Virus record (IMG/VR): IMGVR_UViG_3300036770_008028
Location: 32,001 to 96,000 of that record
Source: a virus
Direction: 5' to 3' (one strand)
Length of the DNA stretch: 64,000 nucleotides
In this document: piece by piece, positions 1 to 64,000 of the stretch
Layout of the letters: each line of letters starts with the position of its first letter
Position numbering within the stretch: position 1 is the first letter of the stretch
Notes under the pieces: generated by a model
Told to the model about the DNA's origin: nothing
The model's database searches: none
Seen by the model: the letters and a program-made list of their open reading frames with translations, nothing else
Translations under genes and position numbers: made by a program

Positions 1-947
1 GTGACATAGATCACCTGGCCGCTGGCCACATTGGCCAGGCCATTGGCTTCGGTCACGGTATATGTGGGCAGTTGCACGCTTTGCACCGTGGCCAGATTGG
101 CCACACCAGACGGATCCACTTCAATCTTGTTCTGACCGGAATCATTGCTGATGGCCGACACTATGCTGAGTTCGGCAATAAATCTCACATCAATGATGTC
201 GCTGATCTGTGGTGCTTCGGCAAAAGTGATCACGTTGCCTGTGACAGTATAGGCTGCGCCTGGTCTCTGCACCGTGCCGTTGGTGCTGACGATCACTGCA
301 TTGGCCGTGGTAGTTTGATTCAGTGCAAACACCGCGGTGCTGCCATCTCCTGTGAGAGTCTGATCTGATATCACTGCGAGATCTTCTCCTACACCTTCCC
401 ATTCTGCACCATCATACACTTCCACGATGCCAAGGTTGGTGTTCCATCTGATAGTTCCTGTCAACGGACTTGCAGGTCTTGCAGCGGTATCGCCCACTGG
501 CAGAACCAAGCCGCTGGTGGCATCAATGATCACCAAGCTATTGCCTGAGGGTTCCAGCGTGATATTGCCCGGATCTATAGTGGGAGAAATCGTGGTGTTG
601 CTCACAGAAAGATTGCCAATGGTCACTGTGCCGTTACCAAAGATATTGTTGGCAGTGATATTGCCGATCACAGTGAGATCTGCTCCGTCCCAGGAGAGAT
701 TGGCATCAGTCACTGCCAACTGATTGCTGTCAGCATAAAAGATACCGTTGGCCGTGGACGAGGTGACGCGCACATTGGCTGCATTGGCTGTTCCTGCTAC
801 TGTAAAATCGTCACCGGGTGCAGAGGTCAGCACGCCCACACGACTGTTAGTCACATCGATAAACAGCACATTGCCTTGGATGGCCAGATTTGCTCCTCGC
901 TGGAGATTGTCCGCTAGGATATTGCCGGAGATTTTGTTTATGGCCAT
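1..947 (-). CDS. Tail fibre/virion structural protein, runs off the window start (3' end missing)
   Basis: Absent from the ORF track because it has no stop in the window. Manual translation from ATG at 947 (AAGGA SD upstream): MAINKISGNILADNLQRGANLAIQGNVLFIDVTNSRVG...LVLPVGDTAARP...GTIRWNT...TGDGSTAVF; G/T/N-rich, with fibre-type motifs shared with the next ORF. Confidence 0.8.
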   Translation of the reverse strand, partial: MAINKISGNILADNLQRGANLAIQGNVLFIDVTNSRVGVLTSAPGDDFTVAGTANAANVRVTSSTANGIFYADSNQLAVTDANLSWDGADLTVIGNITANNIFGNGTVTIGNLSVSNTTISPTIDPGNITLEPSGNSLVIIDATSGLVLPVGDTAARPASPLTGTIRWNTNLGIVEVYDGAEWEGVGEDLAVISDQTLTGDGSTAVFALNQTTTANAVIVSTNGTVQRPGAAYTVTGNVITFAEAPQISDIIDVRFIAELSIVSAISNDSGQNKIEVDPSGVANLATVQSVQLPTYTVTEANGLANVASGQVIYV

Positions 948-965
948 CTGGTGTCCTTTACCAGA

Positions 966-971
966 TATTTA
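966..971 (-). promoter_or_regulatory. T4-type late promoter box TAAATA
   Basis: ATAAATA on the minus strand upstream of the SD and ATG of the 947 gene. Confidence 0.6.
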
Positions 972-974
972 TGG

Positions 975-1373
975 TTAGGAACTGCTGTGTATCACTGAGA
1001 TTGGTTCGCCATCGGGCGGAGCCGAAGTGAAGGTGATAGTCACTGTGCCGTTCACGGTGTAGGCAGTGGTAGGATCCTGATAGATCGACCCCACAAACAC
1101 GATGATCTGCTGCGTGGAACTTTCCGCGATGCTCATGTTGAAACTGACAGTGCTGCCATCACCGGTAAATGAATCCACGGTATAATTGATAGATCCGGCC
1201 TGACTCAGTTCAACAAACTGAGTGCCATTGAAATACTCAGGGGCTGCAAGATCAGTGTTGTAGCGTATCAGCCCAAAGGTAGGAGCAGCTGGACGCGTGG
1301 CTGAACCACCTGCGGGCAGTACTACCCCAGACGATCCTGACTCCAGTTCGCGATTTTTTACCCAGTTGCCCAT
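975..1373 (-). CDS. Small virion structural/fibre-associated protein
   Basis: LPAGGSATRP...GLIRYNTD and FTGDGSTVSF...ITFTSAPP modules typical of large-myovirus fibre proteins. Confidence 0.75.
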   Translation of the reverse strand: MGNWVKNRELESGSSGVVLPAGGSATRPAAPTFGLIRYNTDLAAPEYFNGTQFVELSQAGSINYTVDSFTGDGSTVSFNMSIAESSTQQIIVFVGSIYQDPTTAYTVNGTVTITFTSAPPDGEPISVIHSSS

Positions 1374-1705
1374 TACACCGAGATCGAGCTCACGGTCACT
1401 GCGATGACATTGGCCACGTTGGCCTCTACATCAATGAAATCATTGTTGTCTAAAATCAGTTTTTCCGTAGAAATCACATAGGTATCGCCGGTTCCGGTGT
1501 TGCCTGCAGTGATCAGTAATTGATTGTAGATCAGACTGCTGTCTCCGGGTCCAGAACTGTCAGAACTGTCCACGCAGTATACATTGACCACTGCGTCTTG
1601 GTCGCCGGTGTTGCAGATATACATAACAGTGATGGCTTGCTGGCCAGCCGCTGTGAACACTGTCACTGGTTCAGTTGAGTTGATAAAAGTGTTGGTTATA
1701 GCCAT
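1373..1705 (-). CDS. Small virion structural protein (beta-rich)
   Basis: 110 aa, AAGGA SD, stop overlaps the start of the next gene, lies in the structural cluster. Confidence 0.7.
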   Translation of the reverse strand: MAITNTFINSTEPVTVFTAAGQQAITVMYICNTGDQDAVVNVYCVDSSDSSGPGDSSLIYNQLLITAGNTGTGDTYVISTEKLILDNNDFIDVEANVANVIAVTVSSISV

Positions 1706-1714
1706 TGTTGATCC

Positions 1715-2344
1715 TTAAAATATGATTCCAAAAACGATGGCTTTGGTCTTGCTGACCAGCTCATCTTCCACTGTGACGCTTTTGACATAGAGCCCAGTAC
1801 CACCCGAACCTTCCGCATTGTGATACAAGGCCACTGCATTGGCCGTGGCTGCTGGAGCCGAAGCGATGTTACCAAAAACCTGATGACCTTGCAGTGTAAC
1901 ACGACTTGTGGCCTTGTCAAACGACAGATTGGTGTTGCCGCCAAAAGATCCAGAATCGTTGAACTGAATCGTGGTATTGGCACCACCAGGCGTGACTGCT
2001 GCTCCAGTGGCTATGGGTGTCCAAGTTCCGGTAAGGCCGGTGGCATCTGTGCCGGTGCTGAGTTGCCACTCGCCCGCGGTGGCATCGTATCTTATGCCAG
2101 CGAAGGTACTGGCTGTTTCGTGAGTGAGCACACCGGAATTGGAAGCATAACTGCCGGTGTTAGATGCGTTGAGCACGATGAAAGGATCTTTGACATTGAG
2201 CTCATCTACGTTGATATAGGTTAGATTTCCTACCACATCGAGATTGCCGTTGATCACCATGGTATTGGTATTCACGACAACGTCATCGGGCGGGTTAACA
2301 GTGGTGATCACATAATCACCATCGATTCTCTTGTAGGTGGCCAT
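1715..2344 (-). CDS. Virion structural/fibre protein
   Basis: 209 aa, G/T/N-rich, GNLDVVGNLT and PGGANTTIQFNDSGSFGG fibre-like motifs; TAAATA at 2362-2367 upstream. Confidence 0.75.
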   Translation of the reverse strand: MATYKRIDGDYVITTVNPPDDVVVNTNTMVINGNLDVVGNLTYINVDELNVKDPFIVLNASNTGSYASNSGVLTHETASTFAGIRYDATAGEWQLSTGTDATGLTGTWTPIATGAAVTPGGANTTIQFNDSGSFGGNTNLSFDKATSRVTLQGHQVFGNIASAPAATANAVALYHNAEGSGGTGLYVKSVTVEDELVSKTKAIVFGIIF

Positions 2345-2929
2345 CTATAGATCCTTTGGTGTATTTATTCTGGCCACGAAGTCTGTAAAGTCAAGTTTTT
2401 GAAAGTTTGGTTGTGCCAAAAATTCCGGAATGTCAGCAGTGGTTGCGCCTATCACACGGATGAACCGCATCTGTGGGTGATCGCGCATTACGGTCACTAA
2501 CTGCCGTACCCAGTTGCCCGTGAAGGTAGGAAGGCTTCCAATTTTTTTATAGTGCTGGGTATCTGCATACACATTGTTAAATTGTCCTTGCTCATTGGGT
2601 CCCATGTCAAACCCCAGCAAGTAGACGGGATTGTTGTGATCCTGTGCTGCGATGGCCACAGCTATAGGACCCGAACTGAATCCAAAATATGGTTTAGGCA
2701 CCGGGTGTGCACCAAGATTGGCCATAGGGCGCCGGGTATAGAATCTGTTGCGGGCGCTGTATCCACTTTCCTGTATTTCCGTAGCTATGGGGCGATCAGT
2801 AGCCACTAGAGCCGTGACGGTGTGTGTGCGATACAAGGCGTTGCACCCATATACAGGACCCAGATCTTGCAAACGATCAACATCTATAGTGGCACGGCTC
2901 ACGCCATTGCCCAGTACAAAAGCAGCCAT
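2345..2929 (-). CDS. MptE/DUF115-like (Maf/CstII-type Rossmann fold) transferase-like protein
   Basis: N-terminal FVLGNGVSR, YGCNALYR, FSSGPIAVAIA and VYLLGFDM motifs. Confidence 0.6.
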   Translation of the reverse strand: MAAFVLGNGVSRATIDVDRLQDLGPVYGCNALYRTHTVTALVATDRPIATEIQESGYSARNRFYTRRPMANLGAHPVPKPYFGFSSGPIAVAIAAQDHNNPVYLLGFDMGPNEQGQFNNVYADTQHYKKIGSLPTFTGNWVRQLVTVMRDHPQMRFIRVIGATTADIPEFLAQPNFQKLDFTDFVARINTPKDL

Positions 2930-2961
2930 AAAAAATCCTCCCTGTATGTAGCAGGGAGGAT
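2930..2961 (-). terminator. Intrinsic terminator whose 3' arm contains the SD of the downstream gene
   Basis: 10-bp stem ATCCTCCCTG/CAGGGAGGAT (2935-2961) followed on the minus strand by a T-run and then ATG. Confidence 0.65.
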
Positions 2962-2977
2962 CCAGAGCTGGCAGAGA

Positions 2978-3667
2978 TTACGATGTGTAGTTTTCTGCGA
3001 TGGCCAGGGCCACGGTCTGTCCAATGGTACCAGATTTGATCTCTGTACCTTCGTCTGTGAAGAAGTTCACAAGATAGCGCACCGGCGGTGTAGAATAGTC
3101 CAGAGCAAACTTGTTGGTGAGCTTTGACACCAGGATGTCTGTGGAGTCACCGTTGAAGATAGCAATGTTCATGTTGCCCTGTGTGAGCGCGCCTGTGGCT
3201 TCGTTGGCCAAGGTGCACACACCCACTTCAAACGCTGTGCCAGTGCCTGCTCCCACAGCTCGGCAAGTGAAGATGTCGCCGGCCGAAGGATTTACACCAG
3301 CGCCAGAAGATACCCAATCTGTGGTGCCCACAGTGGCTATGATGTAGGTGCGTCCTACTACCATATCTTCATCGTTAACGCTTGTAGTGTCAGCTACCAG
3401 ATACTGCTTGCTGCCTTTTTGTGTGATGATGAAACCAGGGGCTTCAGCGGAACCTGGGCCACCAGAGGGCAGGAATACCTGCACCCTAAGCACAGGATTG
3501 GCCGATGTGGCTACGGATCCACCGCCGATGGCATTGGCACCGCCCACTACGCCAATGAACTGGCTAGTGTTCAGTGTTTCTGGATAAACTGGTGACTCCA
3601 GTTGACCCAGCACAGGAAAACCAATGTCTTTGGTTGTGGTTTTTTTGATCTTGAGAGGACGTCCCAT
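2978..3667 (-). CDS. Virion structural protein, possible head decoration (MGRPLKIKK...)
   Basis: Start reassigned to ATG 3667 with TAGGAG SD; the longer track ORF overlaps the upstream gene; lies downstream of the major capsid gene. Confidence 0.75.
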   Translation of the reverse strand: MGRPLKIKKTTTKDIGFPVLGQLESPVYPETLNTSQFIGVVGGANAIGGGSVATSANPVLRVQVFLPSGGPGSAEAPGFIITQKGSKQYLVADTTSVNDEDMVVGRTYIIATVGTTDWVSSGAGVNPSAGDIFTCRAVGAGTGTAFEVGVCTLANEATGALTQGNMNIAIFNGDSTDILVSKLTNKFALDYSTPPVRYLVNFFTDEGTEIKSGTIGQTVALAIAENYTS

Positions 3668-3679
3668 TTGTTTTCTCCT

Positions 3680-3764
3680 ATAAAGAAGTCCGATCGGAGT
3701 TCTAGTCCGTACGCGGTGGGGTTTAATCTCCGCATAAGACACAGATCGTGTCAACAGATATTTA
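3680..3764 (-). promoter_or_regulatory. Late promoter plus structured 5' leader (candidate cis-regulatory RNA)
   Basis: TAAATA at 3759-3764, then hairpins TATGCGG/CCGCGTA and CGGA-CTAGAAC-TCCG just before the SD. Confidence 0.5.
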
Positions 3765-4367
3765 GTCGATCTGCCAGGATTTTGAGTAGGTGTAGACCCA
3801 AGCGGGCCGGGCAGTGCTGTTGCTGACGAACAGACGGTTTGAATTATCAGTGCGCACGGTATGACGACATCTGCAGAAAAATTCATGCGTGCTGAAAGTG
3901 TCCAGCGCACCACCCGACACGGCCGCACCCTGGATGCGATAAGTTACCAGAGGTGTGGTGGCTAGGCTCAAGAGATAAGGATCCATCGTGCGGCTACCTT
4001 GATCAGTTTCAGTGGCGCCCGTGTATTCCACGCCAATGCTTTCATAACTGTTGGAGTTGGGTCGACGAGTGACCTGCCACTGTCCTCTGACTTCGATGCG
4101 GCATCGATCTGCGCCGTAAGTGACGCCAGTGCTGGGATCAGTGTAGGCTGTGAGAGAGTTACCAATGTCGGCGATGGTCCAATTTTGAGCACGCACCGCC
4201 AGTGTCCCGGATTCCGTGGGTGCGGGATGATAAAGACTGACCCCAAAGGTAGCACCATCATTGTATCCTGCTTGGCTAAAGCGCCAAAGACCTGATTCTG
4301 TAGTCTCTAGACCGGTGCTGACCGTGAGTTCAGACTGACCCGAGAAGGGAGTGATGAAAGTGGGCAT
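3762..4367 (-). CDS. Hypothetical protein (late gene)
   Basis: 201-aa ORF co-oriented with its neighbours; TAAATA 4 nt before the ATG. Confidence 0.65.
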   Translation of the reverse strand: MPTFITPFSGQSELTVSTGLETTESGLWRFSQAGYNDGATFGVSLYHPAPTESGTLAVRAQNWTIADIGNSLTAYTDPSTGVTYGADRCRIEVRGQWQVTRRPNSNSYESIGVEYTGATETDQGSRTMDPYLLSLATTPLVTYRIQGAAVSGGALDTFSTHEFFCRCRHTVRTDNSNRLFVSNSTARPAWVYTYSKSWQID

Positions 4368-4385
4368 CCAGTATTTACCGCGGGG

Positions 4386-4661
4386 TCAGTGGTCAAACCG
4401 ATCACGGTCCTCGGCTTCGCTGTGCGTGATCACTTCCTGGATGAGTTCTTCTGTGGTCCAACCAGAATTTGAAAGCGTAGCAATCGCATCAACAAATAGA
4501 GTGAATACCGCCGCAGTGTAATCAAAATCCACTTCCTGGCCTTCTAGTGCATAGAGTTGTTCCAGTGCCGCACGGGCGCGTTCGGTGCTTTTATTGATGC
4601 TGAATGTGTAGATGGTGCCGTCTTCCAGCACTTCGGTACAGCGATCTGGATCTGTGTTCAT
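4386..4661 (-). CDS. Hypothetical acidic protein
   Basis: 91 aa, ATGA overlap with the HNH gene stop, AAGGA SD. Confidence 0.6.
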   Translation of the reverse strand: MNTDPDRCTEVLEDGTIYTFSINKSTERARAALEQLYALEGQEVDFDYTAAVFTLFVDAIATLSNSGWTTEELIQEVITHSEAEDRDRFDH

Positions 4662-5425
4662 GACGTTCCTTTCAGGGTTCGACAGTTGGTGCCGTGCCAG
4701 CGGGGGTAGGTGTTGACAGCGATCATTTTCTGGCAGTGGGGGCAGAGCTGTTTGGGTTTGACCTTGCCCTTATTGGCTTCAGCACGCCGCGCTTTTTCTT
4801 CGTCGGTCTGTTTACGACCACGTATGCGGTCTCCGATCTTCTGGCGTGTTGATTCTAAAACTTCTACACCCCAACGATTATTCTTTTCTCTAGTCTTGCT
4901 TTTAGACATGTTAGCAAGCCATTCTTCACTGAATGGTGCTCGCTTTTTACCTTTTTTGCTGTTGGTGATTTTTTGTCTTGCTTCTTCCTGCTTGGCTCCA
5001 TTGTTTTCGCCGAGTATGGCTTCTCGTTGGCGCTGTTTGCCCTCTTCGCTGCGAAAGAACTTATCACCATACATTGGATTATTTTCACCTCGAACTTTTT
5101 CACTTTGTAATTTTGAGTATTCTAACTTGATGCTTTCATATACACGAGAGGTAATTTTTGTTTTGTATCTTTTTTGTCCGGGATTGTCAGCTCTCATCAT
5201 ACGGAGAGCATTCAGCATCTTATAATGGTCTTCTCCTGTAGTCATTTTAATCAACAACCAATGGCAGATAAAATGCTCTCGGGGTGTGATAAATGCGATG
5301 TTTTCTTTGTCATCTGTACCACCAAGACTGCGTGGTTTAATATGGTGTCGTTCAAAAGGTGGTTCAAGGACCCTGTCTTTAGCCCGATCTATAATTTGAT
5401 TGTACCATTTGGTGTATTTGTTCAT
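4658..5425 (-). CDS. Free-standing HNH homing endonuclease with NUMOD3 repeats
   Basis: ERHHIKPRSLGGTDDKENIAFITPREHFICH HNH core; GENNPMYG, KKGKKR and RGRKQTDE NUMOD3-like basic repeats; C-terminal CPHC; AT-rich; start set at ATG 5425, 5 nt after TAAATA. Confidence 0.85.
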   Translation of the reverse strand: MNKYTKWYNQIIDRAKDRVLEPPFERHHIKPRSLGGTDDKENIAFITPREHFICHWLLIKMTTGEDHYKMLNALRMMRADNPGQKRYKTKITSRVYESIKLEYSKLQSEKVRGENNPMYGDKFFRSEEGKQRQREAILGENNGAKQEEARQKITNSKKGKKRAPFSEEWLANMSKSKTREKNNRWGVEVLESTRQKIGDRIRGRKQTDEEKARRAEANKGKVKPKQLCPHCQKMIAVNTYPRWHGTNCRTLKGTS

Positions 5426-5469
5426 AGTGTTATTTATGTAAGTTAGCACGAAATAACAATTTAGTCAAC

Positions 5470-5495
5470 AAAAAACCCACCGAGGTGGGTTTTTT
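5470..5495. terminator. Intrinsic terminator (bidirectional form) after the major capsid gene
   Basis: AAAAAACCCAC-CGAG-GTGGGTTTTTT perfect inverted repeat. Confidence 0.85.
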
Positions 5496-5519
5496 GATTT
5501 GGTCCAACAAGTTCTCGGT

Positions 5520-6731
5520 TTAGGAGAATGACAAATTGCTTACGGCTATCTCCCCGACATAGTCGCCGGCGTTGCCGAACGAACTCGCGGTGTTTGTCAA
5601 TTCTATGTAGCCATACCTCGTCATAAAGCTGACCACTGGTTCGAACGTTGTGGGATCCAGCACAACACCAGAACTCATCAAAGGAATGTAAGGGCAGTAG
5701 AACGCAGCAGCGTCAGCCTCTGACGAACCTTTGTAGCCAACCAGCACAGGTGTGCTATCGCTGGCATAAGAGTCAACGAACACACGCATCGCGCCGTTCA
5801 GTGTACCAACAAACTTGGTGTTGGTGGGTGCTTCGAACGTACCTTCTGTGGTACGAGCAAAAGCGGATGTTGTTGCGGACTGGAGCACAGTCAACGAAGC
5901 AGGCGAAACAACTGCCCAGTTACCAGCACCGCGACGTGTGCGCTGTGCGATCAGGTTAGCAACACGGTTGATCAGAACTGCCAGGGCGGCATGCTCGTCA
6001 CCAACGAATGTGGCTGTACCAGAAACGGTAGCTTGGTTGTATGTGAACTCGGTCTGGGCCAAGCTGCGGAGGCTCAAGAGGATCTCTTGATCGATCTCAG
6101 CAGTGATTTCTTGGGCCAGGGCTGCCATGATTTCGGCCTCAACGTCAATGCCATGCATGGCTTGTGCGTCTTGAGCGGCTTCAAATGTCCAGCGAGCCTG
6201 GAGTTTACGTGTTTTTGCTTCCACAGCCTGCTTCAGGATCTGTACGGAGATCTGACGACCGCCAGTACCTTCCATGATAGCAGTGTCAGCACCAGTGTAA
6301 CGGCTCTGGGTGGTTCCAACTGTACCAGAAGTCACAGAACTAGCAGACGAGTACGCTGTAGCGATCTTGAATGGGCTCAGTGCTTCTTCACCTGCTGTGG
6401 TGCTTGTGGCAGCAGCAGAGTTGTCAGTCATGTTGTTGGCATAACGCACACGCAGGGTGTGGATCTGACCAACGGGACCTGTCATGGGCTGCACACCGAC
6501 GATTTCGTTGGCGATAACAGTGGGCATGACACGTCGGATCACTGGCAGGATCACGCGGTTGAGTGTAGCGATGTTGCCGCTAACAGTTGATCCAGCACTG
6601 GCGTTCTCTTTGAGGTACTTGCGAGTGTTTTCCAGGATCACATTCATGGAGTTGCGACGGTTGCCTTTGAGGCCTTCAAGGAGGGCTTCTTTGGTTTCGT
6701 CCCAACGGCTTTCTAACAGTTCTTGTGACAT
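5520..6731 (-). CDS. gp23: Major capsid protein (T4 gp23 family)
   Basis: GVQPMTGPVGQI, AKTRKLQARWTFEAAQD, EITAEIDQEI, IAQRTRRGAGN, FYCPYIPL and TRYG motifs. Confidence 0.97.
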   Translation of the reverse strand: MSQELLESRWDETKEALLEGLKGNRRNSMNVILENTRKYLKENASAGSTVSGNIATLNRVILPVIRRVMPTVIANEIVGVQPMTGPVGQIHTLRVRYANNMTDNSAAATSTTAGEEALSPFKIATAYSSASSVTSGTVGTTQSRYTGADTAIMEGTGGRQISVQILKQAVEAKTRKLQARWTFEAAQDAQAMHGIDVEAEIMAALAQEITAEIDQEILLSLRSLAQTEFTYNQATVSGTATFVGDEHAALAVLINRVANLIAQRTRRGAGNWAVVSPASLTVLQSATTSAFARTTEGTFEAPTNTKFVGTLNGAMRVFVDSYASDSTPVLVGYKGSSEADAAAFYCPYIPLMSSGVVLDPTTFEPVVSFMTRYGYIELTNTASSFGNAGDYVGEIAVSNLSFS

Positions 6732-6752
6732 TTAAGTCTCCTTATGTTGCTG

Positions 6753-7841
6753 TTATAGACCTGCCAGGCGCTTGATGTCGATCACGTTGGAACGGTCTTC
6801 TTCTTGCGGCTTGACGGTTTTATCACCAGTTACTACGCTTACAGACTCAGCGATCACTTGACGGGCTTTCGCTGTTTTGCCTTCGGCTAGCACTGCTGGT
6901 AGATACTTCTCAAAAGCGTTTTTCAGACGTGCTGTCTGTACGCTTTCCAAGAGATTCTTCATGATCTCGCGCTTGTCCTCATTGAGGGGCGCTAGGAGTT
7001 CTTCCATCGTGTTGGCACGCTGGTTGTTCTCGCGGATCTGACGGATCTCACGCTCTTTGGATTCAACGAGTACTGCTTTTTCCTCGGCGACCCGGGTGGC
7101 TTCTGCCAACTGCTGATTTTTAGCCTCGATGGCCTGGCGCAGTTTGCGGACTTCGGCGTTTTCATTGAGATGAGTAGCGCCAAATTCTGCTGCGTAGGCT
7201 TCGAAAATACGACGACCAAAATTGTTCTCGCGAGCGATCTTGATGTCTTCATGCAGTTGTGAGAGTTCGGCCTTGAGATGCTTGCTAACAGATTGGGTCA
7301 TCTTGACAGCAGACTCTTTGACGAATCTGGCTTTCAATGACTCGAGTTTGCCACGGGCTTCGCTGACCAGGCGTACTTTGGTTTCCACCAAATCACGTTT
7401 GTCCTGAGCAAATTCCATGATCTCTTCAGCAAGAGCACGTACAACAAATTTTTCCAATTTCTGGAGTCCTTCGTTGTGCTGCTTGCGATCTCGGCGCAGT
7501 TCGCCAATCTCTTCAGCAAGTTTGGTCACCATGAAGTCGTTGAACTTCGTGGCAGACTCTTTCATCTTGCCTTGGAACTTGACTCGATCTTCGGCCAGGG
7601 CTTGCCGTTCGGCAGCCACAGCAGAGATTTCTGCGTTGAGACCTTCTGTTACCATGCGATCCAGGGCTTCCACCATTACTGATTTGTCATGCTCATAGCG
7701 TTGTGCAAACTCTTCACGGAGTTCTGCACGCACCTGTTCACGAGCTTCGGTCATCTTGGCTTCCCAAGCTTCCGAGATCTCCTTGCGGGTATCCTCGTTG
7801 ATCAGATCGCTATCTAGTAGTGGTTTGAGTGCATCTAACAT
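6753..7841 (-). CDS. gp22: Prohead scaffolding protein (T4 gp22-like)
   Basis: Long E/K/R-rich coiled coil, FGRRIFEAYAAEF motif, position between protease and capsid genes. Confidence 0.85.
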   Translation of the reverse strand: MLDALKPLLDSDLINEDTRKEISEAWEAKMTEAREQVRAELREEFAQRYEHDKSVMVEALDRMVTEGLNAEISAVAAERQALAEDRVKFQGKMKESATKFNDFMVTKLAEEIGELRRDRKQHNEGLQKLEKFVVRALAEEIMEFAQDKRDLVETKVRLVSEARGKLESLKARFVKESAVKMTQSVSKHLKAELSQLHEDIKIARENNFGRRIFEAYAAEFGATHLNENAEVRKLRQAIEAKNQQLAEATRVAEEKAVLVESKEREIRQIRENNQRANTMEELLAPLNEDKREIMKNLLESVQTARLKNAFEKYLPAVLAEGKTAKARQVIAESVSVVTGDKTVKPQEEDRSNVIDIKRLAGL

Positions 7842-7850
7842 GCGTTTCTC

Positions 7851-8474
7851 CTAGATTTTGAGATCTTTGATGAGTTTCATTACTTCACTCTTCAAGTATC
7901 TCTGTACTTTGTTGTCTCCCCCAGCTTCCTTGGCCATTTCAAAAACTTTATGACCATATTTCATGTTCATAAGACTTTCGTAAATTGCTTTGGGATATGC
8001 GTTGGGCGCACTGGGTTGGGCAACAACATCGACAGTGACTATTTCAAAGTCACTGACATGTCCGTTAGCCTCGTTAACGTTTCCGCTACCGCGGCTTGAA
8101 ACTCCTAATTTTACACCTGATTCCAACATGGTCTTGACCAGTTGACCCATGGGTGTGGGCAGAATCTTTAATTTTCCAAAACCGTTAGGGCCATCCATCC
8201 ACATTTCTGTGATCATATGGCTCACACGGTCAAGATTGACTTTGAGATCATCGGGATGATCTACTTCACCAAGCACAGAGTATCCCGACGTGATCTGTTC
8301 GTTCAGTGTTTTCACAGCACGCTCGATCTCGTTCACAGGATACACACGCTCATTGGCATTCTTGACACCACCTTGGATGCAGATGCCTTTCATGTAGAGA
8401 TCCTTACCTTCGGTGCCTTCCACCACTATGCGGGCAGCATCAAAAGTAAGGTTTTCTCTGAGGTAAAGAGCCAT
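7851..8474 (-). CDS. gp21: Prohead core protease (T4 gp21)
   Basis: NANERVYP, LGEVDHP, VSHMI, LPTPMG, GVSSRGSG, DVVAQPSAPNA. Confidence 0.95.
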   Translation of the reverse strand: MALYLRENLTFDAARIVVEGTEGKDLYMKGICIQGGVKNANERVYPVNEIERAVKTLNEQITSGYSVLGEVDHPDDLKVNLDRVSHMITEMWMDGPNGFGKLKILPTPMGQLVKTMLESGVKLGVSSRGSGNVNEANGHVSDFEIVTVDVVAQPSAPNAYPKAIYESLMNMKYGHKVFEMAKEAGGDNKVQRYLKSEVMKLIKDLKI

Positions 8475-8487
8475 TTACCTGTGGTCC

Positions 8488-9339
8488 TTATTGGCCGGGC
8501 AGGGGTGATTTGACATTCACGCCGGTGGCCTGAGCCAAGTGAGGTTTTGTAGCAGGTTTCACATCGGGCTGCATGGTCATGTTCATATCTTGTGCTTTGG
8601 GCGCAGGACGACCTTTGGCTTCTCCGCCTTGATCAAGATTTGTGGGCTTGGCCACAGCACCGCGTGCACCTGAATCCACTGCGTACACGGCTTTCTTGTT
8701 CACGGAACCTTCTTCTGCAGTGACGGGCTTGGGAGCAGCTTTGAGTTCCACTGCTTCTTCCATGCTCATTTTCATGCCGTGCATGCCTTCGGTTTCCATT
8801 TCGTCGTCTACCACTTCTTCGGCATCCATGTCAGGCGTGTCCATGTCCATGTCTACTTCCATGTCCATTTCATCTTCGCCTTTGTCGTCGCCCATCAGGG
8901 ATTCAAATTCAGCCATGAGTTCGTCGAGTTTGTCTTCGAGATCGACTACGCGATCTTCCAGTTCCTCGTTACTGCCTATGTCCTCGTGATGGTCATCTTC
9001 GTCGTCGCCTTCGAAAGAAAGACCTTCTTCTTCCACTTCAATGTCGTCGATGAGGTCATCTGCTTGGTCGCCGCCCAGTTCGTCCATGGCTTCGTGCATT
9101 TTGCGCTCTTTGCGATCACGCTTGTCATCGTACTCGATGTCTTTGGTGACTTTACGGCCGGCTTTTTCAGCCTTCTCGTCTTCTTGATCAGTAGACTCGG
9201 CTTCTTCGATGGTTTCTTCTTCCATCATCTCTTCATAGATCTGACGGCTTTTTTCCACAACGATGTCGTGAAAAAGCTCGCGGGCTTTTGCCTCTTCGTC
9301 ATTGATCACATATTCGATCAGTTGTTCAAATTTGTTCAT
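8488..9339 (-). CDS. Acidic prohead core protein (gp67/gp68 position)
   Basis: Very D/E-rich, between portal and protease; start at ATG 9339 with GGAGG SD; TAAATA at 9370-9375. Confidence 0.75.
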   Translation of the reverse strand: MNKFEQLIEYVINDEEAKARELFHDIVVEKSRQIYEEMMEEETIEEAESTDQEDEKAEKAGRKVTKDIEYDDKRDRKERKMHEAMDELGGDQADDLIDDIEVEEEGLSFEGDDEDDHHEDIGSNEELEDRVVDLEDKLDELMAEFESLMGDDKGEDEMDMEVDMDMDTPDMDAEEVVDDEMETEGMHGMKMSMEEAVELKAAPKPVTAEEGSVNKKAVYAVDSGARGAVAKPTNLDQGGEAKGRPAPKAQDMNMTMQPDVKPATKPHLAQATGVNVKSPLPGQ

Positions 9340-9423
9340 GAGTTCCTCCAAAGTAATGGCTCTGTTGAATATTTACACAGATGGAGGAAAACTGGGTGTT
9401 TTAAGGTAGATTATTGGCAATTA

Positions 9424-9451
9424 TGACAGGATCTTGACAGGATCCTGTCAA
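9424..9451. repeat. 18-bp perfect palindrome with an adjacent direct repeat
   Basis: TTGACAGGATCCTGTCAA at 9434-9451; TGACAGGATC at both 9424 and 9435. Confidence 0.8.
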
Positions 9452-9454
9452 AAA

Positions 9455-9673
9455 TCACACAACGGGTTGCGCAGGAGGAGAGTATTGTTGCTGTATGCGC
9501 TTGATTTTTTCCCGAAATTCGTAGGTTCTCACATCGTTCATCTTACGAAGTTTATTGAGTTGTCGCAGGGTGAGTTTGGTCTTGCGGAGATCACCCAGGC
9601 GTGGTTGTGTGTTATCCTGCGCCACATCTTGATAGGCACTAGGTTCGCGCTGATAGAGTTCGTTCAGGATCAT
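9455..9673 (-). CDS. Small basic head-region protein
   Basis: 72 aa MILNELYQ...RKTKLTLRQLNKLRKM; start at ATG 9673, 4 nt after a perfect TATAAATA. Confidence 0.75.
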   Translation of the reverse strand: MILNELYQREPSAYQDVAQDNTQPRLGDLRKTKLTLRQLNKLRKMNDVRTYEFREKIKRIQQQYSPPAQPVV

Positions 9674-9677
9674 GCAG

Positions 9678-9685
9678 TATTTATA
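9678..9685 (-). promoter_or_regulatory. T4 late promoter TATAAATA
   Basis: Exact T4 gp55 consensus overlapping the portal stop codon. Confidence 0.75.
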
Positions 9686-11468
9686 CTGTGGGTGCTGCGC
9701 CCACAGCCGGTGGTGCTGCGCCAGCTGCGGGTTGTTGACCTGGTGCAGCACCAGGTTCTCCAGCAGCGCCTACTTCAGTGCCGCCAGCTAATTCCTGTCC
9801 CATGGTGATGTCGGCTTCGAGATCACCGGGAATCACGCCCACGGATCGTAGGTCTTGTCCGGTAGCGCTGGGTGCGTCAGGTTTGCTGCGTTCTTCATGC
9901 CAGGCCTGTTCATTTTCCACAATTTCATCTTCTGTGAGTCCTAGATAGCGTTTGAGCAAGAACCGCTTGGAGAGATAAGGCACTTGCTCCAGTTGTGTGA
10001 ATGTGCTTACGCGGCTGGTATCCAGTTCGGCTTCGCGATAACTGGCGAAGTTCTGGGGAGGATTGAACTGGATGTTGAACAGGCCAGAGTCGATGTTGAA
10101 ACCTCTCCAGCGCAGGAACATCTTGAATTCGTCGTCCAGTTTCTGTATGATCAGTCGCTGCAAGCGTTCGCAGTACTGATTGAAGCGATATTCCTGGATC
10201 AGCGCTGTGCCCACACGACCATCATTGAGCGGACGATCTGAATCGTCAGGACCGGTGGGCAAGTACGAACTGGGCACACGCAATCCACGACACATTTTGT
10301 TGTTGAAGTATTTGAGATCGTCAATCTCACCAAGATTTGAACCACCCGGAAGTGTTTCCACAGAGGATCCGCGGCCGTCCGCGGTCTGGGGAAAGTAGTA
10401 GTCTTCGTTGATAGAGAGCGGATTGTAACTGCTGTCCATCATGTGTCTGCCATCCGAACCACCGCTGTGTGTGGGTATGCGGCGCTGATGTATTTCGTTT
10501 TTTACCCGTTCAACAAAGGCCATGGCCATGTGCGACGGCATGTTACCCACATCGATCTTGAAGATCCTGCGCTCTGGAGCGCGGGCCACACGATAGATCA
10601 GCACGGAATCTTCCAAGAGTTCTTTCTGTTTGAACACCCGGTAGATGGTTTCCAGCACGCTCTGTCCAAAAGGCCAGTAGTAATCCAGTCCTTCGGTGAG
10701 ACTGAGGTGCACGATGTGCTTGGCGTCTAACACTGCTTCGTTCATGGCAGCAGAAAATCTGTTGCCCGCTGCACCTTGACCGCCGGCCCCGGCGTTGGGT
10801 ACGTTGTAGGTATACGGGGTAGTCACACCAGATGCCGGAGGATTGGCCTGATAATCTGTGGTGGTTTTGGCCGCGATAGTGAGATTCTGGAAATTGGGGT
10901 TGATGTCGCGGATCACGTATTGCTCTGGACGCTTGCCTTCCGACTCGTTGACAATCACACGGGCCACTTTGGTCATGTCTACCCAATACATCTCAAATGT
11001 TTCTGGATCGCGAACAAATACCTGATCACCATACTTGATGGTATTGCGGAAGATCTTGAAGATGCGCTGATCCAGTTTGTTGAGTTTGACCCATTGCTGT
11101 AACTGTTTCTTGATGATTTCTACTTCGTTGTCCGTGGGTTGATCCACATACTGCACGCAAAAAGGCACCGGTTCGTTGGGTGTGGGTTGCGTGGCAAACT
11201 CCGCGATGATATCCAGACAGGCATTGACTTCGGAATCCATGTCCATCTGCTCGTATTGGTTATAGCGTTCTATGCGATTGGGATGGCCGGTGTACACTTC
11301 GGGCAGACGGCTGGCATAGTTGCGATAGACCACATCTGCATGTCCTTGCAGAGGATCTCTACCATCGTTACGCCCGTATCCAGGCAGGCCGTCGCTGCCA
11401 CGACCGCTGAGTGGGCTGAGTTGCCCACCGGTGTTTGCCACTTTGAAATATTTTTTCCACCCAGCCAT
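9681..11468 (-). CDS. gp20: Portal vertex protein (T4 gp20)
   Basis: LEDSVLIYRVARAPERRIFKIDVGNMP, EDYYFP, ETLPGGSNLGEIDDLKYF, LRVPSSYL; TAAATA at 11490-11495. Confidence 0.96.
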   Translation of the reverse strand: MAGWKKYFKVANTGGQLSPLSGRGSDGLPGYGRNDGRDPLQGHADVVYRNYASRLPEVYTGHPNRIERYNQYEQMDMDSEVNACLDIIAEFATQPTPNEPVPFCVQYVDQPTDNEVEIIKKQLQQWVKLNKLDQRIFKIFRNTIKYGDQVFVRDPETFEMYWVDMTKVARVIVNESEGKRPEQYVIRDINPNFQNLTIAAKTTTDYQANPPASGVTTPYTYNVPNAGAGGQGAAGNRFSAAMNEAVLDAKHIVHLSLTEGLDYYWPFGQSVLETIYRVFKQKELLEDSVLIYRVARAPERRIFKIDVGNMPSHMAMAFVERVKNEIHQRRIPTHSGGSDGRHMMDSSYNPLSINEDYYFPQTADGRGSSVETLPGGSNLGEIDDLKYFNNKMCRGLRVPSSYLPTGPDDSDRPLNDGRVGTALIQEYRFNQYCERLQRLIIQKLDDEFKMFLRWRGFNIDSGLFNIQFNPPQNFASYREAELDTSRVSTFTQLEQVPYLSKRFLLKRYLGLTEDEIVENEQAWHEERSKPDAPSATGQDLRSVGVIPGDLEADITMGQELAGGTEVGAAGEPGAAPGQQPAAGAAPPAVGAAPTV

Positions 11469-11498
11469 ACGGATCCTTGATATGAGCAGTATTTACCG

Positions 11499-13880
11499 CT
11501 AGCTGCCGGTGCGCTGTAACATCTGCCGGCTCATCGCATTTTGTTGCTGTTGGAGATCCCTCAAATCCATCATCAATTTCTGCATGTTTTCGCCTTCGGT
11601 AGCACCACCCTGACTCTTTATCAGTTCCTGCATGGCTGCCTGGAACTCTTTCAACGTGGTTTGCAGGGCTTCGTTGAGAGGTTTACCGCTTTCTACCAAA
11701 TCAGCCACTCGATTGGTGATGTCATCTCTGGCCATGCCACCGGCTATGGCCGAACCAAAATCTGCACCCATCATGCTGACATTGGTACTGATACCACTTT
11801 TGTTGATCATGAGTTTGGATTCAAGATCACCAAGGCCCAGCCTTTGCATGATCATATCAGTGAGCTTGCGATCAGTGAACAAGTTGCCGGTGTATTGTCC
11901 TCCTTGTTGCATTGTACCATGGGATCCAATGCCGCCTAAGAATATCTCTTTGTCTAATTTGACTGGTATGCTCTTGCCGTCGGGCAGTGGAACCACTGCT
12001 TCCGGGCCTGCTTCACCAGCGATACTGGGTCCCTGCGTGATGCCTCCTTTGGCAAGGGCCTGCACATGGAAATGTCCACCGGTGCTACCTCTGCTGGGAT
12101 TGTTATACTCGTCGATAGCCTTTACTGCACCCATGGCCATGAGATTTTTAACGATCTGTTCGCCTTGTTCTTTGGTAGGCCGCGAAGACAGGGTAAAATC
12201 AAAGGCCGCGCCTTTGGTGTGTGTGCTGGAAGGAGCGTTTTCCTGATGGAAGCGATCATTGAAGCCGGAGAAGTAGTTGAAACCTTGGATGCTGCTCTGA
12301 ACTGCCTGTGCCAGTTGCAGGGTTTTGGGATCCACTGTAGCACCTTCGGCCTGCACATCTCCGGTCTTGATCCTGAGTCCCATGCGCTCAAGATCCTGCT
12401 GAGATGTTTGGCCACCTGCTGCAGGTGCTGCTGTGCCACCGCCAAAGAAACGTTTGATGGTACCAATCACACCCCCGCCGCCGGGCATGGCACCGCCGGC
12501 TGTTTCGCCCGGCAAGGCCCCGGTGGCGGCTTCCGGAATGCCAGCCAGAGCCTGCAGGGCACGTGTGGCTGGATTCACACCTAGGGACACAAAGGTCTGC
12601 AGGCTGTCTCTGGCATTCATCTGGCTGGTACGCAGATCTACCTGTGCTTTCACCGCTGGATCCGCTTCGTTGACCTGTTTCACAAGCTCGCCAGTGAGCT
12701 TGTCTCGCATCCGGCCTTCTTTGTCCAGGCGACGATTGGACAGATTCATGTTTTCGGCTAGATTGCCAAACACTCCGGGCAGGTCAGTCTGGGCTGCCAC
12801 TTCCAGGAATCTTTCGGTGCCGGTGCCGGTGGCAGCGGCCAAATCATTGAACAGGCCTACGTAGTCTTCGCCACGCAAGGCACGCTGCGCTATGTCTTGT
12901 ATGCGTCCTCCGGTGGCCTGCATGGCTTCAGCGGCAGCATCGCTGGTCACGGCTCCGCCGGCTGCGATAATGTCTCGCAGGCCCTTGCTGAGAGTGGGTG
13001 CTTCCTTGGCCACTGTGGCGTTGAGAAACTGTATGTTCTTGGCTGTGGCGTTGTCGCCTTGACGGCGCAGAAGTTCTAGCCGTGCACGGAATCGTTGCTC
13101 GTTCTGCGCCTGCTCCATGGTGCTGCGTAGTTGATCTTTTTGTTCACCGGTAAGCTTGGCCAGGATATCGAGTTCTCGAGCAAAATCCACAGCACCTTTG
13201 CGCATCTGCTCAGTGCTCATGTTCTGCGCGAATCCCAGTCGCGTCTGAAGTTTGATGTAGTCGGCTGTGGTTTCGTTGATTTCTTCTACGCTCATGCCCA
13301 GCATGCGCAGTTCCGTGCCGGCACTTGAACGCACTATGGTGGCTAATTCTAGGAATCTCTTGCGACCTTCCACTGCTGATCCACCCAGTTTGGCCAGTGT
13401 GGTGCTGCTGTCAGCCATGAGTTTGGTAAAGTTCTGCAGACCAACTTCGTCCAGGCCGTAGCCCAGGCGCTGTGCTGCGTCGGCCACACCGGCCATGCCA
13501 TCAGATGCGGCCAATCCAAACTTGCTCAGAGCCTGGTACGTGGTAAACAGCCGGTCGCTGAGTAGATTGAGTTCTTTGGTGGTATCCGAAGCCGCGCCAG
13601 CCAGGTCGGCTAGTTCGTCACCGACTACAGGTATGAGGCGCAGCCATTTCTGCAGAGACGAACTGGCCGCATCTATGGAAGAATTGAATGCTGCCGCGCC
13701 CTGCTGGCCCGAATACATCTCTTTGGTATAGGCCTTGGCAGTGTTGAACAACACTGCAAAGATTTCCTTGCCTACCTTCTGGGCCTTGGAGAGTTCCTCC
13801 ATGGTCTTGCGTGTTTCTTCGGTCACATAGCCAAAAGTACGCAGTTCCTCACTCGCTCGGCGGATAATCTCTGGATCCAT
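11499..13880 (-). CDS. Tape-measure-like tail protein with an internal M15-type peptidase motif
   Basis: Long A/Q/L-rich helical N-terminal half; AKGGITQGPSIAGEAGPEAVVPL typical of tape-measure C-termini; STHTKGAAFD...GHFHV zinc-peptidase motif. Confidence 0.7.
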   Translation of the reverse strand: MDPEIIRRASEELRTFGYVTEETRKTMEELSKAQKVGKEIFAVLFNTAKAYTKEMYSGQQGAAAFNSSIDAASSSLQKWLRLIPVVGDELADLAGAASDTTKELNLLSDRLFTTYQALSKFGLAASDGMAGVADAAQRLGYGLDEVGLQNFTKLMADSSTTLAKLGGSAVEGRKRFLELATIVRSSAGTELRMLGMSVEEINETTADYIKLQTRLGFAQNMSTEQMRKGAVDFARELDILAKLTGEQKDQLRSTMEQAQNEQRFRARLELLRRQGDNATAKNIQFLNATVAKEAPTLSKGLRDIIAAGGAVTSDAAAEAMQATGGRIQDIAQRALRGEDYVGLFNDLAAATGTGTERFLEVAAQTDLPGVFGNLAENMNLSNRRLDKEGRMRDKLTGELVKQVNEADPAVKAQVDLRTSQMNARDSLQTFVSLGVNPATRALQALAGIPEAATGALPGETAGGAMPGGGGVIGTIKRFFGGGTAAPAAGGQTSQQDLERMGLRIKTGDVQAEGATVDPKTLQLAQAVQSSIQGFNYFSGFNDRFHQENAPSSTHTKGAAFDFTLSSRPTKEQGEQIVKNLMAMGAVKAIDEYNNPSRGSTGGHFHVQALAKGGITQGPSIAGEAGPEAVVPLPDGKSIPVKLDKEIFLGGIGSHGTMQQGGQYTGNLFTDRKLTDMIMQRLGLGDLESKLMINKSGISTNVSMMGADFGSAIAGGMARDDITNRVADLVESGKPLNEALQTTLKEFQAAMQELIKSQGGATEGENMQKLMMDLRDLQQQQNAMSRQMLQRTGS

Positions 13881-13890
13881 TAAATTAGCC

Positions 13891-13920
13891 TATAAATAAT
13901 CGCATACCCTTTTATTTATA
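13891..13920. promoter_or_regulatory. Two opposed perfect late promoters
   Basis: TATAAATA on + at 13891-13898 and on - at 13913-13920, in the 50-bp gap between divergent genes. Confidence 0.75.
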
Positions 13921-13930
13921 GGAACCAAAA

Positions 13931-14773
13931 ATGCTACAACATTCCAATCCACTGGCGCAGTTTTTCCGCCAGCCTGCGATCTATCTGCGTCTGCCCAGTG
14001 GTGGTCATGGCTGGGCACCGGGCTCCTTGGATCTGCCTGACAATGGTGAGATACCGGTTTATCCCATGACAGCCATGGACGAGATCACTTATCGCACACC
14101 AGATGCCCTGTTCAACGGAGAAGCCACGGTGTCTGTGATGCAAAGCTGTGTGCCTAACATCAAGGACGCATGGAGTTGTCCTGCCAGTGACCTGGACACC
14201 TTGCTGATAGGCATCAGGATCGCCAGTTATGGACACAGCATGGACATCGGAACCAAATGTCCCAGCTGTGAGACTGACACTGAATTTGGCCTAGATCTGC
14301 GCACTGTGATTGACAAACTTCACAGCGCCGACTACGAATCACCGTTACAGCAAGGCGATCTCAAGATCTATTTCAAACCATTGAACTATCGCCAACTCAC
14401 TGACAATGCGCAGGCACAGTTTGAACAGCAAAAAACCCTGCAGATCATGGGTGATACCGAGGTCCCCGAGGAAAGCAAGGTCGCCCAGCTCAACACCATG
14501 ATGAAAAAAATAGTAGAAGCCACTATCACTGCTATCTCTCGCAGCATCAGCGAAATACGCACACGCGACGCCATAGTCACCGAATCAAAATTCATTGAAG
14601 AGTTCCTACACAACTGCGAACGCGTGGTGTTTGAACGTGTGAGAGATCATGTGGTGTCTTTGAGAGAGACCAGCGAGATACGACCCATAAAGATCACCTG
14701 TCCTAACTGCCAACACCAGTATGATCAATCATTTACCTTGGACATGGCACGTTTTTTCGAGTCCGCCTCTTGA
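13931..14773 (+). CDS. gp26: Baseplate hub assembly protein (T4 gp26-like)
   Basis: YLRLPSGG, PMTAMDEI, DLDTLLIGIRIASYG, CPSC and CPNC zinc motifs, FF near the C-terminus. Confidence 0.8.
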   Translation: MLQHSNPLAQFFRQPAIYLRLPSGGHGWAPGSLDLPDNGEIPVYPMTAMDEITYRTPDALFNGEATVSVMQSCVPNIKDAWSCPASDLDTLLIGIRIASYGHSMDIGTKCPSCETDTEFGLDLRTVIDKLHSADYESPLQQGDLKIYFKPLNYRQLTDNAQAQFEQQKTLQIMGDTEVPEESKVAQLNTMMKKIVEATITAISRSISEIRTRDAIVTESKFIEEFLHNCERVVFERVRDHVVSLRETSEIRPIKITCPNCQHQYDQSFTLDMARFFESAS

Positions 14774-14988
14774 TCTCTGATTCTGATCAGATCAGCCGTA
14801 TGATCGATCACATGGAACAAGAGGCTGTGCAGATACGCGACGAAGCGCTGAAGATGTGCTGGTACATGCGCGGCGGATTGACCTACAACGAAGCCATGCA
14901 TCTCAGCCACAGCGAACGAGAAACTGTGGGACGATTGATCAAAGAAAATCTCGAGACCACCAAAAAAACCGGAATGCCGTTTTTCTAA
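14770..14988 (+). CDS. Baseplate hub assembly chaperone (gp51-like); may be translated as a -1 frameshift extension of the upstream gene
   Basis: WYMRGGLTYNEAMHLSHSERE motif; lies in the -1 frame of the upstream ORF; no clear SD. Confidence 0.7.
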   Translation: MISDSDQISRMIDHMEQEAVQIRDEALKMCWYMRGGLTYNEAMHLSHSERETVGRLIKENLETTKKTGMPFF

Positions 14989-14989
14989 C

Positions 14990-15487
14990 ATGGATTTTGA
15001 ACAAGCACAGATGGATGTATTGAACTGGGTCACAGGCTTTGTAGAGCAACCCAATGCTGCCCTCAATGGGTGGCCGCCTTGTCCGCATGCTCGCAAAGCA
15101 CGTTTAGATGGTCAGTTTGAAATACGCCCCGGACGGGTAGAACCTTACACTGATCTCAAAAATACTGACATGGGCGATAAGATGGTCATAGCCTATGTGT
15201 ACGAGCCCAGCAAATTCTCCGCAGACGAATTCAACCAACAGATACAATCTGTGAATCGCGGATTCCTCATACCTCGCAACATGATTGGACTGGCCGATCA
15301 TCCTGATGCTGTGGAAAACGTCAATGGAGTGATCATGAACCAAGGTACCTGGGCTATCGCGTTTGTGCAACCGTTGGACAAACTCAATCATTTTGCCCGC
15401 TTGATCGCTGGTCGAGGTTACTACGAAGGATGGCCCAAAGACTATCTCCAGGAACTGTTTGAAGGCCGTGAGGATCCCAGACAGTGA
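14990..15487 (+). CDS. DUF1415-like protein
   Basis: W...FVE...CPHARKA and DHP motifs resemble DUF1415. Confidence 0.5.
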   Translation: MDFEQAQMDVLNWVTGFVEQPNAALNGWPPCPHARKARLDGQFEIRPGRVEPYTDLKNTDMGDKMVIAYVYEPSKFSADEFNQQIQSVNRGFLIPRNMIGLADHPDAVENVNGVIMNQGTWAIAFVQPLDKLNHFARLIAGRGYYEGWPKDYLQELFEGREDPRQ

Positions 15488-15924
15488 CCTATCAGTTTGC
15501 ACGCATAGATCTCAGCAAAACCAATTATACAGAATCTGTAGAGTGGACATATCTCAGCAAGACTGATTGTCAAGTAGAGCAATGCCTAGAGATCTATCGT
15601 ACCTACTGTATCTACAAACACTTTGGATCGGTGATGCCTTTGTTTGTGAGCAGATTCAGAGATCCCATGGCCGATCTAATCGGTTACTACGATGGCGGCA
15701 ACATGGTGGCATTCAGCCTCATACGCAGGTATGATGAAAAAAATGCCCTGTGCGATCAGTTTGCCTGGACCTATCACAATCCTCGATTGCGTCTTGGCAT
15801 TGAAACTATGAAAACAGAATGTGCCATCTACCGGGCGCGAGGGTTTGACTATCTCTACCTTGAGCAGGCGCATCTCTACAAACATGAAATAGAGGGATTT
15901 GAAATTTTAGGACCAATGACATGA
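15484..15924 (+). CDS. GNAT-fold protein resembling the C-terminal domain of arginyl-tRNA-protein transferase (ATE/Bpt)
   Basis: GYYDGGNMVAFSLI...WTYHNPRLRLGIETMKTECAIYRARGFDYLYL matches the ATE_C pattern (P..SLG..S...E...A...G..Y.YLG). Confidence 0.55.
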   Translation: MTYQFARIDLSKTNYTESVEWTYLSKTDCQVEQCLEIYRTYCIYKHFGSVMPLFVSRFRDPMADLIGYYDGGNMVAFSLIRRYDEKNALCDQFAWTYHNPRLRLGIETMKTECAIYRARGFDYLYLEQAHLYKHEIEGFEILGPMT

Positions 15925-16256
15925 GCGACTTATACACCATATGGGCAGACAAAGAAGGCGATATATCAGACCTTGAATGGGTCAACGGGATGAAAAGTTT
16001 TTTTGATCACTTGATCTCTGAAGGCAAGATGCTGACTTACAGGATCACTCGTTGCAAGATGGGCTTCCGCAGCATACCTGATCTTCCGGAGTGGATGATC
16101 ATCATGGAGTTCCGAGACATGGCACAGATGGATGCCGCATTCCGGAGGGTGGCACCGCTTGAGGGTGAACTAGAATCCAAGCACCGATCATTCAATCAAT
16201 TTGTGGCCGGTAACATACAGCATGCGCTATTCCGAGATTGGCCCGATCGGTTCTAG
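15921..16256 (+). CDS. DUF6614-like small protein
   Basis: YRITRCKMG...IIMEFRDMAQMDAAF...ALFRDWPD pattern; ATGA coupling to the previous gene. Confidence 0.55.
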   Translation: MSDLYTIWADKEGDISDLEWVNGMKSFFDHLISEGKMLTYRITRCKMGFRSIPDLPEWMIIMEFRDMAQMDAAFRRVAPLEGELESKHRSFNQFVAGNIQHALFRDWPDRF

Positions 16257-17498
16257 CCATTCATTCCAGTGCGTGCAGTTTTCTTTCCAGCTATGAGCAG
16301 GATCATACCAATCTAAAAAACCGCGTAGTGCCAAAAGATGGTCGTTGCAAAACACCTGATTTTCTAACTGCGATATAAGTCCCATGAGATCGATCAAGGG
16401 CTCTTGAGAATAACAAGGAGGTACCACAGGCACAGGATATTCTTGCAGTGCCAGCGCTGTGCGTTTCAAGATGTGCGAAGGCACACTTGACAGAGACATG
16501 TAATCTGGAGTATCCAACAAACCAAATCCCATCGGTATGCCATGTTGCCAACACCACTGCATGAGATCTTTAATCGTCTGCACTGTCAATGCCTGGAGAG
16601 TATGATGCACATAGATACAATCAGTGCCGTAAACAGATACAAAGTTCTCTATGTTACGAGATATTTGATCCCAATTACTACCGCGTCTGATATAGTCCTG
16701 GACCCACCCAATACCCTCCAGGCTAAGCACAAAACTCACTGATTGGAAGTGAGAAAACTGCTGCTTTGCCTTGACAAGATCCTGGCTGCCATTGGTAACA
16801 AACAATAGATTGGTTTTGCGAGCGCGATCAGCAGGCAGTGCGCCGAGTATCTGTCTTGTTTCCTGGTCCAGCAAAGGTTCCCCGCCTAGTATTTTCAGAA
16901 ACTTGGGCCGTTGGCGCAGTATGTCACGCAGTAGATGTCGATTGCTGTTGTCTACAAAAATCGCCCTGGCTCGATCAAGATAGCCTGGATCGGTAGACAG
17001 TCTAGACTGCACACAGGCGTGTTCTGTGTTTTTTTTCCAAATTGCATATATTTGGCTGCTGTCCATGGGATTGCACATTGCACAGGCAAAATTGCATAGA
17101 TTTGAGATTTTGATATCGGCCGATATCAATAGATCACTTTGCCAGTCTTGTTTGTTTTTAAAATATGCGGCAAGCCATGTCTGTTGCAGATCGCTGGCAT
17201 TCTTCGTCACTGTGTTGTTGACGATGTTTCTTAAACTGTGATGTCCGCTGTCCTCCTTTTGCCAGCATCTACGACATTCTGGCAATCGCACTCCTTGCGA
17301 TAAATTTTGTCTTAGATACTGAGAATAGTCAGACTGATACCAGTGATCGATATCGTGCTCTCTGAGATTGTATTCTGTCTGTCCTTGATAGTTTGATGCG
17401 CCATGGTCAATTTCACAGCAACAACGAAAAGATCCATCATTGGAATTTCGTAACTGAAACCAAGGCGCTGCACAGAAAGTGTTTGAATTTATATCCAC
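16227..17498 (-). CDS. Radical SAM protein with N-terminal twitch/SPASM-like domain
   Basis: FCAAPW...CCE...CRRC N-terminal cysteines; CNFACAMC; ILGGEP; VTNG; YIRRGSNW; TAAATA 4 nt before the GTG. Confidence 0.88.
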   Translation of the reverse strand: MDINSNTFCAAPWFQLRNSNDGSFRCCCEIDHGASNYQGQTEYNLREHDIDHWYQSDYSQYLRQNLSQGVRLPECRRCWQKEDSGHHSLRNIVNNTVTKNASDLQQTWLAAYFKNKQDWQSDLLISADIKISNLCNFACAMCNPMDSSQIYAIWKKNTEHACVQSRLSTDPGYLDRARAIFVDNSNRHLLRDILRQRPKFLKILGGEPLLDQETRQILGALPADRARKTNLLFVTNGSQDLVKAKQQFSHFQSVSFVLSLEGIGWVQDYIRRGSNWDQISRNIENFVSVYGTDCIYVHHTLQALTVQTIKDLMQWCWQHGIPMGFGLLDTPDYMSLSSVPSHILKRTALALQEYPVPVVPPCYSQEPLIDLMGLISQLENQVFCNDHLLALRGFLDWYDPAHSWKENCTHWNEWLEPIGPISE

Positions 17499-17508
17499 TT
17501 GATATTTA

Positions 17509-17580
17509 AGAACTGCTGCGCAGTTCTATTGATTTCGCTGCGCTCATCAATATTTTTGGCTCCTACGAGCGAAGCGAGTA
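17509..17580. repeat. Three hairpins with GCG(A/C)AGC loops (candidate ssDNA/origin-type element)
   Basis: AGAACT-gctgcgc-AGTTCT 17509-17527; TATTGAT-ttcgctgcgctc-ATCAATA 17527-17552; TAC-gagcgaagcga-GTA 17564-17580. Confidence 0.65.
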
Positions 17581-17968
17581 TACAGTATCATCCAGATGTA
17601 ATGGTCACACTTAGCCCGTTTCCGGGCTAAGAAATGTCTGCGGCATCATCCGAGTGCATCACAGTCACACAGCGTTAGAACTACAAGGTAGTAAAAAAAT
17701 TTTACTGCCTCACGCAGGCGGTTGTCCGGTACCTGCTCATTCCGTCTTATCACAACGGCAACACACAATCCATACGCTATCACAGATTGCATGCCTGGAG
17801 TTTTTCTCTCCTCTTTTTGCCTTTTTATCCTTTTCCAACAACCAAACGTCGGGTCTTAGAGACGTCATCATCCTTGCGGGCAGTGGTTGAGTGCTCGCTG
17901 GTACGGCGAGGCTTCCATCTCTGTGAACCGAGTTCCAGATCTAGAGCACACGAAGTTGGCCTGTGCTA
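17581..17968 (-). ncRNA. Candidate large structured non-coding RNA (~390 nt)
   Basis: Longest gene-free stretch in the window; about ten stems, GAAA/GCAA tetraloops and G-U pairs that work only on the minus strand; possible pseudoknot. Confidence 0.6.
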
Positions 17969-18406
17969 GCCGTTAGTACCTAGTTTGCCTTTGATGTGTG
18001 AGCCATGCACTCGAACCTGTATGTGACCATTGTAGTATAGGTCTGATTCAAGTACTCTACGGGCGAATTGTTCTCGAGCCTCTATGTAACTGCATTCAGC
18101 CTTGCTGCGGCAGTAATACAATATCTCGCGTGTGAAATTTTCTGTGCCTAACTGCTCTATGTCTTTTGTGAGTTCGGGACTGGAACCGTAATAGGTCTGC
18201 CAGTCTGATTCGATCTTGCCTCTGATTTTTTTCCGTCTTTTTTTACCGTTTTTAAGTCGCTCTGTTTTATAGGTGGTTTTGGAAAATTTTGAAAGTTTTT
18301 TGCCAATGTACTGCCTGCCGGTGAGTTTGTTAGTGATAACATATACAAAACCAGCATAATGTTCGGGTATTTCGGTGATTACCTGTGATTCGTAAATCCA
18401 TGTCAC
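17966..18406 (-). CDS. Compact GIY-YIG endonuclease-like protein
   Basis: GFVYVITNKLTGRQYIGKK (GIY/YIG), YYGSS, FTREIL, conserved E (YIEARE) and N (YYNG); basic insertion KNGKKRRKKIRGK. Confidence 0.85.
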   Translation of the reverse strand: MTWIYESQVITEIPEHYAGFVYVITNKLTGRQYIGKKLSKFSKTTYKTERLKNGKKRRKKIRGKIESDWQTYYGSSPELTKDIEQLGTENFTREILYYCRSKAECSYIEAREQFARRVLESDLYYNGHIQVRVHGSHIKGKLGTNG

Positions 18407-18413
18407 ACCTTAG

Positions 18414-20177
18414 TTATGCCATGTCTATATCTGTGTTGTAAGAAGTAAATCCACCTTCTTTGACCACACGCAGTATATTCTCTACACGTCCGGCCAACTC
18501 GTCTCTGTGGCTAACCAACCAGATGGATTTGTGTCGGTCACGGCTCATCTTCTTCAGCAAGGCCAATGAATTTTCCACACCTTGTGTGTCCATGCCCGAA
18601 TCAACCAACTCGTCAATGAATAACACATTGATCGGAGAGTAAAGACTTTCCCATACATCACGAAATGCCCACGACATAGATAGGATCAATCTGTTGCGTT
18701 CTCCGCGGCTGAGATTGTCAAAGTCTAGATCTCGGCCCAGTTCTGTGATCTCCACATTCAAGTCGTTCTGGAATATGACCTGATGCGGCAATCCAATCCT
18801 GTCTAGATAGTGTGTGAGTCGCTGGTTGAGGTAACTCAAATTCTGTTCAATGATCTTCTTGCGAACAAATGAATCTTTGTTGGTAAGCAGTTTGAGTAAG
18901 AAATCCTGGTGATCAAATACTCTGGTGAGTTCGTTCACTGTATCGTAAGTGACTTCCTGCAAGGCCTGTCCACGCATGTCGTCGATCTGTTCAGTGTAAG
19001 GATCAGTCTCAGCAGATCTATTGGCCAGATCTTTCTTCAACCCATCTAGACTGTTCTTGTGATTGAGGGCCTGTTCAAGATCATCGTAGAACACCGTGGG
19101 GGCTGTGCCCATCTCGCCAAGGTCGTCGATCTCGTTGAGATGCTCCGCTCGTTGTGTTTCATTAGCTAGGAGTTGTAAAGCGATTTCCTGCAGATTCTTT
19201 TGTTTTTCTTCCAAGATCTCGTCTTGTTTTGAATCATGCAGTTCTTGTCCGCAAGCATGACAACGATGTTCTTTTAGTGCATCAATATCTCGTTTGAGTT
19301 TGGCACTGTCTTTTTCCAGTTTAGAATTGTCTTGATCAATCTGACGTATCCATCGTTGATGTTCGTCAATTTGTTTCTTTTGAATATAATAGGATTCTAG
19401 ATCACGATGTGCCTGCACTTCGGATTCAATATCGATATGCTCTAACGCCTGTATAGCTGTTTCAAAACTGGCACAATCTTCCGCTTGTTTTTTTGTCCAT
19501 AAATCTCGTCGTTTCTCAAGGCTGATTATCTGTTCTTCGATCCTTTTATTGGCTTCTTGTACAGCACGGATTCGCATCTCTTCCTGAGAGATTGCGTCCT
19601 TGGTAGAACGGTTCAGTTCTTTGATGCGTTCTGCACGTTCGCTGAGTAGAGTGATGCCCAGCAGTTGTTCGATAATGGCACGCTGATCGTTGGCCTTGAG
19701 GCTGAGAAACGGTTCTGTATAAGTGTTCAAAGCTAACACGTGCTTGAACATGTCATGGGTCATGCCCAAGATTGACTCTATGGCATCCTGGGTTTCTCTT
19801 GAATCGCCTTGAGCATCGTCAGTGGCTTGTTGTTCCTCCGAGTTGACATACAATCGGAGTACATTAGGCTTGCGACCTCGCTCTACGCGGTAGTCTTGCC
19901 CATTGACAGAAAAGTCCAACGACACCAACATGTTTTTGCCATTGGTCTTGTTGATTAGATTGTCTTTGCGTATATTGGTCAGTGCCTGTCCGTACAAGGT
20001 ATAGCTGAGTGCATTGATTATGGTAGTCTTGCCTGTGCCGTTACGACTACCATCACCGCCTAAATCTAGGTTCTCTCCTAGCACCAAGGTCAAGTCTCGC
20101 CGATCAAAGTTGATGGCCTGCGTGGCATTGCCCACGCTCATGAAATTTCGGACTGTAAGATTTTTGATCTGGATCAT
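18414..20177 (-). CDS. gp46: Recombination endonuclease ATPase subunit (T4 gp46, Rad50/SbcC-like)
   Basis: NFMSVG, Walker A NGTGKTT, coiled coils with CHAC zinc hook, signature LSRGE, Walker B LFIDE, VSH. Confidence 0.95.
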   Translation of the reverse strand: MIQIKNLTVRNFMSVGNATQAINFDRRDLTLVLGENLDLGGDGSRNGTGKTTIINALSYTLYGQALTNIRKDNLINKTNGKNMLVSLDFSVNGQDYRVERGRKPNVLRLYVNSEEQQATDDAQGDSRETQDAIESILGMTHDMFKHVLALNTYTEPFLSLKANDQRAIIEQLLGITLLSERAERIKELNRSTKDAISQEEMRIRAVQEANKRIEEQIISLEKRRDLWTKKQAEDCASFETAIQALEHIDIESEVQAHRDLESYYIQKKQIDEHQRWIRQIDQDNSKLEKDSAKLKRDIDALKEHRCHACGQELHDSKQDEILEEKQKNLQEIALQLLANETQRAEHLNEIDDLGEMGTAPTVFYDDLEQALNHKNSLDGLKKDLANRSAETDPYTEQIDDMRGQALQEVTYDTVNELTRVFDHQDFLLKLLTNKDSFVRKKIIEQNLSYLNQRLTHYLDRIGLPHQVIFQNDLNVEITELGRDLDFDNLSRGERNRLILSMSWAFRDVWESLYSPINVLFIDELVDSGMDTQGVENSLALLKKMSRDRHKSIWLVSHRDELAGRVENILRVVKEGGFTSYNTDIDMA

Positions 20178-21190
20178 AGAGCCTGATAAATCTGTAACAG
20201 CAATTTGGGATCGTAGAATTCCGACTCGATCTTGGTGATCTGATCCGTCACAATCTGATCCACGCTTTCAAACCGTACATCGCCTGGCGCCATGTCTTCT
20301 TCAAGAGCAGATCGTTTGTTAGGGATCAAGGCCACCTCTCTCAGGCCGTATTGTTTGATGTAGGTTTCTTTGATGTAGTTTGCTTCTTCATATGAAATCT
20401 CGATGTCCAGTTGCACACGGACATGCTGATTGGGACGCAATATTTGATCAGCATGGTCCATGACATGGCTGAGATTCCAGACATTGTAGAGAGGTTGATC
20501 TGGCCAGGCATGATATTCTGGTTCAGACCCCCACTCCAAGATCATGCATCCACGATTGGTATCGCCAGCATCGGCGAAGTTGTGCGGGAATGCATTGCCG
20601 ATGTAGTTGATGTTGTGTTTGTGCTGACGGAGATGGAAGTGACCTGAGAATACTCGATCGTAGTGGCCAAAGTGTTCCACGGCAATCTCGCCATGATCCG
20701 GCATCTCTACCATAGCATTCATCTTGAAATGCGGCAGTTCGAAATGTCCAAACATGTATCGGGCCGACATTTTTGATATGCGTTTATGATCGTCGCCTAC
20801 CAACCAAGGTGCTATGATTACATCGCCCTCTTGGAACCAATCGTTCACAATCACGATGTTGGGTATGTGTCGTGCCCATTCTGTGCTGTAAATATCTCTT
20901 CGATCGCGATAGTAGAGATCATGATTGCCCGGGATGAAATAGAATCGATCAAATGCTGCGGACAGTTTTTCTAGTGCGCGCAGGCTGTACTGCAAGGTCT
21001 GCATGTTGATCGACGCACGATGGTGGCTCCAGTCACCAAGGAACAGGCCAGTTTCACAGCCTTGTGCCCGGGCCGTGGCGATAAACCAGTCCACGAATCG
21101 TTCACAGTCTTGATTGTGAAGGAGGCTGTTGGATTTCAAGCCAAAATGTATGTCGGTGAATACTGCAGCCTTACGGAATAAGTTAGCCAT
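20174..21190 (-). CDS. gp47: Recombination endonuclease nuclease subunit (T4 gp47, Mre11/SbcD-like)
   Basis: Metallophosphoesterase motifs DIHFG, LGD, GNHD, GHFE, SGHFH. Confidence 0.95.
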   Translation of the reverse strand: MANLFRKAAVFTDIHFGLKSNSLLHNQDCERFVDWFIATARAQGCETGLFLGDWSHHRASINMQTLQYSLRALEKLSAAFDRFYFIPGNHDLYYRDRRDIYSTEWARHIPNIVIVNDWFQEGDVIIAPWLVGDDHKRISKMSARYMFGHFELPHFKMNAMVEMPDHGEIAVEHFGHYDRVFSGHFHLRQHKHNINYIGNAFPHNFADAGDTNRGCMILEWGSEPEYHAWPDQPLYNVWNLSHVMDHADQILRPNQHVRVQLDIEISYEEANYIKETYIKQYGLREVALIPNKRSALEEDMAPGDVRFESVDQIVTDQITKIESEFYDPKLLLQIYQAL

Positions 21191-21203
21191 TCAGTGAGTT
21201 TAA

Positions 21204-22091
21204 CTAATCTTCTGCCACTACGTCAACTGATTTGGGTTGCGTTACATTCGAGTATTGGCGTGTCCAGGAAGGATTGAGTCCGTTCATTTCCAGGATATCG
21301 TCTCTGATGTTTTGATTCTTTTTCTCGATATTCAGTACCCGTGTGAATGAGTTCGTGATGGCCGCGGTGTAATAGGCAAAGGGGTTCTGGCTTTTTGACT
21401 CGTCAAATTGTAACCCGATCTGTGACAATTGTAACAGGGCCTGGCCCCGCATCTCTTCGTTGTAGGTATATCCACGCCAGTTTGAGCGAGTGGCATAGCG
21501 TTCGCACAGTTTCATGAACATCTCGGCCAATTTACGCGTCATTTTGCCATGGTCTCGAGAGTAGGTGCCGGTCCCAAGATCGCCCAGCCAATGGCTCTTG
21601 CCTACCAGATAAGGCACACGATGGTCGGTGATACGGTAGTGGAAGAACGGAGGAAAGTTAACACGCACATGCACAGGGTCCAGCACAGGTTCGTCGACGA
21701 GATCAGCCAAGGGATCATCCCCGGTCATGTCATCAAACTCCAGTATATCTTCGATTTTTTTCTTCTTGGCCGCGACCTTGGGCGGCTTTTTGGCTGCCAT
21801 GGGTATGTGTTCCCAGGTCATCACCCGGAACACCAACTCGTTATTGTCTATCTTTTTTTCGTTGACAACTTCGCCGGTCTCACGCCGGATCCTATCGGCG
21901 CGGTTCCTGCGGGCCTCGGCGATGGTACGTTGATTGATCTTGCTGGCCGACGGCAATATGATATCATACTGGTGATCCGTAACGGCATTGAGAAAACTAC
22001 AGTAGGTATTTTTGCTAAGATGTATTTCTTTTAAGAGATCTCTGTTGTTGAGATAGTTGACCTTTGCAGGCGGTTTGATAGGTAAGGACAA
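21204..22091 (-). CDS. gp55: Late-transcription sigma factor (T4 gp55)
   Basis: NYLNNRDLL, NWRGYTYNEEM, FDESKSQNPFAYYT; start set at TTG 22091 with GGGAG SD. Confidence 0.9.
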   Translation of the reverse strand: MSLPIKPPAKVNYLNNRDLLKEIHLSKNTYCSFLNAVTDHQYDIILPSASKINQRTIAEARRNRADRIRRETGEVVNEKKIDNNELVFRVMTWEHIPMAAKKPPKVAAKKKKIEDILEFDDMTGDDPLADLVDEPVLDPVHVRVNFPPFFHYRITDHRVPYLVGKSHWLGDLGTGTYSRDHGKMTRKLAEMFMKLCERYATRSNWRGYTYNEEMRGQALLQLSQIGLQFDESKSQNPFAYYTAAITNSFTRVLNIEKKNQNIRDDILEMNGLNPSWTRQYSNVTQPKSVDVVAED

Positions 22092-22115
22092 GGTATTTCT
22101 CCCAATAGTGTACTT

Positions 22116-22143
22116 ATTATACAGCATTTGTCAGTGTTGTCAA
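22116..22143 (-). promoter_or_regulatory. Sigma70 consensus promoter for the gp55-47-46 operon
   Basis: TTGACA-N16-TATAAT with exact hexamers. Confidence 0.8.
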
Positions 22144-22177
22144 ATCCTATCTTAATGTGTGCCGTTTTTGATCACGG

Positions 22178-22183
22178 TAAATA
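22178..22183 (+). promoter_or_regulatory. Late promoter box TAAATA for the baseplate operon
   Basis: GGTAAATAC followed by a GAGGA SD and ATG 22202. Confidence 0.6.
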
Positions 22184-22201
22184 CAGGATCGAGGAACCTC
22201 C

Positions 22202-24238
22202 ATGAGCACACGGGCAGAACAAGCACGACGATTTAACGAAGGTATCGCCCAGGGCATGAGCGAAGCGCAGGCCCTGCGGTATGCCGGGATCACCAATGAT
22301 GGAGATTTTACCTACGGAGCAAATGGCCAGTTAGAACCGTTGGTGTTGGGACCAGGACGCAGGGCCAATGAAACCATAGTGCCTGCAGGCACACCTCTGG
22401 CCGGCGACGATGACGATGATGAAGATGATGATAGACGATTTGTCACACGTCCTGTGAGCAATCAGACCACTACCACGAACCAAAATACCGTGACCGGGGG
22501 TGCAGTGCGAACTACCACGGTCACTCCCACAACATATAAGGACACAGCACAGAGTACTGCGATCAAAGGCGAGGCCGATGCTCTGCAGGCGCAGAAAGAA
22601 GCACGTGCCGCCGAACTGCGCGCCCAAGGCAAAACCGGTGCCGAAGTACTGAGAGATCCACAATATCGTGCGCTGAGTCGAGAAGCACAGGCCAAAGAAA
22701 ATGCGGCACAAGATGCGCGAGCCGTGGACCAGGCCGGTACTGTGTCTACTACTACATCGTCCGGGCAAGGTGAAGTTTTCCAGCAGACACCCAACAGCCA
22801 ATTCCTCACAGATGACACTGCAGGAGATGATCCTCAGGTCAATCTCCAGGATGCCAACAGATTCAGCACCAGCGGCGAACTGCCCCGCAATTTCTCGCCT
22901 GACAACGTTACCGACACTGGCGGTGTGCCCACACAGAGCCTCACAGACTTTGAAGATCCTGGATTCGTTCCACAGGCAGAACCCGCATTCATACCGCCGG
23001 GATTCAGCCCCTATGGTGAAGAAGACGATCCTTTTGACCCTGATCTGGCTACCGAAGCCGAAGATGTAGAGTTTGCAGATGACTACTTCTCATCAGGAGA
23101 TTTCGCCAGCCTAGAAGCAGCCCAGGCAGCCGAGGCCGAGGCCTTTGGAAGGAATCTGCCAGATGATGGTATCAGCCCTTACGGCGAGGCGGACGACGAC
23201 TTTGATCCAGACCTGGTCACAGAACCTGGAGCGGTCACAGGTGATCCCCAGGTAGATCCACAGGGACCGGCCTTTGATGATGACGGCAATCTCAATCCCG
23301 GATGGACCCTGGACGGAGACGGAGAGCCGGTGTTCATCGGTGATGATTTCATTGATCCCAGCCTTACCGCTTCCGCAGAAGCCAGCCGTGCTGCTGCACG
23401 CCAGCAGGCCACCCTGGACAATGCCCGCAAACAATCTGCCCTGCAGGCGCAGCGCAAACAGGGCAATGACACTGATTGGCGTTTCCGCATCAGTCTCGCT
23501 CCGCAGAGCACTTATCTCTACAATGCAGTGGATGAATCCGGGCAGCCCGCGGCCGGAATCCTAGAACCCTTGCGCCGGACCAATGGTGTGGTGTTTCCCT
23601 ATACGCCACAGATCACGGTACCATATCAAGCCACCTACGACAGCTACAATCTCACACATTCTAACTATCGCGGATTCTTCTATCAAGGCAGCAGCGTAGG
23701 TGACATACAGATCACGGCCACTTTCACTGCACAGGACACAGCAGAAGCAGAGTATCTCTTGGCAGTGATACATTTTTTCCGCAGCGTGACCAAGATGTTC
23801 TATGGTGCCAATGATGCCTTTGCTGGTGCGCCACCGCCCTTGGTATACTGCCGAGGATTTGGTGAGTTCCAGTTCAATCTACATCCCTGTGTGGTATCAC
23901 AATTCAATCTGTCGTTGCCATCTGATGTAGACTACATCCGTGCCCGCAGCAAGAACACAGCACTGGGCAGTCTGTTGCAGCGCCGAGATCGTACCAGCCT
24001 TCCTACCAATGCAGTATCGGGCGCCCTAGCACGTCTCAGTGCGGCTGGTGTGCCCAAAGGCGCTATTTCTGCTCCGCCCTCTCCGCCCAGTCTGGGACTG
24101 GTAGATGCTACCTATGTGCCTACCAAGATTGACATTACTCTGGTGCTGCATCCTATACAAAGCAGAGAACAGGTCAGCAAGCAGTTCAACATGAAACAGT
24201 TCGCCAACGGTGACCTGCTCAAAGGAGGATTCTGGTAA
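22202..24238 (+). CDS. Baseplate/tail-tube junction protein (gp48/gp54-like) with a long low-complexity N-terminus
   Basis: C-terminal tube-fold motifs VFPYTPQI, THSNY, IHFFRSVTKMFYG, GAPPPLV, LPSDVDYI; position ahead of the gp53-like gene. Confidence 0.65.
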   Translation: MSTRAEQARRFNEGIAQGMSEAQALRYAGITNDGDFTYGANGQLEPLVLGPGRRANETIVPAGTPLAGDDDDDEDDDRRFVTRPVSNQTTTTNQNTVTGGAVRTTTVTPTTYKDTAQSTAIKGEADALQAQKEARAAELRAQGKTGAEVLRDPQYRALSREAQAKENAAQDARAVDQAGTVSTTTSSGQGEVFQQTPNSQFLTDDTAGDDPQVNLQDANRFSTSGELPRNFSPDNVTDTGGVPTQSLTDFEDPGFVPQAEPAFIPPGFSPYGEEDDPFDPDLATEAEDVEFADDYFSSGDFASLEAAQAAEAEAFGRNLPDDGISPYGEADDDFDPDLVTEPGAVTGDPQVDPQGPAFDDDGNLNPGWTLDGDGEPVFIGDDFIDPSLTASAEASRAAARQQATLDNARKQSALQAQRKQGNDTDWRFRISLAPQSTYLYNAVDESGQPAAGILEPLRRTNGVVFPYTPQITVPYQATYDSYNLTHSNYRGFFYQGSSVGDIQITATFTAQDTAEAEYLLAVIHFFRSVTKMFYGANDAFAGAPPPLVYCRGFGEFQFNLHPCVVSQFNLSLPSDVDYIRARSKNTALGSLLQRRDRTSLPTNAVSGALARLSAAGVPKGAISAPPSPPSLGLVDATYVPTKIDITLVLHPIQSREQVSKQFNMKQFANGDLLKGGFW

Positions 24239-24537
24239 TGGCACAGTACGATTCTACCAGCGCCTATTTCACTACTCCTTACAGCCAGTTCTTCCTGGAT
24301 GTCATGGTAAATCGTCCTATCCCCAAAGAAGCCGATGACAGGCTGTTCAAGATCAATCAGGTCTACCAATATCGTCCGGATCTCTTGGCATTCGACCTTT
24401 ACGATCGTGCTGAACTGTGGTGGGTGTTCTATCAAAGGAACCCCAACACCTTGACAGCACCGCCCTGGGATTTTGCTGCCGGTACAGAAATCTATCTACC
24501 CAAGATCACCACGCTGAAAACAGTGTTGGGATTCTAA
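24238..24537 (+). CDS. gp53: Baseplate wedge protein (gp53-like, LysM-like)
   Basis: YRPDLLAFDLYDRAELWWVF...N...GTEIYLP. Confidence 0.8.
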   Translation: MAQYDSTSAYFTTPYSQFFLDVMVNRPIPKEADDRLFKINQVYQYRPDLLAFDLYDRAELWWVFYQRNPNTLTAPPWDFAAGTEIYLPKITTLKTVLGF

Positions 24538-24540
24538 CCA

Positions 24541-27500
24541 ATGGCCACACTCCAATCACTACAGGCCGAACGTAATAGACTGATCGAAAAGATCGGGCTG
24601 ACCACTGCGGCACTTGAGAGCCGCCGACGTGTTTTGGCTAGGGCAGAAAACACCTTGGCCACCACGACCGATCCTGCTCGGAGAGCAAGGTTAGAAGGCC
24701 AGATTGAAGATTTTTCAAGAGATGTCGCGGCATTCGCAGGAGAACTGGCCAGACTTAATCAACAGTTGGCCGAAGTCAATAATCAGATCTCTAATCTGCA
24801 GAAGAACCAGAAAGAAGGTGGTGGTCCAGCCGGCGCCAAAGCATCAGCAGCAGACATAGTCCGAGAAGATCAGGCAGCACGCGCCAATGGCTCGAGTCCC
24901 ACGGCTCCACCACCACCTGCGCTAAAGACCGGAGCCAATGGTCGCATACAGGCAGCCCCTGCCACCACGCAACCCAGCAATGCACAGCCGTTCCGTCCGG
25001 CATTTGATCAAGCAGTAGATGCCGCGGTCAGGAAGAACAAAGACACCCAGAGCACTCCGCCTATCACGGCGCGCCCTGGACCAGCACAGCCCTCAGCGGG
25101 TGGCCCGCAACCTTCGGCTACCACTGGTGCGGCTGCTGCAGGAGATGACAACACCAACGGCGTGCGCAATCGACTCAATGTGATTTTTGGTGGCACCACG
25201 CAACAGATCATCACGCAGCCCAATGTACTGGATCGCTATGCCAGTTATTCTTACAACATCAGCCTCTATATCATTTCACCTCAACAGTATAAAGACATGT
25301 TGAAGACCAAGACCAAAAAGGTCAACGATTTCCAACTACTGATACGCAGCGGCGGCGCACCTTTGAGTTCTGGTATCATACCTCAGGCTGGTGTGGCTGA
25401 CGTAGGCGAGAGTCCGGCGGTGACACAGAGCCTGGTCACAGGTCGCAATCAAGATTTTCCTTTGGATTTCTACATCGATGACGTGCAGTTTCGTTGCTAC
25501 GCGCCGGGCAAAGGCAGCAATGGTGCTCATAATGTGCAGGATCTTTCGTTCAAGATCATCGAGCCCAATGGTCTCACCCTGTTGGATCGACTTTACGCGG
25601 CCAGTCAAAGATTCAATCGCGAGCAAGGCATCGCAGCCACGAACTACGCTGCCCAGACCTTCCTCATGGTCATACGTTTTTATGGCTATGACGCAGATGG
25701 CAATCTTGTTGGTCCGGCCACGGGATCAGTGGTCAATGCGGACGGCACACGCGGCGTTGACCAGGTGATCGAAAAATTCATACCGTTCCATTTCAAGAGC
25801 ATCAAGTTCCGCATAGCCAACAAGTTGGTAGAATATGCGTGCGAGGCAGCGCCGCCGCCGCAGGTCATCAATCAGGGCATACGCGGAGTGATCCCGGCCA
25901 ACGTAGAGATACCAGCAAAGACTCTGAAAGATCTGTTTTCCGGCAACGGGGCTGGCGCCACTGCCAGCCGTGGCACGGATGGACGCGAATCTCCGCCACC
26001 AGCGGAACAGGCTGCTGTCAGACGTATCGACAACCAGATAATCAGCACCCAACAACGGTTAGAGGCCAGCAACGTTCCTCCTGGAGGATTGACCGGTAGC
26101 CTGCTCAACGATGAGTTGGGCATCTCCAATGATGAGCCGATTACTGCCGGTGCATCCCCCACACAGAATCTAGCACCAGCCAACGTCAATGCTGCTCCCA
26201 ACAAGAACCTGGTATACGGACTTATGACCGCACTGAACAAGTACCAGGCCGAATACGTGGCCAAGGGCGAGTTTGTTTATCCCGACGAATATCGTGTGGT
26301 GTTTACGGATCCCATACTGTCGGATGCCGAAGTGATACCTCCTGGCCCCACAGACAAAAAAAGCAAGCCCATGAGCCAATCGGGCACTGCCAATCAGAAA
26401 CTGAACCCGGCCACTGGTGCAGTAGACAATGACAGCAAGACCACATCAGCCACAGCAGGCATGAGCGTGGTTCAATTTATCGATCAGTACACGCGAGCCA
26501 GCAGTTACATCACCAAACAACAACTCAAGGTAGCCACCACGGATGCCACGGGTAAGATCACCTACATTCCTCAGACTGCTGGTGCCGGACAAGTGATCGC
26601 TTGGTACAGGATCGGTGTAGAGGCTGAGCCCTTGCAGTATGATCCCAAACGCAATGACAATGCCTATCGTATAACCTATCAAATCAGTCCTTACAAGATC
26701 AATGATCTGCAGAGCGAGTACTTTCCTGCCCCACTCTACAATGGTGTGCATAAAAAATACAATTACTGGTTTACCGGTCAGAACACTTCTGTGCTGAAAT
26801 TTGAGCAGGACTTTAACTATCTCTATTACCAGACCGTGAACTCGTCTGTGGATCTACAGGCATCAAACACAACCAATGCACGAGAATATCTACGTCGCGT
26901 GCACCAGGCCCGGAGCAACGAAAGCCAGCAGGGCATATCGGGGCCAGTGCTCGACGCCAGCGCCAATGCGGCCGATTATCTCTATTCTCCTGCTGATCAA
27001 GGGCAAGTCAGCCTGCAGATCATCGGCGATCCTTCTTGGATACAACAAGGAGAAGTATGGTCCGGTATCGCTGGCCTAGACTTTGACTATGGTGCTTTCC
27101 TGCCCGACGGAACGATCAACTATGAGAGCCAAGAAGCCCTGTTCCAGATCCTGTTCAACAAGCCAGTGGACTATGATCTTGACACAGGCATCCAGGATCC
27201 TGGCCAGAAAAACTATGAAGCCAATCGAGAACAAGGCCTGCCTGGCGAAGCCACACAGAACTACACCTATAGATTGAAAGAGATCGAAAACACATTTAGC
27301 CGCGGTGGGTTCACACAGGAACTGCGCGGTACCATAGTGAATTTCCCCTTGCCCACCAATGTGCCGGATGCACCCATGCGTGAAACTGTGCCGGCCACAC
27401 AACAACCATCATCGGCTTTCTTGCGCGGTCCGGATCAGACTGACGCCGAGACCAAGAGACTGCAGGCACAGAGTGCCCAGGCTAGATTTGGCGGCAAGAC

Positions 27501-27945
27501 CTGGGCGGATCGACAGCAACAAGCAGCCATCACCATGAGGGAGGCCCGGGCCGGTCGCGCATTCCAGGCCGGAACCACAGTGGATGACACACCCTTGACT
27601 GCTGACAGTCTTGGAGCGGAGGGATTTGCCGCACCCGCACCCGCGGCAGAACCACCTACCAGCAGTGGACAGGTAGTGGGTCCTGCTGCTTCAGGCTCAA
27701 CTGCCGTGGCAGCCCAGGGCGGCGCCAGTGGACCACGTGTGGGTGTTCCGGTGTCAGTGCAAGTGTTCACTCGCAGCGGTGTAAAAAACGTGACATCAAA
27801 TGCTGAGATACAGACCTTGTTCAATCAAGGTGAAATTACCGCACAAGAACGCAGCCAGTCCGCACAGGCTCTGGCGATACGACAACGTGCAGCCAACAGC
27901 CCGGTGACTAATCAACCCAATCAAACTATCAGAAGAGGAACCTAA
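24541..27945 (+). CDS. Baseplate hub protein (gp27-like position) with coiled-coil and P/A-rich extensions
   Basis: NVLDRYASYSYNISL, FKIIEPNG, LQIIGDP, NTFSRGGFTQEL motifs; lies between gp53- and gp5-like genes. Confidence 0.6.
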   Translation: MATLQSLQAERNRLIEKIGLTTAALESRRRVLARAENTLATTTDPARRARLEGQIEDFSRDVAAFAGELARLNQQLAEVNNQISNLQKNQKEGGGPAGAKASAADIVREDQAARANGSSPTAPPPPALKTGANGRIQAAPATTQPSNAQPFRPAFDQAVDAAVRKNKDTQSTPPITARPGPAQPSAGGPQPSATTGAAAAGDDNTNGVRNRLNVIFGGTTQQIITQPNVLDRYASYSYNISLYIISPQQYKDMLKTKTKKVNDFQLLIRSGGAPLSSGIIPQAGVADVGESPAVTQSLVTGRNQDFPLDFYIDDVQFRCYAPGKGSNGAHNVQDLSFKIIEPNGLTLLDRLYAASQRFNREQGIAATNYAAQTFLMVIRFYGYDADGNLVGPATGSVVNADGTRGVDQVIEKFIPFHFKSIKFRIANKLVEYACEAAPPPQVINQGIRGVIPANVEIPAKTLKDLFSGNGAGATASRGTDGRESPPPAEQAAVRRIDNQIISTQQRLEASNVPPGGLTGSLLNDELGISNDEPITAGASPTQNLAPANVNAAPNKNLVYGLMTALNKYQAEYVAKGEFVYPDEYRVVFTDPILSDAEVIPPGPTDKKSKPMSQSGTANQKLNPATGAVDNDSKTTSATAGMSVVQFIDQYTRASSYITKQQLKVATTDATGKITYIPQTAGAGQVIAWYRIGVEAEPLQYDPKRNDNAYRITYQISPYKINDLQSEYFPAPLYNGVHKKYNYWFTGQNTSVLKFEQDFNYLYYQTVNSSVDLQASNTTNAREYLRRVHQARSNESQQGISGPVLDASANAADYLYSPADQGQVSLQIIGDPSWIQQGEVWSGIAGLDFDYGAFLPDGTINYESQEALFQILFNKPVDYDLDTGIQDPGQKNYEANREQGLPGEATQNYTYRLKEIENTFSRGGFTQELRGTIVNFPLPTNVPDAPMRETVPATQQPSSAFLRGPDQTDAETKRLQAQSAQARFGGKTWADRQQQAAITMREARAGRAFQAGTTVDDTPLTADSLGAEGFAAPAPAAEPPTSSGQVVGPAASGSTAVAAQGGASGPRVGVPVSVQVFTRSGVKNVTSNAEIQTLFNQGEITAQERSQSAQALAIRQRAANSPVTNQPNQTIRRGT

Positions 27946-30266
27946 TGCCTGATAACATAGAACGCACCAAAGGTAGACCAAAAGGTTACAAATTTGACCG
28001 TGGCGGCATGCCGGCGGAATTTGGTCCATTCATTGGCATAGTCAAGAACAATGTAGACCCTACTCGCAGTGGCCGATTGCAGGTGTACATAGAAGCATTC
28101 TCGGGGCAGGATCCCGAAGATGAAAGCCTGTGGCGCACAGTGAGTTACATTCCGCCTTTTTATGGACAGACTCCACACACAGGCACCGATGATGGCGCTG
28201 GCACTTTCACTGGCAATGCACAGAGTTATGGTATGTGGTTTACCCCGCCCGATCTCGACAGCCGGGTGGCCTGTTTTTTCGCCGAAGGTGATCCAAACCA
28301 AGGTTTCTATTTCGCCTGCGTGCCGGAGCCCGGTGTCAATCACATGATACCAGCCATTGGCGCCAGCCGGCGTTTTGCGTTTGACAACTCGCAAACCCCG
28401 CCCACCCTGGCAGCGGCCAGCCAACTGCCCGTGACAGAAATAAACACCCAGGATCTAGCCATCACTGATAACCCTAGATTCTTTGATCAGACCAAACCGG
28501 TGCACAGTTATCTGGCTGGTATCATGATGCAGCAGGGACTGATCACGGACAATGTTCGCGGACCTATCACTTCAAACAGCCAGAGAGAAACACCAAGTGC
28601 GTGTTTTGGAATCTCCACACCAGGACGCGCAATCTATCAAGGCGGCCTATCCGAAGCCGATATCAAAGGACAGTTGGAGCGCGGACAACTGAGACCGCAG
28701 GATGTGGAAGTGATAGCCCGTCGTGGTGGTCACAGCATCGTGATGGATGATGGAGATCTCGAAGGCCAGGACAATCTTGTGCGGATACGCACAGCCAAAG
28801 GTCATCAGATCACCATGAGTGATGACGGCGACTGTTTCTATGTGATACATGCCAATGGACAGACCTGGATAGAACTGGGCAAGCAGGGCACGGTAGATGT
28901 GTTTTCTACCAACTCTGTGAACGTGCGTACACAGGGCACGATCAATCTGCATGCGGATCGCGACATCAACATGTTCGCTGGAGGCGCTATCAACATCAAG
29001 AGCACCACCATGAAGATGCAGGCCGATGTGAGTCTTGACATCTTAGGAACCGGTCGGATGACCCTGTACAGCAAGAACGTCATCGGTATCAAGAGTGATG
29101 GCAGCCTGGCCTTGAAAAGTGTCTCTGCAGGTTCCTGGGACGGCGGCAGCGGTCTAAATCTCAAGGCCGGTTGTATCAATCTCAATTCCGGTGGTGCTGC
29201 TCCTGTGACCACACCCAGCAATCTCAGAGATTTCAGTCTAGCCGACACCAAATTTACCCCCACCGAAGGATGGACCGTGGAGTTTGGAAAACTTAAAACC
29301 ATAGTGACCCGCGCCCCCACTCATGAACCCTATCCCTATCATAATCAAGGCGTCAGCGCAGTCACGCAGTTGTCAGAAACTCCGCCCACAGATCTCACGC
29401 AGGCCACGGCCGAAACCCTGTCAGGCCTGAGAGAAGTGCCTGTGACCAATGGCATAGATTCTGCAGCGTTTCTGGAACAAGGCGCCGCCGAAATTTCTGT
29501 GGGCAGCCTAGATACCACGCAGGTCACTGGACTCCTGGCCCAGGCCTCGGCAGATGTGGGACAGTCTTTTGATGTGGTCAGCCTTGACAAGGGCATTGGC
29601 AAATTTGGCCTGTCAGCGGATCAGTTGGAATCCTCAGGATTCCTCAAACCTGGCACTGTGCAGACCTTCCTGAAAGATCCGGCGCAGCTAGAAACCGTGC
29701 TGAGCAGTCCATCGGTGTGGACGGGCAAGGCTGGCATAGGTAATCTCAGTTCATTGTTGACTGATCCAAAACTGCAGGATCTCACGCAGAATGAAATCAT
29801 GGTATCGGCACTGGACGGATTGAAATCTGCAGGTGTGGTCACTGGCTCCGAATCCCCACAACAGTTGGCATCATTTGTGCAGACTGCCAGCAAGTTTGGG
29901 GTGAACACCACCCTGGACTGGGTCAAGGGCGCAGCGCCTGCGGACCTTGCCACGCAGATAAATTCAGTGGCTAAAAATGCACAGTATGCTGTGAATTTCG
30001 TAGACAACAAGGCATCAGAGCTCACCACCGGTGGTGTGAGACTGGGAGGATTCACCAGCACAGTAGAGCGAGGTGCAGTAGATCGCGCAGTGTCTGGCAT
30101 TATCAACAATCCCAAGGTGCCTGTGCCAAACTTTGATACGGGATTGTACAGCAACACTCCCACCAGTAACTTGACCTACGAGGGCGACGACCCCATAGTG
30201 ATCGAGCGAGTAAATGCTGAACGCCGGCGCCGTGGACTGCCACCTCTGGGCGGCATTGATATCTAG
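27945..30266 (+). CDS. gp5: Baseplate central spike (T4 gp5/VgrG-like)
   Basis: OB-fold DPTRSGRLQVYI, YGMWFTPPD; beta-helix GHSIVMDD, RTAKGHQITMSD; PTHEPY. Confidence 0.85.
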   Translation: MPDNIERTKGRPKGYKFDRGGMPAEFGPFIGIVKNNVDPTRSGRLQVYIEAFSGQDPEDESLWRTVSYIPPFYGQTPHTGTDDGAGTFTGNAQSYGMWFTPPDLDSRVACFFAEGDPNQGFYFACVPEPGVNHMIPAIGASRRFAFDNSQTPPTLAAASQLPVTEINTQDLAITDNPRFFDQTKPVHSYLAGIMMQQGLITDNVRGPITSNSQRETPSACFGISTPGRAIYQGGLSEADIKGQLERGQLRPQDVEVIARRGGHSIVMDDGDLEGQDNLVRIRTAKGHQITMSDDGDCFYVIHANGQTWIELGKQGTVDVFSTNSVNVRTQGTINLHADRDINMFAGGAINIKSTTMKMQADVSLDILGTGRMTLYSKNVIGIKSDGSLALKSVSAGSWDGGSGLNLKAGCINLNSGGAAPVTTPSNLRDFSLADTKFTPTEGWTVEFGKLKTIVTRAPTHEPYPYHNQGVSAVTQLSETPPTDLTQATAETLSGLREVPVTNGIDSAAFLEQGAAEISVGSLDTTQVTGLLAQASADVGQSFDVVSLDKGIGKFGLSADQLESSGFLKPGTVQTFLKDPAQLETVLSSPSVWTGKAGIGNLSSLLTDPKLQDLTQNEIMVSALDGLKSAGVVTGSESPQQLASFVQTASKFGVNTTLDWVKGAAPADLATQINSVAKNAQYAVNFVDNKASELTTGGVRLGGFTSTVERGAVDRAVSGIINNPKVPVPNFDTGLYSNTPTSNLTYEGDDPIVIERVNAERRRRGLPPLGGIDI

Positions 30267-30277
30267 TTAAATACAGC

Positions 30278-30652
30278 ATGCCTACGTTCATCGGATTCAA
30301 CACCATCAATCAGTTCAAGAAATTCACCCTGGTGGATTTTGAACTGATCAAGAGAGATCTCGCCAATGCTTTCAATATCCAGCAGGGAGAATTGCCAGGT
30401 CGGCCAGCCTATGGTACCACGCTCTGGAGTTATGTGTTTGAGAGCCAGACTCCAGAAAGCCAGCAGGCTATCCTGCAGGAGATACAACGGGTGGCCGGCG
30501 GTGATCCCAGGATCTACATCGCGGACGCCAATGCATATCCACAGGACAATGGTATACTGATAGAGATCTTGGTGCAGGTAGTGGCCAGTGAGACTGCCGA
30601 GCGCCTGGTCATATTCTTTGATCAAGAAACACGCAGGGCCAGTTTCATCTAA
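30278..30652 (+). CDS. gp25: Baseplate wedge protein gp25
   Basis: LIKRDLANAFNIQQGE...P.YGT.LW.YVFE...DPRI; TAAATA 4 nt before the ATG. Confidence 0.9.
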   Translation: MPTFIGFNTINQFKKFTLVDFELIKRDLANAFNIQQGELPGRPAYGTTLWSYVFESQTPESQQAILQEIQRVAGGDPRIYIADANAYPQDNGILIEILVQVVASETAERLVIFFDQETRRASFI

Positions 30653-30699
30653 AACTGCGCAGTTTTTGACTGCCATAAATATCAGAAAGATGAGATGCC

Positions 30700-33600
30700 A
30701 TGGCCAAAACCGCTAGACAGACTGCTATTTTCGGTGTAGAAGACTGGAAAAGACTGTATCAGACTTTCCGTGAAGCCGACTTCCAATCCTATGATTTCGA
30801 GACCCTACGCAAGAGTTTTGTTGACTATCTCCGCGTGTACTATCCGGAAACGTTCAATGATTACATAGAATCTTCTGAATTCATAGCCCTGCTTGATGTG
30901 ATGGCGTTCATGGGCCAGGCTCTGGCCTTCCGTAATGATCTCAATGCTAGGGAAAACTTCTTAGACACTGCGGAGCGACGAGATTCTGTGGTTCGTTTGG
31001 CCAACTTGGTTAGTTATACTCCCAAACGCAATCAAGCGGCACAGGGTTTTCTCAAAGTGTTTTCTGTGGCCACCACAGAAAATCTCACAGATTTCAACGG
31101 AATCAGCCTGGCCAATGTCACTGTGGATTGGAACGATCCTACCAATCCCAACTGGTTAGAACAGTTCACTCAGATCATCAATGCTGCCTTGGTGGACAGC
31201 CAGAAATTTGGACGTCCGGGTGCCAGCCAGAACATCCTGGGTGTGCGCACCGACGAGTATGCGATCAATATCGTGCCAGGCTTTCTAGCAGTGGTGCCTT
31301 ATACTGCCACGGTTGATGGTGTGAACATGCCTTTTGAAGCTGTGTCTGCCACCACCGAAGGACAAGACTACGTTTACGAACCTGCACCTCGACCATCGGG
31401 TGTGTTCAATATCTTGTATCGCAATGATCAACTGGGATTCGGCAGCGATGACACAGGCTTTTTCTTCCTGTTCAAGCAGGGTGTGTTGCAGAATCAGGAT
31501 TTCAACTTGGCAGAGGCAGTGGCCAACCGTACAGTGAATATCAACATTGAAGGCTGTAATCAAGAAGACCACTGGCTTTATAAACTGGATGACGTGGGCA
31601 GCATCGCAGATGAGTGGACGTTTGTGGAAAGCATCTATGCTGGCGCGGTTGAACAACTGGCACCGGACCAACGACAACTGTACTCTATAACCAGCCGCGC
31701 CAATGATCAGATCACTCTTACCTTTGGCGACGGGGTGTTTGCAGAAATTCCCGTAGGTTTTTTCCGAGCCTATGTACGGGCGTCAAATGGTCTGCAGTAT
31801 ATCATCAACCCGGAAGAAATGCAGGCGGTGCCTATCACGCTGTCTTACATATCTCGATTTGGCAGACTAGAAACACTGACCTTGACCTGTGGTATCACAC
31901 AACCTGTGAGCAATGCTCAGCCACGCGAGACCATACAGGAAATCAAGCAACGTGCTCCGGCGCGTTACTACACCCAGAACAGGATGGTGAACGGTGAAGA
32001 CTACAATAACTTTCCCTTCACGAAGTTCAATTCTATCATCAAGAGCAAGGCCGTGGCCCGCAGTAGCATCGGTACAAGTCGTTACATCGATCTCACGGAT
32101 ATCACCGGAAAATATTCATCTACCAATATCTTTGCCAGCGACGGGCTGATCTATCGCGAGAATGTGTTGCCCACTTTCAATTTCGCATGGATCAATCGCA
32201 ACGAGATCGTGGATGTGATCAACAATTCAGTGGAACCATTGTTGGGCACACGCAGCCTCAACCAGTTTTACTATGCCAATTTCATCCGTCCCAATCTCGC
32301 TGTGCTCAATCTATCTTGGCAGCAGAGCACGAGATTGGTCAACGAAACAACTGGATTTTTCTATGTAGGCACTGCGGCCTCGCCGAGACCCATTGGAGAG
32401 TTTTCCAGCAACAACACCAGATACATCACACAGGGCAGCCTGATTAAATTTGAACCACCCGCGGGATTTTTCTTTGATGCCAACAATCGGCTGGTGGCAG
32501 GTGTACCTGTGCGAGCCGATGAAAAATTGGTAGTCTGGGCCACAGTCACAGCAGTGGTAGGTGATGGCACCAATCAAGGACAGGGCAATCTCGACGATGG
32601 ATCTGGCCCAGTGACCTTGAACAATTTCGTGCCAACTGGCGCACGAGCCACACAGGTCATTCCTAAATTTTCCACAGATCTTACCAGCACTGTAGAAAAC
32701 AGCGCGATACAGCAGATCGAACTGTTTCGTAATTTCGGCCTGGGATATAACAATCTCGCAGGTGAATGGTACGTGATCACCAGCACCAATCTCGCTGCTG
32801 ATGCTGCATTCAGTCTGGCCAACCAGCAGAGCACCGCAGGAACCAATCTTGATGCATCGTGGCTGGTGCAGTTTGTCACGGATGGTGTGAGTTATACCGT
32901 GACCAGCCGCGGCCTAGATTATCTCTGGGGATCAGTGATACAGACACGTTTCACATTTGATGGCAGCGAAGAAGTCTACGATAGCCGCACAGGCCTGGTG
33001 ATCAATGATTTCGTCCGAGCGCTCAAGACCAACAGTCGACCTGATACCAACGAACCATTGACCAATGATATCACCATGGACATCATCGCGCAGCCGGTTG
33101 AAAGCGATGGATATGTCAACGATTATCAGGTCGTGGTTAGTTACGCTGACAGCGATGCTGATGGGGTCGCTGACGATCCTGATTTCTTTGATACCTTGGT
33201 AGCGCCCACAGTGGATTCCACACGCAAACTGGTGTTCTTGCAACTAGTCACTGACTTCGATGATCTTGAGAGATATCTTCCAGTGGCCAGCGGAGTGGTT
33301 AACACGCTTTATGCAACCAAAGATGCCATAGAATTAGTGAAAACTGAATTTGTAGATGGCCAGATTTTTTACGCCACTACAGAACAGGCTTTCTATGAAC
33401 TAGAAGTTGACGTGATCAATGGTGTGATCCAGCGTGTTCTGGTACCTCGCACAGACTTTGAATCTCGGGTGGGACGCCAGGATCTTTATTTCCAATATCG
33501 TCACAATTCGCCATTGACCAACGTGATCGATCCGGGTGTGACCAATATCATCGATCTCTATGTAGTGGTGCAGGAATACTATACCCAGTATCAGAATTAC

Positions 33601-34170
33601 ATACGTGACACCACTGGCTCTGTTCCAGAGCCTCCTATTCCGACTCTGGGACAGTTGACCACGGCCTATTCTGGACTCAATGATTTCAAGATGATATCGG
33701 ATAACATCGTACTGAATTCTGTGTTATTCAAACCCTTGTTTGGCGCTAAAGCCGCTCCAGAACTCAGAGCAGTGATCAAAGTGGTGCGTGCGCCAAAGAC
33801 CACGGCTTCGGTAAGCGAGATCAAGAGCCAGGTAGTGGCCAATATGAACAACTATTTCAGCATTGACAAATGGGACTTTGGTGACAGTTTCTTCTTCTCG
33901 GAGTTGGCAGCATATCTGCATGAGCAGATGGGCAGCATCATCAGTTCTGTGGTGTTGGTGCCGTTGAATCCTCTCAAGAGTTTTGGAGATCTCTACGAAA
34001 TAAGATCCGCACCTAACGAGATTTTCGTCAATGCTACCACGGTCACTGACGTAGAAGTGATCGAAGCATTGACACAGAGTAATCTCCGTAGCCAGACCGC
34101 AGTTTCTGGACTGGCACCTACCAGCATCAGCCAAGGTACTGCAGGCCGCGGCACAGTGACAGGCGCATGA
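30700..34170 (+). CDS. gp6: Baseplate wedge protein gp6
   Basis: YDFETLR, ARENFLDTAERRDSV, YTPKR, FGDGVF, IKQRAP...QNRMVNGEDY; TAAATA at 30676-30681. Confidence 0.9.
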   Translation: MAKTARQTAIFGVEDWKRLYQTFREADFQSYDFETLRKSFVDYLRVYYPETFNDYIESSEFIALLDVMAFMGQALAFRNDLNARENFLDTAERRDSVVRLANLVSYTPKRNQAAQGFLKVFSVATTENLTDFNGISLANVTVDWNDPTNPNWLEQFTQIINAALVDSQKFGRPGASQNILGVRTDEYAINIVPGFLAVVPYTATVDGVNMPFEAVSATTEGQDYVYEPAPRPSGVFNILYRNDQLGFGSDDTGFFFLFKQGVLQNQDFNLAEAVANRTVNINIEGCNQEDHWLYKLDDVGSIADEWTFVESIYAGAVEQLAPDQRQLYSITSRANDQITLTFGDGVFAEIPVGFFRAYVRASNGLQYIINPEEMQAVPITLSYISRFGRLETLTLTCGITQPVSNAQPRETIQEIKQRAPARYYTQNRMVNGEDYNNFPFTKFNSIIKSKAVARSSIGTSRYIDLTDITGKYSSTNIFASDGLIYRENVLPTFNFAWINRNEIVDVINNSVEPLLGTRSLNQFYYANFIRPNLAVLNLSWQQSTRLVNETTGFFYVGTAASPRPIGEFSSNNTRYITQGSLIKFEPPAGFFFDANNRLVAGVPVRADEKLVVWATVTAVVGDGTNQGQGNLDDGSGPVTLNNFVPTGARATQVIPKFSTDLTSTVENSAIQQIELFRNFGLGYNNLAGEWYVITSTNLAADAAFSLANQQSTAGTNLDASWLVQFVTDGVSYTVTSRGLDYLWGSVIQTRFTFDGSEEVYDSRTGLVINDFVRALKTNSRPDTNEPLTNDITMDIIAQPVESDGYVNDYQVVVSYADSDADGVADDPDFFDTLVAPTVDSTRKLVFLQLVTDFDDLERYLPVASGVVNTLYATKDAIELVKTEFVDGQIFYATTEQAFYELEVDVINGVIQRVLVPRTDFESRVGRQDLYFQYRHNSPLTNVIDPGVTNIIDLYVVVQEYYTQYQNYIRDTTGSVPEPPIPTLGQLTTAYSGLNDFKMISDNIVLNSVLFKPLFGAKAAPELRAVIKVVRAPKTTASVSEIKSQVVANMNNYFSIDKWDFGDSFFFSELAAYLHEQMGSIISSVVLVPLNPLKSFGDLYEIRSAPNEIFVNATTVTDVEVIEALTQSNLRSQTAVSGLAPTSISQGTAGRGTVTGA

Positions 34171-34171
34171 T

Positions 34172-37100
34172 ATGGCAAGACGCAGAACAGTAGACCTACT
34201 ACCTGAGATTTTCCGCACCGAAACCAACCGGCAGTTCCTGTCGGCCACCTTGGATCAACTCGCACAGGAACCCAACCTCAAGCGCACACAAGGTTATGTA
34301 GGTCGCCGAGTCGGGCCTGGAGTCAACCCTGCCGATAACTACGTAGCAGAATCTACGGCCGCACGAGCAGATTACCAGTTAGAACCAGGAGTGGTATTCT
34401 TCAGACCAGAGACCACCACGGCCACGGATGCTATCACGTATCCTGGCATGATCGATGCCTTGGCTTTGCAAGGTGCCAACACCGACCGCCAAGATCGATT
34501 GTTCCAGAGCCAGTACTATTCCTGGGATCCATTCTGCGATCTAGACAAGTTTACCAATTATAGCCAATACTACTGGTTGCCAGAAGGCCCGGATTCAGTA
34601 GATGTAAGTTCGGCATTCTATCCTACCACCGATTCGTGGGAAGTCACACGCAGCGGGGGTGCTTACCAGTTCAGCGACGAAGCCGGCAACAATCCTGTGA
34701 TCACTTTGGTACGTGGCGGCAACTATACCTTTGATGTGAGCCAGACTGGAAATCCGTTCTGGATACAGGCTGCTCCGGGCATCGCTGGCACCATGCCAGG
34801 TACGCCCAACATCTCTAGCCGCAATGTGCTAGGAGTGATCAACAACGGCGAAGATCTTGGTACAGTGACGTTTAATGTACCTCTCAAGACCGCACAAAAT
34901 TTCTTCTATGGACTTACCGATATCGGCACGGTGGATCTGATCACCGATATTAAATTCAACGAAATCAATAACATCTACGTCAGTGAATTCCTGCAGCGAT
35001 ATCCAGATGGTATCGACGGTATCACCAATCTTAACAATCGCACAGTGGTATTCACCAACCGAATTGAAAATGCACAGGACGGTGGATGGCAGATAACCAC
35101 ACAGTTTGATCCTCTGTTGAGAGAACAACCTCCTGAGATTATTACCAATGGTCTTCCTGGAAGTTTTGACACTACTTTGTTTGATCAGACCACGGACATC
35201 GCCACACAAGCACAACGCTATAGTATATGGCAGATACAGTATATCTTGGACAATGATGGTCAGCCTTTCATGCGCCTCGGCAGCATCCGTCCGGTGCCTA
35301 ATCTCAACAAGTTCAGCATAGCATTTGGTACTGAATTCAGCAGCACCCAGTGGTACAAAAATGCCGAGGGATTTTTTGAGCGCATACCGTTGCTTACCGC
35401 GGTGCTGGATACCTTGTATTATCAAGATGGCACAGATCCCACTATCTTTGGTCGTATACAACTGGTAGATCAGAGCGAAAACAATCCAATCAACATCGAC
35501 GATATCATTGGGGCTAAAAATTATATATCGCCCAATGGTGTGGTATTCACCAATGGACTCAAAGTACAGTTCCGCGGGCTAACCGAACCTGCACGTTATC
35601 AGGATCTTGAGTACTATGTGGAAGGTGTGGGTACGGGTCCCGGAATCGACAGTCGTGTGGGATTTATCGACGGTGAAGCCTATTTCGGTGCTTATCATAC
35701 TGTGGGCACGCAGAAGGTCACTGGTGCCACACAGAGCACTGAATTTTTCCAACAGTACATCTATGACACTGTGGAAGAAAGCCTGCTTAATATCGGCGCC
35801 GGAACTCCAGCCGGGGCTCCTTTGCCTCCAGATGGAATATTGAATGCCACGGTGGGCAACGGTATCAAATTGTTGCCAGTATCTAGTTTTGTCACTCCTG
35901 AAACGTATACTCGCAGCCTAAGTACACCTTACGACAGCACTCCTTACGATGCTACACCCTATGATGACACACTGAATGCACCTATCATTCCAGACTACAT
36001 CACTATAAATCGTGCCAGCCGAGATCTCAACCCCTGGACACGCAGCAATAGATGGTTCCACAGAGACGTGATCCAGGCTACGGCAGATTACAACAATCAG
36101 ATACCAATTTTTGACAATGATGCCCGCGGCAAGCGCCCCATCATTGAATTCCGCAACAATCTCAAACTGTTTAATTTTGGAACACAGGCCAAGATCCCAG
36201 TCAACATAGTGGACTTCCAAGAAACAGATGCACTCAGCAACATCAATGGCCAATTGGGCTACGGTGTTGACGGGTACAATTTCATCGACGGATCTTTGGT
36301 GATATTCGCTGCGGATATCGATCCAGATGTGCGCAATCGCATCTATCGGGTGGAGTTCATCGATCCTGATGGCACAGATGCATCGCCCAGGATCATCAAT
36401 CTCGAAACAGTTTTCCAAGGGGAAGCCTTGGTCAATCAAACAGTGGTCAGTCTCAGTGGAACCACCCAACAAGGACTGAGTTACTGGTTTGATGGCAGCA
36501 ACTGGATTCCGACACAGCAGAAAACCGGAGTGAATCAGGCTCCCTTGTTTGATGTCTATGATATCACTGGGCACAGTCTTAGCGATCAAACGGTGTACCC
36601 CAGCAGCACATTTGCCGGTAGTCGATTGTTCGGTTATGCAGTGGGCGGCACACAGAGATCCGACGAAGTGTTGGGATTCGCTCTGCAGTTCCTCAACATC
36701 AACAACGTGGGCGACATCGTCTTTGAGAATTATTTCTACACAGACACATTCCTCTACGTGAGGAATTCTGTGAGCCAGACAGAACCCATCAGCATAGGCT
36801 TCGTGCGCCAGTATGTGGATCGTACATCATTCTCAGATCTCATCGGATGGCAACGAGCAGCAGCAGAAAATCGCAGCCGCCAGGTGTTTAGATTCATATA
36901 TGACGATACGCCGTTGGTTTTGGATATACCAGTGGATGAAACTGCGGTGTATGCTCCGCTGCAGGTATTCCAAGGAACCACTTTCCTTGACCCCGATCAG
37001 TATACCTATGTGATTTCGGACAATGCCACAGTGATCACCATCACAGATCCTCCAGAGACTGGCACCATCATCGAAGTACAGGTGATCAGCAATGAGACCA

Positions 37101-40100
37101 GTGGTGTGGGTTTTTACCAGGTGCCATTGAATCTAGAAAACAATCCTCTCAATGAAAATTCAGAGAGGTTCACACTGGGCACTATCCGCACGCATTATCA
37201 GAGTATCGGACAGAATCTCCGAGACATCCGCGGTGACATCGACGGTCCCAACAATTCTCGAGACCTGGGCAATATCTTGCCCTACGGCGATAACATCGTG
37301 CAACACAGTTCGCCATTGGCCTTGTCCGGAGTATTCCTCCGTCGTCAGCAGTATGAAGTGATCTCGGCCATAGAGTTCAACTCGAGAGAATATCAAAAAT
37401 ACAAAGCCCTGTTGATTGATCTGGCCGGCAAAGGTGATTTTGTCAACAATACTCCCACACAGGTACTAGACACAGTGATGACCGAGATCGCTCTCACACG
37501 CAGCGATGTCAGTCCTTTCTATTGGTCAGACATGGTACCTTTTGGACAGAACTACACAGAGACCGTGTACACATTCAGTGCGATCAGTACTTCTACCTTT
37601 GACACCCGACAGACCTATGATTATACCCAGAGCAACTTCCAGGGTCTCAATGTCTATCTCAATGGGCGCATACTCACACGAGGTTACGATTACGAAACAG
37701 GAATAGACAGCCCCACTGTGACTATCACGGTGCCATTGACAGTGGGAGATGTGATCTCGATCCGCGAATTTGCTGTCACATACGGCAACTTTGTACCCAA
37801 TACCCCTACCAAGATGGGTTTGTACGGTGCCTATCGTCCACAGAAATTCCTAGACGAAACCTATGTCACACCCACGGAAGTGATACAGGGTCATGACGGA
37901 TCCATCACTGTGGCCTTTGGCGATTATCGCGATGATGTGTTACTGGAATTTGAAACACGCATATTCAACAACATCAAGATAACGAGTTCGATTCCTTTGA
38001 CCCAGGATGAAATCATTCCCGGACAATGGAGACAGACCGATTACACGCTCCAAGAGATAACAAATATTCTCGCGCCTGACTTTTTGAGTTGGGTTGGCTG
38101 GAACAAACTTGACTACACCGCCCAGACCTATGTTAGCGACAACGGATTCACTTGGAACTACAGTCAGAGCGCCAACAAGATCGATCAACAACCATTGCTG
38201 GGAGCCTGGAGAGGCATATACAACTATTACTATGACACCACTACTCCCAACACCACACCGTGGGAAATGCTGGGATTTTCTGAAAAGCCAAATTGGTGGG
38301 AAGACTACTACGGCCCTGCACCTTATACTTCGGGCAACTTGGTGCTGTGGGAAGATCTGGCCAATGGTCTGGTGAGAGATCCTGATGGTGAATATGTGAT
38401 ACCCCTATTCCGCCGGCCGGACTTGCTGCAAGTTATCCCGTCGGGATCAGAAGGTGCGCTGTTACCACCCATTGACGTGGCCACCGGCAACTATGACGCG
38501 ACCAGTTTCCGTAGATCCTGGGTGTTTGGTGACGATGGTCCGGTAGAGAATGTGTGGCGCACATCATCCGCCTGGCCATTCGCTGTGATGCGGCTATTGG
38601 CCTTGACCAAACCAGCCAAATTTTTCAGTCTGTTTGCGGACCGAGATCGCTATGTGTTTGATCCGAATCTGGATCAGTATCTCTGGGACGGCCGTTATAG
38701 ACTAGATGCCAAGCAGTTGACTCCTCTCTACGGCGAAGCCATAGACGGCCAGGCCACAAGCAAAGCAAGTTACATCAATTGGATAATTGATTATAATCGC
38801 CAGCGCGGCACCAACAGCACAGTGAGTCTTACCGAAACTCTCAACAACATTGGGGTACGGCTGTGCTGGCGCGTGGGCGGTTTTACTGACAAACGCTATC
38901 TCAAACTTTTCACAGAGCGCTCGACACCCAACAGCCTCAACACCAGCCTGCTGCTGCCGGACGAGAGTTATCAGATCTTGCTATACAAGAATCAACCATT
39001 CCGCCAGAGTGTGTTCAGCAGTGTTGTGGTACAGAGCACGGACACAGGGTGGCAGGTGTACGGATACAGCACCACACGTCCTTATTTCAATGTGCTGGCC
39101 AGCAGGCCCAATGGTAATTTTACCGTGATAACTGCCGGCGGTCAGACCGTGAGGGTAGCGTTGGACCACAGTGATGACGTGGTACAGGTGCCCTACGGAT
39201 ATACCTTTACCTCACTCACGGCCGTGTGTGATTTCCTTTACAGTTACGGTCTGCTGTTAGAACAGCAGGGATTCGTGTTCGACACACGTGAAAATGGTTA
39301 TATCATGAACTGGCTGCAGATGGCCCAGGAATTTTTGTATTGGGCTAATCAAGGCTGGGCTCCTGGATCGATCATCAACCTCAATCCAGGAGCCACAAGA
39401 GTATCTATCTCACAACCTTTCAGTGTGGTGGACAGCCTGGCTGAATTGCGACCAGAAAATCTCATTCTGAATCAAAATCGTCAACCATTACCGTCCGGCA
39501 ATCTCGTGATAGAACGCCTGGAAAACAAATTCCAGGTCACCAGTCTGACCAGTGATACCATAAATTTCCTCAATCTCAACTTCACAGCCTTTGAACATCT
39601 GGTCATCATTGACAACGTCACTGTGTTTGCTGATCTCATATATGAGCCCGTGACTGGTGCACGCCAGAGCCGTATCTTGGTATCCGGTGCCATCTCCGGC
39701 GACTGGAACGGCACAGTAGATGCGCCAGGTTTTGTGCTCAACGAAGACAACATACAGGAATGGCGACCAAATCAGCAGTACAGCAAGGGCGAGATCGTGT
39801 TGTTCAAGAACGAATACTGGTCCGCTTCTGAGATCATACAGCCTTCTCAAGAATTTGATTACACACTCTGGGTCAAGAGTGACTATGACCAGATACAGAC
39901 TGGCCTCCTGCCCAATGCTGCCAATGCTTCTGACCAATTGGCATCTGCGTATTCCATCTATGATGCGGCCCTGGATCAAGAAGTGGATCTGTTCAGTTTT
40001 GGATTGATTGGATTCCGTCCGAGAGAGTACATGCAGGCCCTGAATCTCGACGATGTCAGCCAAGTAGGATTGTACCAGCAGTTCCTAGGCAGCAAAGGCA

Positions 40101-43100
40101 CACTGCGCAGCGCAGAAATTTTCAGTCTGGCCGATCTGGGCAAAGAAATCGCGCAGTATGATATTGATGAATACTGGGCCATCCAGCGCAGCCAGTACGG
40201 CGCTACTGCCAATCGTAATTACATAGAACTACAACTCAATGCCGCTTTGCTCAAGAGCGATCCCAGTCTGGTGCAGGTTGTACAACCCCAACAGGTCTCG
40301 CAGGCCGACCAGGCAATTTTATTGCAAAACATCTGGAAAAGCAGTGCACCGTTGAACAGCACTGATATATTCCCTACCACGCTGGTAGCAGCACGTGATG
40401 CATCTTTGCCGTCGGCTGGCTATGTCAATCTTGAAGATGTAAACTTTACCACGTTTGATCTTGACACACTCACTGATATATTGAGCAGGATCGGCAGCAT
40501 CGAACAATTGGCCGTGGGCAGCACTATCTGGGTAGCCAAAAGCAACGCCTACGATTGGAATGTGTATCGAGCCGAGCGAGTTCCTGGAAATATCATCACA
40601 GTCAGTGACAATCTCGATGGCCTTGCTCTCGTGGAGTTCAATCGCCAGCACGGATTGAACACTGGAAATCAACTGGTCATCAGATTCTTCGACGAAGAAA
40701 TTGACGGTGCATATCGCGTGCGCGGTGTCCCCAGCCTTACCAGCCTGTTGATTGATTACCAGTTTGTAGGTGCTCAGACCACAGCTACTGGCCAAGGACT
40801 GGGATTCACTCTGCAGACTGCTCGAGTCGCACAAGCCAGTGACATAGTGGGATTGTCCTACAGCAAATTACTTGTACCAGGCAGCCTTACTTGGGTCGAC
40901 GACATCGGTATCGGCCGCTGGGCCGTGATAGAAAAAACCAATCCGTTTACTCCAGCAGACCAGGTAGATCCTGAACTTCCTGTGGAGAATTCTCGATTTG
41001 GCGCCAGCCTCACACAAGGCTTCCAGAATCTGGCAGCCATGGTTGGCGCACCGGGCTACGCCGGAGATGACAGTGCTCTGTCCGGAGCCAAAGGTGCGGT
41101 CTATACCTATGTCAAGATCGACACTGGTCGTTATGCACAGAACATAATCCTGTTGCTAGAAACTGAAGAAGCTCAAGGATTTGGCAATGCCATGGACATG
41201 GGCGACCAGACCTGGGCCGTGATAGGCGCATCAGCCAGTTGGAGCGGACGCGGTTATGCCGTGATTATATTCAATCCTCCCACCAGCAATGCATTCACTC
41301 AGCATCAGATCTTGCTGAGAGACACAGATGTGCAGGCCGGCGACGAGTTTGGCTACAGCGTGACTATCAGCCAAAATGAACGTTGGCTCTATGTGGGTGC
41401 ACCGGGCAACAACAGAGTTTTCGCCTATGGTCGTGTGGACGTACAAGAACAAAGCGTGCGATATGTCACCGACGGGGAAACCGGTGCCTTTAATTACAAC
41501 AATTCTATCACAGTAGCTGATGGTAGTCAGTTGGTAGTGGTACTCAATAATGTGGTACAGATCCTCAATACCGATTTCACGATAGAAAGTGGCAACGTTG
41601 TTTTCCCAGCGCCACCCCTCACGGGACTACCACTGATAATCACACGTCGCACCACACTGACTCCAGTGGGAGACGGAATAGAAGATACCTATGATCTCAG
41701 TGAGTTATATTCTGCTGATAATATCTATAGTTTTGCGGTCTATCTAGACAATGTGATACAGCGTCCTTACCAAGACTATACTTTCGACAGCAATACCAAA
41801 GAATTGGTATTTGCAGACCCGCCGGCAAATACCTCGCAGATTTCCATCAGGGCCACTACCTGGTGGCGTCCAGTCGCCGCACTCACTGATGCTGGGGTAG
41901 TCAATGGTGCGAGATTTGGTAACAGTGTCAGCACCACTACAGATGGCCGACAGGTCCTGATCGGAGCACCGTTCCAAGGACAAGCCGACACAGTGTCTGT
42001 GGCAGCAGGATCTTTTTCGATCGGCCTCGATTATCAGATTGAAACAGTGGGCACCACAGATTTTACCTTGATCGGCGCTGCTTCCAACACTGTGGGACTG
42101 GTTTTCACAGCCACAGGAACAGGCACCGGTAACGGCACAGCAGTACGCTATCAGCGACAAGGTTGTACCTATGTGTTTGATCGCTCAGTGGAAAGATTCC
42201 AGATAACCAATGCTTCACAGACTACGTACACCACTGTCGAGAGCTTGACCAATCCGGGTGCTCCGATCAATGTAAAACTCAACGGATCTTTCCTCACAAA
42301 CTCCACAGGCAATCCCAGCGGAGGATTCTCTATCACAGGTGCCAACACCGTGGACATTTCAGTGGATCTTGCTGTGGGAGACATCCTGGAGATAGAAACC
42401 AATCAATTTACTCTATTGCAGGTCATCGAGGACAGCGCACCATTCGAATCGGCCCGCTACGGCACAGTAGTGGATCAATGTATCAATGACTGTAGTCTGT
42501 ATGTCGCTGCGCCTTATGATGGTAGCGTGCTGCCTGAGGCCGGACATGTGCAGTTCTTGCAGAATCAGAGCAGAGTCTATGGCACGACCACTTCTCGTCG
42601 GGCCAATGCTACACTGACTCCGGGAGAATACCTGCGCGTCAATAATACCTATCTGGCAGTGAGCACACCTGCTACCTGGAGTTCTCTGTCAGCGTATGCG
42701 GCTGGAACTTTCGTGCTAGACGGTACAGATCTGTTCCGCGCTGTCATTGCTGTACCGGTAGGCACAGCGATCACCGATCTTGATCACTGGTTACCTACAA
42801 ATTGGGCTGCTGTTCTGTCTCAAGACATCAATGATAGCGGCATCCCCAACGTGTCAGCCAGCCTCACTGACAGCGATGTAGAATTTGAAGGTGATGGAGA
42901 TACCACTGAATTCTCTGTGGGCACAGCCTACTCTGCGGCAGATTCATACACAACTTTGGTTTATGTTGACAATGTGATACAAGCTTCGCCTGGTGACTAT
43001 GTCTACGACAACAATGATGAGACTGTGACATTCTCGACGGCACCCAATCGTGGTTCTACTGTCAGAGTCATAGCTTCGAGACTGATCATATCCGTGATCA

Positions 43101-46100
43101 ACGATGCCGCAGCAATTCCGTTGAGCAAACTCGCAGTGTTACCAGCATCCGATGCCGGCGGTATCGCCTTGTTTGATGATCTCGATTTTGAAACTTATGC
43201 AAGCCAGCAGATTATCCAGAGTCCGGTACCTCAGGCCTATGCGCACTTTGGTGCCGCAGTGTTCATCAGCGATAGCGTGGTTGATCTGGTTGTGGGTGCA
43301 CCGCAGGCCACGGCCTTCAACCCCACTACTTTTGACAATGGTACCACGATATTTGATGCTGCCAGCACCAACTTCTTGGATCCGGTGTCCGAGAGTGGTG
43401 CTGTCTATACGTTTGAGCTGCTGCCCGCAGCCAATGCATCTGTGACCAACCCTGCACAGTGGATATTCGGTCAGCAGTTGTACGATCCGTTGGTAGGCCC
43501 GTTGGACCAGTTTGGTACCGCAGTAGATTACACCACTGGTGTGCTCCTGGTAGGTGCACCAGGAGAGGATGCCGGGGACAGCAATGCCAACTACGGTACA
43601 ATAATAGAATTTAACAATCCTGACCGTCAACCGGCTTGGTCGATCAAGAGACTGCAACAGCCGGTGGTCGATATCGATCTCATGAACACAGTGTTCATGT
43701 ATGATCTCAACACTTCTGGTACCAAACAATATTTTGATTTCTTTGATCCTTTGCAGGGCAAGATCCTGGGCGCAGTACGGCAGAATCTTGATTACATCGG
43801 CGCAGTGGATCCAGCAGCCTACAACGTGGGCGCATTGAACAACTATGGCAATCGATGGGGACAGGATCGTGTGGGTCAAGTCTGGTGGGACACTAACCGT
43901 GCCAGATTCATCGATCCCAATCAAGACGACATAACCTATGCCAGCCGCAGATGGGGACAGCTTTTCCCAGGATCCAGCGTAGAAATATACCAATGGGTCA
44001 GCAGTTCGGTACCTCCTGCACAGTACACAGGCCCAGGAATACCCAAGTACACCGACAGTTATGTGATCACGTCCAACATCAATGAACAAGGTGTATTTGG
44101 AACCACATACTTCTTCTGGGTCAGTGGTATCCGCACTGTGGATCGCACTGCCCGCAAGACCTTGAGCATCGATACGCTCGCACGCTACATCGAGAATCCT
44201 CGCAGCAGCGGTATCGCTTACATCGCTCCCATGAACTCTAGCACTGTGGCCATCTACAATGGTCTAGAATACATCTCTGCGCAAGACACAGTGATACATG
44301 TAGAATACGATCAAACCCCCAATGATGCTGTGGTGCACGTGGAATACCAGTTGGTGGCTCAGGATCGCGGCGACTCATTCTTGACCGACGGGTTGTATCG
44401 CAAACTGCAAGACAGTTTCTGCGGCGTAGATCTAGTGGGAAATCCTGTGCCAGATCCCAGACTGGCACCCAGCGAGCTCTATGGCGTACAGTTCCGTCCT
44501 CGCCAGAGCATGTTTGCCAACAGGTTCTTGGCCTTGGAAAACTATCTAGTAGAAGTCAATCGAGTGATGGCCCAGTACCCCTTGGCAGAAAGTCGCAAGT
44601 TTCCTTTGTTGCTGAGCGAGGATCCAGAGCCAACACCGGGATCTGGCGCATGGAACAAGCGTGTGGCCGACCTGGCAGAACTCAGTTACCAAGATTTGCA
44701 AGCAGTGCCGGTGGGATATCTCTATCTTGTTGGCAATGACAGTGATAACAATGGTCTATGGACCATATACGAAGTACAGTCTGGGACTGTACCCGGAAGC
44801 CGTGTATTGGGGCTGATACGGGTGCAAAGTTATGATACCAAACTTTACTGGAAGTACATCAACTGGTATCAGGCAGATTACAATCCTCTCACAGTGATCA
44901 CGGCCGAAGTCGAGAATTTTGCTGACCTAGCCACTCTCACCCTGCCTGCCGGAAGCACAGTCAAGGTACTGGATAACGCCGCGGGCAAATTTGAAATCTA
45001 TAGACTTGACGCAGATAATTGGGTGCGCGTGGCTCTGCAGGACGGAACCATGGAGATCCTGCCGCAGATATGGGACTACAGCCTGGGACGATTTGGGTTT
45101 GACGTAGAAGTGTTTGATGCACAATACTTCGATCAGGAGCCCGTGACAGAGACACGCAGGATCATCCAGAGCATCAATCAAGAAATATTCATCGACGATC
45201 TTGAAATCGAGCGTAACCGTCTCTTGATCCTGATGTTCAACTTCATCCTGAATGAACAGATCGCACCGATATGGTTGACCAAGACCAGCCTCATCGATGT
45301 GAATCACACTGTGCGACGCCTGGAACCATTCCAGATCTATCGACAAGACAATCAAGACTTTGTGCTGAATTACATACAAGAAGTCAAACCCTATCATACC
45401 CAGATCAGAGAATTCAATCTAATCTACAGTGGTGACGATGTATGGGATGGTACAGTCACAGATTTTGACGTGCCTGCCTATTACAACACCACAGAGCGTA
45501 TGTTTGTGAGTCCGGTGTTGGACGATACCGGAACACTGAGCACCACATCTAGCACACCCAGCACCAGTGCAATTTGGCAGACCTTGCCTTGGAGCCAGTG
45601 GTATCAGAATTATCTCTTGAGCATAGCGTCAGTCACAGTGATCGATGGAGGATCTGGTTACACTGTTCCGCCCGAAGTGATAGTGACCGGAGAAGCCGAG
45701 CGTCCAGCCATCATGCAAGCACGAATCAACACCGCGGGCGCAGTGGTCGGAATCGACGTGATCGATCCTGGCCTAGGATACCTGACCACTGCGCTGATTT
45801 CTTTTGATGGAGGCAACGGTACCGGAGCCCGAGCAGTGGCAGTGATGCAGAACCAATTGGTGCGTGATTTCGCTGTGACGATCAGGTATGATCGATATGA
45901 GTATCAGTCCACGATCCGCGAATGGCAACCCAACGAAAACTATGACAATGGCACACAGGTGCGCTATCTAGACCGTGTTTGGGCAGCCAGCAGCGATGAC
46001 AGCACCGGAGTACAGAGTGCTACATTTGATCCAGATCAGTGGACACTGGTCAATGCTGCCACACTGAGTGGTGCAGATCGCACCATGGGATTCTACGCAC

Positions 46101-48478
46101 CTGGACCAAACGAGCCCGGGCTAGATCTAGCCCAATTGATATCCGGAGTAGACTACCCGGGTGTGCAGGTATCGGCACCCACCTTCAGTCAGAACACAGG
46201 CTTTGATGTGGGCAATTTTGACATCAACCCGTTTGACAACATCTCCATTGGGCCAGAAGGTCGTCCCACTTATGACCCTGCGATCTTGGATGCGATCTAT
46301 GAGAGCGAATTCACTGATCCTTATCTAGGCACCTTGCCGGCACCGGCCTACGCCGGCGATCCTCCCAACGGCGGCCCAAATCCCATCGTGGTAAGCGGTG
46401 GTGCCTTTGTCGACACTTATTCGAGCCATGCGCCAGAAGAACTGGTTCCGGGCGCTATATTTGATACCTTGGACTTCCGCGTGTTCACTACGCCGGGTTC
46501 GGATTGGACCCAAGACGGTCACGGGTACGATCAAGTAGATATCATCTACACCTACGATACAGAAAACAATACCTACAGTTGGGCTGATCTGGTAGATTAT
46601 CCTGTGGTCATTGGTGTGTGGAACGGCACACAAGGTCTGCAGTTAGATCTCGGAGCGGACTACACTGTGGATTGGGTGGCACAGACAGTGACCGTGACTT
46701 CGGGTGCGCTCAACGGCGATTTGATCTTGATCGCTGCTTATAATCTTGGTGGTGGCAATCAGATTTTCCGTAACAGTTACACCGGAACAGATCTTAGCAA
46801 CAACACCCTGGTCATACCGGTGCAAGACATGCTGATAGAAGAATTGGTAATCTTCGTCAATGGTTCTCCTGTTTCTGGATTTTCGTCAGCACCTTATCAG
46901 ACTTTTGAAACTGTCATAACTTTCTCATCATCCTATGGCGCCGCCGACGCTATCACTGTGATAGCCTTGGGTTCCGTAGACGATAGTTTGCCGTATTCGT
47001 GGAGCACTCCGGTCACTCAATACGCCGTGGCCACAGGTTCTTCTCTGGCATTTACCCTGACCAACAGCCTGCAGGGCACCAATCCGGCCAATCTCATAGT
47101 GTGCAAAAACGGCACACGAGCCCGGCCCGCCGAAGGTGTAGAGTATCTGTCGGATGGATCTAGTCTGCAATACTATCTACCAAATCGCGGCGGATATAAC
47201 CAGGGTCTGATCGCTGACAACGAAGTCAGTATCTATATCAACAACGAACCATTGATATTAGGGGTCCAGTTTTTTGTTGATCCTTTTGTATCAGGATCTG
47301 ATCGTACCATCACTCTGGCCGAGTTACCTCCAGTAGGCGCTGTGATCTTGATATCCGTGAATCACGCCGCTGATTATTATGTCAGCGGTGATACCTTGAT
47401 CTGGAGACCCACCAGTGGACTATTGCCTATCGCTGGCGATATCATCAGCATTACCTCATTCAATGATACCAGCCAGCAGGAACTGCTGACACAGGTGTTC
47501 CAAGGACCAACTACCACAGGAATCGTGGTCGGCCAAGGTTATGATACCACAGTCTACGACGAAGGCAATATCAGCGGAGATCCTGGAAGTTTTGATTACT
47601 CCGAAGGCTCGGCTATCCAGACCAATGCTTTTGATACCGGTCGCCCGATAGAAAATCCCAGTCGCCTTACTGTGACGCTGGATGGTCGCTTCCAGGTCGA
47701 AGGAGAAGATTTTATTGTCGATGGAACCGCTGTAGTGATATTGGGACCGATCATAAACGCAGCGCAGGTCGTGGCCATCACCAGTGTGACCCAGAGCATA
47801 CTGCCAGGTGAAATAGCATTCCGTATATTCCAGGATATGCGTGGTACACAGACCACTTATCGCATCACCGCTGCATCGACCACTGCGTTGACACAGATCC
47901 TCCGCCCACAAGATGATACTATCTACGTGGCAGATGCCAGCAGCCTCAGCGAACCCAATCTAGAACAAGGCCTGTTTGGTCTGATCACGATCAACGGAGA
48001 ACGCATCGCCTATCGTAACAGAGACACCACTAACAATACCTTGAGCGGATTAAGGCGTGGTACCGCAGGAACCGGTGCCGCTGAGCACGCCGCAGGAACC
48101 GCAGTTTATGACATTGGAATAGGTAATCTGTTACCAGAAGCATACCAAGATCGCACGGTGAAAGAGGATTTCTTAGCCGATGGTTCCGAGACTACGTTTA
48201 TTGCTTCGGGGGTTCCTGTGTCTTCACTCACGCTTGCGCAGGCACAGGAAGCGGTACAGGTATTTGTGGGAGGAATCTTGCAACTGGGTGGATACACTAT
48301 AACTGCCAATGATCCGTTGACCGTGGTGTTTGATCGTGCTCCAACCAATGGATATCAGGTGACTGTGCTGGTACAACAAGGATTGAGTTGGTACGAGCCC
48401 GGAATAGGTACTGCAAGCAATGGTATCGCCCTGCAAGAAACTGATACTGCTGCTGCTAGGTTTATCCGGGGTACTTGA
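34172..48478 (+). CDS. Giant baseplate wedge/adhesin protein (gp7-like, 4768 aa)
   Basis: Uninterrupted 14.3-kb ORF directly after gp6; LLPEIFRT N-terminus, YIQEVKPYHT motif, FG-GAP-like repeats, GDG..F beta modules, GSGY repeats. Confidence 0.8.
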   Translation: MARRRTVDLLPEIFRTETNRQFLSATLDQLAQEPNLKRTQGYVGRRVGPGVNPADNYVAESTAARADYQLEPGVVFFRPETTTATDAITYPGMIDALALQGANTDRQDRLFQSQYYSWDPFCDLDKFTNYSQYYWLPEGPDSVDVSSAFYPTTDSWEVTRSGGAYQFSDEAGNNPVITLVRGGNYTFDVSQTGNPFWIQAAPGIAGTMPGTPNISSRNVLGVINNGEDLGTVTFNVPLKTAQNFFYGLTDIGTVDLITDIKFNEINNIYVSEFLQRYPDGIDGITNLNNRTVVFTNRIENAQDGGWQITTQFDPLLREQPPEIITNGLPGSFDTTLFDQTTDIATQAQRYSIWQIQYILDNDGQPFMRLGSIRPVPNLNKFSIAFGTEFSSTQWYKNAEGFFERIPLLTAVLDTLYYQDGTDPTIFGRIQLVDQSENNPINIDDIIGAKNYISPNGVVFTNGLKVQFRGLTEPARYQDLEYYVEGVGTGPGIDSRVGFIDGEAYFGAYHTVGTQKVTGATQSTEFFQQYIYDTVEESLLNIGAGTPAGAPLPPDGILNATVGNGIKLLPVSSFVTPETYTRSLSTPYDSTPYDATPYDDTLNAPIIPDYITINRASRDLNPWTRSNRWFHRDVIQATADYNNQIPIFDNDARGKRPIIEFRNNLKLFNFGTQAKIPVNIVDFQETDALSNINGQLGYGVDGYNFIDGSLVIFAADIDPDVRNRIYRVEFIDPDGTDASPRIINLETVFQGEALVNQTVVSLSGTTQQGLSYWFDGSNWIPTQQKTGVNQAPLFDVYDITGHSLSDQTVYPSSTFAGSRLFGYAVGGTQRSDEVLGFALQFLNINNVGDIVFENYFYTDTFLYVRNSVSQTEPISIGFVRQYVDRTSFSDLIGWQRAAAENRSRQVFRFIYDDTPLVLDIPVDETAVYAPLQVFQGTTFLDPDQYTYVISDNATVITITDPPETGTIIEVQVISNETSGVGFYQVPLNLENNPLNENSERFTLGTIRTHYQSIGQNLRDIRGDIDGPNNSRDLGNILPYGDNIVQHSSPLALSGVFLRRQQYEVISAIEFNSREYQKYKALLIDLAGKGDFVNNTPTQVLDTVMTEIALTRSDVSPFYWSDMVPFGQNYTETVYTFSAISTSTFDTRQTYDYTQSNFQGLNVYLNGRILTRGYDYETGIDSPTVTITVPLTVGDVISIREFAVTYGNFVPNTPTKMGLYGAYRPQKFLDETYVTPTEVIQGHDGSITVAFGDYRDDVLLEFETRIFNNIKITSSIPLTQDEIIPGQWRQTDYTLQEITNILAPDFLSWVGWNKLDYTAQTYVSDNGFTWNYSQSANKIDQQPLLGAWRGIYNYYYDTTTPNTTPWEMLGFSEKPNWWEDYYGPAPYTSGNLVLWEDLANGLVRDPDGEYVIPLFRRPDLLQVIPSGSEGALLPPIDVATGNYDATSFRRSWVFGDDGPVENVWRTSSAWPFAVMRLLALTKPAKFFSLFADRDRYVFDPNLDQYLWDGRYRLDAKQLTPLYGEAIDGQATSKASYINWIIDYNRQRGTNSTVSLTETLNNIGVRLCWRVGGFTDKRYLKLFTERSTPNSLNTSLLLPDESYQILLYKNQPFRQSVFSSVVVQSTDTGWQVYGYSTTRPYFNVLASRPNGNFTVITAGGQTVRVALDHSDDVVQVPYGYTFTSLTAVCDFLYSYGLLLEQQGFVFDTRENGYIMNWLQMAQEFLYWANQGWAPGSIINLNPGATRVSISQPFSVVDSLAELRPENLILNQNRQPLPSGNLVIERLENKFQVTSLTSDTINFLNLNFTAFEHLVIIDNVTVFADLIYEPVTGARQSRILVSGAISGDWNGTVDAPGFVLNEDNIQEWRPNQQYSKGEIVLFKNEYWSASEIIQPSQEFDYTLWVKSDYDQIQTGLLPNAANASDQLASAYSIYDAALDQEVDLFSFGLIGFRPREYMQALNLDDVSQVGLYQQFLGSKGTLRSAEIFSLADLGKEIAQYDIDEYWAIQRSQYGATANRNYIELQLNAALLKSDPSLVQVVQPQQVSQADQAILLQNIWKSSAPLNSTDIFPTTLVAARDASLPSAGYVNLEDVNFTTFDLDTLTDILSRIGSIEQLAVGSTIWVAKSNAYDWNVYRAERVPGNIITVSDNLDGLALVEFNRQHGLNTGNQLVIRFFDEEIDGAYRVRGVPSLTSLLIDYQFVGAQTTATGQGLGFTLQTARVAQASDIVGLSYSKLLVPGSLTWVDDIGIGRWAVIEKTNPFTPADQVDPELPVENSRFGASLTQGFQNLAAMVGAPGYAGDDSALSGAKGAVYTYVKIDTGRYAQNIILLLETEEAQGFGNAMDMGDQTWAVIGASASWSGRGYAVIIFNPPTSNAFTQHQILLRDTDVQAGDEFGYSVTISQNERWLYVGAPGNNRVFAYGRVDVQEQSVRYVTDGETGAFNYNNSITVADGSQLVVVLNNVVQILNTDFTIESGNVVFPAPPLTGLPLIITRRTTLTPVGDGIEDTYDLSELYSADNIYSFAVYLDNVIQRPYQDYTFDSNTKELVFADPPANTSQISIRATTWWRPVAALTDAGVVNGARFGNSVSTTTDGRQVLIGAPFQGQADTVSVAAGSFSIGLDYQIETVGTTDFTLIGAASNTVGLVFTATGTGTGNGTAVRYQRQGCTYVFDRSVERFQITNASQTTYTTVESLTNPGAPINVKLNGSFLTNSTGNPSGGFSITGANTVDISVDLAVGDILEIETNQFTLLQVIEDSAPFESARYGTVVDQCINDCSLYVAAPYDGSVLPEAGHVQFLQNQSRVYGTTTSRRANATLTPGEYLRVNNTYLAVSTPATWSSLSAYAAGTFVLDGTDLFRAVIAVPVGTAITDLDHWLPTNWAAVLSQDINDSGIPNVSASLTDSDVEFEGDGDTTEFSVGTAYSAADSYTTLVYVDNVIQASPGDYVYDNNDETVTFSTAPNRGSTVRVIASRLIISVINDAAAIPLSKLAVLPASDAGGIALFDDLDFETYASQQIIQSPVPQAYAHFGAAVFISDSVVDLVVGAPQATAFNPTTFDNGTTIFDAASTNFLDPVSESGAVYTFELLPAANASVTNPAQWIFGQQLYDPLVGPLDQFGTAVDYTTGVLLVGAPGEDAGDSNANYGTIIEFNNPDRQPAWSIKRLQQPVVDIDLMNTVFMYDLNTSGTKQYFDFFDPLQGKILGAVRQNLDYIGAVDPAAYNVGALNNYGNRWGQDRVGQVWWDTNRARFIDPNQDDITYASRRWGQLFPGSSVEIYQWVSSSVPPAQYTGPGIPKYTDSYVITSNINEQGVFGTTYFFWVSGIRTVDRTARKTLSIDTLARYIENPRSSGIAYIAPMNSSTVAIYNGLEYISAQDTVIHVEYDQTPNDAVVHVEYQLVAQDRGDSFLTDGLYRKLQDSFCGVDLVGNPVPDPRLAPSELYGVQFRPRQSMFANRFLALENYLVEVNRVMAQYPLAESRKFPLLLSEDPEPTPGSGAWNKRVADLAELSYQDLQAVPVGYLYLVGNDSDNNGLWTIYEVQSGTVPGSRVLGLIRVQSYDTKLYWKYINWYQADYNPLTVITAEVENFADLATLTLPAGSTVKVLDNAAGKFEIYRLDADNWVRVALQDGTMEILPQIWDYSLGRFGFDVEVFDAQYFDQEPVTETRRIIQSINQEIFIDDLEIERNRLLILMFNFILNEQIAPIWLTKTSLIDVNHTVRRLEPFQIYRQDNQDFVLNYIQEVKPYHTQIREFNLIYSGDDVWDGTVTDFDVPAYYNTTERMFVSPVLDDTGTLSTTSSTPSTSAIWQTLPWSQWYQNYLLSIASVTVIDGGSGYTVPPEVIVTGEAERPAIMQARINTAGAVVGIDVIDPGLGYLTTALISFDGGNGTGARAVAVMQNQLVRDFAVTIRYDRYEYQSTIREWQPNENYDNGTQVRYLDRVWAASSDDSTGVQSATFDPDQWTLVNAATLSGADRTMGFYAPGPNEPGLDLAQLISGVDYPGVQVSAPTFSQNTGFDVGNFDINPFDNISIGPEGRPTYDPAILDAIYESEFTDPYLGTLPAPAYAGDPPNGGPNPIVVSGGAFVDTYSSHAPEELVPGAIFDTLDFRVFTTPGSDWTQDGHGYDQVDIIYTYDTENNTYSWADLVDYPVVIGVWNGTQGLQLDLGADYTVDWVAQTVTVTSGALNGDLILIAAYNLGGGNQIFRNSYTGTDLSNNTLVIPVQDMLIEELVIFVNGSPVSGFSSAPYQTFETVITFSSSYGAADAITVIALGSVDDSLPYSWSTPVTQYAVATGSSLAFTLTNSLQGTNPANLIVCKNGTRARPAEGVEYLSDGSSLQYYLPNRGGYNQGLIADNEVSIYINNEPLILGVQFFVDPFVSGSDRTITLAELPPVGAVILISVNHAADYYVSGDTLIWRPTSGLLPIAGDIISITSFNDTSQQELLTQVFQGPTTTGIVVGQGYDTTVYDEGNISGDPGSFDYSEGSAIQTNAFDTGRPIENPSRLTVTLDGRFQVEGEDFIVDGTAVVILGPIINAAQVVAITSVTQSILPGEIAFRIFQDMRGTQTTYRITAASTTALTQILRPQDDTIYVADASSLSEPNLEQGLFGLITINGERIAYRNRDTTNNTLSGLRRGTAGTGAAEHAAGTAVYDIGIGNLLPEAYQDRTVKEDFLADGSETTFIASGVPVSSLTLAQAQEAVQVFVGGILQLGGYTITANDPLTVVFDRAPTNGYQVTVLVQQGLSWYEPGIGTASNGIALQETDTAAARFIRGT

Positions 48479-48495
48479 TCAAGGTAAATAAAGCC

Positions 48496-48654
48496 ATGGA
48501 AGATAAAAATAATCAACCCGATAAAGATGCGTACACAGGTCAGATTGTGAAACCGGCAACTCGGGCCAACGAAAGCGCAGGATTGAACATCGACGAGCAC
48601 CTAAAGATCTTTGATCCGGAGTCTAAACAAGTATGGTTGGAGAAAAGAGCATGA
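48496..48654 (+). CDS. Small 52-aa protein paralogous to the N-terminus of the next gene (absent from the track)
   Basis: MEDKNNQPDK...DEHLKIFDPESKQVWLEKRA; TAAATA 5 nt before the ATG; ATGA overlap with the next gene. Confidence 0.7.
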   Translation: MEDKNNQPDKDAYTGQIVKPATRANESAGLNIDEHLKIFDPESKQVWLEKRA

Positions 48655-49256
48655 TGAGTCTGGGTCCTGTGATGGTCGAAGGTCGTATCAAGATCTTTGA
48701 TCCCAACAGCAAAGAAGTTTTGGTAGAAAAGTCCAATGCTATCCATTATGAAAACATGAGCATCGCACTGGCACAAAGTCTAGCAAACAAAAACATAGGC
48801 TACATCTATGCCATGGCTTTTGGCAACGGTGGTTCCAGCGTGGATCCCACCGGAGTGATCACTTATCTCCCACCCAATGTCACGGGACAAAATGCTGATC
48901 TTTACAATCAGACCTACATCAAAGTGGTAGATGGTAATTCGGCTGCCAACACTGATCCCACACGCAACAATCTCACAGTGCTGCACACTGCAGGCAAGGT
49001 CTACACCGACATACTCGTGACATGTTTGCTGGACTACGGCGAACCGGCCGGGCAGCAGGCCTTTGATAACAGTACCAATTTCAACGGCGAATTTGTTTTT
49101 GATGAACTGGGACTGAAATCATGGGAAGGTGCTTCCGACGATTTGTTGCTGATTACCCATGTGATATTCCACCCGGTGCAGAAAAGCCTAAACAGGCAGA
49201 TACAGATTGACTACACTGTGAGGATCCAGACGCTGACTAACCTCAGCACGACATAA
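48651..49256 (+). CDS. Virion structural protein (baseplate-associated)
   Basis: Start at ATG 48651; FDELGL, LITHVIFHPVQKS, IDYTVRIQ resemble baseplate/fibre attachment domains. Confidence 0.7.
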   Translation: MMSLGPVMVEGRIKIFDPNSKEVLVEKSNAIHYENMSIALAQSLANKNIGYIYAMAFGNGGSSVDPTGVITYLPPNVTGQNADLYNQTYIKVVDGNSAANTDPTRNNLTVLHTAGKVYTDILVTCLLDYGEPAGQQAFDNSTNFNGEFVFDELGLKSWEGASDDLLLITHVIFHPVQKSLNRQIQIDYTVRIQTLTNLSTT

Positions 49257-49308
49257 ATATGTATAGATTATTTGCCCATAAATACCTACAGGATACGGAG
49301 TAACTGAC

Positions 49309-50751
49309 ATGGCATATACCATAAATCTAACAGATGGCACCATATTTGCTACCATAGCAGACGGTACTATCAATACCAGTTCCAGCATGATACTGGTTGG
49401 CAAGAACTACGCGGGCTACGGAGAATTTCTAGACGAAAACTTCATTCACTTGCTAGAAAGTGGTTCTAACACAACCCCCCCTGGCGCACCACTGGTGGGC
49501 CAACTGTGGTGGGACAAGACCAATTCGGTAATGAAAGTGTACAACGGAACCACATTCAAAGTGATTTCTGCTGCCACTGCCAGCGCATCGCAGCCTACTT
49601 CCAACGTGGCCGGTGATCTATGGTTTGACACTGTGAATGGCCAGTTGAAAGTGTACAACGGCACCTCATTCATACTAGTGGGTCCTGCCAGCACATCGGG
49701 CCAGGGCACATCGGGCGCCATCGTTACCACAGTGGTAGATACGCTGTCCGTACAGCACGTGATCGTGCAATTGTTTGTGAACAATGTGATCGTTGGCATC
49801 GTATCCAAAGACGCTACATTCACTCCTAGCCCTGCGATTTCGGGTTTTGGCACCATTGGTCCTGGCATCCAACTCAGCACCACGGTCAGCAACGCTCTGT
49901 TCCGTGGCACAGTGACCAATGCACAGACCCTGGACGGATTCAATCCTGCAGATTTCTTGAGCGCGATCGCCAATGACACTACCTCCGGCACACTGGGAAT
50001 CCTCAATGACACCGGACTCACAGTGGGTGCCGATCAGGATGCCAAGATATCCGTGACCACAGCCACATCGGCCGTGAATATCCAGAATCAAACCCAAGAT
50101 GCCAACATCAACATCATCGTGAATGACGGCGGAACGCCGACCACTGTGATGAGCGTGAATGGAGCCACTGCACAAGTATCATTCCCCACCACAGTGGCCA
50201 TCACTGGCAACATATCTATCGGTAATCTCACGGCCACAGGTACTGTGGCCGGTAACATTGTCAGTGCCGGCAGCATAACCAAGACCGGATCCAATGCAGT
50301 AGGCAACATCGGTTCGGCCAGCAACTATTTCAACCAGGTATTCGCTACAGCCACCACGGCTCTGTATGCCGACGTGGCTGAGCGTTTCGCAGCTGATGAA
50401 ATTATGCTGCCTGGCACAGTGGTTGAGTTGGGCGGTTCTGCTGAAATCACTACGGCCAGCGGTGAACTCAGTGAAAATGTATTTGGTGTGATAAGTACTA
50501 GAGCAGCCTATCTCATGAATGGCGGAGCTGGTACAGACGAAACACATCCCCCGGTCGCAATGACTGGACGAGTACCGGTCCGAGTGGTAGGTACGGTTCG
50601 CAAAGGCGATCGATTGGTGTCAGCAGGCAATGGTCTAGCTCGAGCAGCCAATCCAGGAGAAGCCACTTGGAACAACACCATTGGTCGAGCCTTGGAAGAC
50701 AGGATCGGCAGCGACGAAGGCACAGTTGAAGCCATCGTTACGATTAAGTAA
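49309..50751 (+). CDS. Tail fibre protein with C-terminal intramolecular-chaperone-like domain
   Basis: LVGKNYAGYGE, GQLWWD/GDLWFD repeats, YADVAERF...GVIST...VAMTGRVPVRV...GDRLV; TAAATA at 49254 and 49279. Confidence 0.8.
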   Translation: MAYTINLTDGTIFATIADGTINTSSSMILVGKNYAGYGEFLDENFIHLLESGSNTTPPGAPLVGQLWWDKTNSVMKVYNGTTFKVISAATASASQPTSNVAGDLWFDTVNGQLKVYNGTSFILVGPASTSGQGTSGAIVTTVVDTLSVQHVIVQLFVNNVIVGIVSKDATFTPSPAISGFGTIGPGIQLSTTVSNALFRGTVTNAQTLDGFNPADFLSAIANDTTSGTLGILNDTGLTVGADQDAKISVTTATSAVNIQNQTQDANINIIVNDGGTPTTVMSVNGATAQVSFPTTVAITGNISIGNLTATGTVAGNIVSAGSITKTGSNAVGNIGSASNYFNQVFATATTALYADVAERFAADEIMLPGTVVELGGSAEITTASGELSENVFGVISTRAAYLMNGGAGTDETHPPVAMTGRVPVRVVGTVRKGDRLVSAGNGLARAANPGEATWNNTIGRALEDRIGSDEGTVEAIVTIK

Positions 50752-50886
50752 AAAAGGATTTAGTTGCCCAGCTATCATATTAAAAAAATGACGCCTGCGA
50801 TTTAGATCGCTTTACTGTAGTGTTGCTACAGAACGCCGTTGTTTGATAGCGTTGAATTAAATCAACTAATACAAAGGGAAAAAGAA

Positions 50887-51849
50887 ATGGCTTACAGTTC
50901 TGGATCACTGATCATCGATGATGATTATAATATATTTGCCACGGGCAATGCCTCCGGCACAGGCGACAACAACGTGGCCAATCTCAACACGGTCTGGGGT
51001 ACCGGAACCGGAGACAAGGGATGGGGACAGAGTAGCCCAGTTTCCGCGGTGAGCGCCGGATCGGTGATCACGGCCACACAATGGACCACGCTGCTTAATC
51101 GCATGACGGCCGAGGCCAATCATACCAATACTTCGATCACAGCAATTTCAAATCCCAGCGCAGGACAAACTATCACTGCTTTCACTGCTCTCAGCACCAA
51201 TATCACCAACATTTTCAATGGTCGTAACAATGCCGCTGCTGTAGGATCCACTATCACCCTTAATGGTGTAGCCACGCGTAGCACCGCCTGGGCAACATCT
51301 CTCACAGCCACGCACACTGTAACATTCGCTTCCGCAGATGCCATGCGCTACTTCTTCAACGCAGGCGGACGTATCACCTGGGCCGGCGCACGTTCAGGTG
51401 GATCGGTCAATGACAAAAACACTTCCTGGACCAATCTTCTCACAGCCTGCGGTACGCTGAACTGGACCACGGGCACATCTACCCAGACCATCGCAGGAAC
51501 TTCCTACACTGGAACCACCAAAGTGGGTGGCTCTGGTTCTCCTACCACACTGTTGACTGGCACTGGTTTCTATGATCTGACCACGGGCAACACCGAAGTA
51601 TTCAAGCAATTTGCCAGCACATATCTTTACACCGTGAACTTTGTTTCCGTCAATGTGAGTTTGAATGCTGTTCCGGGTTCTTCCACAGTAATGACTTTCA
51701 CTGTGCTGTTTTCGGATGTGGAAGCCTCTCCAGAAGAGAACGTGGACGGTACCTTGACATCCACCATAACCGCCGTGGCACCCAGCACTACCTATCTCTC
51801 AGCATCCTGGGGCACACCCACACTGGCCAGTTCGATCACCGGTAGCTAA
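50887..51849 (+). CDS. Virion structural protein (T/S/G-rich)
   Basis: Start at ATG 50887 (MAYSSG); RYFFNAGGRI motif. Confidence 0.75.
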   Translation: MAYSSGSLIIDDDYNIFATGNASGTGDNNVANLNTVWGTGTGDKGWGQSSPVSAVSAGSVITATQWTTLLNRMTAEANHTNTSITAISNPSAGQTITAFTALSTNITNIFNGRNNAAAVGSTITLNGVATRSTAWATSLTATHTVTFASADAMRYFFNAGGRITWAGARSGGSVNDKNTSWTNLLTACGTLNWTTGTSTQTIAGTSYTGTTKVGGSGSPTTLLTGTGFYDLTTGNTEVFKQFASTYLYTVNFVSVNVSLNAVPGSSTVMTFTVLFSDVEASPEENVDGTLTSTITAVAPSTTYLSASWGTPTLASSITGS

Positions 51850-51882
51850 TCGGCAATACCAAATCGGTAAACGATCCGAACA

Positions 51883-51903
51883 AAAGGGGCTCAGAGCCCC
51901 TTT
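51883..51903 (+). terminator. Intrinsic terminator ending the structural operon
   Basis: AAAGGGGCT-CAG-AGCCCCTTT followed by ACTTTT. Confidence 0.75.
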
Positions 51904-51936
51904 ACTTTTGAAGTTTTTCCTGTTATCATTAAGCCT

Positions 51937-52236
51937 ATGAGCGATCTCACTGAAAAAATACGCACTCGATTTGCCCACGAAGCCGCCAAAAAAATCCTCC
52001 GAGAAAAATATCAGGCCAAGATGCTGTTTGCACATGCAGGTGGCATGTGGCGGGCAGGCCCGGAATTACAGACCACTCTGTTGACCTGCCCTGATTCAGA
52101 GGCAGTGCTGCTCGATGTGTATGAAACACCGGTAAAAGTCCAAACACAAGAATTGTATCGTGTGTCTCAGCAGCGTTGGCAAGAGCAGATGAACGCTTGG
52201 TTGACTGAATGGACCGAACTGCAACGACAAAGATGA
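51937..52236 (+). CDS. Hypothetical protein
   Basis: 99 aa, ATGA overlap with the next gene. Confidence 0.7.
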   Translation: MSDLTEKIRTRFAHEAAKKILREKYQAKMLFAHAGGMWRAGPELQTTLLTCPDSEAVLLDVYETPVKVQTQELYRVSQQRWQEQMNAWLTEWTELQRQR

Positions 52237-53039
52237 AAGGTGTGTTGGTCTATGCTTTCAACAACGGCCGCGTGGACTATTGGCGCCAGGCCGTGTGGTG
52301 CGCTGACCGCGTGTCACGACATCTGGCCCTGCCTGTGACCATAGTGACCGATCAGCAGAGCCAACAAGATCGGCACTGCAGCCACGACATCGTGATTGCC
52401 CAGGCACGTTCTGGCGGAACTAGATTGTACGATCACAAAAATGACACAGCCGGGCACGCATGGTACAACAGCAATCGGTATCAGAGTTATGATCTAAGTC
52501 CTTACGAACAGACCCTGGTCCTGGACAGCGACTATGTGGTCTGCAGCGATCAGTTGCTGACCTTGTTTGGTAGCGGCATCTCTGTCACAGCCATGAAGCA
52601 TGTGTACGATGTGACCAACAGAGACCAATTCCGATTGTATCAACACATATCTGCGCACAGAGGATTGCATCACTATTGGGCCACTGTGCTGTACTTCGAC
52701 CGCAGTGTGCTTTCGCGAGATTTCTTTGCACTGATGAACATGATTTCCAATAACTACAATCACTATGCACAGATCTATGACATGCCCAGCCGACCTTTCA
52801 GGAATGACTTCGCTGTGAGCATAGCCTTGAACACGATATATGGTCATGTGCCGGAAGCCGTTCCAGAGATCCCCTGGGCCATGGCCAATGTTTTCAGCGA
52901 CGTAGATATCACGCAGATATCTGATGATGTGTTTGATCTCACTTATGCAGCAGGCAGCCAGGCACGGCGTGTGCGGATCTCTGGACAGGATTTCCATTTT
53001 ATGAACAAAGTGGCGTTGGAGAAGATCTGTGCAGTTTGA
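52233..53039 (+). CDS. GT-A fold glycosyltransferase-like protein
   Basis: SPYEQTLVLDSDY (DxD), RNDFAVSIA, HFMNK; start at ATG 52233. Confidence 0.7.
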   Translation: MKGVLVYAFNNGRVDYWRQAVWCADRVSRHLALPVTIVTDQQSQQDRHCSHDIVIAQARSGGTRLYDHKNDTAGHAWYNSNRYQSYDLSPYEQTLVLDSDYVVCSDQLLTLFGSGISVTAMKHVYDVTNRDQFRLYQHISAHRGLHHYWATVLYFDRSVLSRDFFALMNMISNNYNHYAQIYDMPSRPFRNDFAVSIALNTIYGHVPEAVPEIPWAMANVFSDVDITQISDDVFDLTYAAGSQARRVRISGQDFHFMNKVALEKICAV

Positions 53040-53838
53040 ACACGAACGCGGATACTTGGTGATCGCCCAGAATACTGACACAGTGGACTATCTGCGCTGT
53101 GCCCGTGTGTTGGCCCGTAGCCTGCGCCGTGTGGAACCCGAGGCCAAGATATGTCTCCTCACTGATCGCGCTGACGTTGACGCTGAAGATTTTGATTTTG
53201 TAAGGACTTTCCCCTTTGGTGACCAAAGCGGAGACAGTGAGTGGAAGTTGCACAACGATTGGCAGTGCTTCTATGCTACGCCTTTCCGCCAGACCATCAA
53301 GATCGAAGCCGACGTAGTGGTACCCCACAGGATAGATCATTGGTTTGATGTCTGCCAGAGTCGAGACGTGGTCTTGACCATTGGTGCGAGAAACTGGCGC
53401 AACGAGTTATCCCCATCCCGTCATTATCGCAAAGTGTTTGACGACAACGACCTTCCTGATGTATACAATGCCATCACTTACTGGAGATTTAGCCGAGACG
53501 CTGAGATCTTTTTCAATACAGTAAAAAAGATCATGGGGGCCTGGCCAGCAGTGATGTCCGAATTAAAATTCGCGGCTGATCAACCCGTGAACACTGATCT
53601 GGCCTATGCGGTAGCAGCAAAGATGCTGGGCACAGAAAAATTCACGTTGCCGATGTCGGTTCCTAGCATGATACATCTCAAGCCTAGATTCAATAATCTG
53701 GCCTCTGACTCCTGGTGCAAAGAACTGGTATGGGAGATACTGCCCGATGGCATACGCATCAATACCGTGAACCAGACATGGCCTATACACTATCAGGAAA
53801 AAGCATTCGCCGAAGAGTTGGAGCGCCACTATGGATGA
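53029..53838 (+). CDS. GT-A fold glycosyltransferase-like protein (paralog of the previous gene)
   Basis: TPFRQTIKIEADV (ExD), TDLAYAVA, IHLKP. Confidence 0.65.
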   Translation: MQFEHERGYLVIAQNTDTVDYLRCARVLARSLRRVEPEAKICLLTDRADVDAEDFDFVRTFPFGDQSGDSEWKLHNDWQCFYATPFRQTIKIEADVVVPHRIDHWFDVCQSRDVVLTIGARNWRNELSPSRHYRKVFDDNDLPDVYNAITYWRFSRDAEIFFNTVKKIMGAWPAVMSELKFAADQPVNTDLAYAVAAKMLGTEKFTLPMSVPSMIHLKPRFNNLASDSWCKELVWEILPDGIRINTVNQTWPIHYQEKAFAEELERHYG

Positions 53839-54160
53839 ATTCTGGAAAGCAGTGGCAGAGGTCAACTGGGCTCCGCCTCCTCCGCCCGAATATCGTGTGT
53901 ATTACGATCCTGCCACTGGTGACATCATCGAGTACACCACCGAACATCACGACGGGGAATTTATCGTGGTGGACCGAGAAACATTTGCCTGCAATCGATT
54001 TGAACCCAAGATACGCGACGGGAGGATCACTTGGCCAGGTCCGCAAATCACCAAATTGGTACACAGTGCTGAGGGCACGACCTGCGATCCCTATGACATC
54101 ACGATCATCACAGATGCGCTCGAAGCACAACATTGGAGATTGAAGATCTATGAAAGTTGA
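53831..54160 (+). CDS. Hypothetical protein
   Basis: 109 aa, overlaps both neighbours in an operon-like arrangement. Confidence 0.65.
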   Translation: MDEFWKAVAEVNWAPPPPPEYRVYYDPATGDIIEYTTEHHDGEFIVVDRETFACNRFEPKIRDGRITWPGPQITKLVHSAEGTTCDPYDITIITDALEAQHWRLKIYES

Positions 54161-55076
54161 TATCGCAGAACTGGACTGTGTATACCTCAGTTACGATGAA
54201 CCCGAGAAAGAAGAATTCTGGGTCAAGATACGAAATATGGTGCCCTGGGCTCGGCGTGTGGATGGTGTGAAAGGATCCGATGCTGCACACAAGGCTGCTG
54301 CCGATGCTTCAGACACAGAACGTTTTATCTTGATTGACGGTGACAATATTCCGGATCCGGAGTTTTTTAATCTCACCATGGAATTCCCAGACGAGTCATG
54401 GGAGCAGGCGGTGTTCCGTTGGCGTGCCCGCAATCATATCAATGGTCTCATGTACGGTAACGGTGGTATCAGTTCGTGGACAAAGGATTTTGTGCTTAAC
54501 ATGAAGACCCACGAAAATACCGACGGACGCGACGAGACCGTAGTGGAATTTTGTTTTGATCCCTTGTATTGGCCCATGCACGATTGTTACAGTACCACGT
54601 ATCCTAATGGGTCGGCTTTCCATGCCTGGCGTGCAGGATTCCGTGAAGGTGTGAAGATGTGTTTGGATGCCGGCCGTCGTCCTACCACGGCAGAATTCCG
54701 TGACCGAGTACATCGACGCAATCTCGATCATCTCACTATCTGGCACAATGTAGGACAGGATGTGGAACATGGTGCATGGGCCATAGCTGGTGCTCGTCAA
54801 GGTACCTTTAAGACCATGCTTACAGACTGGGATTATAGAGAAGTACAATGGTTTGATGCGCTGGAACGTATATGGAACGAAGAAACAGCACAGCAAGATC
54901 CTGACAGCATCAGTAGAGATTGCGAAGATGCGCTAAAAATCCAACTGGATTTGCCTATGTGCATGATGCCGGCGTCGCAGAGTCGATTTTTCAAACATCA
55001 CTATCGTAGCAACTGGCACAATCGAGGAGTGATGACACGAGAGATTGACGTGATAAGGCAACAAGAAGGATGGTAA
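54150..55076 (+). CDS. Glycosyltransferase-like protein (GT-A type)
   Basis: LSYDEP, RVDGVKGSDAAH, FILIDGDN (DxD), YGNGG, AWRAGFREGVKM. Confidence 0.65.
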   Translation: MKVDIAELDCVYLSYDEPEKEEFWVKIRNMVPWARRVDGVKGSDAAHKAAADASDTERFILIDGDNIPDPEFFNLTMEFPDESWEQAVFRWRARNHINGLMYGNGGISSWTKDFVLNMKTHENTDGRDETVVEFCFDPLYWPMHDCYSTTYPNGSAFHAWRAGFREGVKMCLDAGRRPTTAEFRDRVHRRNLDHLTIWHNVGQDVEHGAWAIAGARQGTFKTMLTDWDYREVQWFDALERIWNEETAQQDPDSISRDCEDALKIQLDLPMCMMPASQSRFFKHHYRSNWHNRGVMTREIDVIRQQEGW

Positions 55077-55102
55077 GATATACCCATTGGTAAAGGATAA
55101 AA

Positions 55103-55720
55103 ATGCCCGCAAAACTTTTCTCTCAAATTTTTTCTCAAGATGAGATCAAACAGATAATAGACTACTATGCCACGCAACCGGTAATGGCACAGGACGAATG
55201 GTCCATCAACAAAGGTCTAGAATATTTCATACCAGGTAGTTTTATCGAAAAACTTTGCGGCCCAAAAATAACGGCAGTACTGGGTCCTCATGAATTTGCT
55301 ACTGGTGCCTATAAAGAATGTATCAAACCATATCCATTGCATGTGGACACCCATGTTGCTCATGATGAACTGAAAACCGTGACCAATTTTTCTGATCGTA
55401 AGATTCATGATCGGGCTCTATTGATACCATTGGTTCAAGGAGATTTTTTTAGAACAGTAATTTTTGATTGTGTATCATCCGAGAATGATTTTGATGATGA
55501 TATTGTTAATTGGATAGGACAACCGAATCATTTGCAGATCGAAGATTTCTCCCATTGTGTCAGAGACTTTAATCGGCACATCCAGTATCTGCCAGTGGAC
55601 TTAGATTATAAGTGGTCACTCGGAGACATGATAATGTGGAATCGAGATCAATTACACATCAGCACAGATTTTACAAGGTCGACTCAAACTAAACGATTCT
55701 TGATATTTTTCGTAGCATGA
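55103..55720 (+). CDS. 2OG-Fe(II) oxygenase-like protein
   Basis: LHVD (HxD), distal QLHIS, C-terminal KRFL; AT-rich. Confidence 0.55.
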   Translation: MPAKLFSQIFSQDEIKQIIDYYATQPVMAQDEWSINKGLEYFIPGSFIEKLCGPKITAVLGPHEFATGAYKECIKPYPLHVDTHVAHDELKTVTNFSDRKIHDRALLIPLVQGDFFRTVIFDCVSSENDFDDDIVNWIGQPNHLQIEDFSHCVRDFNRHIQYLPVDLDYKWSLGDMIMWNRDQLHISTDFTRSTQTKRFLIFFVA

Positions 55721-57123
55721 TTGATATTTTGATATGTTCTGTACCGGGCACTTTTAGTGATAGGCCTGCATTGGCTCCGGCAGTGTTAAAAGCATCTGTA
55801 CAGGAATACGGCTACACAGCAGTGGCATTGGATCTAAATATCGAGGTGTACAACGCCGTTAAGAAAAGCAGCAATCGAGTCATGCTGGAAAATTTTTTCC
55901 TCCGCCAAGAAATCAGTCCGCAGACTTCGACTGAAATCGGAGACTTGATAGAATATTGTATACAGCGTATCGTGTCTTATAAACCTCGGGTATTGGCACT
56001 GAGTTTGCTAACACAAGACAATCAGTTTTTCGCGATCTGGCTGTGTTGGTATGTTAAAATACAACATCCAGAATTACATATCGTGATAGGTGGCAGCGGA
56101 ATCAAAAATTTTATCGCAGAATCTAACATCAGTTTTGCCCAACTTTTATACGATAAATCGTTGATTGACGGTTATATCAACGGCGATGGAGAGTGCAGTC
56201 TGGTAGAGTACCTCAAGGACAATCGTGATTTTCCTGGAATAAATCACAGTGATTGGGAACCCGTGCAAGATCTAAATGCAATACCTTTTGCGGATTTTGA
56301 TGATTATACTTTTTCCAATTACAAAGAACCTGGAATTCCTATCTGCGACAGCAGAGGCTGTGTTAGATCCTGTGAATTTTGTGACATAATAGAACACTGG
56401 AAAAAATATCAATATCGCAGAGCAGAACATATCTTTGAAGAAATGCAGCATCAGATCCAGAAACACAACATCAAACGTTTTTTCTTTTATAATAGCCTGA
56501 CCAATGGAAACATGAAAGAATTTCGTAAACTGTTGGAAATGATTAGCGATTACAACAGTCGATGTCCAGAGCAGACTATTTCCTGGGATGGTTACTTTAT
56601 CGTCAGAAATAGCAAGCAGCATCCTGACGAATTATGGCAATTGATTAAACGAAGCAATGGTTCTCTGCAACTTGGTATCGAAAGTGTAGTAGAGCCGGTA
56701 CGTGTGTCCTTAGGAAAAAACTTCACCAATCCAGACATCGATTATCATCTAGAAATGGCAAAAAAATATCAAATACCGTTGCTGTTGTTGTTAATCGTTG
56801 GCTATCCAACTGAGACCAAACAAGATTTTGAATATACTAAACAGTGGTTCCGCGATCGAAAAGATTTCGCTGGCGATCCTGTGACACAGGTTGTTTTTAG
56901 CTTGGCTGCCATATTGCCAAATACCAAGTTGGATAGAAAAAGCACAGAATATGGAATTACTAAAGGAGAAATCCCCACAATCTGGATGCAACAATCTATA
57001 TCAGTTACCTTGCAAGATAGATTACAATATCATAATGAACTCGGCCAATTGCTTCAAGATTTACGATTCAGTGTCAGTGACGGCGGGAAATCAGTTGAAG
57101 TTTTCCAGGCGGAGATTTCATGA
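55717..57123 (+). CDS. Cobalamin-binding radical SAM enzyme (class B methyltransferase-like)
   Basis: PALAPAVLKA...LDLN, IVIGG, GDGE B12-binding domain; SRGCVRSCEFC; LGIES; IVGYPTET. Confidence 0.88.
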   Translation: MIDILICSVPGTFSDRPALAPAVLKASVQEYGYTAVALDLNIEVYNAVKKSSNRVMLENFFLRQEISPQTSTEIGDLIEYCIQRIVSYKPRVLALSLLTQDNQFFAIWLCWYVKIQHPELHIVIGGSGIKNFIAESNISFAQLLYDKSLIDGYINGDGECSLVEYLKDNRDFPGINHSDWEPVQDLNAIPFADFDDYTFSNYKEPGIPICDSRGCVRSCEFCDIIEHWKKYQYRRAEHIFEEMQHQIQKHNIKRFFFYNSLTNGNMKEFRKLLEMISDYNSRCPEQTISWDGYFIVRNSKQHPDELWQLIKRSNGSLQLGIESVVEPVRVSLGKNFTNPDIDYHLEMAKKYQIPLLLLLIVGYPTETKQDFEYTKQWFRDRKDFAGDPVTQVVFSLAAILPNTKLDRKSTEYGITKGEIPTIWMQQSISVTLQDRLQYHNELGQLLQDLRFSVSDGGKSVEVFQAEIS

Positions 57124-57572
57124 AACAGGTTCCTGTGTCTCTGATGATACAATCCCATCATTGTAACGGATCAATGTCTTTGAAACTGTTCAACGATGAT
57201 CGGAATCTTCTAGATTTGACAAGTCTAGAATCGGGCCATCACAAACTAGATTTCATGATCGACTGGCCTTCAAAGATAAGGATCTTTGTCGAAGGAAAAA
57301 ATCAAAACGATACCGAGGTCGACAGCGGTGGTAATGTGATAGCAGATAAAGCCATTGAACTCATCTCAATCATGATAAACAATTTTCCATTACATCCTGA
57401 TCTAATAGATAAATTATGTTGCTGCCGCAGATCAAATCAACAGTCTATAAGTCATGAGAATTATTGGGGCTTTAATGGACTAGTGGAAATCATTTTCGAT
57501 CATGCCAACCCATTGAGATTTATGTTGGCATTATCGAGTAAATTTGAAATACCACGATTAGAAAATCAATGA
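57120..57572 (+). CDS. Hypothetical protein
   Basis: 150 aa, ATGA-coupled on both sides; GKNQNDTEVD...DKAIEL, WGFNG. Confidence 0.65.
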   Translation: MKQVPVSLMIQSHHCNGSMSLKLFNDDRNLLDLTSLESGHHKLDFMIDWPSKIRIFVEGKNQNDTEVDSGGNVIADKAIELISIMINNFPLHPDLIDKLCCCRRSNQQSISHENYWGFNGLVEIIFDHANPLRFMLALSSKFEIPRLENQ

Positions 57573-58969
57573 CCACTAACAAAAGCCAATTCCTCAGCGA
57601 CGCTGAATCGATAAAAGAACGACTGGATTCAGTGAGCCCTTGCCTGTGCTTGGCCAAATGGAAGCAGGTCAGCCTGCACCTTACTACTGGACTCAATAAT
57701 AGTTGTTACCATCCACCGTTACATCGCATACCCATAGAAGAGATCAAACGCGATCCGGGTGCGTTACACAATACCCAGCACAAAAAAGAGCAACGGAAAA
57801 TGATGTTGCGTGGCAAAAGGCCTGCTGAATGTCAGTACTGTTGGAACATGGAAGATCTTGGTCAGATGTCGGACCGTCACTATCGTTCTGGAGAGCCCTG
57901 GGCTGCCGTGGATTTCGACCATATCGCAAATTCAACCGGAGATGAAGATGATGTCGTACCTAGTTATGTTGAAGTTAATTTTAATCACGCTTGCAATCTC
58001 AAGTGCAGCTATTGTAGTCCACAATTTTCGTCATCTTGGCAGGATGAATCGCAACGTCTGGGTGCCTATCCTACTAGCACTCCTCATAACGCTCCCGAGC
58101 ATTTCCTTGGAGATCGTCGCCCGATCCCTGTGAGAGAATATAATCCCTATGTGGAAGCCTTCTGGCAGTGGTGGCCTACACTGTATCCCAAACTCAGGCA
58201 TTTCCGCATGACCGGTGGCGAGCCGCTCATGGACAAGAACACATATCGAGTGTTTGACTACGTATTGGCCTTGCCCAAACCAGATCTGCATCTCAACGTC
58301 ACAAGCAACTTCTCGGTGGAAGAGAAACTGTGGCAGAAGTATCTAGACTATACCAAAAGTCTTTGCTCGACCAATATCGAACACTTCATGCAGTATGTTT
58401 CAATCGATTCGGGCTATATCGCACATGCCGAATACATACGCCACGGATTAGATGCTGCCAAATGCCTAGGACGTGTGGCACAGTGGCTGGATGAGATACC
58501 GGGACGAAACAGTCTCACTTTCATAATCACTATGAACAATCTGTCAGTGCTGGGTCTGCAGAAACTTTTGGAATTTGTTTTAGATCTAAGACGCACACAC
58601 AGCACCACCTATCAACGTGTGTGGTTCGACACGCCGGTGCTTCGACAGCCTGCTTGGCAGAGCCTGCAGACCTTGCCCGAAAGTTATGCTGCCATCTTGG
58701 AACGCACCGCAGACTGGATGGAACTGAACATGGAAACCGCAGCGGATCCTTTCCACGGATTCAAAGATTTCGAAGTGCAACGTCTGAGGCGTGACATAGC
58801 CTGGATGCGTAAAGGTCAGACCTTGCCGGCGCAGCAAGTAAATAAAGACAAAGCAGATTTTTATCGTTTCTTTTTAGAACACGACCGACGCCGCGGTACC
58901 AATTTCCTGTCAACATTTCCTGAAATGACTGCCTGGTGGAAAGAGTGTGAATACCATGCCAAACAATGA
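57569..58969 (+). CDS. Radical SAM protein with N-terminal twitch-like domain
   Basis: CLAKW...SCYHP...CQYC; CNLKCSYC; MTGGEP; EYIRHG. Confidence 0.9.
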   Translation: MTTNKSQFLSDAESIKERLDSVSPCLCLAKWKQVSLHLTTGLNNSCYHPPLHRIPIEEIKRDPGALHNTQHKKEQRKMMLRGKRPAECQYCWNMEDLGQMSDRHYRSGEPWAAVDFDHIANSTGDEDDVVPSYVEVNFNHACNLKCSYCSPQFSSSWQDESQRLGAYPTSTPHNAPEHFLGDRRPIPVREYNPYVEAFWQWWPTLYPKLRHFRMTGGEPLMDKNTYRVFDYVLALPKPDLHLNVTSNFSVEEKLWQKYLDYTKSLCSTNIEHFMQYVSIDSGYIAHAEYIRHGLDAAKCLGRVAQWLDEIPGRNSLTFIITMNNLSVLGLQKLLEFVLDLRRTHSTTYQRVWFDTPVLRQPAWQSLQTLPESYAAILERTADWMELNMETAADPFHGFKDFEVQRLRRDIAWMRKGQTLPAQQVNKDKADFYRFFLEHDRRRGTNFLSTFPEMTAWWKECEYHAKQ

Positions 58970-60296
58970 TCTAGAATTCCGCCAGCAAGTGCTGGACCCA
59001 ATCTCTTCCAGTTTCTGCGGAGCCAAATGGTACAATGCCACCATCTGGCTAGGTTCCGGCATGACCACATCATGCCACCATCCCCCGGCGCACCCGGTCG
59101 ACATTGATGCAGTGAAATCCAATCCCCGCCTGTTGCACAACACCGCCCAGAAGAAACAGGACCGTGCAGACATGCAGGCTGGTCGCAGGCCCGCAGGCTG
59201 TGAATACTGCTGGAAGATCGAAGACATGGGGCGCGATGCTGTGAGCGATCGCATATATAAGAGCAAGATTTATGAAATACATGACCTACATACGGCTGCT
59301 CGCACGCCGCCAGATCAAGATATCAATCTCAAAACCCTTGAGATATCATTTGATCGTACTTGCCAGTTTGCTTGCTCTTACTGTAATCCTGCTTTCAGTA
59401 GTACATGGGTTAAAGATATTAGGAACCATGGACCCTACCTCGACCTTGTTTCAGACGGTAGAAATCATTTTACTCACGAGCATGATAGTGCTCAACGCTT
59501 TCGCTTTGGAGAACGTAATCCATACGTGGATGCGTTTTTCTCGTGGTGGGAAACCGATCTTCACCGCACACTGGACGAACTCCGTATTACAGGCGGCGAG
59601 CCGCTCATGTCCGGATACACATGGAAACTTGTTGACTGGTTCCGGGACAATCCAGGACGATCCAAAACCAGACTGGCCATAAACTCAAATCTTGGCATGG
59701 AATTTGACACGATCAAGAGATTGTTGGATTCCACCCAGGGCCTTGAACTAGATATCTATACTTCAAACGAAAGCATGGACGTACATGCCGAGTATATCCG
59801 CGATGGCCTGGCCTGGCCCCAGTGGATCTACAACATGCGACAGATCATGGAATCCGGCCGTGTGCGAGCTCTGCACGTGATGTGCACCATAAATGCCTTG
59901 TGCCTAGAGAGCCTGCCGGAATTCCTGGATCAACTCATGTGGTGGAAAAATCACTACGGAACCAATTTCCCCAACTTTACCCTGAATATCTTGCGCTTCC
60001 CCAGTTTCCAGTCGCCCTTGGTATTGCCTGACGATATCCGCATGCGGCATCGAGATCGTCTACAGTGCTGGCTGGATCAGTGGACCAACAATGTCATGCT
60101 GCAGGAACATGAACGCAACCATGTCAGACGGCTGATAGACTATCTTGACGTTGTCAAAACTCCGCACAGCGACGCGTTTGACATGCCACGATTACACAAC
60201 GACTTCCGTCGGTTTTTTACCCAGTACGATCAACGCCGCGGTAAAGATTTTGTCACGACTTTTTCAAATCTCAAAGATTGGTATCTCTCATTATGA
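58956..60296 (+). CDS. Radical SAM protein with N-terminal twitch-like domain
   Basis: FCGAKW...SCHHP...CEYC; CQFACSYC; ITGGEP; EYIRDG. Confidence 0.9.
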   Translation: MPNNDLEFRQQVLDPISSSFCGAKWYNATIWLGSGMTTSCHHPPAHPVDIDAVKSNPRLLHNTAQKKQDRADMQAGRRPAGCEYCWKIEDMGRDAVSDRIYKSKIYEIHDLHTAARTPPDQDINLKTLEISFDRTCQFACSYCNPAFSSTWVKDIRNHGPYLDLVSDGRNHFTHEHDSAQRFRFGERNPYVDAFFSWWETDLHRTLDELRITGGEPLMSGYTWKLVDWFRDNPGRSKTRLAINSNLGMEFDTIKRLLDSTQGLELDIYTSNESMDVHAEYIRDGLAWPQWIYNMRQIMESGRVRALHVMCTINALCLESLPEFLDQLMWWKNHYGTNFPNFTLNILRFPSFQSPLVLPDDIRMRHRDRLQCWLDQWTNNVMLQEHERNHVRRLIDYLDVVKTPHSDAFDMPRLHNDFRRFFTQYDQRRGKDFVTTFSNLKDWYLSL

Positions 60297-61999
60297 CCAT
60301 GCTGGAACTGATAGATCAGTATCAAAAAATTTATGACGTCGTGGCAGTGATTAATCTGGATCAGTGCTTTGACGTACCGTTTTATCAAAGAGAAATTTGG
60401 CTCAAATCGCAGATCGAACCTGCGTGGAGAAACCAATTCACTGAAAATCAGCGGGTGATTTTCACCATGACTCAGGGCGAGGAGTATAGTTCGCAGCACA
60501 GCCAGCGACCCAACATACTTTCTATTGTGCAAAAACTTTTAAATGAAGTTGATATCAGCAATTGTTTTGTGATTGTGCTGACCAATGACTGCCAAAATGT
60601 CGAATCACAAAAACAATATCTCAAACAGATCAGCACAGATAGCACTGCAATCACTTGGTACGTGTTTGATGATCCTCCATGGCCTGGATCAAAGCATGTG
60701 AAATCTTTGCCACAGGATTATGAATACAATAGCAGCCGTCCTGTGAAGATCGACCTGTCAGATCTGGACATCCGACAGCAGAATCTCTTGATGCAGAGCA
60801 AAGTGTTTTGCATGTACCCATGGGTACATCTACATGCCTACCCCACCGGAGAAGCCTGGCCGTGCTGCCAATCAGAGATGAAAGCCGGTGCAGTAGGTAA
60901 TTGTAAAACGCATACCTTGAGCGAGATCTGGAACAACACGCGTATGAAAGAACTACGAGTCAACATGTTGACAGGTATCCCAGATCCGCTGTGTGTGCGA
61001 TGTTACGAGCAAGAAGACAGCGGTTTTTTTTCTGGTAGACAAAGCGCAAATAAACATCACGGTCATCACATAGGACGTGTGGCTCATACCGCTGAAGATG
61101 GCCACCTTAGTCAATTCTCATTGACATATTGGGACATCCGATTTTCAAATCTGTGCAATCTACGTTGCCGCAGTTGTGGTCACATCTTTTCGAGCCAGTG
61201 GTACCAGGATCAGGCCAAACTGGCAGGGCATGAGTGGAAGTCGCGTAATCAAGTGTTGAACTATGCCGGCCGCACAGAACTCGACATGTGGGAACAACTA
61301 GAACCTCACTTGGACTGTGTGGAGCAGATCTATTTCGCTGGTGGCGAACCTTTGCTGATGGAGGAGCACTATCGCATCCTGGACGAGCTGGTGAAACGTA
61401 AACTGTTCCATGTGCGTCTAATCTACAATACCAATTTCACACACACCGATCTCAAAGGCCGTAGTGTGTTTGAGTACTGGAAGCAATTTCACAGTGTATC
61501 TGTTGGAGCCAGCTTGGACGCACAGGAAGAAAAAGCAGAATACATCCGGAAAGGCACTGATTGGGCCGCAGTAGAACAGAACAGACGAGACATGTTGGCC
61601 ATATGTCCAGAAGTGGATTTCTATGTATCCCCCACACTGAGTGTGCTCAATGCCTGGCATTTGCCTGATTTTCATCGATCCTGGGTTGATAAAGGCTTGA
61701 TACGAGCACAGGATCTTAATGTAAACATTTTGCAGGATCCGGCATATTATCGTATAGACATAGCGCCCATGGAGTACAAACAGCGATTGAGAGTGAAGTT
61801 TGAAGAACATCTTGATTGGTTACGATCTCGAGACCCGTTGCAACGTGCTACAGTGGGATTTACCAGCGCGATTAAATTCATGATGGCCACCGATAACAGT
61901 CATCTCCTTGACAAATTTTGGTCAAAAACCAAAGAACTGGATGCTATCCGAGGAGAAAACATACTGCAAGTGCTGCCAGAATTAGAGGCCATGCAATGA
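60293..61999 (+). CDS. Radical SAM/twitch protein with a ~170-aa N-terminal extension
   Basis: FCMYPW...PCC...CVRC; CNLRCRSC; FAGGEP; YNTN; EYIRKG. Confidence 0.9.
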   Translation: MTMLELIDQYQKIYDVVAVINLDQCFDVPFYQREIWLKSQIEPAWRNQFTENQRVIFTMTQGEEYSSQHSQRPNILSIVQKLLNEVDISNCFVIVLTNDCQNVESQKQYLKQISTDSTAITWYVFDDPPWPGSKHVKSLPQDYEYNSSRPVKIDLSDLDIRQQNLLMQSKVFCMYPWVHLHAYPTGEAWPCCQSEMKAGAVGNCKTHTLSEIWNNTRMKELRVNMLTGIPDPLCVRCYEQEDSGFFSGRQSANKHHGHHIGRVAHTAEDGHLSQFSLTYWDIRFSNLCNLRCRSCGHIFSSQWYQDQAKLAGHEWKSRNQVLNYAGRTELDMWEQLEPHLDCVEQIYFAGGEPLLMEEHYRILDELVKRKLFHVRLIYNTNFTHTDLKGRSVFEYWKQFHSVSVGASLDAQEEKAEYIRKGTDWAAVEQNRRDMLAICPEVDFYVSPTLSVLNAWHLPDFHRSWVDKGLIRAQDLNVNILQDPAYYRIDIAPMEYKQRLRVKFEEHLDWLRSRDPLQRATVGFTSAIKFMMATDNSHLLDKFWSKTKELDAIRGENILQVLPELEAMQ

Positions 62000-63213
62000 A
62001 TGTGCCTCACGAAAAATTCTGTATCCTGCCCTGGATCAGTTTAGAAGCCAGCCCTGTTGGCACAGTGCGACCTTGTTGTCTGGCAGAAGAAGAGATCTCT
62101 GACGATGACGGAAACAAGTTTGAATTGATCGACGCAGAATTTTCTTCAGTGCAAAACAGTAGATACATGCGAGATCTCAGACAGCAATTCTTGGATCAAA
62201 AACAACCACGCACCTGTCGCAAATGCTGGAACGAGGAGCGTGCTGGCCGGACCTCCAAGCGCATGCATACCTTGGACCGTCTCAAACACATGGTCACGGA
62301 CCGTGATTGGACCGCAGATGCCAAGCCATTGATGTTCTTGGATCTCAAATTGGGAAATATCTGTAATCTCAAATGCCGTATCTGTGGGTCATGGAGCAGC
62401 AGCCAGTTTGCCGCCGAAGAGTTGCATTTCTTGAGGCAAGAAGAAAAAAAGACCAGTGTACACTATGAGATGCTGAAAAAAGGAGCATGGCCTCGAGAGA
62501 ACAAACGATTCTGGCAAGAAGTCGACACTGTGCTTGACCAGATACGCTATATCGAATTCACCGGCGGCGAACCTTTCATGATACGTGAGCACTTTGAAAT
62601 GTTACAGGGCATCGTGGATCGTGGTATCGCACACCAGGTCGAGATACACTATAATACCAATGGTACACAATGGCCGGAAGCTGCCGAACAGATCTGGCAG
62701 CACTTCAAAACAGTAGAGATCGCTTTCAGCATCGACGACCTTGACAGCAGATTTGAGTATCAAAGAACCAATGCGATATGGCAAGAAGTGATCACGAATC
62801 TACAGCGTTTCCGAGATCTTAGGTCTCGATACAAAAATATAACTCTGCAGGTATGTTCCACAGTGAACGTGTTCAATGTGTTTTATCTTGAAAGCCTGGC
62901 ACACTGGATAGACTCTCAGGATTTTGATTTCATTTATTGGAACATGCTACACGAGGCCTATTATCTTTCTGTGGGCACCATGCCAGACAAGGCCAAACAA
63001 GAAGCCATACGTAGGTTAGAAAACGCCGAGGTGAGAGATTTCCATCGCAGCGAATTCAATCGAGTGGCTGATTTCATCCGCAATGGTAACAGCCTGGACG
63101 GGAATATCTTGCGCATGAAAGTGGCCGACCTAGATCGCAAACGCAGTACGGATCTCAGAGTGGATCATCTGGATCTGGCCTTGGCCATTGATTACAACGG
63201 TCCCAATGGATAA
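61996..63213 (+). CDS. Radical SAM protein with N-terminal twitch-like domain
   Basis: FCILPW...PCC...CRKC; CNLKCRIC; FTGGEP; YNTNG; start at ATG 61996. Confidence 0.9.
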   Translation: MNVPHEKFCILPWISLEASPVGTVRPCCLAEEEISDDDGNKFELIDAEFSSVQNSRYMRDLRQQFLDQKQPRTCRKCWNEERAGRTSKRMHTLDRLKHMVTDRDWTADAKPLMFLDLKLGNICNLKCRICGSWSSSQFAAEELHFLRQEEKKTSVHYEMLKKGAWPRENKRFWQEVDTVLDQIRYIEFTGGEPFMIREHFEMLQGIVDRGIAHQVEIHYNTNGTQWPEAAEQIWQHFKTVEIAFSIDDLDSRFEYQRTNAIWQEVITNLQRFRDLRSRYKNITLQVCSTVNVFNVFYLESLAHWIDSQDFDFIYWNMLHEAYYLSVGTMPDKAKQEAIRRLENAEVRDFHRSEFNRVADFIRNGNSLDGNILRMKVADLDRKRSTDLRVDHLDLALAIDYNGPNG

Positions 63214-64000
63214 ACCGACTACCTTGTGTATGGCGCCCTGGACTCATACCTATCTGAGTCCGCAGACTGAGCGTCGCCTGTGCTGCGCCAGCCGAGAACC
63301 TGCACAGAATTTCCAGCAGTACATTGACACAGCCGCGGGCACAGGCGAATACATTCCCATCACGCTGGAACAGCACTGGAACTCGGAACACATGCGTTCG
63401 GTTCGCAGGCGCATGATGGCCGGAGAGATCTTGCCCGAATGCGACGTGTGCAACAACAAACTGTTGAACACCGATGTATATCGCACATACTTCAATGGAT
63501 TGTTCGGTCACAAATACCAAGAGGCCATGCACAGCACAGACCAAGATGGCCGTACCACTATGCTGCCAGTGAGCTGGGATTATCGATTCAGTAATCTCTG
63601 TAATTTCAAATGTCGTACCTGTGGCGACATGCTGAGTTCGGCATGGGAAAGTGAACAACGGCAGCACAAAATGATAGATTGGACCAATCCTAAGAACGGT
63701 TGGATGGTTCCAGCAGTACGTCAAGAAATCGTCAAGTTCCAAGAAACTCAGATAGAACAAGAATTCGCAGAAGCAGTAGAACAACACCGTGTGGAAGAAA
63801 TATATTGGGTGGGAGGCGAGCCATTGATGTATGAGCAACACTGGCGATACATGAAACGTATCGTAGAACTCGGTGATGGACCCAGACTCTATGCCAGATA
63901 TAATACCAATCTCTCTAGGGTAGATTATCGCGGTATCAATCTTTATCTGGACATCCTACGTCATGTAAGAGATTGGCAGATCTGCGCCAGCCTCGATGGA
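63206..64000 (+). CDS. Radical SAM/twitch protein, truncated at the window end (absent from the track)
   Basis: Manual translation MDKPTTLCMAPWTH...LCC...CDVC...SNLCNFKCRTC...WVGGEP...YNTN. Confidence 0.88.
   Translation, partial: MDKPTTLCMAPWTHTYLSPQTERRLCCASREPAQNFQQYIDTAAGTGEYIPITLEQHWNSEHMRSVRRRMMAGEILPECDVCNNKLLNTDVYRTYFNGLFGHKYQEAMHSTDQDGRTTMLPVSWDYRFSNLCNFKCRTCGDMLSSAWESEQRQHKMIDWTNPKNGWMVPAVRQEIVKFQETQIEQEFAEAVEQHRVEEIYWVGGEPLMYEQHWRYMKRIVELGDGPRLYARYNTNLSRVDYRGINLYLDILRHVRDWQICASLDG

What the first reader, a model, noticed from the sequence alone, without database searches (positions are those of the whole stretch)
17581..18406. Compact GIY-YIG nuclease immediately followed by a ~390-nt structured non-coding RNA: candidate RNA-protein system
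Seen in sequence: the longest gene-free gap in this dense window starts at the GIY-YIG stop codon and is tiled with stems on the minus strand. These include AGCACA/TGTGCT (17945-17967); CTCGC/GCGAG (17894-17910); CAACCA/TGGTTG (17839-17889) enclosing CC-GCAA-GG and GACGTC/GACGTT; GGAG/CTCC; a 14-bp stem (17761-17794) whose G-U pairs only work on the minus strand; CCGT/ACGG; GCAGG/CCTGC enclosing CGG-ACAA-CCG (17714-17736); a stem at 17686-17710; and CTTAGCCCG-GAAA-CGGGCTAAG (17610-17631). ATAGCGT at the loop of the 14-bp stem is complementary to a downstream ACGCTGT (possible pseudoknot). The 146-aa protein is essentially a bare catalytic domain, without the long DNA-binding tail of Seg-type homing enzymes, but has a very basic insertion (KNGKKRRKKIRGK). 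Inference: the RNA is co-transcribed and could bind the nuclease as a scaffold or guide, or act as a replication primer RNA. I could not match it to tmRNA, RNase P, group I/II introns or omega-RNA.
Basis: partly seen in the sequence, partly recalled or inferred. Interest (0 to 1): 0.88.

Follow-up and report, generated by a model that had tools for sequence, protein, structure and literature searches.

The report
Knotted phage RNA, likely origin primer
The gap behind a small nuclease gene of this uncultured giant T4-like freshwater phage encodes a real, roughly 400-base knotted RNA whose first third is already catalogued; it is not the nuclease's dedicated partner, and my best but unproven reading is that it grips the DNA it was copied from to help start DNA replication.

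Summary
The RNA is real. Conservation runs about 17585-17980, with strong covariation and four pseudoknots. The nuclease-partner idea is not supported: close relatives of the RNA sit behind an unrelated PD-(D/E)XK nuclease (at least 5 swaps on the tree) or in tRNA-integrated bacterial islands with no GIY-YIG nearby, and cultured phages carry the gene without the RNA. The tail holds two 7-nt boxes, identical in 67/67 aligned loci yet changing at least 23 times. Box 1 sits in a hairpin loop, and no third complement exists. This scan noted that much on other genomes. Added here: rare mismatches lean one way (box 1 G/box 2 A in 6 viral lineages, reverse in 0; 2 reverse cases in metagenomes), as expected if box 1 pairs with the template strand of box 2. 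DNA-type GNA mini-hairpins follow, and the islands encode a T4-like clamp loader. Best guess (0.4): a ColE1-RNAII-like R-loop/primer origin RNA. No transcript data were obtained.

The parts
17585..17980 (-). Full-length structured RNA (extended Polynucleobacter-1), about 395 nt; ends inferred from conservation, not mapped
   Evidence: nhmmer hits over about 410 nt in most related loci; covariation
17836..17971 (-). Catalogued 5' domain, Rfam RF01718
   Evidence: 100.1 bits, E 1.8e-20
17900..17980 (-). Pseudoknot 17976-17980 with loop 17900-17904, whose 5' strand lies in the nuclease's last codons; a second small knot 17969-17971 with 17958-17960
   Evidence: 69% and 99% paired; the first is a 6-bp match in the bacterial copies
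17671..17794 (-). Conserved core: long G-U-rich stem whose loop 17774-17778 pairs with 17671-17675; 17752-17756 pairs with 17721-17725
   Evidence: 98.7% paired each, with compensatory changes
17645..17651 (-). Box 1 (GGAUGAU) in a 9-nt loop closed by a C-G pair; proposed reader strand
   Evidence: closing pair in 64/67
17610..17631 (-). Conserved hairpin between the boxes
   Evidence: 94.6% paired
17587..17593 (-). Box 2, identical to box 1, with no conserved flanking stem; its template strand is the proposed target
17510..17580 (.). Three C-GNA-G mini-hairpins of the DNA type. The strict GAGCG-N-AGCGA word occurs only twice in the 157-kb contig, here, in inverted orientation
   Evidence: mini-hairpin background PMC13037366
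17966..18406 (-). 146-aa SegE-type GIY-YIG nuclease (phrog_447), interchangeable in this slot with a PDDEXK_15 nuclease
18414..22127 (-). Upstream same-strand genes: gp46-like ATPase, gp47-like nuclease, late sigma factor (gp55-like)
   Evidence: PHROGs 77, 100, 12791/234

Best explanation
A cis-acting, origin-type RNA. It is transcribed at the end of the sigma-gp47-gp46-nuclease operon (inferred) and folds into a four-pseudoknot body (supported by covariation) that presents box 1 in a loop. As polymerase passes box 2, about 55 nt downstream, the loop pairs with the template strand there (inferred from the exact identity of the boxes and the direction of mismatches). This nucleates a persistent R-loop, as the rG/dC contact does in ColE1 RNA II. 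The displaced strand then folds its GNA mini-hairpins as loading sites for helicase or primase (inferred). The nuclease is a neighbouring, replaceable enzyme, probably for branched DNA. It may cut at this structure but is not guided by the RNA. The tRNA-integrated islands would be satellite-like elements carrying their own copy.
For: Box identity is exactly 7 nt with sharp edges in 67/67 loci, and no complementary third site co-varies. At least 23 word changes on a 75-row tree. Box 1 is in a loop; box 2 is unstructured. Position-1 mismatch box 1 G/box 2 A (an rG-dT wobble): 13 real stretches in 6 lineages, against 0 for the reverse in viral contigs, p = 0.03. Internal position 5 was never mismatched. 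One bacterial copy also shows G/A (L230). The hairpin word lies within 150 nt of box 2 in 87/116 loci against 1 control. ColE1 has GGGGGG exactly twice before its origin and the same hairpin word about 135 nt after it (mechanism in PMC4412123). Single copy in two complete genomes. The next gene is convergent in 76 of 101 loci. The islands have att repeats of 30 bp or more, integrases and a gp44-like clamp loader (E 3e-22).
Against: No transcript, R-loop or nascent-strand data. Two real reverse mismatches in metagenome contigs (L407, L408) and one at position 7 (L410); pooled 7:2 is not significant (p = 0.18). Some bacterial copies mismatch A/T at the box ends. A divergent class shows internal C/T mismatches. 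A 7-bp hybrid is short. No RNase HI was found in five phage genomes, so a host enzyme or another route is needed. GC skew follows gene strand and gives no origin signal. No plasmid hit. Four pseudoknots and an invariant core seem more than a primer needs. An earlier agent (e1-5370389) judged a relative not primer-like.
Confidence: 0.4

Rival explanations
1. A ribozyme, or a catalytic complex with a protein not identified here, uses box 1 as an internal guide to cut, join or modify the strand complementary to box 2 (DNA template or antisense RNA).
For: Four pseudoknots and an invariant core. The box identity and mismatch lean fit equally well.
Against: No match to any catalytic Rfam family even at E 10. 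No joined, excised or circular form was observed. In bacteria and 25 of 101 phage loci there is no obvious convergent transcript.
Confidence: 0.2
2. Both boxes are binding sites on the RNA for an unidentified dimeric protein; the RNA is a scaffold or regulator, for example of late transcription or packaging.
For: The module GUGAC...box is duplicated. Box positions 1 and 5 are nearly always purines and position 6 is always A, which simple pairing does not require. The reverse mismatches are allowed under this view.
Against: Exact identity through at least 23 changes would need a co-evolving reader. Of 16 island proteins tested, only the clamp-loader ATPase matched the phage genomes. The boxes lie in different structural contexts.
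Confidence: 0.2
3. One reading: the RNA is the cognate scaffold or guide of the GIY-YIG nuclease.
For: All 75 scoreable GIY-YIG loci of this clade have the RNA (67 adjacent, 8 after an inserted ORF), and 66 of 71 RNA-first loci have the gene. The gene end overlaps the RNA. The protein has a basic hairpin.
Against: The nuclease type swaps at least 5 times on the RNA tree with the box word unchanged. No GIY-YIG in PDDEXK loci or beside the island copies. 546 phage records hold the gene and none matches the RNA. The basic insertion is present in RNA-less homologues. Synteny explains the linkage.
Confidence: 0.08
4. Not a functional RNA: a single-stranded DNA origin, or a 3' stabiliser or terminator between convergent genes.
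For: DNA-type mini-hairpins downstream, convergent neighbours, and no transcript evidence.
Against: GNRA and UUCG loops, abundant G-U pairs and multiple pseudoknots in the body. It persists in islands with a different gene layout.
Confidence: 0.1

Closest known systems
Polynucleobacter-1 RNA motif (Rfam RF01718; Weinberg et al. 2010, PMC2864571)
   Same: The 5' 136 nt match the full model at 100 bits. The paper's supplement already places it downstream of GOS11034/PSSM2_218-like genes, function unknown.
   Different: The Rfam model covers about a third of the RNA. The pseudoknots, twin boxes, DNA hairpins, nuclease swapping and island context are not in the passages I read.
ColE1 RNA II primer (Masukata and Tomizawa 1990, as reviewed in PMC4412123 and PMC5043065)
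   Same: Long structured transcript, a short upstream word repeated downstream, and the same hairpin word after it.
   Different: No sequence similarity over the RNA and no plasmid hit. The word is variable rather than a G run, and the spacing is about 55 nt rather than about 245. No antisense RNA I is known. Function untested.
T4 oriF/oriG R-loop origins
   Same: T4-like phage, and a transcript proposed to form an R-loop.
   Different: Those use a promoter plus an unwinding element, with no ornate RNA described in the review read.
OMEGA/HEARO RNA-nuclease systems (IscB, IsrB, TnpB)
   Same: A large structured RNA beside a compact nuclease.
   Different: No Rfam hit, no long guide, and the nuclease is replaceable by an unrelated fold.
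I-TevI and Seg-type GIY-YIG homing endonucleases
   Same: Catalytic fold (Z 8.7) and invariant Y22, Y33, G35, E109, N126.
   Different: No DNA-binding tail; single copy and highly conserved like a core gene. By my recollection of I-TevI, the position of its Arg27 seems to hold an invariant SDW; not verified by alignment.

Membership tests
Polynucleobacter-1 RNA (RF01718) | Score above the gathering cut-off over the full model | tested here: met
   100.1 against 37 bits, positions 1-141
Polynucleobacter-1 RNA (RF01718) | Downstream of a PSSM2_218-like phage gene | tested here: inconclusive
   The upstream gene has homologues in many cyanophage records, but I did not check that it is PSSM2_218 itself
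RNA-guided or RNA-scaffolded nuclease (OMEGA-like) | Obligate pairing of the RNA with one nuclease family | tested here: not met
RNA-guided or RNA-scaffolded nuclease (OMEGA-like) | Variable guide of about 15 nt or more in a conserved scaffold | tested here: not met
   The alignments show only hairpin inserts and the 7-nt boxes
RNA-guided or RNA-scaffolded nuclease (OMEGA-like) | Protein-RNA binding and RNA-dependent cleavage | not testable with these tools
   needs biochemistry
ColE1-type RNA II origin | Upstream RNA word identical to a downstream non-template word | tested here: met
   67/67; ColE1 comparison
ColE1-type RNA II origin | Pairing direction: RNA word to template strand | tested here: inconclusive
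   6:0 lineages in viral contigs, 2 reverse cases in metagenomes
ColE1-type RNA II origin | Single-strand loading hairpins downstream | tested here: inconclusive
   The motif is present in 87/116 loci; its function is untested and it could serve as a terminator
ColE1-type RNA II origin | Homology to RNA I/RNA II families | tested here: not met
   No such Rfam hit; no plasmid hit
ColE1-type RNA II origin | Persistent hybrid and primed DNA synthesis | not testable with these tools
   needs R-loop and nascent-strand mapping
GIY-YIG superfamily | Fold and motif residues | tested here: met
tmRNA, RNase P, group I/II introns | Covariance-model or ARAGORN match | tested here: not met

The most novel reading that the evidence does not exclude
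A family of ornate RNAs, shared by jumbo T4-like phages and satellite-like bacterial islands, that read their own DNA through a re-codable 7-nt loop to open or catalytically process a replication origin. The variable word would give each element self-specificity.
Probability: 0.3. Interest if true: 0.85.

Novelty: new variant of a known kind. Interest (0 to 1): 0.6.

Why it matters
A motif catalogued in 2010 without a function turns out to be a third of a multi-pseudoknot RNA that is widespread in uncultured freshwater jumbo phages. The twin boxes give a sharp genetic test: mutate one box, then re-match the other. Cultured Polynucleobacter and Limnohabitans strains carry the island version, so the test can be done without isolating the phage. 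If the origin reading holds, it shows how these phages start replication and how island elements may exploit them. The result also removes a likely false lead for an RNA-guided GIY-YIG nuclease.

Tried and rejected
A third complementary site for the boxes: none in the RNA or within 1 kb. GC and AT skew in four genomes: tracks gene strand, uninformative. The RNA lies roughly 5-10 kb from a divergent strand switch in all four, but synteny confounds this. Boxes as sites for the island's small tyrosine recombinase: complete phages lack a homologue. 5' cis-regulation of the next gene: it is usually convergent and of 28 families. Sigma-70 promoters and terminators: at chance level. Endonuclease VII, RNase HI and PDDEXK_15 were not found in the complete GIY-YIG genomes; the first and last searches had no positive control, so absence is not shown. 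Sequence search of PDB was uninformative. Atlas searches left two island proteins unnamed. Four of the 17 G/A hits and one of the 3 A/G hits were chance matches and were discarded. My regex-based box counts select for identity, so I rely on the alignment count; the tree rows were also picked for identity. No complex prediction was run, as that tool does not take RNA partners.

Full report
Setting. The window lies on a 157-kb virus contig, 44% complete. It is T4-like, with portal, late sigma, gp47-like and gp46-like genes; complete relatives are about 345-360 kb. The ORF at 17966-18406 (-) follows gp46 after 7 nt and is followed by the window's longest gene-free gap.

The RNA is real and partly known. 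Positions 17836-17971 match Rfam Polynucleobacter-1 at 100 bits. Weinberg et al. 2010 list it with unknown function, from 16 examples, mostly downstream of a cyanophage-like gene (PMC2864571). In loci fetched by the protein, conservation continues for about 410 nt. An 82-pair structure is 87% paired in 30 relatives, with two-sided changes in 57 pairs; no shuffle reached this and slid controls give 33-43%. The structure was partly drawn from these sequences, so the size of that contrast is inflated, but mutual information on 67 loci picks the same pairs. G-U pairs and GNRA/UUCG loops mark the minus strand as RNA. At least three other phage classes and a bacterial class share the 3' layout. No transcript could be checked.

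The nuclease is a neighbour, not a partner. Within this clade the linkage is tight: 75 of 75 scoreable gene loci have the RNA (67 adjacent, 8 after an inserted ORF), and 66 of 71 RNA-first loci have the gene. But the slot after gp46 can hold a PDDEXK_15 nuclease instead. None of 80 such loci has the GIY-YIG nearby, and 18 distinct ones carry the same RNA classes. On the class-1 RNA tree the nuclease changes at least 5 times, and neighbours on the tree keep the same box word, for example L245 in the window's own clade (FastTree, rows limited to class 1). In Polynucleobacter, Limnohabitans and Oxalobacteraceae the RNA lies between a DUF6641 gene and a small tyrosine recombinase. It is patchy there: 2 of 151 genomes sampled from that family. 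Conversely, 546 phage records hold the gene and none matches the RNA; three examined homologues keep the basic insertion. The protein folds as a GIY-YIG. I infer a structure-specific nuclease for recombination or replication intermediates, interchangeable with a resolvase-like enzyme; endonuclease VII was not found in three complete genomes, without a positive control.

The twin boxes. Positions 17645-17651 and 17587-17593 are identical in 67 of 67 aligned loci, while the flanking letters differ invariably or nearly so. The word changes at least 23 times on the tree. No third site is complementary. Box 1 is a loop closed by C-G; box 2 has no conserved stem. If box 1 pairs with the template strand of box 2, then G/A (a wobble) should be tolerated and A/G should not. 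In viral contigs G/A at position 1 gave 17 stretches, 13 real, in 6 lineages; A/G gave none; position 5 gave none either way. The much larger metagenome collection gave 2 real A/G cases, and I could not run the forward count there. One A/G case occurs at position 7. The lean is therefore suggestive (p = 0.03 viral only, 0.18 pooled) and not absolute. A divergent class has looser twins, including C/T mismatches that do not fit.

What follows the boxes. Three covarying hairpins with C-GNA-G loops and almost no G-T pairs lie at 17510-17580. Such mini-hairpins are far more stable as DNA and occur at the G4 origin, at ssiA and in N4 promoters (PMC13037366). The word occurs within 150 nt of box 2 in 87 of 116 loci, and in strict form only twice in this contig. 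ColE1 has the same word about 135 nt after its origin and a six-G run exactly twice before it. The rG-to-template-dC contact is essential for its persistent hybrid (PMC4412123). The bacterial islands are 9-19 kb, bounded by att repeats at tRNA-Phe or tRNA-Lys, and encode integrases and a gp44-like clamp-loader ATPase. That suggests satellite-like elements tied to T4-type replication, which is inference.

Verdict. Shown: a large, multiply knotted RNA of the Polynucleobacter-1 family, independent of the GIY-YIG, with self-matching boxes and DNA-type hairpins downstream. Inferred (0.4): it captures its own template to form an R-loop origin. A box-guided ribozyme (0.2) and a protein-read scaffold (0.2) remain open; a cognate nuclease-RNA complex is unlikely (0.08). 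I had the extended RNA and twin boxes before consulting earlier notes. Those notes describe the same on other genomes, and one prompted my search for bacterial relatives. I did not see the mismatch-direction test, the ColE1 parallel or the clamp-loader islands in the excerpts shown. Interest 0.6; new variant of a known kind.

Noticed in passing
window 3665-3753 (-): Rfam freshwater-2 RNA (RF02980, 68 bits), ending at a start codon; a second catalogued RNA in this window.
   Followed up: no
L382:2111-12928, L382/L383 to 32185 of the joined stretch, L389:2300-11566: Two tandem islands at tRNA-Phe in Polynucleobacter sp. MWH-HuK1 and one at tRNA-Lys in Limnohabitans sp. DCL3, each with the RNA, two tyrosine recombinases, DUF6641 and a 220-aa clamp-loader-like ATPase; candidate satellites or anti-phage elements.
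   Followed up: partly
L252, L263, L264, L305 (about 4500-5100): A further large structured RNA class behind the PDDEXK_15 gene, with weak or no match to my class-1, class-2 and bacterial profiles, looser twin words and the same downstream GNA hairpins.
   Followed up: partly
L031, L044, L047 (from about 3440): A third RNA class with a different 5' domain but the same 3' twin-box module (word ACAUGAA).
   Followed up: partly
window 17966-18406: PHROGs and several GenBank records label this family 'NAD synthetase'; the fold and Pfam match say GIY-YIG, so the label looks like a propagated mis-annotation.
   Followed up: partly
L008, L010, L018, L019, L033, L039, L043: ORFs of up to about 1 kb are inserted between the nuclease and the RNA, and others between gp46 and the nuclease; the operon end is an insertion hot spot.
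   Followed up: no
window 34172-48478 (+): A 4768-aa ORF among baseplate or tail-like genes.
   Followed up: no
window 16227-17498 and 55717-63213: One radical SAM gene directly after the element, and a run of 430-570-aa ORFs later in the window that look like further modification enzymes (not scanned).
   Followed up: no

Follow-up and report, generated by a model that had tools for sequence, protein, structure and literature searches.

A cassette of N-twitch radical SAM paralogs and glycosyltransferase-like genes beside the fibre genes of an uncultured giant freshwater phage

An uncultured giant freshwater phage (contig of 157 kb, 44% complete) carries, after its fibre genes, a conserved cassette in which five tandem radical SAM paralogs accompany glycosyltransferase-like genes. 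The GT-A fold of the latter, the uncharacterised family of the former and the nucleotide-sugar, carbamoyl and amidino enzymes past the edge of the window (the 64,000-nucleotide stretch analyzed, positions 32,001 to 96,000 of IMG/VR record IMGVR_UViG_3300036770_008028) make the building and tailoring of a glycan the best reading. A preliminary description had proposed such a pathway for an unusual glycan; folds, families and sugar enzymes support it in part, and we give an even chance to the view that the cassette assembles and chemically edits this glycan in the host cytoplasm.

Organization of the cassette

From position 51937 to the window edge, the ORFs lie on the + strand, where they either overlap (by 4–23 nt) or leave gaps of no more than 27 nt, as expected from the co-oriented, mostly overlapping genes first described after the fibre operon. 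The island was also said to continue beyond the window, and the operon set indeed spans ~24 kb, from 50839 to window-equivalent 76036, with its first half in the window and ~12 kb past the edge. Within the window, the fibre genes are followed by two GT8-fold genes, one GT-A/GT2-like gene, an oxygenase-like gene, a class-B-type radical SAM gene and the five tandem radical SAM genes; CxxxCxxC is present in six island proteins, the number counted initially. A search for membrane helices in the island proteins found none, which argues for soluble, cytoplasmic enzymes. The 5′ part comprises:

50839..51849, + strand: fibre-like protein of 336 aa, candidate glycan acceptor, syntenic with the cassette
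51937..52236, + strand: conserved 99-aa protein, ~57% identical orthologs in 40 loci
52209..53039, + strand: GT8-fold (GT-A) glycosyltransferase-like protein, D-S-D motif, aligning with the paralog at 53029-53838 (alignment A2)
53029..53838, + strand: GT8-fold (GT-A) glycosyltransferase-like protein, E-A-D variant of DxD (AlphaFold2 model and Foldseek)
53831..54160, + strand: conserved 109-aa protein, homologues found by tblastn in 51 of the 80 loci, position kept
54150..55076, + strand: GT-A/GT2-like protein of 308 aa, D63-G-D65 (structural neighbours and fused relatives)

Ser and Thr make up 30% of the fibre-like protein, compared to a genome average of 13.4%. Of the 67 loci with a long enough flank, 29 have an ortholog immediately 5′ of the GT genes, and a distant relative precedes the GT8-like genes of the cultured Ralstonia phage RsoM2USA. 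A family search with the 99-aa protein gave no match.

Glycosyltransferase-like genes

Three GT-like genes had been noted, and the assignment holds best for the first two. The AlphaFold2 model of the protein at 53029-53838, obtained with the alignment to its paralog at 52209-53039, had a pLDDT of 91.8 and a pTM of 0.91, and Foldseek matched it to glycogenin, LgtC, LH3, UGGT, LARGE1 and AgtA (E 6e-8 to 9e-6, prob 1.0), giving the pair a predicted GT-A fold that resembles GT8 structures. GT8-like matches to this protein were also found among viral proteins, and D95, D190 and H254 are invariant in alignment A2. Neither protein had a Pfam or NCBIfam match, and the profile of the pair against the PDB returned the GT8 enzyme AgtA weakly, at E 1.8 only. 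To our knowledge, GT8-fold enzymes are not known as DNA glycosyltransferases, which counts against a DNA target.

The third protein (54150-55076) is well conserved (mean column identity 80%, D63-G-D65 invariant). For its residues 1-150, the top 50 VIA rows were all GT-A or nucleotidyltransferase folds, with Z scores of only 5.0-6.9 and a mediocre model (pLDDT 66.8). A fused relative, P0172, matched PF00535 at 25.7 bits (cut-off 23.3), and others scored 16–19 bits. Homologues adjoin N_Twi_rSAM genes in Bdellovibrionota and RsoM2USA, making this protein a recurring partner of the radical SAM enzymes.

Five N-twitch radical SAM paralogs form an ordered set

The preliminary description had listed at least five tandem radical SAM paralogs and a further copy at 16227-17498. 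All six scored 233–397 bits against NF033640 (NCBIfam, N_Twi_rSAM), for which the curated whole-protein cut-off is 170 bits:

57569..58969, + strand: N-twitch radical SAM paralog 1, 302.9 bits, median ortholog identity 70%
58947..60296, + strand: paralog 2, 284.3 bits, orthologs 67.5% identical
60278..61999, + strand: paralog 3, 397.4 bits over residues 174-571
~61999..63213 (longest ORF from 61918), + strand: paralog 4, 325.1 bits
63188..64000, cut by the window and ending at window-equivalent 64504, + strand: paralog 5, 286.4 bits for the full gene (L001:1189-2505), orthologs 71% identical
16227..17498, - strand: dispersed paralog outside the island, 232.9 bits

The contig holds nine NF033640 genes over the cut-off; four of them are dispersed outside the island, a point against the glycan reading. 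Near-complete relative genomes hold 8–14 each. All nine share with the family the CxxxCxxC core and an N-terminal four-cysteine twitch-like domain. A check for clustering with cofactor-biosynthesis families instead placed the paralogs in NF033640, which has been catalogued without a characterised member; what sets these phages apart from the rest of the family is the ordered set of five.

The enzymes had been called twitch-type by comparison with BtrN. A twitch Fe-S domain is present, but it lies N-terminal to the radical SAM core, unlike the BtrN arrangement; Pfam SPASM matches likewise fall N-terminal of PF04055. In alignment A3 the invariant cysteines are C122/C126/C129 in the core and C8/C27/C73/C76 in the N-terminal domain, residues 5-76 of which align weakly with the BtrN twitch (E 0.047). 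BtrN-like sugar oxidation by the paralogs may be suggested by analogy, not as a result.

The paralogs are only 17–32% identical to one another, compared to 65–71% for each with its own ortholog in relatives, and each of the five clades received an SH-aLRT of 100 in the tree. Paralog 3 clusters with bacterial members and carries ~170 extra N-terminal residues that are missing in most orthologs (~419 aa). Paralog 4 has more than 7600 homologues, with 154 viral loci at 63–73% identity. Judged from their sequences, the five are an ancient fixed set common to many large uncultured phages, not recent tandem duplicates.

An optional insert with a B12-type enzyme

Between the GT-like genes and the paralogs lie three accessory genes:

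55103..55720, + strand: 2OG-Fe(II)-oxygenase-like protein, H80-x-D82...H185 read from sequence
55717..57123, + strand: class-B-type enzyme (B12-binding and radical SAM), PF04055 46.2 bits (cut-off 29.5) over residues 212-377
57120..57572, + strand: 150-aa partner of the B12-type enzyme, encoded after it in five of the seven related contigs

For the enzyme first described as a B12-radical SAM, the radical SAM core stands, while the N-terminal PF02310 match (residues 73-128, 17.2 bits) falls below its cut-off of 32.1. Its best NCBIfam models are all B12-rSAM (PhpK-type, RiPP C-methyltransferase), matched partially and far below their cut-offs. The proposed oxygenase is plausible only: it has the HxD...H motif and structural neighbours in the Atlas among 2OG-FeII_Oxy_5 and 2OG-FeII_Oxy_3 clusters (TM 0.64-0.65), TfdA matches it weakly at the position of the distal His, and a Pfam search gave no match. 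A family search with the 150-aa partner also found nothing. The oxygenase and the B12-type enzyme had been listed among the genes of the island; they do not belong to its core. The B12-type gene (GC 0.40-0.45) occupies the same slot in only four other viral contigs, and the oxygenase-like gene is absent from 80 related loci and present in two of the four insert-sharing contigs. The three genes are an optional low-GC insert in one variable slot of the cassette, carried by few relatives.

Putative sugar-tailoring genes beyond the window edge

Nucleotide-sugar enzymes were looked for past the window, as had been recommended, and a DegT aminotransferase and an NAD epimerase/dehydratase were found, along with a carbamoyltransferase, an arginine-type amidinotransferase and an expanded uncharacterised family. 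The carbamoyltransferase is of the NodU/CmcH/TobZ type, with Carbam_trans_N (129.9 bits) and Carbam_trans_C (160.8 bits) both over cut-off. The amidinotransferase (AGAT/StrB1/SxtG/HsvA type) had no Pfam match at E 0.01; it aligned with AGAT in three stretches (E 4e-15) and keeps the catalytic Cys at its C-terminal end ('GGISCCTQD' aligned to 'GGFHCWTCD'). The expanded family, named for its TEK motif, returned nothing in Pfam and PDB profile searches; hhalign against GT10 fucosyltransferases (PF00852) gave a sole local alignment, which falls precisely on their motif 'EN..GY.TEK...P.YwG' (probability 2.5%, P 0.019). No fold could be assigned to several constant partners, namely this family, a 385-aa protein and a 610-aa protein, which weighs against our interpretation.

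Conservation across phages and bacterial contexts

Of 80 related viral contigs, 66 carry the full set of five radical SAM orthologs, with constant order and strand. Downstream partners are constant as well: the 385-aa protein and the carbamoyltransferase were each found in 49 of 49 loci, the TEK-motif family in 47 and the amidinotransferase in 44. Identity across the cassette set is 65–83%.

In bacterial neighbourhoods, GT2 is enriched (6 of 105 proteins), and PMT_2, ABC-2 exporter, NDP-hexose dehydratase and MurJ-like genes occur there too; GT2, PMT_2, the exporter and the dehydratase favour a glycan pathway. A Bdellovibrionia unit consists of two GT-A-like genes and a radical SAM gene, with no other sugar genes, which counts against a glycan pathway.

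Comparison with known systems

RsoM2USA carries a reduced cassette (ORF348-353 and ORF199-203, annotated as hypothetical throughout; PMC8504454) behind a baseplate wedge and a giant structural protein. Orthologs were found there of the carbamoyltransferase (45% identical), of the GT-A-like partner (two copies, 40%) and of both GT8-like genes, as well as of paralog 1 (ORF349, 36%) and paralog 2 (ORF202, 49%, sister to the paralog 2 clade). However, its radical SAM paralogs number two instead of five, the set is divided between two loci, and no amidinotransferase was found in the regions retrieved. In pelagimyophages and cyanomyophages, too, the host recognition cluster, a variable region after a giant baseplate/fibre gene, has 'radical SAM cassettes' together with fibres and GT8 glycosyltransferases. 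The description of that cluster did not resolve the GT-A-like partner, the set of five paralogs or the transferases for carbamoyl and amidino groups (PMC7029224).

Biochemical parallels come from BtrN, BlsE, StrB1 and TobZ pathways, which feature sugar-acting twitch radical SAM enzymes, an arginine-dependent amidinotransferase, an ATP-dependent O-carbamoyltransferase and a DegT aminotransferase. Yet the twitch domain is at the opposite end, similarity to BtrN and BlsE is weak (E 0.05 and 1.6e-5, respectively), and, unlike aminoglycoside and nucleoside-antibiotic pathways, the phage cassette lacks cyclitol-forming genes and sits in a structural region.

A proposed pathway and its target

In the proposed pathway, the DegT aminotransferase and the epimerase/dehydratase would supply a phage-made amino-sugar nucleotide, and the transferases would put sugars on a soluble acceptor, the best candidate being the Ser/Thr-rich fibre-like protein just upstream, or another virion protein. 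Carbamoyl and guanidino groups would come from the tailoring enzymes. The five radical SAM enzymes would each remove a hydrogen from their substrate, a sugar or sugar nucleotide, with the auxiliary four-cysteine cluster managing the electron; this could lead to epimerisation, oxidation, dehydration or a new C-C bond.

That a virion protein is the acceptor is, overall, a tentative proposal. A homologue of the amidinotransferase in S-SCSM2R, ORF266, was detected in purified virions, which provides a virion link (PMC12801897). There is precedent in mycobacteriophages, whose virions are glycosylated by phage transferases according to Freeman 2023, as cited in PMC12619734. Both these systems and the chloroviruses (PBCV-1 A64R) have soluble viral GT-A transferases that are encoded beside structural genes and act on Ser/Thr-rich proteins of the virion while in the cytoplasm; they differ by the lack of radical SAM, carbamoyl and amidino tailoring.

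It is unlikely, though the foremost alternative, that, during infection, the cassette remodels the polysaccharide on the host surface, be it LPS O-chain or capsule, blocking superinfection or changing adsorption. For pelagimyophages, whose variable region near the fibre genes holds GT8 genes and radical SAM cassettes, O-chain modification was the favoured hypothesis (PMC7029224); the lipooligosaccharide GT8 enzyme LgtC is among our structural matches, the ABC-2 exporter, PMT_2 and MurJ-like genes of bacterial neighbourhoods fit this reading, and lipid-linked intermediates of the host could still be substrates for soluble transferases, a point against the proposed pathway. However, membrane proteins are missing from the island, as are a priming transferase, a flippase, a polymerase and a ligase, and the 65–83% identity is kept across phages that probably infect different hosts, which a phage-intrinsic target fits better than variable host O-antigens.

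Somewhat less probable still is that the N-twitch enzymes are protein or peptide maturases, introducing cross-links, epimerisation or another change on fibre or virion proteins, with glycosylation being separate. SPASM/twitch enzymes are, for the most part, peptide modifiers. Among the nearest solved cores in the profile search against the PDB, the RiPP cyclopropyl synthase TvgB (8VPO) was best and SkfB also scored high, which counts against the glycan reading. Dispersed copies lie outside sugar contexts, one of them adjoining an Asp/Asn-hydroxylase-like gene, and the Bdellovibrionia unit fits maturases as well. But viperin, MoaA and BlsE, whose substrates are nucleotides or nucleotide sugars, gave similar scores, in favour of a glycan. 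Nor did any of the small conserved ORFs (51937-52236 and 53831-54160) look like an obvious precursor, a recognisable RRE was not noticed, and the pairing with GT-A-like proteins is tight and recurrent.

We consider improbable a soluble guanidino- and carbamoyl-bearing metabolite, aminoglycoside-like or nucleoside-like, used as an antibiotic or signal against competitors. In its favour, the S-SCSM2R authors interpret similar genes in terms of antibiotic synthesis (PMC12801897). The kinship of the amidinotransferase to StrB1, SxtG and HsvA, the TobZ/NodU-type carbamoyltransferase, the DegT-type aminotransferase and the weak relatives BtrN and BlsE agree with it, whereas nothing was seen that would form inositol or 2-deoxystreptamine, export a product or confer self-resistance, the location beside fibre genes is fixed, and the number of transferases (at least three of GT-A type, plus an expanded transferase-like family) points to an oligomeric glycan.

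Hypermodification of phage DNA with a tailored sugar, one of the targets first suggested, is very improbable: DNA-decorating phage glycosyltransferases are well known (Pyle 2024, as cited in PMC12619734) and the contig is just 44% complete, but neither it nor four cassette-bearing relatives (91–100% complete) encode a ThyA-fold hydroxymethylase or a TGT/DpdA, the enzymes for hydroxymethyl-pyrimidines and deazaguanines, and the contig encodes an ordinary ThyX.

Returning to the glycan pathway, N-terminal-twitch radical SAM enzymes may, though we regard this as speculative, constitute a new enzyme class that edits glycans or glycoproteins by radical chemistry. In large aquatic phages, the fixed five, with lineage-specific extras such as a B12-dependent methylase, would then build a guanidinylated, carbamoylated fibre glycan coat, which would govern host recognition or shield the particle.

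Genomic setting and extent of the island

The source record is a single IMG/VR virus of 157,498 bp, 44% complete according to CheckV, and the window (its bases 32001-96000) encodes myovirus parts of the T4/Rak2 type:

9681-11468, portal
18414-21190, SbcCD
27945-30266, gp5-like hub
30700-34170, gp6-like wedge
34172-48478, giant protein (4768 aa) after the baseplate wedge, containing an FG-GAP repeat and weakly matching CBM5/12 and DUF2460

The gp6-like wedge is 33-36% identical to jumbo-phage wedges (e.g., Atu_ph07, CBB), and the 4768-aa ORF is probably the counterpart of the VrlC-type giant baseplate/fibre protein and of ORF361 of Ralstonia phage RsoM2USA. The gene order runs from the wedge through the giant protein and fibre-like proteins directly into the island, which had been described as mostly overlapping, co-oriented genes continuing past the window edge (64000). 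Indeed, its plus-strand ORFs between 51937 and the edge either overlap (by 4-23 nt) or leave gaps of no more than 27 nt, and the island runs to window-equivalent ~76036, near which its end was placed because ThyX and a DUF2201/VWA gene come next. Its genes inside the window include:

50839-51849, fibre-like gene
52209-53039 (+), GT8-like gene
53029-53838 (+), GT8-like gene
54150-55076 (+), GT-A-like protein, 308 aa
55103-55720 (+), oxygenase-like gene, 205 aa
55717-57123 (+), B12-type radical SAM gene
57120-57572 (+), 150-aa partner
57569-58969 (+), N-twitch radical SAM paralog 1
58947-60296 (+), paralog 2
60278-61999 (+), paralog 3
61999-63213 (+), paralog 4
63188 onward (+), paralog 5

No match to the island was found in GenBank phages by megablast, and scans for sigma-70 promoters and terminators did not rise above shuffles. 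Exact copies of the T4 late-promoter motif TATAAATA occur only three times in the window (9678-9685, 13891-13898 and 13913-13920), where they flank the portal gene and a 793-aa gene; the island has none.

The radical SAM paralogs belong to the N-twitch family

Pfam and NCBIfam searches confirmed a radical SAM gene of putative B12 type at 55717-57123, the five tandem radical SAM genes and the further copy at 16227-17498 that the preliminary description had listed. The tandem genes and this copy score above the curated NF033640 (N_Twi_rSAM) cut-off; this is the existing catalogue entry for the family, of which the contig carries nine genes in all. Their SPASM/twitch match comes before the radical SAM core, on its N-terminal side; as this is the defining architecture of NF033640, an ORF-boundary error was rejected as its cause. 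Seven aligned paralogs all keep the CxxxCxxC triad and four N-terminal Cys, and paralog-to-paralog identities are only 17-32%. In a quick tree, each paralog formed its own clade (100 SH-aLRT), paralogs 1 and 2 making up a subfamily. Paralog 3 has an additional N-terminal region of ~170 aa (60278-60787, weak phrog_12247 match), which most of its orthologs (~419 aa) lack and a few of ~562 aa possess.

By profile search, the nearest solved structures to the radical SAM core were 8VPO (a RiPP cyclopropyl synthase), viperin, SkfB, BlsE and MoaA. Peptide and nucleotide-sugar enzymes are mixed among these nearest cores, so that either kind of substrate would be compatible. Literature searches found no characterised N-terminal-twitch enzyme and no tested NF033640 member. 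Elsewhere, at L002:256-2243 (minus strand; L002 is another fetched stretch), a dispersed N-twitch gene adjoins a weak Asp/Asn beta-hydroxylase-like gene; enzymes of the Asp/Asn beta-hydroxylase family modify proteins.

Glycosyltransferase-like and sugar-related genes

The three GT-like genes had no match in Pfam or NCBIfam and no useful one in PHROGs; structure prediction bore out a GT-A fold for the two GT8-like genes and favoured one for the 308-aa protein, so that the lack of a GT-A fold, named beforehand as a refuting result, was not seen. For 53029-53838, a confident AlphaFold2 model (pLDDT 91.8), built on an alignment that included the paralog 52209-53039, resembled the GT8-type GT-A enzymes glycogenin, LgtC, LH3, UGGT, LARGE1 and AgtA (E ~1e-7, probability 1.0) as well as viral GT8-like proteins. 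The 308-aa protein, with 80% column-wise conservation among phages and an invariant D63-G-D65, gave a model of pLDDT 66.8; for residues 1-150, all 50 top rows were GT-A/nucleotidyltransferase folds (Z 5.0-6.9). Its fused relatives of 540 aa have weak Pfam GT2 matches, one above the cut-off.

Beyond the edge, the stretch L001 of the same contig encodes the following, including the nucleotide-sugar enzymes (aminotransferase and epimerase/dehydratase) that had been sought there:

Paralog 5, remainder
385-aa protein, no annotation and no Pfam, NCBIfam or PHROGs match
DUF6071 protein, SGNH-like from its N-terminal motif alone
Carbamoyltransferase, NodU/TobZ type
Amidinotransferase (minus strand), 341 aa, matching AGAT, StrB1, HsvA and SxtG at E 4e-15, catalytic Cys aligned
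TEK-motif family, three paralogs, motif '...ET...LTEK.FKP...PF..G'
610-aa protein, C-terminus homologous to the 308-aa GT-A-like protein
DegT aminotransferase
NAD epimerase/dehydratase

An ESM Atlas search with the 385-aa protein was uninformative, and neither the 610-aa protein nor the TEK family had a match in Pfam, NCBIfam or PHROGs. The contig holds seven TEK-motif copies (L001:6770-10193, minus strand; L001:17622-18776, plus strand; genome positions 121325, 131478 and 143820), and public data hold 14,236 representative clusters, the distant ones all with blank or 'hypothetical' names. Profile searches against the PDB, including one with a 58-sequence profile, returned nothing. Identity with GT10 fucosyltransferases was not upheld: the only local hhalign match sits exactly on the GT10 signature motif, at motif level and without statistical support. 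Near-complete relatives likewise did not bear out the idea that dispersed radical SAM copies generally pair with TEK-family genes.

A conserved cassette with an accessory insert

Paralog 4 has >7600 homologues and the GT-A-like protein >7800; 154 viral contigs carry a copy of paralog 4 at 63-73% identity. We fetched 80 loci from these contigs and called orthologs at ≥50% identity. All five radical SAM orthologs were present in 66 of the 80, with order and strand unchanged throughout. Counting only loci whose flank reaches far enough, the constant partners are the carbamoyltransferase and the 385-aa protein (each 49/49), the TEK-motif family (47/49), the GT-A-like protein (62/67) and the amidinotransferase (44/49, median identity 83.5%). 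Variable slots separate these fixed genes; 59 of 66 loci have the slot between paralogs 1 and 2 filled, whereas this contig has nothing there. In the near-complete genomes examined (316-349 kb), 8-14 N-twitch genes per genome pass the family cut-off.

An accessory insert, found in none of the 80 fetched loci, comprises the oxygenase-like gene, the B12-type enzyme and the 150-aa partner of the latter. Four other viral contigs have it in the same slot (63-65% identity), and three further contigs have a 49% homologue placed beside SbcCD instead. GC content falls to 0.40-0.45 over 54001-58000, compared with ~0.50 on either side; the dip coincides with the three genes, showing that they entered a cassette slot recently. 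The partner gave no match in Pfam, NCBIfam or PHROGs. The same three databases gave no family match for 55103-55720, although its H80-x-D82...H185 motif and its structural neighbours are those of 2OG-oxygenases, so that its description as an oxygenase is plausible.

Relatives in cultured phages and bacteria

GenBank phages contain only distant members of the cassette families. RsoM2USA has a reduced set. Its own wedge and giant structural protein are followed by one fibre-like gene, a pair of GT8-like genes, two copies of the GT-A-like protein and a paralog 1 ortholog; a paralog 2 ortholog (49%), DUF6071 genes and a carbamoyltransferase (45%) lie elsewhere in the genome. All carry the annotation 'hypothetical' and receive no discussion in the paper describing the phage (PMC8504454). 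In Synechococcus phage S-SCSM2R, the amidinotransferase homologue ORF266, set in a Kdo/GT24/2OG-oxygenase cluster, was found in purified virions (PMC12801897), and the fibre-proximal host recognition cluster of pelagimyophages contains GT8 genes and 'radical SAM cassettes' (PMC7029224).

Bacterial N_Twi_rSAM genes come mainly from Bdellovibrionota, Flavobacteriales, Elusimicrobia and Parcubacteria MAGs, frequently as tandem arrays; L090, L156 and L130, whose contigs are placed in Elusimicrobia, Parcubacteria and Rickettsiales MAGs, have 6-7 in tandem. At least nine Bdellovibrionota loci share a three-gene unit in which a pair of GT-A-like genes precedes an N-twitch gene; in one of these loci the unit's neighbours are MoxR, DUF58, SppA and further radical SAM genes, not sugar genes. 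The 105 neighbours at 15 bacterial loci include 21 further radical SAM, 6 GT2, 3 B12-binding and 3 PMT_2 genes, an ABC-2 exporter and an NDP-hexose 2,3-dehydratase. The complete phage cassette (52-75% identity) also appeared at L086, L087 and L088, on contigs binned to Haliscomenobacter sp. EUL_031 (183 kb, 148 kb) and a Legionellales MAG; these are probably phage contigs that were wrongly assigned to species-representative MAGs.

Possible acceptor and significance

No membrane helix was predicted in any island protein, which means that the island lacks genes for a priming transferase, flippase or polymerase. In four relatives that are 91-100% complete, searches found no ThyA-fold enzyme and no TGT/DpdA, evidence against the known DNA routes. 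The upstream fibre-like gene product is 30% Ser+Thr, compared with 13.4% genome-wide. Together, these observations are circumstantial evidence for a soluble acceptor, with a virion protein as the simplest candidate.

The cassette is abundant, and three of its constant partner families (GT-A-like, TEK-motif and 385-aa) are without any annotation. Its solution would provide chemistry for a large orphan radical SAM family and show whether giant aquatic phages self-glycosylate, and new sugar modifications could emerge; the reduced set in cultured RsoM2USA makes the question open to experiment.
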